This document shows, in pieces, positions 1 through 30,837 of a stretch of 30,837 nt of DNA. The translations under genes were made by a program, and so were the position numbers. Origin of the DNA: a virus. Taxonomy: Duplodnaviria > Caudoviricetes. Under the pieces are notes generated by a model. The model ran no database searches, was not told where the DNA came from, and worked only from the letters and a program-made list of their open reading frames with translations. Location of the stretch: positions 1 through 30,837 of the IMG/VR virus record IMGVR_UViG_3300044528_000009. One strand, written 5' to 3'. Position 1 is the first letter of the stretch, and each line of letters begins with the position of its first letter.

Positions 1-37
1 CGCCGGGCGGCGGGAGCGGCCGGTGGGTCTCCCCCGG

Positions 38-400
38 CTAGCTCGTCGAGTCATGGCGAAGCCAAGCGTTGAGTCGTAGCCGGTCGGCGCGTCGGTGACA
101 GCGGTCGCAGCGAGCGACGAGATACTCGATCGCGTCGGGATCGGCCACGCCATCGGCGATCAGGTCACGCCGGGATCGGGGGGCATGGTCGGCCACCCCC
201 GCCACATCCCCACAATCGACGCAACGCGGTGATCGTGCGAGCAACTGCGCGCGGACGCGAAGCCAGTTGCTACCCCTTGTGCCCGTGCCTGCCCCGAGTC
301 CTGCCCGTCGTCGACATGCCGGACAGTATCCGCGCTCTCGATCGGTCACGAGGTTGGGACAACACGGTGTTGTGCATCGACGCTTCGTCGCGTTCGGCAT
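38..400 (-). CDS. HNH endonuclease (phage packaging-associated type)
   Basis: Start at MPNATKRRC (ATG at 400). N-terminal Cys cluster, then W..R..L...P.CVDC...ADH...C.RCH, the typical phage gp74-like HNH pattern. Confidence 0.8.
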   Translation of the reverse strand: MPNATKRRCTTPCCPNLVTDRERGYCPACRRRAGLGAGTGTRGSNWLRVRAQLLARSPRCVDCGDVAGVADHAPRSRRDLIADGVADPDAIEYLVARCDRCHRRADRLRLNAWLRHDSTS

Positions 401-458
401 CGTGCGAAGTGTAAGCGGGAAAGACTTACGCTGCGAACATCGAGAAGGGAGAAGTGTC

Positions 459-794
459 ATGGCTCTCTCGACGAAGCAACGCAACGCGCTTCCGAACTCA
501 GCGTTCATCGATCGAACGAACCGAAGGTTCCCCGTGCCGACGAAGGCGCAAGCGCGAGCGGCGGGGATCTCCGAGAAGCAGCGGGTGAACACCTTGCGCA
601 ATGCCCGCTCCCGGTCGGCACAGCGCCAGGCGAAGGGTGTGAAGAAGGTCACGCCCGCGATGACGAAGCGTTACGTTCGCAAGCGCGGCGCGGGTCAAGT
701 GCAGAGCGTGCTACCACACCGGTCGCAGCACCGCCGCTCTCACTCGGCCCGTCGCCGCACCACGACTCGGCGCACCCCACGTCGGCGCCGGTAG
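459..794 (+). CDS. Small very basic protein, DUF6582-like N-terminus with Arg-rich tail
   Basis: RBS GAAGGGA before ATG 459. LSTKQRNALPNSAF..RRFP resembles DUF6582. C-terminus RRSHSARRRTTTRRTPRRRR. Confidence 0.65.
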   Translation: MALSTKQRNALPNSAFIDRTNRRFPVPTKAQARAAGISEKQRVNTLRNARSRSAQRQAKGVKKVTPAMTKRYVRKRGAGQVQSVLPHRSQHRRSHSARRRTTTRRTPRRRR

Positions 795-812
795 CGCGCC
801 AACCCCCAGGGT

Positions 813-828
813 TGTTAGACGTCTATCA
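813..828. promoter_or_regulatory. 16-bp dispersed operator/parS-like site, copy 1
   Basis: TGTTAGACGTCTATCA. Confidence 0.85.
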
Positions 829-834
829 GTACGC

Positions 835-872
835 GGCAGTGCCCCGACGCTAACGGCCGTCGGGGCACTGCC
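835..872. terminator. Probable bidirectional terminator hairpin between convergent genes
   Basis: Perfect 15-bp stem GGCAGTGCCCCGACG/CGTCGGGGCACTGCC with 8-nt loop; no U-tract. Confidence 0.55.
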
Positions 873-960
873 TACTCTGTCCGAGGATCGAAGCGCTGAC
901 CGCAATGACCTGCTCCCATGACGAATGAACGCAGATGCGCGCCACCTCGACATGCTCGGC

Positions 961-1299
961 TCAGAGGTTCTCGGTTGCGGACATCATCCGCACGATCGGG
1001 GACGGCGCGTCGCCGCCGTTGATCTCGACGATCTCGATTGTGTACGCAGTCAACGGCCGGTTCGGTTTGCCGTCGCGGCGCCACGGTCGCACGGTCGATT
1101 GCGCGCGCCAGCGTCGCATCGCATCGGCCGGGATGTTGAAGCGCAGCGCGTGCGTCTTGTCGGGTGTCCACACTGCGGCGCCCCGGCCTTCGTACGCGTC
1201 GGGGTCGTACTGCGAGAGCCAGTCGCCGGGGTGCGGGCGCACGTCGTACGGATTGAGATCGATGCCTTCGAGCCGCACGAGGCGAATACCGTAGCTCAC
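961..1299 (-). CDS. Hypothetical protein
   Basis: 112-aa ORF; GTG start overlaps the upstream stop (GTGA). Confidence 0.65.
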   Translation of the reverse strand: MSYGIRLVRLEGIDLNPYDVRPHPGDWLSQYDPDAYEGRGAAVWTPDKTHALRFNIPADAMRRWRAQSTVRPWRRDGKPNRPLTAYTIEIVEINGGDAPSPIVRMMSATENL

Positions 1300-1472
1300 T
1301 GCTCGATCCGATCGATGACGTCGAGTGCTTCCCGCAACGCTTCGACGCGCACTGCGCTCGCCGTGCGTTGATACTGCCGTCTCGCGTTCTTGGCGCGCAC
1401 TTCGGCTTCACACATCAGACCGAACACTTGCCGTTTCGCTTCTTCCTTGGTGATCGTGCGCGTGTCCGTCAC
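1296..1472 (-). CDS. Hypothetical protein (58 aa, helical)
   Basis: GTGA overlaps at both ends; TDTRTITKEEAKRQVFGLM... Confidence 0.6.
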   Translation of the reverse strand: MTDTRTITKEEAKRQVFGLMCEAEVRAKNARRQYQRTASAVRVEALREALDVIDRIEQ

Positions 1473-1726
1473 GATGCGAGCCCCCATCCGTCGACGAGCC
1501 GCGACTCCTTGCCGTGCCACATCACGGTGACGACATCGCCGGTACGCGTGTTGTACGGGACGGCAAGTCGCCCGCTCACGACGACGATGACGTCGGGACT
1601 CGCGCTCGGATACTCGATGCGCTCGGGATCGTTGAGCACGCGCTTGACTTCCTTTGTCGGCACGCCCATCTCGACGCACCGTTGTCGCGCATGCCGGGAC
1701 ATGCGCAACGTCGTTCGTTGCTTCAT
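1469..1726 (-). CDS. DUF4258-like protein (putative RelE/BrnT-like RNase fold)
   Basis: SRHARQRCVEMGV..EV..VL.DP...VVTVM pattern. Confidence 0.65.
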   Translation of the reverse strand: MKQRTTLRMSRHARQRCVEMGVPTKEVKRVLNDPERIEYPSASPDVIVVVSGRLAVPYNTRTGDVVTVMWHGKESRLVDGWGLAS

Positions 1727-1938
1727 AACGTTTCACTCCTTGTCGTGAGCGCGGCTGCCACGCCGTCGCGGATCGCGGTGAGGATCTCGCCGGGGCGCGG
1801 CATCGCGTTGATGATTGCGTTCTCGATGCCGTCGGCGATGCCCGACTGCATCGCGTCGCGCATCGCCTCGATGAATGCGTCGCTGCGCAGCATCTCGCCG
1901 ACGACTTCGAGATCGCGTTGCACTTGCTCAGGTGTCAC
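1723..1938 (-). CDS. Hypothetical protein
   Basis: Translationally coupled to both neighbours (GTGA/ATGA overlaps). Confidence 0.6.
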   Translation of the reverse strand: MTPEQVQRDLEVVGEMLRSDAFIEAMRDAMQSGIADGIENAIINAMPRPGEILTAIRDGVAAALTTRSETL

Positions 1939-2144
1939 TCGACCCACTCCCCGACGGCGGCAGCGACCGCTTCGGTGAGCGAGAGATCTTCGGTGATCGC
2001 CTTGATGCGTAGCTGCCGGTGCAGGTGCGCCGGGAGCGACACGTTGATCGAGACCCGAGCCCCGTCGCCCGTGACGGGCTTGTCCGTGCCCGTGGCGAGC
2101 TTCGAGGCGGGGGTGCGCTTGCTGGTACTGGTTCGATTAGCCAT
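1935..2144 (-). CDS. Ribbon-helix-helix DNA-binding protein (ParG/CopG-like)
   Basis: 69 aa: unstructured N-tail, then RVSINVSLPAHLHRQLRIKA..EDLSLTEAVAAAVGEW. Confidence 0.8.
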   Translation of the reverse strand: MANRTSTSKRTPASKLATGTDKPVTGDGARVSINVSLPAHLHRQLRIKAITEDLSLTEAVAAAVGEWVE

Positions 2145-2161
2145 GCCCAGGAGCATACCCG

Positions 2162-2183
2162 AAATGTGACATCCGTCACAACT
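2162..2183. promoter_or_regulatory. CRP/GlxR-like palindrome TGTGA-N6-TCACA
   Basis: AAATGTGACATCCGTCACAACT directly upstream of the RHH gene. Confidence 0.5.
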
Positions 2184-2198
2184 AGGGGATCTAGGGCA

Positions 2199-2214
2199 TG
2201 TTAGACGTCTATCT
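2199..2214. promoter_or_regulatory. 16-bp dispersed site, copy 2
   Basis: TGTTAGACGTCTATCT. Confidence 0.85.
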
Positions 2215-2964
2215 GGGGTATGATCTCTATGGAAGCGAAGGGGCTCCACGAGCAAGGAGTCAAGCCCCCCGCCTGCGATCCGGCCCCCAGGTAGCGATGG
2301 ACCGGCGTGTGAGGCTCCATGAGCAGCGCAGCACGATCGTCCGCACGGATTCCAAGCCGAGGCGGGGAGCGACCGGCGAAGCGGGCTCCACGAGATGGGA
2401 CGCAAGCAGAGCCCAGGTAGCCGGAATCCCACGTAGCGCCTGCGTGGGGAGGGAGCGTCGCTACGCACGAGCGCAGCGCCAGACTCGGACGGCGTGACCT
2501 TCGGTCGAGCGATCGACCGGGAGCAAGGCGGCGATTGCGCGCAGCGAACGCCGAGCGAGCCGAACCTCAGAAGTCGGCCACTCGCTCGGACAACTCGCAA
2601 GCAGCGCGTGTCTCGCATGGCGGCTCTCGACACCCGAGCGCAACAACGGACCGAAGGCGGGTGACTCGCTCCCCGGCAAGCAAGCGAGAACGCAATCCGA
2701 ACCACCAACTTGATCGGTTCTAGTGAGTACGGGCAGCGCTTCGACGCTGAGCTACCGATCGTCCCGGCATCGCAGACTAACGGCTGCACGGCACGCGTCA
2801 CGCGTGTCGTTCTCACGGCGGATTGCAACGAACACCCGGCGCTCGCAACGAGCGTCGGCGGTGTTCGGCGAGCGCATCGATCACGGCTCGCATTTTGCAG
2901 CGGCTCACCACACCCGATCACTGCGACTGATCGATGCGCTCACCGAACATCGAACGATGTTCGA

Positions 2965-2980
2965 CGATAGACGTCTAACA
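2965..2980. promoter_or_regulatory. 16-bp dispersed site, copy 3
   Basis: CGATAGACGTCTAACA, just before the RBS of the first plus-strand gene. Confidence 0.85.
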
Positions 2981-2999
2981 CCCACGGAGTAACATACCG

Positions 3000-3143
3000 A
3001 TGAGCACCACACTTCACATCCTCAATCACGCACTCCCCGAAGCGCACGAAGTCACCCACGGCGACATCGAGCACTTCGTAATCGCAGCGATTGCGCTCGC
3101 AGTCGCTCACTTCTTCACGCACCGAAAGGAAGTGCACGCATGA
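3000..3143 (+). CDS. Small His-rich peptide with hydrophobic segment (47 aa)
   Basis: Hand-translated MSTTLHILNHALPEAHEVTHGDIEHFVIAAIALAVAHFFTHRKEVHA; GGAG RBS; ATGA overlap with the next gene. Not in the ORF track. Confidence 0.55.
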   Translation: MSTTLHILNHALPEAHEVTHGDIEHFVIAAIALAVAHFFTHRKEVHA

Positions 3144-3292
3144 CGAAGTTCAAGATCGGCGAAACGGTTTACGCGCACGGCGAACCCGCCGTCGTGAAGT
3201 TCCTCGCGCCGGGCGGCGAAGCAATCGTCGTCGAGTACGCGGACGGCAAGAAGTTCTTCGAGTACGCGCACCTGCTCGTGCTCGCCGCGTGA
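3140..3292 (+). CDS. Small beta-rich (SH3-like) hypothetical protein (50 aa)
   Basis: Hand-translated MTKFKIGETVYAHGEPAVVKFLAPGGEAIVVEYADGKKFFEYAHLLVLAA; GAAAGGAAG RBS; stop is the TGA of structured repeat copy 1. Confidence 0.7.
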   Translation: MTKFKIGETVYAHGEPAVVKFLAPGGEAIVVEYADGKKFFEYAHLLVLAA

Positions 3293-3370
3293 CGTTCAGC
3301 GAGTGTCGCACCGGTCAGTCACGATCGGTGCGACGTTCGGTGCACGAGCACCACGAACCAAACGAAAGGA
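3289..3370 (+). repeat. Structured intergenic repeat, copy 1
   Basis: GTGACGTTCAGCGAG-TGTCGCACCGGTC-loop-GATCGGTGCGACG-TTCGGTGCACGAGCACC...ACGAAAGGA. Confidence 0.9.
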
Positions 3371-3376
3371 AATGAC

Positions 3377-4093
3377 ATGGCAACCAACCCGAAGATCGGG
3401 GACGTCAGTGACGTCATTGATGCCTTGCAGTCGATCGAGAACGAGAATGACCGCTGGCATCTCGCCGAGTTGCTCAAGGTGAAAGTGCCGAACGGCGACG
3501 ACGGCTTCGACGAGATCATCGCCGAAGCCGAAGCGGCCGGTATCACGAAGAGCTTGAGCGTCACCACGCTTCGGCTCTACCGCGACACCGCGAAGCGCTG
3601 GCCCGCCGACAAGCGGATACCGGGATTGAACTTCTCGGTACACCGCGAGGTACTGCCGCTCATCGCGGCCGACGGCAACACGAACGTTGCGACGCGCGTG
3701 TTGCGTGACGTCGAGCGCACGGCGAAGAAGGAGCACGAGAAGGTGACGGTTGCTCGGGTGCGTGCCGCAGTACGCATCGAGCGCAAGATGCCGCCGCCGA
3801 AGACGACGGATGCCGCGGCGAAGGCGGCATTCGATGCGCTGCACGACTTGCAGCACGGAGCACCGAAGCTGATCGCTGCGATCGGTTCCGGCACCGACGC
3901 CGACGCGTTGAGCAAGCTGCACGACGGCTTGACGAAGACGCTCGGTCACGTCGACAAGCTGCGTGCCCGGCGTGCACAGAAGGCCGCGGCCAAGAAGACC
4001 GCGGCCGCTCCGAAGCCCGCTGCACCGAAGGCAGCGGCACCGACTGCGAAGAAGGCGCCCGCCAAGAAGCGGGGCAACCTCCGCGGTCTCTAG
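3377..4093 (+). CDS. Putative DNA-binding protein with histone H1/HupB-like C-terminal tail
   Basis: HTH-like N-half (RWHLAELL...LSVTTLRLYRD...LNFSVHREV) and an AAKK/PKAA-rich tail; strong RBS. Confidence 0.65.
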   Translation: MATNPKIGDVSDVIDALQSIENENDRWHLAELLKVKVPNGDDGFDEIIAEAEAAGITKSLSVTTLRLYRDTAKRWPADKRIPGLNFSVHREVLPLIAADGNTNVATRVLRDVERTAKKEHEKVTVARVRAAVRIERKMPPPKTTDAAAKAAFDALHDLQHGAPKLIAAIGSGTDADALSKLHDGLTKTLGHVDKLRARRAQKAAAKKTAAAPKPAAPKAAAPTAKKAPAKKRGNLRGL

Positions 4094-4102
4094 GTGAACG
4101 CA

Positions 4103-4180
4103 GTGACGTTCAGCGAGTCCCGCACCGGTCACACGATCGGTGCGGGGTTCGGTGCACGAGCACCACACTCAACGAAAGGA
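4103..4180 (+). repeat. Structured intergenic repeat, copy 2
   Basis: GTGACGTTCAGCGAG-TCCCGCACCGGTC-ACAC-GATCGGTGCGGGG-TTCGGTGCACGAGCACC...ACGAAAGGA. Confidence 0.9.
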
Positions 4181-4188
4181 ACGAAGCA

Positions 4189-5115
4189 ATGACAGTGACC
4201 TTCAATCTCGAAACTGTCCCGATCGAAGACCGGGCTCGTGTCGCGGGCTTGATCCCCGACCCGAAAGTTGCCGAGGGTTACGTGCACCGCTCGATCCGCG
4301 GTGTCGAAGACTTCGACCTGCTCGACTACGCGATCCAGCGCGAGAAGAACGTGCTGCTTGCCGGGCCGACCGGCAGCGCCAAAACGACGTTGTTCCGTGC
4401 GTACGCCGCGAGCCGGGGGTTGCCCTTCGTCATCGTCGAGTCGAACGCGGCGATGGACCCCGGCGTCGTGATCGGTCGCACCACGATCGAAGCCGACGTC
4501 GAAGGCAACGCGGTCGCCAAGTTCGTCGACGGCGACATGACGCTCGTCGTCCGGTACGGCGGTGTCGTGCTGATCGACGAGATCAACATGGCGCACCCGC
4601 GGATCACCGCGGCATGGCATCAGTTGCTCTCGGTGGCACGGCGCATGTCGGTGCCCGAGAACGGCGAAGTGATTCACGCCGGGTACGGCGGTGTCGAGTA
4701 CGACCCCGTAACCGGTGAAGCACTCACCGAGCCGCAACCGTTCTTCGCGACGTCGGCGTACAACCCCGGCTATCAGGGCGGGGTTCGACTGAACGAAGCG
4801 TTGAACAACCGGTTCCCGGTGCACATCGACTGGGATTACGACCACGACGTCGAAGCGCAGTTGCTCGACTCGCGTCACCTCTTGGAGATGGCCGAAATGA
4901 TTCGGTCGCTCCCCGAGATCCGCACACCCGTCTCGACGAACTCGCTGCAAGAGTTCGAGGAACACGCGACGGAGCTTGGCATCGAAGTCGCCGAAGAGTT
5001 GTTCGTGTACCGGTTCCCGCCCGAAGAGCGGGGCGCGGTGCGCAACGCGCTCGAAGCGAACCGTGACGTGATCGCCGCCGAACTCGAAGGTGTCGATGCC
5101 GACGACGACGAGTGA
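4189..5115 (+). CDS. MoxR/CbbQ/CobS-like AAA+ ATPase
   Basis: Walker A GPTGSAKT, Walker B VVLIDEIN, NPGYQG..LNEALNNRF. Confidence 0.9.
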   Translation: MTVTFNLETVPIEDRARVAGLIPDPKVAEGYVHRSIRGVEDFDLLDYAIQREKNVLLAGPTGSAKTTLFRAYAASRGLPFVIVESNAAMDPGVVIGRTTIEADVEGNAVAKFVDGDMTLVVRYGGVVLIDEINMAHPRITAAWHQLLSVARRMSVPENGEVIHAGYGGVEYDPVTGEALTEPQPFFATSAYNPGYQGGVRLNEALNNRFPVHIDWDYDHDVEAQLLDSRHLLEMAEMIRSLPEIRTPVSTNSLQEFEEHATELGIEVAEELFVYRFPPEERGAVRNALEANRDVIAAELEGVDADDDE

Positions 5116-5118
5116 CGA

Positions 5119-5134
5119 TGATAGACGTCTAACA
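5119..5134. promoter_or_regulatory. 16-bp dispersed site, copy 4
   Basis: TGATAGACGTCTAACA, 3 nt after the AAA stop codon. Confidence 0.85.
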
Positions 5135-5262
5135 ATCAGAAGGGTGCGAAGCACTCGCACCCTTCGCACGAGTGCAGCTATCCTTAGTGATGCTGCGCTC
5201 ATGCGAACCCCGAGGCAAGTCGCTTCGAGGTTCTGGCAAGCAAGCGAAAGGAAGTGAGCACA

Positions 5263-7224
5263 ATGACTGCACAACGGCGAGGCGAAACGCACGTCAATCT
5301 CGACGTGAAGACCGTGCCGCCGAAGGAACTCCTTCGAGTGCAGCGCTTGGCCCGTGAGCTTCGGCTCACCGATCAGATCCTCTCGATCGACGTTGACGCG
5401 TTGCGTATCGAGAAGACCGGCCCGGCGCCCGCATGGACAACGCTCGAAGGCGACACGATCTCATTCGCATACGCGTCGATGCCGAAGCCGACAACCCGGT
5501 TCGACATCGCAGTGTGGCTCGGGACGAACGCGCACGAGCTAGGGCACGTTCTCTACTCACCGCGCAAGGGTTCGACACTGATGTACCGAGTGCTCGAAGC
5601 CGATCGAAGCTATGTGCCGGGCATCGCAATGCTCGCGAACATCGCCGAAGATCAACGGCAGGAGCGCTTGATCCTCACGCGGTTCGCTCCGTGGCGCGGC
5701 TACTTGACGGCTGCGCTTGCGCATCACCTCTCGCCGACGGGCGAAACGGCTTGGCTCTTGATGACCGGTCGCACTTGGCTCCCCGACGACGTGCGTGCAC
5801 AAGCGAAGGCGAACATGATCCGCGTGCACGGTCAGCACATCACCGACGAGGTGACGCGGCTGATCGGCGAGTACCAGCGACTTCTCGACCCCGGCGAAAC
5901 CGAAGTCGAAGAAGCGTGGAACATCCTGCACGAGCTTCACGCGTTGTTCGCCGACGACATGCCGAAGCTGCCGAAGGGCTGCCAGGTCATCGACGGCGGC
6001 GAGCCCGACACCGACGAGGTGGAAGGCACCGAGGCACCGCGGACGGCCGACGAAGCCGACGCCGACGACACCGACGACGGTGACGACGACGACAGCGACG
6101 ACGGTGCGAGCGGCGACGGCACCGACGAAGACGACGACGACACTGACGGCGGCGGCGAGTCCGCCGACGAAGGTGACGACAACGGCGACGAAGGTGACGA
6201 AGGTGACGGCGGCGCAAGCGCGACCGACAGCAACGACGACAGCAACGCAACCGAACGCGACGGTGCACGCACCGACACGAGCGGCGGCGGCGCTGGCTCG
6301 GAGCACGTCGAGCGCAAGCGCGACAACGACAAGCCGATCACCCGCGACGACGTTCGTCGTGCATTGACGGAAGCGGCGACCGAAGCGATCAACGACAACG
6401 ATCGCGCTCGGGAGGATCTCGACACGATCATCGACGCGCTCGACCACGGGCGCGGCGGCGACGCGGCCGAGGGCGACGAGAAGCAAGGCACGTTCGTCGA
6501 TGCGACCGACACGGCACGGCAGCTTCACCGCGAGGTGAGCGACGCACTGCTCGATCTCAAGGATGAGACCGAAGCGGGTTGGCTCAAGCGCGTTGACGGC
6601 GGTCGCCTCAACGTGCGGCGGCTGATGAACCCGAACGTTGATTACGACGAACTCTTCGATCGTTACGACCCCGGCATGATGGACAGCACCGAGCTTGAAG
6701 TCGTGTTGCTGCTCGACGTGAGCGGCTCGATGATGGGCGCGACCCATCGTCTCGCCGAAGCAACGTGGGCGATCCGGTCGGCCGTCGACGATCTCGAAGG
6801 TTCGACCACCGTGTTTGCCTTCGAGGCGGATCGGCACCAGGTGCTTGCGAACACGAACGACCGTGTTGACGGTCGCATGTTCGTGCCCGACGCACTGGGT
6901 GGCACCGACCCGACGAGCGCACTGAACGAGACGTTCCGTGTCGTCGCCGGGAGTGAGGTGAAGAACCGGCTCGTCATCATCTTGACCGATGGTGAGTGGT
7001 ACGGCACGAGCGCCGACCGCGTGATCGATGCGCTGAACGCGCAAGGCATCACGACGGTACTCGCCCGGCTCGACAACGGTTACAGCAAGCAGCTTGCTGC
7101 GCTGCACCCGGATCGTGCCCCGCGGGATCACGGCGCGACGTTCGCGGCCGACATCAACGACCCGAGCGATCTCGCCCGGCTGTTCCGTCGGGTTGCGACC
7201 GAGCGGTTCAAGTCATGGCGGTGA
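5263..7224 (+). CDS. vWA-domain protein (CobT-like) with N-terminal HExxH metallopeptidase-like domain
   Basis: NAHELGH and NIAEDQRQE, long Asp/Gly linker, MIDAS LLDVSGSM...GGTDP...ILTDG; RBS AAAGGAAG before ATG 5263. Confidence 0.85.
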   Translation: MTAQRRGETHVNLDVKTVPPKELLRVQRLARELRLTDQILSIDVDALRIEKTGPAPAWTTLEGDTISFAYASMPKPTTRFDIAVWLGTNAHELGHVLYSPRKGSTLMYRVLEADRSYVPGIAMLANIAEDQRQERLILTRFAPWRGYLTAALAHHLSPTGETAWLLMTGRTWLPDDVRAQAKANMIRVHGQHITDEVTRLIGEYQRLLDPGETEVEEAWNILHELHALFADDMPKLPKGCQVIDGGEPDTDEVEGTEAPRTADEADADDTDDGDDDDSDDGASGDGTDEDDDDTDGGGESADEGDDNGDEGDEGDGGASATDSNDDSNATERDGARTDTSGGGAGSEHVERKRDNDKPITRDDVRRALTEAATEAINDNDRAREDLDTIIDALDHGRGGDAAEGDEKQGTFVDATDTARQLHREVSDALLDLKDETEAGWLKRVDGGRLNVRRLMNPNVDYDELFDRYDPGMMDSTELEVVLLLDVSGSMMGATHRLAEATWAIRSAVDDLEGSTTVFAFEADRHQVLANTNDRVDGRMFVPDALGGTDPTSALNETFRVVAGSEVKNRLVIILTDGEWYGTSADRVIDALNAQGITTVLARLDNGYSKQLAALHPDRAPRDHGATFAADINDPSDLARLFRRVATERFKSWR

Positions 7225-7297
7225 CGTTCAGCGAGTCCCGCACCGGTCGCGAGATCGGTGCGGGGTTCGGTGCACACGCACCACGACAACGAAAGGA
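7221..7297 (+). repeat. Structured intergenic repeat, copy 3
   Basis: Same element; its TGA is the vWA gene stop codon. Confidence 0.9.
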
Positions 7298-7304
7298 AAT
7301 GACC

Positions 7305-7421
7305 ATGCGCGAAGTAAAAGCACGGTGCCGATTCTGCGGCGCGCGCGTCACCTACTTCGGGAACGTCTGCGTGCGTTGCGCACCGGAGCACCCGGAGTTC
7401 GAGCCCGAGCAAGTGGGGTGA
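7305..7421 (+). CDS. Small zinc-finger protein (38 aa)
   Basis: MREVKARCRFCG...CVRC; RBS supplied by the repeat. Confidence 0.6.
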   Translation: MREVKARCRFCGARVTYFGNVCVRCAPEHPEFEPEQVG

Positions 7422-7489
7422 CGACATGGCATCGAACTACCGAATCAGAGCAACGAGTCGCAGTCAAGAAGCAAAGGAGCGTGATCGCA

Positions 7490-7651
7490 ATGCGTGATCT
7501 CGACGAGATCGTGTACGGGAACATGACCGACCGTGCACTAATCGAAGAAGCAAAGAAGATGGTCGTGTCGCAGTCGTTCAGTGAGAGCGCGCGGCGCGCC
7601 GTCGTGTACGAGCTTCGCCGCCGCGGGCTCACGAAAGGAGCAAGCCAGTGA
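7490..7651 (+). CDS. Hypothetical protein
   Basis: AAAGGAG RBS; MRDLDEIVYGNM...; start could be 7418 or 7481. Confidence 0.55.
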   Translation: MRDLDEIVYGNMTDRALIEEAKKMVVSQSFSESARRAVVYELRRRGLTKGASQ

Positions 7652-7851
7652 CCACGAAAGAGCTACTCAATCTCAAGCGCCTACTCGAAGCGGCGCTCGA
7701 CGACGACGAGTTCCGCGGCCAGCGCATCCCCGGCTTGGGGCGGCGCAGCGAAAAGCGTGTCGGCACGGATCTCATGCGCTCGCTCGGGCACGTCGATGAC
7801 GAGCTTGAACGACGCGGGATCGACGCACAAGCAAAGGAGTGGAAACCGTGA
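7648..7851 (+). CDS. Hypothetical protein
   Basis: GAAAGGAG RBS; GTGA overlap. Confidence 0.65.
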   Translation: MTTKELLNLKRLLEAALDDDEFRGQRIPGLGRRSEKRVGTDLMRSLGHVDDELERRGIDAQAKEWKP

Positions 7852-8021
7852 AGATGACACTGACCATCGAAGTCGATGTCGCCGACGATCCCACAACCGA
7901 CGTTGACACGTTGATGAACGACATCATGCCGAGCGGCGTCGATGCCGAAGCACCGAAGGTGACTGTCGATGTCGCCGGTTATCGGTTCTTCGGCACGACC
8001 CGCGGCATCGGAAGGAGGTGA
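7848..8021 (+). CDS. Hypothetical protein
   Basis: AAGGAG RBS; GTGA overlap. Confidence 0.6.
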   Translation: MKMTLTIEVDVADDPTTDVDTLMNDIMPSGVDAEAPKVTVDVAGYRFFGTTRGIGRR

Positions 8022-8332
8022 ACGAAATGCACTCGCACGGAACGTGGAAGCGTGTCGGCCAGAATCGCAACGGCGTGCCGTACCACGAAGAAGCGTGGGA
8101 GCAAGTCGGTGTCGATTGGGGCAACGGCACGAAGCCGATCGTGATGTGGCACCGTGATGCCGAGCACGTCGTGTTCAAGGTTCCGGCCGGGAAACACTGG
8201 TCGTCGCTTCTTGAGCCGAGCGTGTCGCATCCCGGCAACTTCGTCGTAGGCAAGATCATCGACGAAGGCGACGGTCGCATCGAAGTCGAAGAACTCTTCG
8301 AGATGCCGATCTCCGCGCGCGGTCGCAAGTGA
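8018..8332 (+). CDS. Hypothetical protein
   Basis: 104-aa ORF with AAGGAGG RBS (ATG 8027 is an alternative start); stop is the TGA of repeat copy 4. Confidence 0.7.
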   Translation: MNEMHSHGTWKRVGQNRNGVPYHEEAWEQVGVDWGNGTKPIVMWHRDAEHVVFKVPAGKHWSSLLEPSVSHPGNFVVGKIIDEGDGRIEVEELFEMPISARGRK

Positions 8333-8409
8333 CGTTCAGCGAGTCCCGCACCGACGACAAGCCGGTGCGGGGTTCGGTGCACGAGCACCCCCACATCCCC
8401 ACGAAAGGA
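8329..8409 (+). repeat. Structured intergenic repeat, copy 4
   Basis: Same element with a different apical loop (ACGACAAGC). Confidence 0.9.
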
Positions 8410-8419
8410 ACATCAAGCA

Positions 8420-9016
8420 ATGCCGCCCAGGAAGCAGGAATACACATACCACGAGCTTCGCGTGTTGTGGTACTTGAAGCGACACGGTGGCGCCGTCGTG
8501 CGCGTCGACAACACGTCGATCCTCACGCGTATGACGCAAGAGCTACCGATGGTGCTCGGCACGTTGCGATGGACGCTTCGCAAACTCGAAGAGCGTTCGC
8601 TCGTGCTGCGCACGTACAAGTACCCGATCGCGAAGTCGTTCGCCGATCAGTCGGGCGCCAATCCGCTCATCAAGGTGGAGCTTGTCGACCCGAAGATGGC
8701 ACTGCCACCCGAGCCGCAACCGCCGACCGCGCAAGCGATCGTCGCGTTCGAGAACCGCGAGCTTGACGAGTTGACGGCGCACGAGCCCGAGCGCAACGAC
8801 GTAATCGACGCGCTCGTCGATCGTGCGATCGAGTTGCAGCGCCAGGTGGACAAGCTGCAAGACATCATCTCGATGCTCGAAGCCGACAACGCGAAGCTGC
8901 GCAAGCGCAGCGAGCGTGCGGCCGAGCAACCGGCTCATCTCTCGCAGCGAGTGCGTGACGTGCTCACCGCCGAGAAATGGGAGGAACTCCGGCACAACGC
9001 CGAGAAAGGAGATTGA
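8420..9016 (+). CDS. Putative winged-helix plus coiled-coil protein
   Basis: ELRVLWYLK...LGTLRWTLRKLEERSLV.R is wHTH-like; C-terminal heptads. Confidence 0.6.
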   Translation: MPPRKQEYTYHELRVLWYLKRHGGAVVRVDNTSILTRMTQELPMVLGTLRWTLRKLEERSLVLRTYKYPIAKSFADQSGANPLIKVELVDPKMALPPEPQPPTAQAIVAFENRELDELTAHEPERNDVIDALVDRAIELQRQVDKLQDIISMLEADNAKLRKRSERAAEQPAHLSQRVRDVLTAEKWEELRHNAEKGD

Positions 9017-9019
9017 CCC

Positions 9020-9229
9020 ATGATGCGTTACGACACAAGCGACGACGCGCCGAGGCTTGCGAGCATCACGCGTATCGTCACGGAACCCGGCCCCGACTAC
9101 TGGCACGTCGTGTTGTACGGCGGACCGTTCGACGGCTTCACGCACGATGTGGCTTCGCTCGTCGAAGCCCGTGCATGGGCCGATGAGATGGGCTACTCAC
9201 GCAAGCGTGAGCGCTCAAGCAATGAGTGA
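9020..9229 (+). CDS. Hypothetical protein
   Basis: GAAAGGAG RBS; 69 aa. Confidence 0.6.
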   Translation: MMRYDTSDDAPRLASITRIVTEPGPDYWHVVLYGGPFDGFTHDVASLVEARAWADEMGYSRKRERSSNE

Positions 9230-9446
9230 TAGACGTCTAACACCCCGAACATCTCGAAGGGAAGAAGCAGCGATCAAGGCACTCTCGACCGAGACGCTGC
9301 GCACGATCGTCACGTCGCTCGGTGCAAACGAAGTACGCGAGCAGAGTCCCGAGTTCCCGCTCGGGGGGATCGTGCACATCACCGGCATCGGTCAAGTCCG
9401 AGCGGCGCGGCTTCGTGACGAGTTGGCATCACGCGAAGCAAGCTAG
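9222..9446 (+). CDS. Hypothetical protein
   Basis: MSDRRLTP...; start overlaps the previous gene and site copy 5. Confidence 0.5.
   Translation: MSDRRLTPRTSRREEAAIKALSTETLRTIVTSLGANEVREQSPEFPLGGIVHITGIGQVRAARLRDELASREAS
9227..9242. promoter_or_regulatory. 16-bp dispersed site, copy 5
   Basis: TGATAGACGTCTAACA; provides the TGA stop of 9020-9229. Confidence 0.85.
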
Positions 9447-9500
9447 CCCAGGTCGCAGCAACGAGCGATCGGGGTGGTGCTCAGTCGTTCGTTGCTGCAC

Positions 9501-9553
9501 GGCGCCCCCGCCGCACGGTCTTCACGGCCTGCGGCGGGGGCGCCTTTTTTTTT
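9501..9553 (+). terminator. Rho-independent terminator ending the plus-strand operon
   Basis: 15-bp GC stem GGCGCCCCCGCCGCA/TGCGGCGGGGGCGCC followed by T9. Confidence 0.9.
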
Positions 9554-9579
9554 GTGTCATCGTGCATGCCGTGCCCCCG

Positions 9580-9780
9580 GTGAAGACGATCGCGCTCACC
9601 TTCACCGACGTCCCGATCGAGTCGGTCGGCGAGATCTTGCACGCCATTCGCGCATGCGGTCTCGATCTCGAAGTGCGGGTGCGGCAAGTGCGGGCGCGTG
9701 CGGTGTCGCCCGAATCGTTGTTGCGCATCGACTCGAAGATGGTCGAAGCCGTCGAGATCGACGACGAGCCCGAGAGCTAG
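9580..9780 (+). CDS. Hypothetical protein
   Basis: VKTIALTFTDVPIESVGEILHAI...; no clear RBS, start uncertain. Confidence 0.45.
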   Translation: MKTIALTFTDVPIESVGEILHAIRACGLDLEVRVRQVRARAVSPESLLRIDSKMVEAVEIDDEPES

Positions 9781-10296
9781 TCACATGCCCGTGCACGGAT
9801 CGTCGCCGAAGCGCATCGACCATGCGCCCCCGCCGCCGTGTTCGAGCGTGAACGCGGCGACGGCATCCTGCACGCGTGACGGCGCTTCGTACGCGTAGCG
9901 CCAGGTGCCGTGCCCGGCACGCTGCGCCCAGTAGCGCCACGTCGTCGGGATGAACTGGTACGCGCCCGAACCGTCCCACGGATGCGAGCGTTCGGTGTAG
10001 TCACCGCGGGTCTCGTGCGCCCGGATGCACGACATGGTACCGAGCACTGCGCTTGACGGGTGCGGTACAACTTGCGGCCGAGCTTGCCGTCGTGGCATCG
10101 CTTGCGATCGGGCCGTCGCCGTTGTCGTGAGAGACCGGGCGGCGGCTCGGTGCGCGTGCGGGGGTGGTCGTTCATGGGGGCTTGTCGTCGTCGAGCTTGT
10201 CGTCGTGATCGGCGGCGGCGGATTCGCGGCTGCGCTCGTGCACGCCCCCAGGATCGCAAGCAGCGGAAGTGTCAACGCCTTGACGGTTCGGCGCAC
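9781..10296 (-). CDS. Rpf-like lytic transglycosylase with lipoprotein signal
   Basis: LLAILGAC lipobox, Pro/Thr linker, CIRAHETRGDY...GAYQFIPTTW...AP..VQDAVA...G.GAW. Confidence 0.8.
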   Translation of the reverse strand: MRRTVKALTLPLLAILGACTSAAANPPPPITTTSSTTTSPHERPPPHAHRAAARSLTTTATARSQAMPRRQARPQVVPHPSSAVLGTMSCIRAHETRGDYTERSHPWDGSGAYQFIPTTWRYWAQRAGHGTWRYAYEAPSRVQDAVAAFTLEHGGGGAWSMRFGDDPCTGM

Positions 10297-10606
10297 GGTT
10301 CCCCCGACGTCGGTAGCCCGCCCGAGCTAGCTCGCGCCGGGAGCGTGGCTCGCCGGGGCGCTTGGACCCCGCCCATGCCGTCACGTCTTCGAGCGGTGCG
10401 ACCCGCGGGGCTTGCGCCCCGTTCATGCGCGCATCCGAGTAGCGGCACGCTCGGCATTCGGGCCACGGCTGCGACGGCGGTCGGTACGCGATGAGCGCCC
10501 GCTCGCCGCATGCCGGGCACCGGCAGACGACATGGCCCGAGAGTCTCCCGGCTTCGGCCAGCGATGTCCAGCACGCGTCGGCTCGCTCGACGTCGACGCT
10601 TGTCAT
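10172..10606 (-). CDS. Possible zinc-ribbon protein
   Basis: CPACG...CRAC in the C-terminal part of ORF 10172-10867; overlaps the Rpf-like gene by ~125 nt, start uncertain. Confidence 0.35.
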   Translation of the reverse strand: MTSVDVERADACWTSLAEAGRLSGHVVCRCPACGERALIAYRPPSQPWPECRACRYSDARMNGAQAPRVAPLEDVTAWAGSKRPGEPRSRRELARAGYRRRGNRAPNRQGVDTSAACDPGGVHERSRESAAADHDDKLDDDKPP

Positions 10607-10708
10607 CTTCGCGTCATCGAGCGAGCCGTCGGTGCTTGTCACATTCGCGTCATCGAGTGGCTCGGCTCGCTCGGTCTCGCGAGGATCGAGATCCGTCGGC
10701 GGGTGCGC

Positions 10709-10913
10709 CTGTCCCCTTTGCGCTTCTAAAGAAGCGCACGGGGGGACAGTAAGGCGAGCCGGGGCTGTCCCCGCGCTGTCCCCTTGACCTGTCCCCGCTC
10801 GTTCGCCCTGGTCAATGCGGGCGCGGAGCCAGGCAAGCGGCTCCTGTCCCCGACCTGTCCCCGTCACCCTGTCCCCGAGACCCCTCGAAGACCTGTCCCC
10901 GGCACCTGTCCCC
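10709..10913. repeat. Iteron-like CTGTCCCC cluster (putative replication origin)
   Basis: 9 direct copies (10709, 10765, 10776, 10789, 10844, 10855, 10869, 10893, 10906) plus 1 inverted copy (10742) at the 3' end of the primase-helicase gene. Confidence 0.7.
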
Positions 10914-12798
10914 GCCCTTTTCGGTAGCTCAGCGCCTCCCCCAACACCGCGTTCTTGCCCGGCGTTTTGCCCGATTCGCGCAGCGCCTTGATCGCTCGTC
11001 CGCGCCCGGCGTCGAGCGGCACCCCGATCTCGTCAAGCTCGCGCGCCTTGTCGAACGCGGCGCTCGACCATCCCATTCGGACCGGCCGCGAGTACGACAC
11101 GTCGCCGGTCACGGGATCGGTGTTGCGCTCGATCTTGAGCGTCGGGCCGACCCACGACAACCGCGAGCCCTTCTCACACGAAAGGGTGACGCCGGTCGAC
11201 GTGCGGTGTAGCTCCCAGGTCACGTCGACGTCTTGCTGCTTCGCCGACGTGCCCCGCGGTCCCTTCGTGCGCTTCTTGCCTGCATGATCGGTGCGCAAGT
11301 ACGCGACGCCCGCCTGCTTCAAGCGGAGCCCGGTGTGGCGGGTGAACGCCCGCACCGTGTCGGCCTTGTCCTCTTCGCCGCCGACCGCGCCCGTGAACGT
11401 GTCGATGACGCACGCGACGGCGCCGACGCTGCGCACGGCGTCGAGCAACTCCTTGCCGCCGTCGTCGCTGTCGAGCGTGTGCATCGGGGGGAGCAACGCG
11501 TAGTGCAGGTGCGCGAGCCGGTCGTAGCCGAACCCGAAGCCGGTGATGCGATCGTCGAGATCGTCGGCGGTCATCTCGAAGTCGAAGTACGCGATGTCGA
11601 GCGGCGGTTGCGCGACGCCGGTCCAGGGATCTTCTCCCATCGCCAGTTTCGCCGCGCACCACAACGCCAACTCGCTCTTGCCTTCTTTGGCGTCGGCCCA
11701 CAAGGCCATCGCCCGGCCTTCCGGCCAGAAGTCTTCGACGAGCCAGAATCGTTCGGTCACGTCTCGGTGCTCGAACTCGTCCCAGTTGAGATAGAGAGCC
11801 GAGTGATGATAGACGTCTAACTTCTGCTCTCCTTCGGGTTCGGGCTCGGGCACGGCGATCGGCGGGATCACCGCGTGCCGCAACGCCAGTAGCTCGTCGT
11901 TCGTCTTCGCGTTCGCCTTGCCGACCGCGTGACGCACCATCGCCTCGAACTCGGTGCAACGCGACGGCGACGACACTTCGGCGCGCCGCGTCTCGCCCGT
12001 CGCCATGAGTGCTTCGTGCCAGCGTTCGGCGAGCGCCTGCAACGTCGGTTTCGATCCGAGCACCCCGCACCGCACGTACTCCATCCCCCACGTCAAGCAG
12101 TGCTGCATCGAGTCGTGCCGTGCCCGGTGCACGTCACGGCTCGTCTCGTCGACGAAGTGCTGCACGATCGCCGACGCGTACCCTTGCGCTTCGCCGGTCG
12201 CGCATGCTTCGACGAACATGGTGAGCGCGTCGGCGTCGACCGCATGCGAACGCACGTCGGTACTTGCCGCCCGCGACAACTCGCCGATCCACTCCCACGG
12301 CAACTCGGGAAGCTCGTCGACGCGCGGCACGATCTCGGCCGCGGCCATGATCGACTGATCGAACCACCCATACGCACGGCCTTCGGGATGCACACTCGGC
12401 GCCACGAGCGCATAACGATGCGTGCGCTGCACGATGTCCATGCCCGGCAACGACGTCACCCACAACAAGCCTGCGGGCACGCGGAAGAACCGGATGCCCG
12501 ACTGATCACCGCGGTTCGAGTGCGAGATGCGCGTGAACGGCAGCGGCCCGAGCTTCGCTTTCAGATCGTCGAGTGTCTGCTTGCCGCCGTGATACGCGTC
12601 GACGTCGAGCCCGATGACGTCGACCGGCATACGCACCCCGATGTTGCCGTTCCAGCGCAACGCGGCGACGTCATCGCGCGTCATGTCCCGCCCGTCGGTG
12701 CCGGTGAGCCCGGCCGGGGGCGGTCCCTTGTGCTGCGCCGGGATGGGGAGCGGATGCCACCCTGCATCGAAGTATTCGAGTGCTACGGTGTCCCGCAC
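10864..12798 (-). CDS. Bifunctional primase/polymerase fused to RecA-type (AAA_25) helicase
   Basis: GWHPLP...NIGVR..VIGLDVD prim-pol motifs; ADAKEGKS, CVIDTF, DHAGK..RGTSAK..DVD; GAAGGAG RBS before GTG 12798. Confidence 0.88.
   Translation of the reverse strand: MRDTVALEYFDAGWHPLPIPAQHKGPPPAGLTGTDGRDMTRDDVAALRWNGNIGVRMPVDVIGLDVDAYHGGKQTLDDLKAKLGPLPFTRISHSNRGDQSGIRFFRVPAGLLWVTSLPGMDIVQRTHRYALVAPSVHPEGRAYGWFDQSIMAAAEIVPRVDELPELPWEWIGELSRAASTDVRSHAVDADALTMFVEACATGEAQGYASAIVQHFVDETSRDVHRARHDSMQHCLTWGMEYVRCGVLGSKPTLQALAERWHEALMATGETRRAEVSSPSRCTEFEAMVRHAVGKANAKTNDELLALRHAVIPPIAVPEPEPEGEQKLDVYHHSALYLNWDEFEHRDVTERFWLVEDFWPEGRAMALWADAKEGKSELALWCAAKLAMGEDPWTGVAQPPLDIAYFDFEMTADDLDDRITGFGFGYDRLAHLHYALLPPMHTLDSDDGGKELLDAVRSVGAVACVIDTFTGAVGGEEDKADTVRAFTRHTGLRLKQAGVAYLRTDHAGKKRTKGPRGTSAKQQDVDVTWELHRTSTGVTLSCEKGSRLSWVGPTLKIERNTDPVTGDVSYSRPVRMGWSSAAFDKARELDEIGVPLDAGRGRAIKALRESGKTPGKNAVLGEALSYRKGRGQVPGTGLRGVSGTG
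11807..11822. promoter_or_regulatory. 16-bp dispersed site, copy 6 (intragenic)
   Basis: TGATAGACGTCTAACT, encoding K-L-D-V-Y-H in the primase-helicase linker. Confidence 0.8.
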
Positions 12799-12831
12799 AA
12801 GTGAGTTCTCCTTCATACGGGAGTGGCGAAA

Positions 12832-12863
12832 CAACGACCCCGCCGTGAGCAGCGGGGTCGTTG
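12832..12863 (-). terminator. Hairpin upstream of primase (possible terminator/attenuator)
   Basis: 12-bp stem CAACGACCCCGC/GCGGGGTCGTTG; short T run on the minus strand. Confidence 0.4.
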
Positions 12864-12884
12864 CACGTCACTCGGATGGAAGTG

Positions 12885-13127
12885 TCAACTCGGCGCGATG
12901 TCGCGCACACTCCCTTCGCCGTTGCCCCGCTTCGACGTCGGGTGACGCGTGCGGGCCGCGTACTCACGCACGAGCCGCGACGCGTCGCCGATGTGTGCCT
13001 GCGCGTCGTACAGCAACGCCCCCGCGCTCGGCGGGTTTTCCGGTAGCTCGTTCAGTGTGCGAAACGCGAAGAGAAGGTAATGCTGCGCCACGAGCAGCGC
13101 CGCCTCTTCTTCGGGAGTGAGTGTCAC
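12885..13127 (-). CDS. Hypothetical protein
   Basis: GTGA overlap with the SSB stop; TLTPEEEAALLVAQHYL... Confidence 0.55.
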   Translation of the reverse strand: MTLTPEEEAALLVAQHYLLFAFRTLNELPENPPSAGALLYDAQAHIGDASRLVREYAARTRHPTSKRGNGEGSVRDIAPS

Positions 13128-13573
13128 GACGAGAACAAGTCGTCGGCACCGATCGACTGCACGGGCGCACGGTACTGCGCCCGGAACAACTTCGGTGCGT
13201 TCATCCCCGGCTTCGCTTCGCCCAGTCCGGTGAACTTCACCGCGAGCGTCCCGCCCACCTCGACCGTCGTCGCTTCGGCCGCACGAGCCGCGGTGCCGAT
13301 CGCCGACAACATCGACTCGCCTTCGCCCTGCTTCGCCTCGAACCGTCCGCCCTTGGCCCACAACGCAACCGCGTCGGCGCCGTCGGGCTTGATCGAGATG
13401 ACGAACAGCATCATCGGGTCGCCGCTCGGGAAAAACTTCTTCTCCCCGGTCTTCGGGTCGGTCTGCTGCCGATGATCGATCGACATGATCTTGCCTTCGT
13501 ACACGTCGCCGATGCTCTCGAACTTCGCCGAGTTCGCGGATTCGAGATCGGAGAGAGGGATGGAGTCGGTCAT
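13124..13573 (-). CDS. Single-stranded DNA-binding protein (actinophage type)
   Basis: AKFESIGDVYEGKI...QQTD..TGE...SGDPMM...GGTLAVKFTG...PKLFRAQY; acidic DDLF tail; follows the exonuclease. Confidence 0.7.
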   Translation of the reverse strand: MTDSIPLSDLESANSAKFESIGDVYEGKIMSIDHRQQTDPKTGEKKFFPSGDPMMLFVISIKPDGADAVALWAKGGRFEAKQGEGESMLSAIGTAARAAEATTVEVGGTLAVKFTGLGEAKPGMNAPKLFRAQYRAPVQSIGADDLFSS

Positions 13574-14868
13574 GGTGTGTTCCTTTCGTTGATGATGGTC
13601 GTGCCGGGAAACATCGTGATGACGCGCGCCACCGCTTCGTCGTGCACGTCGGGCCGCTTCGTCGGGAACGAGATCGTGTAGCGCTTCTCGATGTCGTCGA
13701 CGACGCGTTCGATCGCGTCGAGTTGCTCGGGGGTGTGCTCCGTGCTCGCGCGCAGCGACGGCACGTCGACCGGCCACGCATGCACGAGCGCGGCACGCGC
13801 TTGCGCGTTCTCTTGCCCGATCGTGTCGATGCGATGTTGCAACCATGTGCGGATCGCATCTCGTTGATAGACGTCTAACATCTCTTGCTCGTGCTGCACG
13901 GGCGGCGCCGGTTCCGGTTGCGACTGGCTGGTCGACCCGGAACCGACGCCGCGATCTCGTGCGGCAGTCGCATCGAGCGCACGTTGCAGCGTGCCGGTCA
14001 TGTCGCCGCGCACGAACCGTTCAGCCGGTCGCGCCCGGCGCCAGTCGCGCGCCCACATCGAATGCTGGAACGCTTCCCATCCTGCGGTGAGATCCACGAG
14101 GTACAGATCGAGCGTCGCGTCGTGCAACCACATCGTCAGTCCCCACGCCGGGGACACTTGCGGCATCGGCAGTCGCGCGTCTTCGTGCCCGTCGCGCGCC
14201 GCGCCTTGTTCGTACACGAACTCGCCGTGCGCGTACCCGGCAAGCTGCACGGCGATCGCGCCCCACGAGTAGTCGAGCGACCCCCCGGTCTTGAGATCGG
14301 CGACGAGAGGTAGCTCGAAGCCGGGCACGGTGACGAGCCGGTCGAACGTCCCGGCCACCCGATGCTGATCGAGCACGACGGTCGTCTCGATCGCGCCGGG
14401 CACGACATGCACGCCCTGCGCGTCGAGCCCGTCACGGTACGCACGCACGTCGCGTTCGGTCTCGTCGCTGAGATGCGCCGGGGTCCGCCCGGCGTCGACC
14501 AGGGCGGTGATCGCATGGAGTGACGAGCCGACCTCTCTCCGATCGTTTGCCCCGCCGACGGCAGCACATTCTTCGACGAGCCGCTTCGCTTCTTCCTTGG
14601 CGGCGGCGGATGCGTACCAGGGGTCGCCGTATTGCGCCAGGAGCGCCTCCCACCGTGCCCGCAGTCCCTTGCGCCGGATGATCCCCGAAGCCGTCATGGC
14701 GGCTTTCCAGGGGGCGAGCCCACCCCCTTCGTCGAGCGCCTTGGCGACCGTCGTGACGCGGGTGTACCCGACGGGTGACCCACCCGAGGGTGGGACGACG
14801 AGCAGTCGCCCCCACTGGTCGCGCCGGTCGGTGATGTTCGGAAGCTGCGTGACGTCGATCTCGGTCAT
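13570..14868 (-). CDS. PD-(D/E)XK Cas4/RecB-like exonuclease
   Basis: YTRVTT, GSSLH, GTFDRLV, VADLKTG, QLAGYA motifs. Confidence 0.85.
   Translation of the reverse strand: MTEIDVTQLPNITDRRDQWGRLLVVPPSGGSPVGYTRVTTVAKALDEGGGLAPWKAAMTASGIIRRKGLRARWEALLAQYGDPWYASAAAKEEAKRLVEECAAVGGANDRREVGSSLHAITALVDAGRTPAHLSDETERDVRAYRDGLDAQGVHVVPGAIETTVVLDQHRVAGTFDRLVTVPGFELPLVADLKTGGSLDYSWGAIAVQLAGYAHGEFVYEQGAARDGHEDARLPMPQVSPAWGLTMWLHDATLDLYLVDLTAGWEAFQHSMWARDWRRARPAERFVRGDMTGTLQRALDATAARDRGVGSGSTSQSQPEPAPPVQHEQEMLDVYQRDAIRTWLQHRIDTIGQENAQARAALVHAWPVDVPSLRASTEHTPEQLDAIERVVDDIEKRYTISFPTKRPDVHDEAVARVITMFPGTTIINERNTP
13865..13880. promoter_or_regulatory. 16-bp dispersed site, copy 7 (intragenic)
   Basis: TGATAGACGTCTAACA, encoding M-L-D-V-Y-Q after a Pro/Ser linker. 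Confidence 0.85.
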
Positions 14869-15059
14869 AGGGGCTCCGTGTCTTCGACGGCGCGGTCGAC
14901 CACCGCGGCGGTGAGCAAGTCCATCGTGCGCTCGATCTCGGACACGAGCGCAAGGTCATCGCGGTCGCGCTCGTTGTACCGGCGCACCGCGGCGATGTAG
15001 TCGCGGGCGCACTGCGCGACGCGCGCGTCGGCAGCGGTCGGTCGCGGCTTGCGCGTCAC
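14865..15059 (-). CDS. Hypothetical protein
   Basis: Coupled by GTGA/ATGA overlaps; 64 aa. Confidence 0.55.
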   Translation of the reverse strand: MTRKPRPTAADARVAQCARDYIAAVRRYNERDRDDLALVSEIERTMDLLTAAVVDRAVEDTEPL

Positions 15060-15511
15060 GGCAACTCCGTGATGACGATGTGCACGCCGGGCGGGGCCGC
15101 GTAACGCTTCGCGCACACGAGCGAGCACACTTGCCCGTCGTCGTGCCACACGCCCGCGTCAGTGATCGCGTCGGCGACGCAACGCACGAGCTTGTCGAGA
15201 TCGGGCATGATCGCCGGGTGCGGCGGTGCGCTCGGCTTCACGCGTCCGATGTTGCGGCCGGTGCCGTAGTGCCCGGTCGGCCGGGGGAGATCGAAGCCGA
15301 GCCGTAGCTCGACGGCGCCGACGAACGGTACGGCGCACGCGTCGGCGGCGGCTTGTTGCACCTGGGCGCGCCATGCGTACACGGCGGCGGGGTAGCGCGC
15401 CGCGGTCTTGCCGTTCGGCAGCGTGTGCAGTCGCATCGAGCCTTGCGGGCGCGGAAGTCCGCGCACGTCGATCGTCACGCTGCGAGTCTGCATGTCGGGT
15501 GCGACACTCAT
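15056..15511 (-). CDS. rusA: RusA-like Holliday junction resolvase
   Basis: G.PRPQGS, PDLDKLVRCVADAIT..GVWHDDGQV. Confidence 0.9.
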   Translation of the reverse strand: MSVAPDMQTRSVTIDVRGLPRPQGSMRLHTLPNGKTAARYPAAVYAWRAQVQQAAADACAVPFVGAVELRLGFDLPRPTGHYGTGRNIGRVKPSAPPHPAIMPDLDKLVRCVADAITDAGVWHDDGQVCSLVCAKRYAAPPGVHIVITELP

Positions 15512-15696
15512 CGCCCGACGTCTTCATCGAAGAGTGCGAGTTGCACTTCTCGTGCGCGTCGTCGGCGCGGACGTTGCTGCCATCCTTCGCGGCGTTGATG
15601 GTGACCGGGGCGCCAGCGTGACCACACCCCCGACTTGTTCGACCGTACGCGCTCACCGCAACCGCATGCGCAGAATGGTGGCTTCGAGTCGGTCAT
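15508..15696 (-). CDS. Small CxCGCG zinc-binding protein
   Basis: FCACGCGE...WRPGHH motif; ATGA overlap with rusA. Confidence 0.6.
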   Translation of the reverse strand: MTDSKPPFCACGCGERVRSNKSGVWSRWRPGHHQRREGWQQRPRRRRAREVQLALFDEDVGR

Positions 15697-15752
15697 ACCG
15701 GGCGCAAACGTAGCCGCTCCCGATTACTCAGTCAACGATCGAGTCTTACGGA

Positions 15753-15768
15753 TGTTAGACGTCTATCA
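15753..15768. promoter_or_regulatory. 16-bp dispersed site, copy 8
   Basis: TGTTAGACGTCTATCA, upstream of the recombination/replication operon. Confidence 0.85.
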
Positions 15769-16014
15769 GAGATCAGTGTTCGCCCTGGTCAGACCACCAA
15801 GCGTTCCAGCACATCGATCGTCATCTTCGCTTGTGCCGTGAACAGGCGATCGAGTTGGTCGATGATGCGCTCGATCTTGTCATCGACTGAGTCGCGACGC
15901 TCTGCCGGATTGCACGGTGCTCAACTCCGATCTCAAGATCGGAGTTGGTGAAGCATGAGCGAGATGAACGTCACCATCGACACGCCGTAGTGCCCGCGCT
16001 GCGTGCAGAATGAA

Positions 16015-16050
16015 AGCACCCCCGCTGACCGTTTAGCAGCGGGGGTGCTT
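16015..16050 (-). terminator. Terminator after the two-gene cassette
   Basis: AAGCACCCCCGCTG/CAGCGGGGGTGCTT stem, then TTTCATT on the minus strand. Confidence 0.6.
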
Positions 16051-16082
16051 CATGTTCGCAGAGAAGTTAGACGGCTAACTTC

Positions 16083-16559
16083 TCACACAGCGATGTTGTC
16101 GAGCGCGACCGCTGCCAATCGTTCCGCCGCTTCAACCGTCCGCACGAAGTTGTCGAAAACAAGATCAACCGTCGTATCGGCTTGCGTGCCGGTCGCCTTC
16201 ACCGCGGCTTGCACTTCGTGCCGCCAATCACTCACCAACCGCTGCAACAGATCGTGCGCCGACCATCGTGCTGCCTTCACCCGCGCCCGGCCACGCGTCT
16301 TCGTGTCAGCGGTCGGTCCGGCAAGTATCTCCCATCGCGCTTTCTGCCCGTACTCACGACACGCGAGTATCCAGCGCGTGTCGCCAGCACGCTGCGCTTG
16401 GCGATGCACTTGCAGCCGCGAACTCAACTTCACAACCGTCACGTTGCCGAGTGCTGCCAAGGTCGCGGTACGAAAACCGATCGGCTGCACACCCCGTTGT
16501 TTCATCTTCTTGACGTAGCGATCAACGAGCTTGTCAACGAACTCAGCGGTGTAGTTCAC
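16083..16559 (-). CDS. Hypothetical protein
   Basis: GTG start overlaps the upstream TGA; 158 aa, basic. Confidence 0.7.
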   Translation of the reverse strand: MNYTAEFVDKLVDRYVKKMKQRGVQPIGFRTATLAALGNVTVVKLSSRLQVHRQAQRAGDTRWILACREYGQKARWEILAGPTADTKTRGRARVKAARWSAHDLLQRLVSDWRHEVQAAVKATGTQADTTVDLVFDNFVRTVEAAERLAAVALDNIAV

Positions 16560-17368
16560 AACGACACCCCGATGCTCGCCGCCCATTCCCGATCGCGGTC
16601 GGTAAGCCGAGCGTTGCCGCGCAGCACCTTCAAGTTGCGCTCGACACGATCAAGCGCCTTGTTGAACGAATCGAGGTACTCAAGACCGAACTCTTCACGA
16701 CAGAAGATCGCGTTCGCGAGATCGGATGCGGCACCGTCGAGATAGTCGGTTGCTTGATCCTGCGGCATCGGCAACGCGCGGCGCATGCTGTCATCGAACT
16801 CGCGAAGACGCGCGGCGTCTTCGCGAGCTTCACGTTCGATGATCTTGCGATGCTGCTTGTGCACGATCGCCGGGCGGTCTTCGGCGGTGCGCTCAACGAT
16901 CGCTTCGATCGCATCGTGCTTGAGGTCTTGCGTCATTGCTTCCACGAACACGTCGCGTTCGTCGGGCTTCATGTTGTTGATGCGCCGGGCGAACGCGTCG
17001 GGTGTCGTCTCCGTGTACCGCTTCTTGCCCTTGTCGTCCTGCCGTCCGGGCCAATCGATCACCGGTAGCTCAACGCTGTCGCCGGGTACGCATTCGGGTG
17101 CGTGCCCGTCTTCGATCGCGTTTGCCCATATACGGCGGTACTCGCTCACAACATCAGGATCACGCAATCCGTTGATGCCGAGCTTGGCGAACTCCTTGAA
17201 CGTGAAGGTAGAACCGGGTTTCCCCGGTTTCTCGCCGCGCCCGTCATGCGTGAACGCGTACACGATCGCAGCGCGTTCCCACTGCTTCGCGTTGAGCAAT
17301 CTCCCGAGACCGTTCAACGCGGTCGTTACTTGCCGGATCGTCGTCGGAATGTCAACAACGGTTGCCAT
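16556..17368 (-). CDS. Hypothetical protein, possible HTH DNA-binding regulator
   Basis: GAAAGGAAG RBS; WERAAIV...TFKEFAKLGINGLRDPDVVSEYRRIW is HTH-like. Confidence 0.6.
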   Translation of the reverse strand: MATVVDIPTTIRQVTTALNGLGRLLNAKQWERAAIVYAFTHDGRGEKPGKPGSTFTFKEFAKLGINGLRDPDVVSEYRRIWANAIEDGHAPECVPGDSVELPVIDWPGRQDDKGKKRYTETTPDAFARRINNMKPDERDVFVEAMTQDLKHDAIEAIVERTAEDRPAIVHKQHRKIIEREAREDAARLREFDDSMRRALPMPQDQATDYLDGAASDLANAIFCREEFGLEYLDSFNKALDRVERNLKVLRGNARLTDRDREWAASIGVSL

Positions 17369-17452
17369 GTGCTTCCTTTCATGGTGATGAGGATGACGAT
17401 AGGGGAAGCTCGGGATGCTAGCAGGGATGGGGAGTACGGATCATCTCACAGT

Positions 17453-17468
17453 TGATAGACGTCTAACA
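17453..17468. promoter_or_regulatory. 16-bp dispersed site, copy 9
   Basis: TGATAGACGTCTAACA, immediately after the stop of 17469-17561 and upstream of the 270-aa gene. Confidence 0.85.
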
Positions 17469-17561
17469 TCATCCGTCACGCGCGTTGAGCACCACGCCGA
17501 GCAGCACGCACAATCCGAAGCCGACGATGAACCCGAGCGCGAAACCCGTCACCCACGTCAC
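17469..17561 (-). CDS. 30-aa single-TM peptide (lysis cassette)
   Basis: Hand-translated MTWVTGFALGFIVGFGLCVLLGVVLNARDG; GTGA overlap with the endolysin stop. Confidence 0.55.
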   Translation of the reverse strand: MTWVTGFALGFIVGFGLCVLLGVVLNARDG

Positions 17562-18289
17562 GACCACAAGATCGTGTAGGTGCCGACTTCGTTGTTGCCG
17601 AGATCGCGCAACTCTTCGATGCCGCGCCCGTCGGGACGGCCGTCGTTGCCGACCGTCGGCGTGATGTCGATGAGCCGCGCGTTGCGCGAACGCACGAGCG
17701 GATCGGGATTGACGAACACGCGATTGCGTCCCGACGGCTGATCGCCGCGCAGCGACGCCCCGTTCTCAAGCAGCACCGCACCGATCGCGGGTACCGGTCG
17801 AGCCGTGCCCCGTCGGCCGTTCGTGACACGAGGACTAGCGACAGTGGTCAAGAGCACCTCCGGGGGTGGCGGGGGAGCGGGTGGCGGGGTCGGCGGCACC
17901 GTCCCGGCCTGGCATGCGGCGACGATCTGATTCCACACGTTCATCGTGTGCGAGCCGGGGCACACCGTCGCCGAACCCGGCGAGTTGCGATGCGCGCGCA
18001 CCATCGGATTGTTCGTCACGTAACGACGGCCGCGCGCGTCGGCGACCGCATTGCGAATCAACGCGATGTCGTTCGCGGTGACGCCCTGCAACATGCGGTT
18101 CCCGCTGAGACAGACATCGAGCGAGCGCCCGTTGAATCCGCGTGTCGCCGTCGATCGCCACACGGTGCGCAAGTGCGAGAAGCGCGACACGCCGATCCAA
18201 TACGTGTACCCGCCGATGTCGACGACGACATCGCTCGGCGTGCCCGCGCCACGATGGTGGACGGTAACTAACGACACCGGGCCGGTCAC
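17558..18289 (-). CDS. Endolysin, N-acetylmuramoyl-L-alanine amidase (Amidase_2)
   Basis: VTVHH, GYTYWIG, FNGRSLDVCLSGN, AHRN...TVCPG; Pro linker; C-terminal domain. Confidence 0.85.
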   Translation of the reverse strand: MTGPVSLVTVHHRGAGTPSDVVVDIGGYTYWIGVSRFSHLRTVWRSTATRGFNGRSLDVCLSGNRMLQGVTANDIALIRNAVADARGRRYVTNNPMVRAHRNSPGSATVCPGSHTMNVWNQIVAACQAGTVPPTPPPAPPPPPEVLLTTVASPRVTNGRRGTARPVPAIGAVLLENGASLRGDQPSGRNRVFVNPDPLVRSRNARLIDITPTVGNDGRPDGRGIEELRDLGNNEVGTYTILWS

Positions 18290-18525
18290 GAAGCGTCTTC
18301 GTCGTCGTCAAGATGATCGTGGCCCGGTTCGTCGGTCGATTCCGCGGGCACGGGCTCTTCTTCGGGCTCGGGCTCGGTCGGTTCGGTCGGTTCGGTCGGT
18401 GTCATGTCGTGTCCCTTCTTCGGCGCCGAGCGTACGCGTGCGAGCACCTCGACGAACAGCCTGAACGCGGCGAACGCCGCGATGATCGCACCCTCGAAGT
18501 CGAGAATGATTGCGGTCCAGTGCAT
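18286..18525 (-). CDS. Putative holin-like membrane protein with acidic tail
   Basis: Hydrophobic N-half plus PTE repeats; directly upstream of the endolysin. Confidence 0.5.
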   Translation of the reverse strand: MHWTAIILDFEGAIIAAFAAFRLFVEVLARVRSAPKKGHDMTPTEPTEPTEPEPEEEPVPAESTDEPGHDHLDDDEDAS

Positions 18526-19304
18526 TACGCGATCCGAGCTTGGTAGAACACTGCGATCGACAGCACCGTCGCCGCGTTGACGAGTAGTCCGCCCGCCGTC
18601 ATGTTCCACACTTGGAAGCGCAGCGTGTCGAGCGTCGACGTGTCGAAGCACAGTCGTCCTTGCAACCACGGATGCCCGGCCTGCCCGCGCACGGGCGACA
18701 CGATCGCGCCGAGGATGCACGACGGGTTGAAGTCGATCGTGCCCATGTTGAACTCGCCCTGCGCGTTCGTCGTCGGTGCGTACGTGCCGACGATCAACTG
18801 CACGCTGCGCGTGTTGTCGTACGGCCCGAGGAACTGCCCGCCCCCGCCGACGACGCCGCGGTTCGTGATCGACTGAAACCCGACGGGCACGAGCGCGAAC
18901 GTGCACTGCGACGCGAGGTTCGCGTTCGCGGGAACGGTGATCGTGCCGAGCCGCACGCCGAGACGCCCGACGGTCGACACTTCGGGGACGAGCGCGAGTG
19001 ACCACTGCGCCGCGTCGGGATCGACGTCGATCCACACGACATCGGTGCGCGAGCCCGACGCCGGTCCCGCCGCGGGAATGACGGCCACGGGATCGTGCGT
19101 CGCGACGACACACGCGGTGCCGTCACCGGTCGACACGATCGCCCGGAACGGCGAGACGTTCACCGTCATGCCCGAGCCCGCGCTGAACGTCGGGCGCCGC
19201 TGCACACCGACACGGTTGTCGGCGAGCGCGGTGATGACTTCCCGGTCGCTGATCGCGTCGTAACTCCCGGCCTGGCCCCACATCAACAACCCGGTGACGG
19301 TCAT
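18525..19304 (-). CDS. Minor tail protein
   Basis: MTVTGLLMWGQAGSYDA...SGMTVNV...RTDVVW...LGTITVPANA; AGGAG RBS. Confidence 0.75.
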   Translation of the reverse strand: MTVTGLLMWGQAGSYDAISDREVITALADNRVGVQRRPTFSAGSGMTVNVSPFRAIVSTGDGTACVVATHDPVAVIPAAGPASGSRTDVVWIDVDPDAAQWSLALVPEVSTVGRLGVRLGTITVPANANLASQCTFALVPVGFQSITNRGVVGGGGQFLGPYDNTRSVQLIVGTYAPTTNAQGEFNMGTIDFNPSCILGAIVSPVRGQAGHPWLQGRLCFDTSTLDTLRFQVWNMTAGGLLVNAATVLSIAVFYQARIA

Positions 19305-19312
19305 CGCTTCTC

Positions 19313-20497
19313 CTAGATTGGGGTCGCGTTGCGACGGAACATCGCGACCTGCGTAGCACTGACGCGCGCCATGCGCGTCGATAATGTTGGTCGGCCGAGG
19401 CTCGGCGGCGACGTGACCGTGACCGTCCACCCGACCTTGCCCGAGTCGCAGTCGACGTCGAGCCCGGCCAGTCGGCCGTCGAGCACCATCGAGTCCGGGT
19501 GCAGCGCGTCGCGCACGAAGACGAACACGTCGTCGCCGAGCCCGTACGTTCCCAACTCGGGGTCGGTCTCGAACGTCGAGCCCTGCACTTGCAAGCTCGG
19601 CGTGTCGTACAACTGCGCGTACGTGTTCGCCCGGTCGAGCAATGTCTGCAAGATGATGACACCCGGCCAGTCGTCGATGTGATCGATGCGCGGCACGAGC
19701 GGTTGCGGCCGGTCGACGATCTGTACCGGCCGGTCGCTGTCGGCGTCGCCGTCTTCGGGTTGGTCGCCGACCGCGAACGTGCGCGTCCGCATCAACTGTC
19801 CGTCGTAGGTGACCGTCGGGTCGATCGCGTCGCCGGGGACGATGAACCCGACCTGCGCGCCCGGTGTGCCGACGCGCGGGTACGCGATGCGCAACGTCGC
19901 CGTCGGGCGGGCGTTCAACGTGTCGAGCGCATACTCGGCGCGAAACTCCGGTCCCTGAATGACGTTGCTCAAGTTCGAGAGCAGGTCCGAGCGGTACGGC
20001 CCTTCGAGGAACGTGTAACTGCGATCGCGTAAGAAGCCCGGCCCCGGCTCGACGACGAGCGCCATGCCGATGTCGGTGATCGGCGCCGCGATCTGTCGTG
20101 CGATCTCGACTTGCTCCACCTGGTCGTAACGCACCCCGCCCGCGACATCGAACGCACGTTTCGTGAGATAGCCCGACAACTCGGTGAGTTGCACGGTGAC
20201 GGTGTTCAGCGACGCGCTGATGATCGCCGACGGCACACCGCACCACAACGGCTTGTCGTCGTACATCACCCACGCGCGCCATGACCACAAGCGCATCAAG
20301 TCCGTGAAGTCGAGCGGTGATTCGCTCACGACGAGTTCCATCTCGCCGGTCCCGAAACCCGACAACGATTGCGAGTAGTGCAGTTGCGTCGTTTGGATCG
20401 GTCCGAGCGGGGTGCCGTCGAAGCGATCGCACCACACCGACCACTTACCGGGCAGCACGGGCGGATGCGCTTCGGGATGCGCGGCGGGGAGAATCAC
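19313..20497 (-). CDS. Minor tail protein (ReqiPepy6 gp37-like / baseplate hub)
   Basis: W.W..WVMYDDKPLWCG...; position after Dit; GTGA overlap. Confidence 0.75.
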   Translation of the reverse strand: MILPAAHPEAHPPVLPGKWSVWCDRFDGTPLGPIQTTQLHYSQSLSGFGTGEMELVVSESPLDFTDLMRLWSWRAWVMYDDKPLWCGVPSAIISASLNTVTVQLTELSGYLTKRAFDVAGGVRYDQVEQVEIARQIAAPITDIGMALVVEPGPGFLRDRSYTFLEGPYRSDLLSNLSNVIQGPEFRAEYALDTLNARPTATLRIAYPRVGTPGAQVGFIVPGDAIDPTVTYDGQLMRTRTFAVGDQPEDGDADSDRPVQIVDRPQPLVPRIDHIDDWPGVIILQTLLDRANTYAQLYDTPSLQVQGSTFETDPELGTYGLGDDVFVFVRDALHPDSMVLDGRLAGLDVDCDSGKVGWTVTVTSPPSLGRPTLSTRMARVSATQVAMFRRNATPI

Positions 20498-21423
20498 GCC
20501 CACGACTCTCTCCACTCCAAGGTGACGGAACCGTTGCCCGTCGGTGCGTACAACGACCACGCTCGCGACGAGCGCGCCGGAACGAGTAGCGCCGAACTCC
20601 CGGCTAACAAGAACGACGCGCGTGAGTACCCGCCCGGCGCGCTCGTCGCGAGCGTCTCGGTGTTCACATAGATCGTCACCCCGTCGGGGATCGCGGCCAT
20701 GACGATGTAGCTCGTGCCGTCGCTCAAGCGTGACTGCCCGAGCGGTCCGCGCCACGTTGCCATGACCGGCGCGTCGGCGCTGCCCCGGTTCGTGAGCGTT
20801 GCCCGGTTCGGCACCTGATATTCGCCGTAGCTCCACCGGCCGTTCGGCACGGCGCTCGCGCGCACGATGCGCCCGTTCGAGAGCCGCCGAGCCCGCACGC
20901 TGAGCGCCGTCGCGCCTTCGGTATACGCGCGGTCGTACTCGCGCCCCGACGCGCCGACATGACCGGGGCGCAGCACGATCGAGTTCATCATCTCGCCGTA
21001 CTTGCGCGGGTCGACAGCGCGCACCGGGATCGTGTAGCGGAACGCGAGCGGCCCGAGCCATGTCTGCGTGAACGTGCCGGTCGCGCGCACTTCGGCGAGC
21101 ATGCGGATGCCGAGGATCGGGTCGCTCACGACGAAGACGCTCGGTATTTTCGCGACGGCGCGCATCGCAAGCTGATCGTGCACGTCGACGAGCGTCTCGC
21201 GCGTCCCCGCGACGAGGATGCCGTGCAGCATCATGTCGCGTGCCTTCGTGACCTTCGGCCCGAGCACCATGCCGTCGACGAGCGTGCGCTCGGCGTCTTG
21301 CGGATCGGTCTCGGGTGTGCCGTACCACCCCTCGAAGTCCTCGACGATCAGCGACGAGCCGTCGGGGCGCTCGTCGTTCAGCGCCAGGCCGTCCCACACC
21401 ACATCGGGCAGGCGCTCGATCAC
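20494..21423 (-). CDS. Distal tail (Dit-like) protein
   Basis: FEGWYGTP...DG..LGP....R...LHG...AVDPRKYG...N.G...AP..W. Confidence 0.75.
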   Translation of the reverse strand: MIERLPDVVWDGLALNDERPDGSSLIVEDFEGWYGTPETDPQDAERTLVDGMVLGPKVTKARDMMLHGILVAGTRETLVDVHDQLAMRAVAKIPSVFVVSDPILGIRMLAEVRATGTFTQTWLGPLAFRYTIPVRAVDPRKYGEMMNSIVLRPGHVGASGREYDRAYTEGATALSVRARRLSNGRIVRASAVPNGRWSYGEYQVPNRATLTNRGSADAPVMATWRGPLGQSRLSDGTSYIVMAAIPDGVTIYVNTETLATSAPGGYSRASFLLAGSSALLVPARSSRAWSLYAPTGNGSVTLEWRESWA

Positions 21424-22076
21424 GGCGCGAACTGATCGCCGACGCGGATGAGCGAGAGGTGGTGCATCGAAGCGTTCCCACTGGTCGGCGGGTTGCCGGT
21501 GTGGTGCACGCGGAACGTGTCGCCGTCGGTGCATTGACGCAGCCACGACCCCGAGATGTAGTTGTTCGGGTTGCCTGGGTTCACGAGCCCGCCGACGACG
21601 AGCGCGTAGGTTGTGCCCGCCGCGTTGCGCAACTCCGCCGAGATCGCGGCGACGGTCGGGCTCTGGTAGCGCATGGTGAGGTTGATGAGGTAGAGCCCGC
21701 CCGCGCCAGCGGGCAGCGTGATCGTGTTGTTCGCCAGCCATGACGACGGACCTTCGAGCACGGCGTTGATCGGCAGCACCGAGTTGATCGCCGGAGCGAC
21801 GGTGCTCGGACCCTGCACGACGATGCCGCGCGGCCGTATCGGTTCGATGGCGACGATGCGCCATGCGCCGTTAGCGAACACGGAGACCTGTTGCGTCGAG
21901 AGCAAGTACGACATCGCACCTTCATGCGGCTGCGCCCACTGCGCGTTGCGCTCGGTGGGATCGGCGAACACGTTGACCGACTGATCCCACAAGACGTTTC
22001 CCCACTCTTGCGAGCGAATCGGGAACGGCGCACCGGGGTCAGACGGCGGTGCGATCTGGATTCGTCCGGTCGGCAT
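21420..22076 (-). CDS. Minor tail/virion protein
   Basis: WGN...DQSVNVFADPTERNA....PHEGAMSYL; C-terminal beta-rich domain. Confidence 0.65.
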   Translation of the reverse strand: MPTGRIQIAPPSDPGAPFPIRSQEWGNVLWDQSVNVFADPTERNAQWAQPHEGAMSYLLSTQQVSVFANGAWRIVAIEPIRPRGIVVQGPSTVAPAINSVLPINAVLEGPSSWLANNTITLPAGAGGLYLINLTMRYQSPTVAAISAELRNAAGTTYALVVGGLVNPGNPNNYISGSWLRQCTDGDTFRVHHTGNPPTSGNASMHHLSLIRVGDQFAP

Positions 22077-22267
22077 CAATCACCCCAGTTGGTCGAGTCC
22101 CAGTAGTCGGTATCCCACAACGGCAGTGCAGTCACGGTGACGCTGCCGGTCAAGCCCTGCGCGTCGGTGGCAGTAATCGTTTGCTGCGCGTAGTCGGCGA
22201 ACGTGTGTTGCGCGATGACACCTTCTTGTGTCGTCGTGCCGTCGCCCCAGTCCCAAGTGATCGTCAT
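22076..22267 (-). CDS. Mini PKD (Ig-like) domain protein
   Basis: WDWGDG...HTF......ITATDAQG PKD signature; WDTDYWDSTNW tail. Confidence 0.7.
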   Translation of the reverse strand: MTITWDWGDGTTTQEGVIAQHTFADYAQQTITATDAQGLTGSVTVTALPLWDTDYWDSTNWGD

Positions 22268-22282
22268 GTTAGACGTCTATCA
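22267..22282. promoter_or_regulatory. 16-bp dispersed site, copy 10
   Basis: TGTTAGACGTCTATCA fills the gap between the tape measure stop and the PKD ATG. Confidence 0.85.
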
Positions 22283-22283
22283 G

Positions 22284-25200
22284 TCACGAGACCCATCCGA
22301 TCTCTCGGTCCACGACGCGTGCGACTTCGCGCCCGTCGATGACGACGCTCGTGCCCTGCTCGGTTGCGTACGCGATGCGACGCAGCAACTCGACGACGCT
22401 CGCCATGTTCTGACCGTCCTGCGCCGCACGCGACAAGTCGTCCCACTGCCGCGGCGTGAGCACCGGCTCCGGTCGACCGGTGTTGTTCACCGCGATCGAC
22501 GCGCCGGTCGGCAACCACCCGCCCGCGTCGTAGCCGCCGCCCGGACGCCACCGGCCGAGCGAATGCGGATTCGCGCCGTAGCGGCCCATGATGTAGCGGA
22601 TCGCGGCGGCGATGTTCGATACCGGGTCCCAAATGTTCGGCGACAACTGCGGATGCCGGTACGCGGCGAACGTCGGGTCGATGACCTGCATGAGGCCCTT
22701 CGACGGCACGCCGTTCTGCGCGTTGATGTCCCAGTTGTTGATCGCTCTCGGATTGCCGCCCGACTCCCGCTGAATCTGATACGAGATCGCGGCTGCCCAT
22801 ATCGCCGGGTTCACGCCCGTCGCCCGGATCGCGGTCGCGACCCACTCACCGAGCGTGCCGCCGACCGTCGCGCCCGCGGCTGCGGCTTCGGCCGCGAGGT
22901 GCAAGTGATCGCGGTGCCCGGCCCATGTTGCCGGTCCCCACAAGCTCGCCGGGACGATCTGACCGTTCTTCACCGAGAGCGTCGGGTTGTGAATACCTTC
23001 GAGCAACGCCGCGGCCATCGTGCGCTGCACCCACGCGCCCGCTTCGGCCATCACCGGAACGGGACCGGCGAGATCTCGGGCGAGGTTCTTCGAGTGGTAG
23101 CTCTTCGTGTCGCCGGGACGCAACGCGCTCGTCACGCGTAGCTGCGGATACTGCGCAATGATCTGCGCGACGATCTCGTCGATGCCCATGCCGAACGACG
23201 GCACGTCGTCTTCGGCCTTGCCGCGGATGAGTTGAATCCCGAGATCGATGACCCAGTGCGCGGTCTTCTTCATCCACTGCACCCACGCCGCGTCGCCGGG
23301 GATCATGTCGATGAGCGGGCGGATCGTGACGTTCGCCATCTTCTCGAACGCGTCGGCGGCGACCTTGCGCAGCATGTTCGTCGCTGCGTTCACGACGTCT
23401 TTGCCGAAGTCCCACACGCCCCCGGCGATCGATTTTCCCTTGTCGATGATGTCGCCGACGATGTTCGACGGGGTGAAGTCGACGAGCCCGCCGCTCGCGT
23501 AGCGCGGAAGGCTGCGAAGGTTGCCGTACCCGAGCGCCGCGGCTTGGCGCTTCGTGAGCACCCACTCGCCCGGTTCGAGCAACGCGGGCACACGATCGCC
23601 GCCGCCCCACCCGCCCGGCACGCGTCCGCCTTGCGCGAACGTCGGGATCGAACGCGAGTCAATCTTCGGGATCTTGTCGATCCCCACCTTGTCGAGAAGC
23701 CAGTTGATGCCGTCGAGCAACGGGTTGATGATCTTGTCGATCACGATCTTGATCGGCGTGCCGACCGCCTTCTTCAAGACGTCCCACACTTTGCCGATCG
23801 CGTTGACGGCCCACTCGAACGTCGAGCGCAGCGCGCGCAAGCCGTCTTCCATCAACCCCCACGCGCGTTGAATGACGTTCACCCACACCCAGTTGATGCC
23901 CGTGCCGAGCGCGTTCCACAAGCTCGTGATGCGATTCCACGTCGGTTGAATCACGACGGTCCACATCCAGTTGACCGCGGCACCGAGCGCGTTCCACGCG
24001 CGTTGAATGATGTTCACCCACACCCAGTTGAACGCGGCGCCGAGCGCGTTCCACACCGCGATGTACGCGTTGAACGTGCGAAGGATGACGTTCACCCACA
24101 CCCACAAGATCGCGTCACGCAGCGCATACCACGCTCGTTGAATGATGTTGACCCACACCCAGTTGAACGCGGCGCCGAGCCAGTTCCATATCGCCACGTA
24201 CGCGCGGAACGTCGGCAGCAACACCGCGTTCCACACCCAGTTGACGGCCGCGCTCAGCGCATCCCACACGCGCTTGATGACGTTGACCCACACCCAGTTG
24301 AACGCGGCGCCGACCGCGTTCCATGCGGCGATGATCGCATTGCGGAAGTACGTGAATGCGAGCAACGCGATCGCGAGCGGCAAGATGAACGGCGCGAGGA
24401 TGATCGCGGCGAGCAACGGCCAGTTATTTTTGATCCAGTTGAACGCGACGAGGATCGCTCCCCATATCGCGTCGACGGCTCCCTTGATCGCGCCGTACAC
24501 CGCATTCCACACGCCGATGACCTGATCGCGGAAGAAGAAGAAGATCGCCAGTGCGGCCGCGAGCGGCAGTGCGATCGGTGCGAGCAGGATGACGGCGAGC
24601 AGCTTCCAGTTGTCGACGATCCAATAGAACACACCTTGTATCGCCTGCCAGAGCCAGTCGATCGCGGCCCGGAACCATCCGACCTTGTTGTACGCGAGGA
24701 TGATGCCGCCGATGAGCAACGCGATCGCGGCGACGATCAAGCCGATCGGGTTCGCGGCCATCGCCGCGTTCCACAACCATTGCGCGGCGGCGGCGATCTT
24801 CGTCGCGATCGCCTGCGCGAGTTGCCCCGACGTGAGCAGCTTCGTCGCGGTGACGATTCCCTTGATGATGTTCACGATGCCGACGGTCGTCTTGTAAACG
24901 GCCCACGCGGCGGCGCCTGCGAGCACCGCCTTCGTGATCGGACCGAGCACCGGCAACAAGTTCTCGAACCATCCGAGCAACGTCTCGACCATCGGGAGCA
25001 CGATCTGCAACGCGCCCGACACGAGATCGATCCCGATCGCGAGTCCCTGCCCGAGCCAGTCGGCCGCTTCTTTCAACGTCGGCAACATCGCTTCGAGCGC
25101 GCCGCCGAGGAACGAGCCGATCGCCTTCACGACGTCCATGACGGGCGGACCGAGATCGCGGAACGCGCGGATGATCGCGTCGATCGCCGGTTGCAGTCCG

Positions 25201-27140
25201 TCCCATATCACGCGCACGATGCCGAAGATCGCGTCGCGGAACTCAGGCGACACGATCATCAACGTCGCGAACCCGGCGACGGCGGCGGCGATCCCGAGTG
25301 CCATCGGACCGCTCATCGTCATGCCGAGAATCTTCGTGCCTTCGGCGACACCGTTGAAGCCGGGCAGCACCGACAGCGCTTGTGACCCAAGGTTCTTCAT
25401 CTCGCCGCCGATGAGACCGACCGGCCCGGCGAGCCCCTTGAACATGCCGCCGATGACCGGGAGGTTCGACAGCATCGGCGTGATGCCGACCGCGGCTGCG
25501 CCACCGATCCCGGCGATGACGGGCGCAAGTTCCTTGATGCGCTCGACGAAGTTCTCGACGCCCATCTCCTTGATGGCACGCGTCCAGCGGTCGAACAAGC
25601 CGGTGACGACCGACATCGCTCCGGCCAGCTTCTCGCCGAGCGCGGTGGCGAGCGGAGCAACGGCGGGCTCGATGCCGCGCAGCAAGTCGGTGAGCTTGTT
25701 CACGAAGTCGACGGCTGCGCCGCCGCCACGCGGATCGATGAACGGCTGCACGATCGCGCCGCCGATGTCGCGCATCGCGCCCTTGATGCGATCGGTCGCG
25801 CCGACCCACGTCGTCTTCAAGTTCGCGGCCGCGCCGCCGAAGCGCATCTCCATGCCCTTGGCGAGCGCGTCGAGCGCCGTCGTCGCGTCGAAGCTGCCGG
25901 TCGAGATCTCTTCCTTGATCTGTGTCGCGGTCTTGCCCATCGCGAGACCGATCAACTCGGCCGCGTTGATGCCGCGTTGCGCGAACTGCATCAAGTCGAC
26001 GCCCGTTATCTTCCCGGCCGCTTGTATCTGCGACATGACGAGCGTGATCTCGTCGAGTGTCTGCGCACTCCCTCCGGTCGCGGCGATCGCGTCTTGGATC
26101 GAGCCGAGGTACGGGATGACCTTCTGCGCCTCGATGCCGAAGCCGAGCATGCGCTGCGTCGCTTCGATGAACGCTTGCCGCGGGAACGGCGACGTGCGCG
26201 CGAACTTCGTGATGTCGTCCATCATCTTCTGCGCGGCTTCGCCGCTGCCGAGGATGGTCTTGAACGCGGCGCGCGCCGTTTGATTGAGCGTGTTGTAACC
26301 GATGCCGGTCTTGATCGTGGAGATGCCGACCCCGGCCATCGCGCCGCCCGCGATGCCTGCGGTGATGCCGAGCGACTTCATCGACGACACGCCGACGCGA
26401 CCGATGCCTTGACTGATCGTGCTCGCCGCCCGGCCCGCGCCTTGCGTCACCACCTCGAACGCGCGCGACAGTTGCGCACTGATCGCGGGCCCGGCGTCGG
26501 CACCGACGCGTGTGAACGCCGACGAGATCGCACTCGCTGCTCGACCACCGGCCGACGTCACCGCCGCGAACGCTCGGCCGAGTCCGGTGACAACCGCGTT
26601 GCCTGCGCCGCCTAACCGGGCGAACGCACCGCCGATCGCCGAAGCGGCTCGGCCCCCGGCTGTCGTGACCGCGGAGAACGCGCGGCCGAGCCCGTTGACG
26701 ATCGGGTTGCCGCTCGCACCGAGCCGGGCGAACACCGACGAGATCGCGCTCGCCGCCCGCCCGCCTGCGCTCGCGACAGCAGAGAACGCGCGACCGAACG
26801 CAGTCGTGATCGGCGACGCCGCGGCACCGAGCTTCCCGAGTGCCGCGCCGATCGCCGACGCCGCTCGCCCACCCGCTGATTGCGCAGCAGCGAACGCCCT
26901 GCCGAGCGACTGCGTGATCGTGTTGCTCGCACGCTTCGCTTCGGCGTCGAATCCCGGAAGTTTTAGTTGCTGCGCGGTCGATCGGGAAAATGCTTGCGAT
27001 GTCGCCTTGCCGAGTTCTTCCCCGGCCTGCTTGCCGACGCCGCCCATCGTGCGTTGCATCTCGCGCCGAACGGCAGTTTGGAACCCGGCGAAGCTCGGCG
27101 AGATCTGAACGAACGCCTGCCCGATGAAGCCGTCAGCCAT
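22284..27140 (-). CDS. Tape measure protein with C-terminal peptidase-like and SLT domains
   Basis: 1618 aa, Ala/Gly-rich; tape-measure N-domain; NWVWVN repeats; SYH....ARD...HRDHLH; RESGGNPRAIN.WD.NA..G.PSKGLMQ. Confidence 0.95.
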   Translation of the reverse strand: MADGFIGQAFVQISPSFAGFQTAVRREMQRTMGGVGKQAGEELGKATSQAFSRSTAQQLKLPGFDAEAKRASNTITQSLGRAFAAAQSAGGRAASAIGAALGKLGAAASPITTAFGRAFSAVASAGGRAASAISSVFARLGASGNPIVNGLGRAFSAVTTAGGRAASAIGGAFARLGGAGNAVVTGLGRAFAAVTSAGGRAASAISSAFTRVGADAGPAISAQLSRAFEVVTQGAGRAASTISQGIGRVGVSSMKSLGITAGIAGGAMAGVGISTIKTGIGYNTLNQTARAAFKTILGSGEAAQKMMDDITKFARTSPFPRQAFIEATQRMLGFGIEAQKVIPYLGSIQDAIAATGGSAQTLDEITLVMSQIQAAGKITGVDLMQFAQRGINAAELIGLAMGKTATQIKEEISTGSFDATTALDALAKGMEMRFGGAAANLKTTWVGATDRIKGAMRDIGGAIVQPFIDPRGGGAAVDFVNKLTDLLRGIEPAVAPLATALGEKLAGAMSVVTGLFDRWTRAIKEMGVENFVERIKELAPVIAGIGGAAAVGITPMLSNLPVIGGMFKGLAGPVGLIGGEMKNLGSQALSVLPGFNGVAEGTKILGMTMSGPMALGIAAAVAGFATLMIVSPEFRDAIFGIVRVIWDGLQPAIDAIIRAFRDLGPPVMDVVKAIGSFLGGALEAMLPTLKEAADWLGQGLAIGIDLVSGALQIVLPMVETLLGWFENLLPVLGPITKAVLAGAAAWAVYKTTVGIVNIIKGIVTATKLLTSGQLAQAIATKIAAAAQWLWNAAMAANPIGLIVAAIALLIGGIILAYNKVGWFRAAIDWLWQAIQGVFYWIVDNWKLLAVILLAPIALPLAAALAIFFFFRDQVIGVWNAVYGAIKGAVDAIWGAILVAFNWIKNNWPLLAAIILAPFILPLAIALLAFTYFRNAIIAAWNAVGAAFNWVWVNVIKRVWDALSAAVNWVWNAVLLPTFRAYVAIWNWLGAAFNWVWVNIIQRAWYALRDAILWVWVNVILRTFNAYIAVWNALGAAFNWVWVNIIQRAWNALGAAVNWMWTVVIQPTWNRITSLWNALGTGINWVWVNVIQRAWGLMEDGLRALRSTFEWAVNAIGKVWDVLKKAVGTPIKIVIDKIINPLLDGINWLLDKVGIDKIPKIDSRSIPTFAQGGRVPGGWGGGDRVPALLEPGEWVLTKRQAAALGYGNLRSLPRYASGGLVDFTPSNIVGDIIDKGKSIAGGVWDFGKDVVNAATNMLRKVAADAFEKMANVTIRPLIDMIPGDAAWVQWMKKTAHWVIDLGIQLIRGKAEDDVPSFGMGIDEIVAQIIAQYPQLRVTSALRPGDTKSYHSKNLARDLAGPVPVMAEAGAWVQRTMAAALLEGIHNPTLSVKNGQIVPASLWGPATWAGHRDHLHLAAEAAAAGATVGGTLGEWVATAIRATGVNPAIWAAAISYQIQRESGGNPRAINNWDINAQNGVPSKGLMQVIDPTFAAYRHPQLSPNIWDPVSNIAAAIRYIMGRYGANPHSLGRWRPGGGYDAGGWLPTGASIAVNNTGRPEPVLTPRQWDDLSRAAQDGQNMASVVELLRRIAYATEQGTSVVIDGREVARVVDREIGWVS

Positions 27141-27528
27141 TGCGCTTCGCGATGCTCGCGAGTTGCCGGGCGAAGTCGCCCCAACTCTGCTTCTTCGGTT
27201 GCGGTTTCGCCTTCGACGTGCCCGGCCGGTACATCGGCGCCGGTCGTTCGAGTTGCTTCGCGCCGTTCGCCTTCGCGGTGAGCCATGTCAACTGTCGCAC
27301 TTCGTCGATCAACGACGCGAGCAGATAGTCGGTGACGGTCCACGAACCCGCATGATCTTGCTCGGGCCACTCCCCGGCCGGAAGCGCGCCCAAGCACAAC
27401 GCGACACGTCGCAGCGTGACGTCGGTGTCCATCACATCGAGCCCGTAGGCGCGAAGGAGTGCTAGCTCGACCTTGGGGTCAGCGCGCGCACGCGCGGCGG
27501 CGACGAGCCCTGACCCATCTCGAAACCC
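27133..27528 (-). CDS. Tail assembly chaperone, frameshifted extension (gpGT-like)
   Basis: Open -1 frame reached through G GGT TTC at 27522-27528; ends at the tape measure start. Confidence 0.75.
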   Translation of the reverse strand, partial: GFRDGSGLVAAARARADPKVELALLRAYGLDVMDTDVTLRRVALCLGALPAGEWPEQDHAGSWTVTDYLLASLIDEVRQLTWLTAKANGAKQLERPAPMYRPGTSKAKPQPKKQSWGDFARQLASIAKRNG

Positions 27529-27845
27529 GACCACTTCGCGACCGCCTCGAACAGTGCTTCGACTTCCCCGAAGCGCCAGTCATAGGAGTGGAAGAGCGCC
27601 CATTGTTCCGGCCCGAGCAGAATCTCGAACCCGCCAACGACATCGCCTTGCGCGAACTTGTCTTGCGCGTCGAGCGACCACTGTCGTTGCTCGGGAAACT
27701 CGATGACGTCGACGACGACGTTACCTGCTTCGTCTTCGTGTGCACCGAGCTTCACCGGGAACGTCTTGTGCGTTGCTTCCGCATGCGCGGCGCGGTACCC
27801 GGCGAGATCGAACCCGGCCGAGTCCGCGCCGTTCGTCGCGGTCAC
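27462..27845 (-). CDS. Tail assembly chaperone (gpG-like)
   Basis: Between major tail and tape measure; LLGPEQWA.F motif. Confidence 0.8.
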   Translation of the reverse strand: MTATNGADSAGFDLAGYRAAHAEATHKTFPVKLGAHEDEAGNVVVDVIEFPEQRQWSLDAQDKFAQGDVVGGFEILLGPEQWALFHSYDWRFGEVEALFEAVAKWSGFEMGQGSSPPRVRALTPRSS

Positions 27846-28490
27846 CTAGAACCCCGAGGGTGGCGCACCGCCGCTCGACGAACCACTGACGGCTGCCGCG
27901 CTGGCACCTTCGATGCCCGAACTTGGCACCTTGCCCTGGATCTCGACGAGGCGACCGGCGTCTTCGAGCGCGGCGAACGTGACGTCGAGCAGTGCCGCCG
28001 CGGAACGCTGGAACTGCAAGTCGCCTGCCGCGTTCAACTGGCAGCGCGGGAAGATGAAGCGCACTTCGTTGTCGCCGTCGCGCACGTCGATCGCGATCTG
28101 ATGACGCTGCCCGGCCTGGTCGGTACGAACCGGGAACGCGAACGTGCCGTCAGACTGCGCTTCGGGCATGTCGATGTCCCAATACAGCGCGAGGTTCTGC
28201 ACATTGAACTGCATGAGTTGTGCTTGGATCGTGACGGTACGGCCGGTGATGATCGAGCGCAGCACGCCGAGCGCCTGCCACGCGCGGATGTCTTCGCTGT
28301 CGGTCGAGCTTGCCATCGTCGGGCCGTCTTCGCTCGCGTACCCGAGCGACACCCAACCTTCGCCGAAGTCTTCATCGATGTCGGCGGGCATCGCCGCGTC
28401 GAGCGGTGCAATCCACAAGCCGGGGCCGCGTGCGGTACCGACAACGATCTGATCGGCATCGAGCCCTGGGGTTGGTTCAACTTGCGTCAT
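27846..28490 (-). CDS. Major tail protein
   Basis: W.SLGYASEDG......DSEDIRAWQ...LRS; typical actinophage major tail protein. Confidence 0.88.
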   Translation of the reverse strand: MTQVEPTPGLDADQIVVGTARGPGLWIAPLDAAMPADIDEDFGEGWVSLGYASEDGPTMASSTDSEDIRAWQALGVLRSIITGRTVTIQAQLMQFNVQNLALYWDIDMPEAQSDGTFAFPVRTDQAGQRHQIAIDVRDGDNEVRFIFPRCQLNAAGDLQFQRSAAALLDVTFAALEDAGRLVEIQGKVPSSGIEGASAAAVSGSSSGGAPPSGF

Positions 28491-28942
28491 TCGGATGCTC
28501 CTATCGCGTAGGTCATTTGCCGAACGGTGAGATCGGCCGTGCGTAGCGCGCGGTAGATCCCTTGTGCGGTGCTCTCGTCCTGGCCGACGGTGAGTCCTGC
28601 GGACTCATCGACGGCGCGCAACGAGAAGCGTGCGTCGCCGAAGGTGATCGTGTCGCCTTCGAGCGACTGCAAGTAGGCGAGCACGTCGCCCACGAGATTG
28701 ACGGCTTGCTGTCGATGCTTCGCCCACGCGTTGATGTCGATGCGCGGGTACTCGACGGCGCCGTGCGGCCACACCGAGATGCCGCCCGCGCGCACGAGCG
28801 AGACACTCGGGAGTCGATCGACGCCGGGGAAGGCAACATCGACTCTCACGTTCGTCCCTGCGAGCGCGCGTTGCAAGACCGAGCGCAGCGCCAACTCGAT
28901 GTCGAGCGGGGGGCGGATCGGGCTCTCGATGAAGTGAGTCAT
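28487..28942 (-). CDS. Tail terminator protein
   Basis: P.V.LVRAGG....PRIDINAWA....A; directly upstream of major tail. Confidence 0.75.
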   Translation of the reverse strand: MTHFIESPIRPPLDIELALRSVLQRALAGTNVRVDVAFPGVDRLPSVSLVRAGGISVWPHGAVEYPRIDINAWAKHRQQAVNLVGDVLAYLQSLEGDTITFGDARFSLRAVDESAGLTVGQDESTAQGIYRALRTADLTVRQMTYAIGASE

Positions 28943-28957
28943 GTTAGACGTCTATCA
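28942..28957. promoter_or_regulatory. 16-bp dispersed site, copy 11
   Basis: On the minus strand TGATAGACGTCTAACA(TG): contains the upstream stop and the A of the downstream ATG. Confidence 0.85.
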
Positions 28958-29293
28958 CGAACCGAAGCGGGACTTGCCCGCGAGCCGACGGTTCGCATCC
29001 TGCGCGCGCACCCAGTCGAGCGCGTGGCGCAACGGGCGCAAGCCGAACAACGACGTCGAGCCCATCCCCCACTCGGCCGCACGAGCACGCGGATGCAAGT
29101 GCCGGATCGTGACAGCACGACGACCGCGCCACCCGACGGCGGGCTCGACACGGATGTCGCCGAGCGCGTACTGCCGGGCGATCTTCGCGGCTTGATTGCC
29201 GACGCCGAGCATGAAGCGCTGCATCTCGGGCGACTGCCGAAGTTGATTGATCCCCGAATCGGGACCGACGTTCATGCGGTACTCGACGCTCAT
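28955..29293 (-). CDS. Neck/tail-completion protein (HK97 gp10-like)
   Basis: MSVEYRM...GINQLRQSPEM...AAEWG....RPLRHAL; ATGA overlap. Confidence 0.65.
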   Translation of the reverse strand: MSVEYRMNVGPDSGINQLRQSPEMQRFMLGVGNQAAKIARQYALGDIRVEPAVGWRGRRAVTIRHLHPRARAAEWGMGSTSLFGLRPLRHALDWVRAQDANRRLAGKSRFGS

Positions 29294-30837
29294 ATCGGGT
29301 AGCTCCCCGAGAACCGCACCCCGGTCATCGCACCGACCGCGGGCACCATCGGGTCGAGGATCATCACCGACCCCGACGAGAAGTTGACCGTCGCCGACAC
29401 GACAGCGCGCACCGTCGCGCTCATCGCCAGCATGTCGACGTAACGATGATTGCCCGGTCGCCACTCGGCGGGCAGCGTCATCAGCGTGAGCGACCCGCTC
29501 GCGAAGGCCAGGCTCGGCAATGTCAACGCGCCTTGCAGATAGACGAAGTTGCCGACGCGTGCGATCGACGGGGGCGGCGACCCGGCTGTGATGCCCGCGG
29601 CGGTGTAACCCGCGGTCACGACGTTCGTCCATACGAGCGGCCCAGCCAGCTGCGTCCATGCCGTCCACGTCGAGCCGACGAAGGCTCGCCAGAACAACAT
29701 CGGCGTCGGGCTGCCGCCCACCCAAAACTGCGAAGTGGGTTGCGTGGCCGCGCCATGCCACGTCGTCATCACGATGCCGTTCGCCGCGACCGGCGCGTTC
29801 AGCGTCGACGCGTTCGTCTGCCACGCTCCGTTGTGTGCGAGCAATGCGTTGCAGTCGGCGACGGGATAACGGTCGCCGAGCACACTGGTCCACGGTCGCC
29901 ACGCGCCGCCCGTACATGAGCGGATCCACAAGCGCGCCGGATCTCCCGCCGCGCCCGTGTTGCGCATCTGCCACACCTGCACGAGTTCGGTCGAACTCTG
30001 TGCCGCGACGGTGAGCGTGCCGGACACGGCGGGCGCGGTGGCTTGGCCGAGGAAGGGCGGGCCGTTCGTTGCGAACTCGTTGATCTGATAGAAGCCGCTC
30101 GCGGTGCACGCGTTGAAGTCGGTTGCGACCGTGGCGCTGACCGCCCCGAACGCGGGGTTGGCCCAGTCGATGACGCCCGCGGCGAAGCCGGTGCGCGTCA
30201 GTACCTGACCCATCGTTCCGCCCGTCGGCACGCCGGGGCCCGGCGGACCTTGCTCACCAGCGGGGATGCCGAACACGAACAGCTTCGCCGTGTCGGGGCC
30301 CGACGCCGTGACCGTGGGCGCGGAACCGGCGGCGAGCCCCGACGCGGTCGGTGTGCCGAACCCGGCGGCGGCGCCGGGCGGTCCCGCCACCGTCGAGTCC
30401 GCACCGGGCACTCCGGGCTCACCGGGCGGACCGCCGCCGCCGAGCATGTCGACGGTCATAAACGAGAGCGTCGAGCCGACCTGTAATGCGATCGCCGCTG
30501 ACGCCCATCCGAGCGCGCGCAGCTGATCACCGGCCGCGCACTCGACCGTGTCGATGTATTGCGCGGTCTGTGTCTGCGCGGCGTTGGCGGTGCCGAACCC
30601 GGACGTCGCGCGCCCGACGAGATTGTTGTTGCGAGACAGTCCCGCATTGACGAACTGCGCGCTTGACGCGGTGTTGGCGACGACTTGCACGCACACGCGA
30701 TACGTTCCGGCGCGCGGCACGGTGTATGCGGGCGCGGCCCATGTGCCGCCGCCGTTGTTCCACGACAGCGAGTCGAGCGCGAGCACGGTGTTCGCCGTCG
30801 TCGTCAAGTTCATCGCTGCGTTGCGGAACGCGCGGAA
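29290..30837 (-). CDS. Fibre-like virion protein (C1q-like, collagen, knob repeats), 5'-truncated
   Basis: Frame stays open to the window edge (FRAFRNAAMNL...); YTVPRAGTY; GPPGEPGVPG; two D.N.....G.Y/W...NAP...Q.W....W.R....W..WT repeats; RVGNFVYLQG...LPAEWRP. Confidence 0.75.
   Translation of the reverse strand, partial: FRAFRNAAMNLTTTANTVLALDSLSWNNGGGTWAAPAYTVPRAGTYRVCVQVVANTASSAQFVNAGLSRNNNLVGRATSGFGTANAAQTQTAQYIDTVECAAGDQLRALGWASAAIALQVGSTLSFMTVDMLGGGGPPGEPGVPGADSTVAGPPGAAAGFGTPTASGLAAGSAPTVTASGPDTAKLFVFGIPAGEQGPPGPGVPTGGTMGQVLTRTGFAAGVIDWANPAFGAVSATVATDFNACTASGFYQINEFATNGPPFLGQATAPAVSGTLTVAAQSSTELVQVWQMRNTGAAGDPARLWIRSCTGGAWRPWTSVLGDRYPVADCNALLAHNGAWQTNASTLNAPVAANGIVMTTWHGAATQPTSQFWVGGSPTPMLFWRAFVGSTWTAWTQLAGPLVWTNVVTAGYTAAGITAGSPPPSIARVGNFVYLQGALTLPSLAFASGSLTLMTLPAEWRPGNHRYVDMLAMSATVRAVVSATVNFSSGSVMILDPMVPAVGAMTGVRFSGSYPI

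Follow-up and report, generated by a model that had tools for sequence, protein, structure and literature searches.

Four structured RNA elements at gene junctions of a siphovirus-like phage as candidate RNase III processing signals with two exclusive folds

Introduction

RNase III sites are known from phages other than T7, such as SP82 and SPO1, and tRNA-like acceptor/T-arm minihelices of the kind found in the tRNA-like domain of tmRNA are substrates of RNase P or RNase Z. The T7 early precursor contains five RNase III signals (PMC3867540), and cuts confined to a single strand are described as leaving stabilising 3' hairpins (PMC3867540; PMC1540722). Furthermore, clustered hammerheads are reported to flank phage genes (PMC3088659). 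Here, we analyse an element that occurs four times in 30837 nt of DNA (the whole stretch analysed, hereafter the window), and which the original prediction had drawn as two adjacent hairpins dividing an operon into cassettes.

Results

The four copies and their surroundings

The window is from an uncultured siphovirus-like soil phage, and the four copies separate genes that are likely early ones. Only weak matches, mostly to actinobacterial phages, bear on its host, since neither GTDB genomes (best 39%) nor isolated phages (best 36%) yielded a close relative; the host probably belongs to the Actinomycetota. One contig of the probable source run carries the element region unchanged, a second soil run holds identical short pieces of it, and no joints were seen among the two DNA runs compared with the region. 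The features relevant here are as follows.

1472-1726, minus strand: DUF4258-like gene, below the Pfam cut-off
3140-3292, plus strand: ORF whose TGA lies inside copy 1
3289..3371, plus strand: copy 1, before the 238-aa gene at 3377; outer strand 3289-3299, long hairpin (P1) 3300-3339, second hairpin 3339-3352, A/C spacer, Shine-Dalgarno sequence (SD) 3364-3370
3377..4093, plus strand: 238-aa gene, family not known, with a Lys/Ala-rich tail; opens a conserved three-gene block
4103..4181, plus strand: copy 2, before MoxR (4189); P1 4114-4151, second hairpin 4151-4164
4189..5115, plus strand: MoxR-type AAA+ ATPase (Pfam AAA_5; PHROG 249)
5263..7224, plus strand: VWA-domain partner with an acidic linker
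7221..7298, plus strand: copy 3, holding the VWA TGA; P1 7232-7269, second hairpin 7269-7282
from 7305, plus strand: 38-aa ORF downstream of copy 3
8329..8410, plus strand: copy 4, holding the TGA of the ORF ending at 8332; P1 8340-8376, second hairpin 8376-8389
from 8420, plus strand: 198-aa gene downstream of copy 4
9501..9553, plus strand: hairpin then T9, by sequence and fold a likely intrinsic terminator closing the operon

As originally claimed, there are four copies: the exact 16-mer GTGACGTTCAGCGAGT occurs four times in the window and no more, always on the plus strand, at 3289, 4103, 7221 and 8329, an 11-mer allowed 0 mismatches finds those four sites only, and the aligned copies have 85% column identity. 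P1 comprises 14-17 bp, with plus-strand z-scores of -3.35, -4.82, -4.02 and -2.96 for copies 1-4 (0, 0, 1 and 0 of 200 shuffles folding equally well) and weaker values on the minus strand in all four. The two adjacent compensatory pairs of copy 1, C-G to G-C and C-G to U-A, are directly visible in sequence and alignment, and the opening TGA is indeed the upstream stop in three of four copies (1, 3 and 4, for ORFs ending at 3292, 7224 and 8332), copy 2 being preceded by a TAG at 4091-4093 rather than holding an embedded TGA stop. The statement that all copies end in the next gene's ribosome-binding site stood as regards position, with ACGAAAGGAA at 3362, 4172, 7289 and 8401, but GAAAGGA has eight plus-strand sites and is a general ribosome-binding motif of the operon, so that it is not specific to the element.

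The element had been described as one not recognised, and no Rfam family gave a match at gathering score in the 30837 nt of the window; the best match by E-value on copy 1 was a chance microRNA model that scored 23 bits, the cut-off being 55. Twister, twister sister, pistol, hatchet, HDV-like and RAGATH families are included in Rfam 15, and none of these motifs had a covariance-model match in the window, nor did Rfam or a regular expression find there the hammerhead core (CUGAUGA / GAAA / NUH on a three-stem junction). Together with the covariation across 23 copies described below, this supports a cis-acting structured RNA outside Rfam.

Two folds that exclude each other

The two-hairpin drawing is one of two covarying folds, but the opening GTGACGTTCAG can also pair with the strands of the second hairpin, giving one long irregular rod. 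Our comparative set comprised 23 copies from 10 phages, those within a genome or clade not being independent, and across it both exclusive folds, the rod and the second hairpin, covary. RNAalifold chose the rod including its outer pairs, 87% of cells being paired (slid controls, 36-46%) with changes on both sides in 11 of 17 pairs, and its covariation score was reached by 0 of 500 shuffles. Cognate outer duplexes had -8.1 kcal/mol versus -5.9 kcal/mol with partners from other genomes (permutation test, 0/10000; 1/10000 using one copy per genome); for the outer duplexes of the window itself, cognate pairing holds no advantage, since 8, 13, 10 and 10 of 19 foreign partners do as well. In the second hairpin, position +2 is G-C in 10, A-U in 12 and G-U in one of the 23 copies. 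The C10-G49 pair is invariant (23/23) and stands beside a G-R mismatch, and CA/UG pairs are near-invariant (22/23). Although the 10 phages have very different gene content, 8 of 10 core positions hardly vary among them.

In the window copies, the rod and the two-hairpin state lie within 0-3 kcal/mol, and the predicted share of the rod ranges from 0.01 in copy 2 to 0.99 in copy 3, where it is the minimum free energy (MFE) fold. Copy 2 is predicted to be 99% two-hairpin, with its freed 5' strand paired next to the SD. Such near-isoenergetic states could be on and off positions of a translational switch, in which a ribosome at the embedded TGA or a bound protein would couple translation of the next gene, with the freed 5' strand paired next to the SD; both the stop codon in the outer strand of three copies and the ability of the 5' strand of copies 2 and 4 to pair with GAAC at the SD end would suit it. 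As the main function we regard this as improbable: in copies 1 and 3 neither main fold occludes the SD, pairing of the SD is not seen as a family feature, and constitutive hammerheads occupy the same junctions in relatives. A translational switch is possible, however, as a secondary layer of the element.

Occupants of the same junctions in related phages

In related phages, other RNAs lie at these gene junctions. Hammerhead_II (RF02276) scores above gathering after MoxR in L158 and after VWA in L155, L156 and L174, and a core regular expression picked out hammerhead-like sites on the sense strand only, 27 in total, spread over 8 loci with 10 in L174 (an RF02276 search of 5 records gave no match, its controls likewise being without one). 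tRNA-like minihelices fill the element junctions in L124, L162, L172, L224 and L225, with 7 T-loop minihelices in L172 and 6 in L225. Among 33 readable junctions before MoxR, the element family of the window occupies 5, hammerheads 5, minihelices 4, class B rods 3 and other rods 7, and 9 hold nothing. That hammerheads and tRNA look-alikes sit at the same junctions suggests that the four elements are likely RNase III cut sites; the processing and stabilising site, one candidate of the original prediction, is thus the one favoured by slot equivalence and by the proximal-box fit given below, while its function stays a prediction.

The minihelices also raise the question of another host route, namely a cut by RNase P, RNase Z, RNase E or RNase J, or an uncut exonuclease block with ends accumulating at the hairpins. 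In many relatives P1 ends in G-C, followed by A-C and then the hairpin, which is the 3' half of the T-loop minihelices of L172 and L225, and the two-hairpin state is the MFE fold in several copies. However, the 'A-C' positions are part of the P1 pairing in the window, L126 and L130, where the T-loop is absent; a T-stem/T-loop on a 7-bp acceptor stem with a free discriminator is present in L162, L172, L224 and L225 and absent from the four copies. Since this route also leaves unexplained both the covarying outer helix and the double box of L265, L330 and L044 (see below), we consider it unlikely, albeit worth keeping in view.

A transcription element, either a put-like antiterminator or a terminator or pause without a U-tract, is very unlikely in our judgement, even if GC-rich hosts can use weak-tail terminators. 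At most one T (0-1) occurs in the 12 nt after either stem of the window copies, and the operon ends in the T9 terminator, so that the window phage uses U-tract terminators, unlike the four elements; no sigma-70-type promoter or plus-strand terminator was called in 2000-10000 by a crude scan that also missed the terminator at 9501. Two adjacent stem-loops of about 70 nt do recall put, but put is described as present once per early promoter and acting over 10 kb (PMC9378689), whereas the window has four copies at internal junctions, and the family is absent at 9 of 33 equivalent junctions and replaced by ribozymes. The put-like antiterminator of the original prediction is therefore not retained.

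Nor do we retain its single-stranded DNA element or recombination boundary for swapping gene cassettes, to which we give the slightest chance of all. The repeats flank gene blocks, the genes after VWA vary among relatives (ORF 8027 is matched in 1 of 37 related loci), and in L163 VWA precedes MoxR with a hammerhead between them. However, the three-gene order is preserved in relatives with element-free junctions. Moreover, the G-U pairs and the strand asymmetry favour a sense RNA, and no integrase was found among the window ORFs scanned, in a window that may be incomplete. An attC site has paired RYYYAAC and GTTRRRY boxes around a hairpin and a cognate integrase, and no window copy has this box pair. 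Homologous recombination between copies may occur as a by-product.

The predicted cut

In matching RNase III boxes, we took the strand orientation of the box G-C pair as we presume it from the cited texts; the rules come from the E. coli, B. subtilis and Aquifex enzymes and may not be those of the window phage's host. The proximal box has A-U at D and G-C at E (PMC1540722), D being described as the strongest in vivo preference of RNase III (PMC6212723). At register 0 the box matched in 22 of 23 copies and 9 of 10 genomes and at every other register in at most one genome, with the reservation that the CA/UG invariance had been noticed before this test and that copies are not independent. The near-invariant CA/UG pairs would place the predicted cut exactly before the second hairpin, which begins with nt 1 of the predicted product in 21 copies and with nt 2 in the remaining 2. 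In the window, the predicted cuts are:

copy 1, plus strand: 3338^3339, partner 3302^3303; alternative register 3341^3342
copy 2, plus strand: 4150^4151, partner 4116^4117
copy 3, plus strand: 7268^7269, partner 7234^7235
copy 4, plus strand: 8375^8376, partner 8342^8343

An inner box, C(-6)W(-5), marks the same bond in 7 of 8 copies outside the alignment (L265 4/4, L330 2/2, L044 1/1, L407 0/1) and also in 3 aligned L265 copies. Boxes thus stand on both sides in L265, L330 and L044 and on the outer side only in the window copies; as these have no inner box at register 0, the cut would lie at register 0 or 3 nt further 3'. At register +3 both D positions of the window copies match, and no cap hairpin would form. 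Support for the box also came from unrelated junction rods (33 of 34 scored, those having a rod of at least 16 bp), in which box-matching bonds were followed by a 5'-terminal hairpin in 25/86 cases versus 80/572 (Fisher p 0.0008, positions not being independent).

With regard to the other preferences of the enzyme, bacterial RNase III sites have 11 bp or more of helix next to the cut and mostly two turns overall. P1 (14-17 bp) and the irregular outer helix, whose outer half is weak in the window copies, provide such a helix, and A-U/U-A at position 2 with G-C at position 1 is present on at least one side. However, the invariant C10-G49 falls on position 4 and the G-R mismatch on position 3, where pairing, or A-U for E. 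coli, is preferred. C-G or G-C at proximal-box position 4 slows E. coli RNase III 7- to 14-fold (PMC1540722), and the Aquifex enzyme is 10-fold slower. Since these preferences were measured on enzymes of other species, this departure from them lowers the RNase III claim and does not remove it.

The same core could be imagined as a new self-cleaving ribozyme class that swaps for hammerheads, in which the invariant CAGCG/CGRUG helix with its G-R mismatch would cut C^GRUG and the 3' product refold as the cap. The replacement of hammerheads at orthologous junctions, the near-invariance of the core and the lack of a match to Rfam families are what such a class would show, but we grant it a small chance. 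The residues that do not vary form Watson-Crick pairs, and the element lacks both a pseudoknot and a conserved single-stranded catalytic core. Their invariance is explained by the need to serve both rod and cap, together with the RNase III box, and the same geometry, without this sequence, is seen in unrelated rods (class B, L128). A resemblance to pistol was dropped. So was one to twister-sister, the C-A cleavage loop described for such ribozymes (PMC11620745) being absent from the window copies.

Searches for further copies and for a cutter

Exact 15-mer matches in viral contigs (120 of about 220 loci) were set aside as chance matches, since none had a downstream hairpin. A window-type pattern scan gave 14 matches, none convincing; a class-C pattern gave 65 loci, with real copies only in contigs already known and in L265; and an L265-type pattern gave 4 loci, two being a known contig and two having no P1. 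A cap-anchored pattern returned 105 loci, of which 11 passed a stem filter and 3 also had an SD (L330, L407 and L370, the last on the same contig as L265); their outer-duplex energies were equalled by 23, 7 and 12 of 102 chance pattern hits for L330, L407 and L370, respectively. Model R1 added no further copy in the window, and in the distant MoxR loci searched (33-43% identity) none of its matches improved on E 0.5; it is a narrow model, as it misses L330 and L044. The DUF4258-like gene was rejected as a general phage-encoded cutter because none of 5 other records with the element family has it, nor do the close loci. Our literature search, with most subscription journals outside it, found no description of the element family and no report that RNase III sites, tRNA mimics and hammerheads replace one another at the same junctions.

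Discussion

Taken together, we favour as probable, though with measured confidence, that the four elements are RNase III processing signals, with a downstream product that would refold to form a cap hairpin at its 5' end, a reading built on sequence comparison and folding. One polycistronic early transcript would run from about 3000 to the terminator at 9501-9553, each element would fold as the long irregular rod, and host RNase III would cut it just before GGUGC. The freed 5' end would then refold as the short second hairpin, presumably protecting the message of the downstream gene and raising its stability, while the G-R mismatch, by weakening the outer half of the rod, might aid this refolding. 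Were the 3' strand alone nicked, as at T7-type sites with internal loops, the upstream message would keep P1 as its 3' hairpin and both products would end in a stem, like those of a type II hammerhead (stem III upstream, stem I downstream). Although speculative, a terminating ribosome could bias the fold, as the upstream stop codon lies inside the outer strand in three of four copies.

If true, one phage clade would cut its early message into hairpin-protected pieces by at least three interchangeable chemistries at the same junctions, namely self-cleavage by hammerheads, tRNA mimicry and RNase III. Such junctions would offer natural swap-in controls for the role of bacterial and phage hammerheads, presented as a still open question in PMC6765202. 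They would also supply a large number of natural substrates for the RNase III of GC-rich hosts, an enzyme that has received little study, and the element could serve as a compact stabilising part in actinobacterial expression. In this cut-and-refold arrangement, the substrate helix would exclude the cap that it leaves behind, with cut sites predicted to the nucleotide.

Among known systems, the T7 early signals (R1.1 and its minimal derivative) likewise consist of irregular rods, about two helical turns long, that recur between cistrons, with mismatches or loops near the (here predicted) cut, A-U and G-C at box positions 2 and 1, and an adjoining SD. In contrast, the stems of the window elements are GC-rich, with an invariant C-G at box position 4 and G-R at position 3, their outer helix excludes a covarying hairpin that would cap the predicted downstream product, and the host is probably actinobacterial. 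HK022 put, which binds the zinc-binding domain of RNA polymerase, shares the size of about 70 nt, the two adjacent stem-loops and the phage early region (PMC9378689), but the window element has four internal copies rather than one per promoter, can adopt the alternative rod, and gives way to ribozymes in relatives. The tRNA-like minihelices share the junctions and, with many family members, the stem-AC-hairpin 3' half, whereas the T-loop, the 7+5 bp elbow and an unpaired discriminator after P1 are all lacking in the window copies. Finally, type II hammerheads flanking prophage genes (RF02276; Perreault et al. 2011, PMC3088659) occupy the same genomic slot in relatives and are reminiscent of our model in product anatomy, with a long hairpin upstream and a short hairpin at the new 5' end, followed by an A/C spacer and the SD; the window element differs in having no hammerhead core, and would need a protein to be cut.

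The phage and its early gene block

A whole record of 30,837 bp and of soil metagenome origin, the window is by its gene content a tailed phage, whose minus strand encodes a tape measure protein, a major tail protein, a tail terminator, a primase-polymerase, an exonuclease and RusA. A host in the Actinomycetota is likely, because phages of this phylum dominate the weak protein matches. Two overlapping tail assembly chaperone ORFs (27136-27845, minus) precede the tape measure gene, the usual frameshift arrangement. The plus-strand block (~3000 to 9450) comprises a 238-aa gene whose family is not known, a MoxR-type ATPase, its VWA partner and small ORFs, and is closed by a hairpin with T9 (9501-9553); we infer a single early transcript. 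Its first gene is preceded by a long structured leader (2815-2960), in which a 37-bp rod is possible and which a palindrome at 2966 adjoins.

This 16-bp imperfect palindrome, with core GATAGACGTCTAAC, has 11 sites in the window versus 0 expected by chance, mostly at gene boundaries.

Palindrome sites in the window (strand where given)
813-827, minus
2199-2213, minus
2966-2980
5120-5134
9228-9242
11808-11822
13866-13880
15753-15767, minus
17454-17468
22267-22281, minus
28942-28956, minus

Relatives have their own versions (nine in L124, ten in L132), often at the apex of a junction hairpin, and the palindrome is likely an operator or stoperator-like site. A small ribbon-helix-helix-like protein (1938-2141, minus; weak Pfam RHH_10), encoded divergently from the operon and present in 12 related loci, is a candidate for its binder.

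A structured element with two folds

Four copies of a structured intergenic element had been predicted, and its opening 16-mer indeed occurs exactly four times in the window.

3289-3371, plus, copy 1
4103-4181, plus, copy 2
7221-7298, plus, copy 3
8329-8410, plus, copy 4

On the sense strand, their predicted folding is much stronger than that of shuffled sequences, and the two compensatory pairs noted in copy 1 are real. A DNA recombination boundary appears scarcely plausible. As also predicted, the opening TGA is the upstream stop codon in three of the four copies. A translation-coupled switch seems quite improbable. The MoxR-VWA junction (5138-5245) is without the element and holds the palindrome and then three hairpins, among which no box-plus-cap fit was found.

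Descriptor and pattern searches extended the family to 23 copies in 10 phages, including L265, which has DUF932 and DUF2786 genes and showed no sign of the MoxR block in the 6 kb read. Copies beyond the alignment are found in L124, L130 and L132 (three, by a model of the family), L265 (four), L330 (two), L407 (one) and L044 (one). Columns C10, G11, C48, G49, U51 and G52 of the 23-copy alignment are invariant, and C7, A8 and G9 nearly so. RNAalifold predicts one rod, running via the conserved pairs into an outer helix, with 87% of cells paired and both sides changed in 11 of 17 pairs; no shuffle or slid control approached these values, the control ignoring the relatedness of the copies. Pairing of the outer strands is stronger within a copy than with partners taken from other genomes, except in the window's four copies. 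The second hairpin of the original prediction likewise covaries (G-C in 10 copies, A-U in 12, G-U in 1). Since both folds use G49-G52, rod and second hairpin are mutually exclusive. A put site (PMC9378689) or terminator is very unlikely.

A predicted RNase III cut that would free a cap

For E. coli RNase III, an 11-bp helix adjoining the cut is enough and one box set specifies a site; in the proximal box, the preferred pair is G-C for position 1 and either A-U or U-A for position 2 (PMC1540722). In vivo, the strongest preference is at position 2, and G-C pairs are favoured between both cuts (PMC6212723), while B. subtilis preferences are similar (PMC11780869). With C7-G52 and A8-U51 at box positions 1 and 2, the 3'-strand cut would fall between C48 and G49, where the second hairpin begins. 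In a post hoc test, 22 of the 23 copies matched this register, and any other was matched by at most one genome. In 10 of the 11 copies that lie outside the MoxR clade, including 7 of 8 outside the alignment, the same bond is also indicated by a second, inner box, which was a criterion in none of the searches that gathered copies. Rods unrelated to the family, namely class B (a second rod family) and L128, also have an inner box whose predicted cut begins a hairpin, and among 33 scored unrelated rods a terminal hairpin followed 25 of 86 box-matching bonds versus 80 of 572 others, twice as often.

RNase III would thus be predicted to cut the 3' strand of the rod at C48^G49, and the freed product would then refold with the second hairpin as its cap. 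An mRNA can be stabilised by a 5'-terminal stem-loop. RNase III cuts in one strand only yield stabilising 3' hairpins, and T7 has five such signals (PMC3867540); gene-length mRNAs are the outcome proposed for phage-transcript cutting by clustered hammerheads (PMC3088659), a role elsewhere still termed unresolved (PMC6765202). Given the register fit, the second box, the similar unrelated rods and these two precedents, cutting followed by refolding is the best reading of the element. It is most probably a site for RNase III and not a catalyst of a new kind; a new ribozyme is decidedly unlikely.

Against this reading stand several observations. Box position 4 is occupied by the invariant C10-G49, and a G-C or C-G pair at this position slows E. 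coli and Aquifex RNase III about tenfold (E. coli: PMC1540722), although the host's enzyme may differ; position 3 holds a mismatch. At the predicted bond, the window copies show the outer box alone; three positions on (register +3), both position-2 pairs match, as in L128, and cutting at that point would produce no cap. The outer helix of these copies is weak, with copy 2 predicted to favour the other fold, and outer-duplex energy alone does not set new members apart from chance matches. That another host nuclease makes the cut, or that the element is a roadblock left uncut, is unlikely. A phage-encoded cutter is unlikely as well, because its sole candidate gene, DUF4258-like, is without counterpart in the relatives tested. 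This gene (1472-1726, minus) encodes an 85-aa protein, below the Pfam cut-off, with a possible small RNase fold.

What fills the equivalent junctions in relatives

The window ATPase retrieved 677 proteins, the best 100 of which were aligned and used to fetch loci from viral and metagenome contigs; 37 related loci (49-68% identity) were retained. The order 238-aa gene, MoxR, VWA is conserved as far as the contigs extend, except in L163 (45-1206). There VWA comes first, a cassette of hairpin plus hammerhead separates it from MoxR, and a further such cassette begins downstream of MoxR. Within each genome, its own element is repeated at the junctions.

In an Rfam search of 20 loci, type II hammerheads passed the gathering score downstream of MoxR in L158 and downstream of VWA in L155, L156 and L174; another, of 11 loci, found only tRNAs. 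A regular expression for the hammerhead core returned 27 hammerhead-like sites in 8 loci and none on the antisense strand; that of L131 is type I, judged by eye. Nearly every gene junction is occupied in L174:679-7250 (ten type II-like sites) and L156:9-4400 (five), several L174 sites having core variants (GAAU; GAAA with AUA/AAA/UUA triplets).

Minihelices of acceptor plus T-arm recur in L172 (7), L225 (6) and L224 (2), and also in L162 and L124. Those of L172, L225, L162 and L224, which have A-C and then a hairpin on the 3' side, were not called by the Rfam search and probably serve as sites for processing by RNase P or RNase Z. Single tRNA genes lie near the early operon at L121:5839-5911 (minus), L126:4692-4763 (minus) and L168:6306-6380. 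The class B rods combine a 3x3 ACG/AAC loop with the inner RNase III-like box.

Junction modules in relatives
L172:590-7330; L225:244-3120; L162:140-210; L224:100-1010, tRNA-like minihelices at gene junctions, without D or anticodon arms
L123:7880-7940, 8915-8975, 11345-11410, class B rods
L168:3068-3140, 4138-4200, class B rods
L169:2930-2990, 4030-4095, class B rods

Occupancy of junctions in the window and 35 loci (L155 and L223 left out as duplicates)
Before MoxR (33 readable; L158, L173 and L177 end too early): element family 5, hammerhead 5, minihelix 4 (L225 counted here, its flag as element family being false), class B rod 3, other rods 5, labelled 'none' but with 21-26-bp rods 2, short and empty 9
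Before the 238-aa gene (20 readable): element family 6, minihelix 4, hammerhead 3, class B 1, rods 3, none 3
After VWA (18 readable): element family 2, hammerhead 4 (one being the L163 junction already counted before MoxR), rods 9 (some may be coding), none 3

These counts of elements, hammerheads, minihelices and empty junctions show that the element is optional and that known RNA-cutting modules can stand in its place.

Comparison with known systems

As the search called for by the original prediction bore out, no Rfam model covers the element's sequence family, and our literature search found no description of it or of a three-way interchange among RNase III-type rods, hammerheads and minihelices. 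The proposal is coherent and testable to the single nucleotide. Hammerhead clusters between phage genes are already known, and so is the class of RNase III signals in T7, to which the element of the window would belong by its predicted function.
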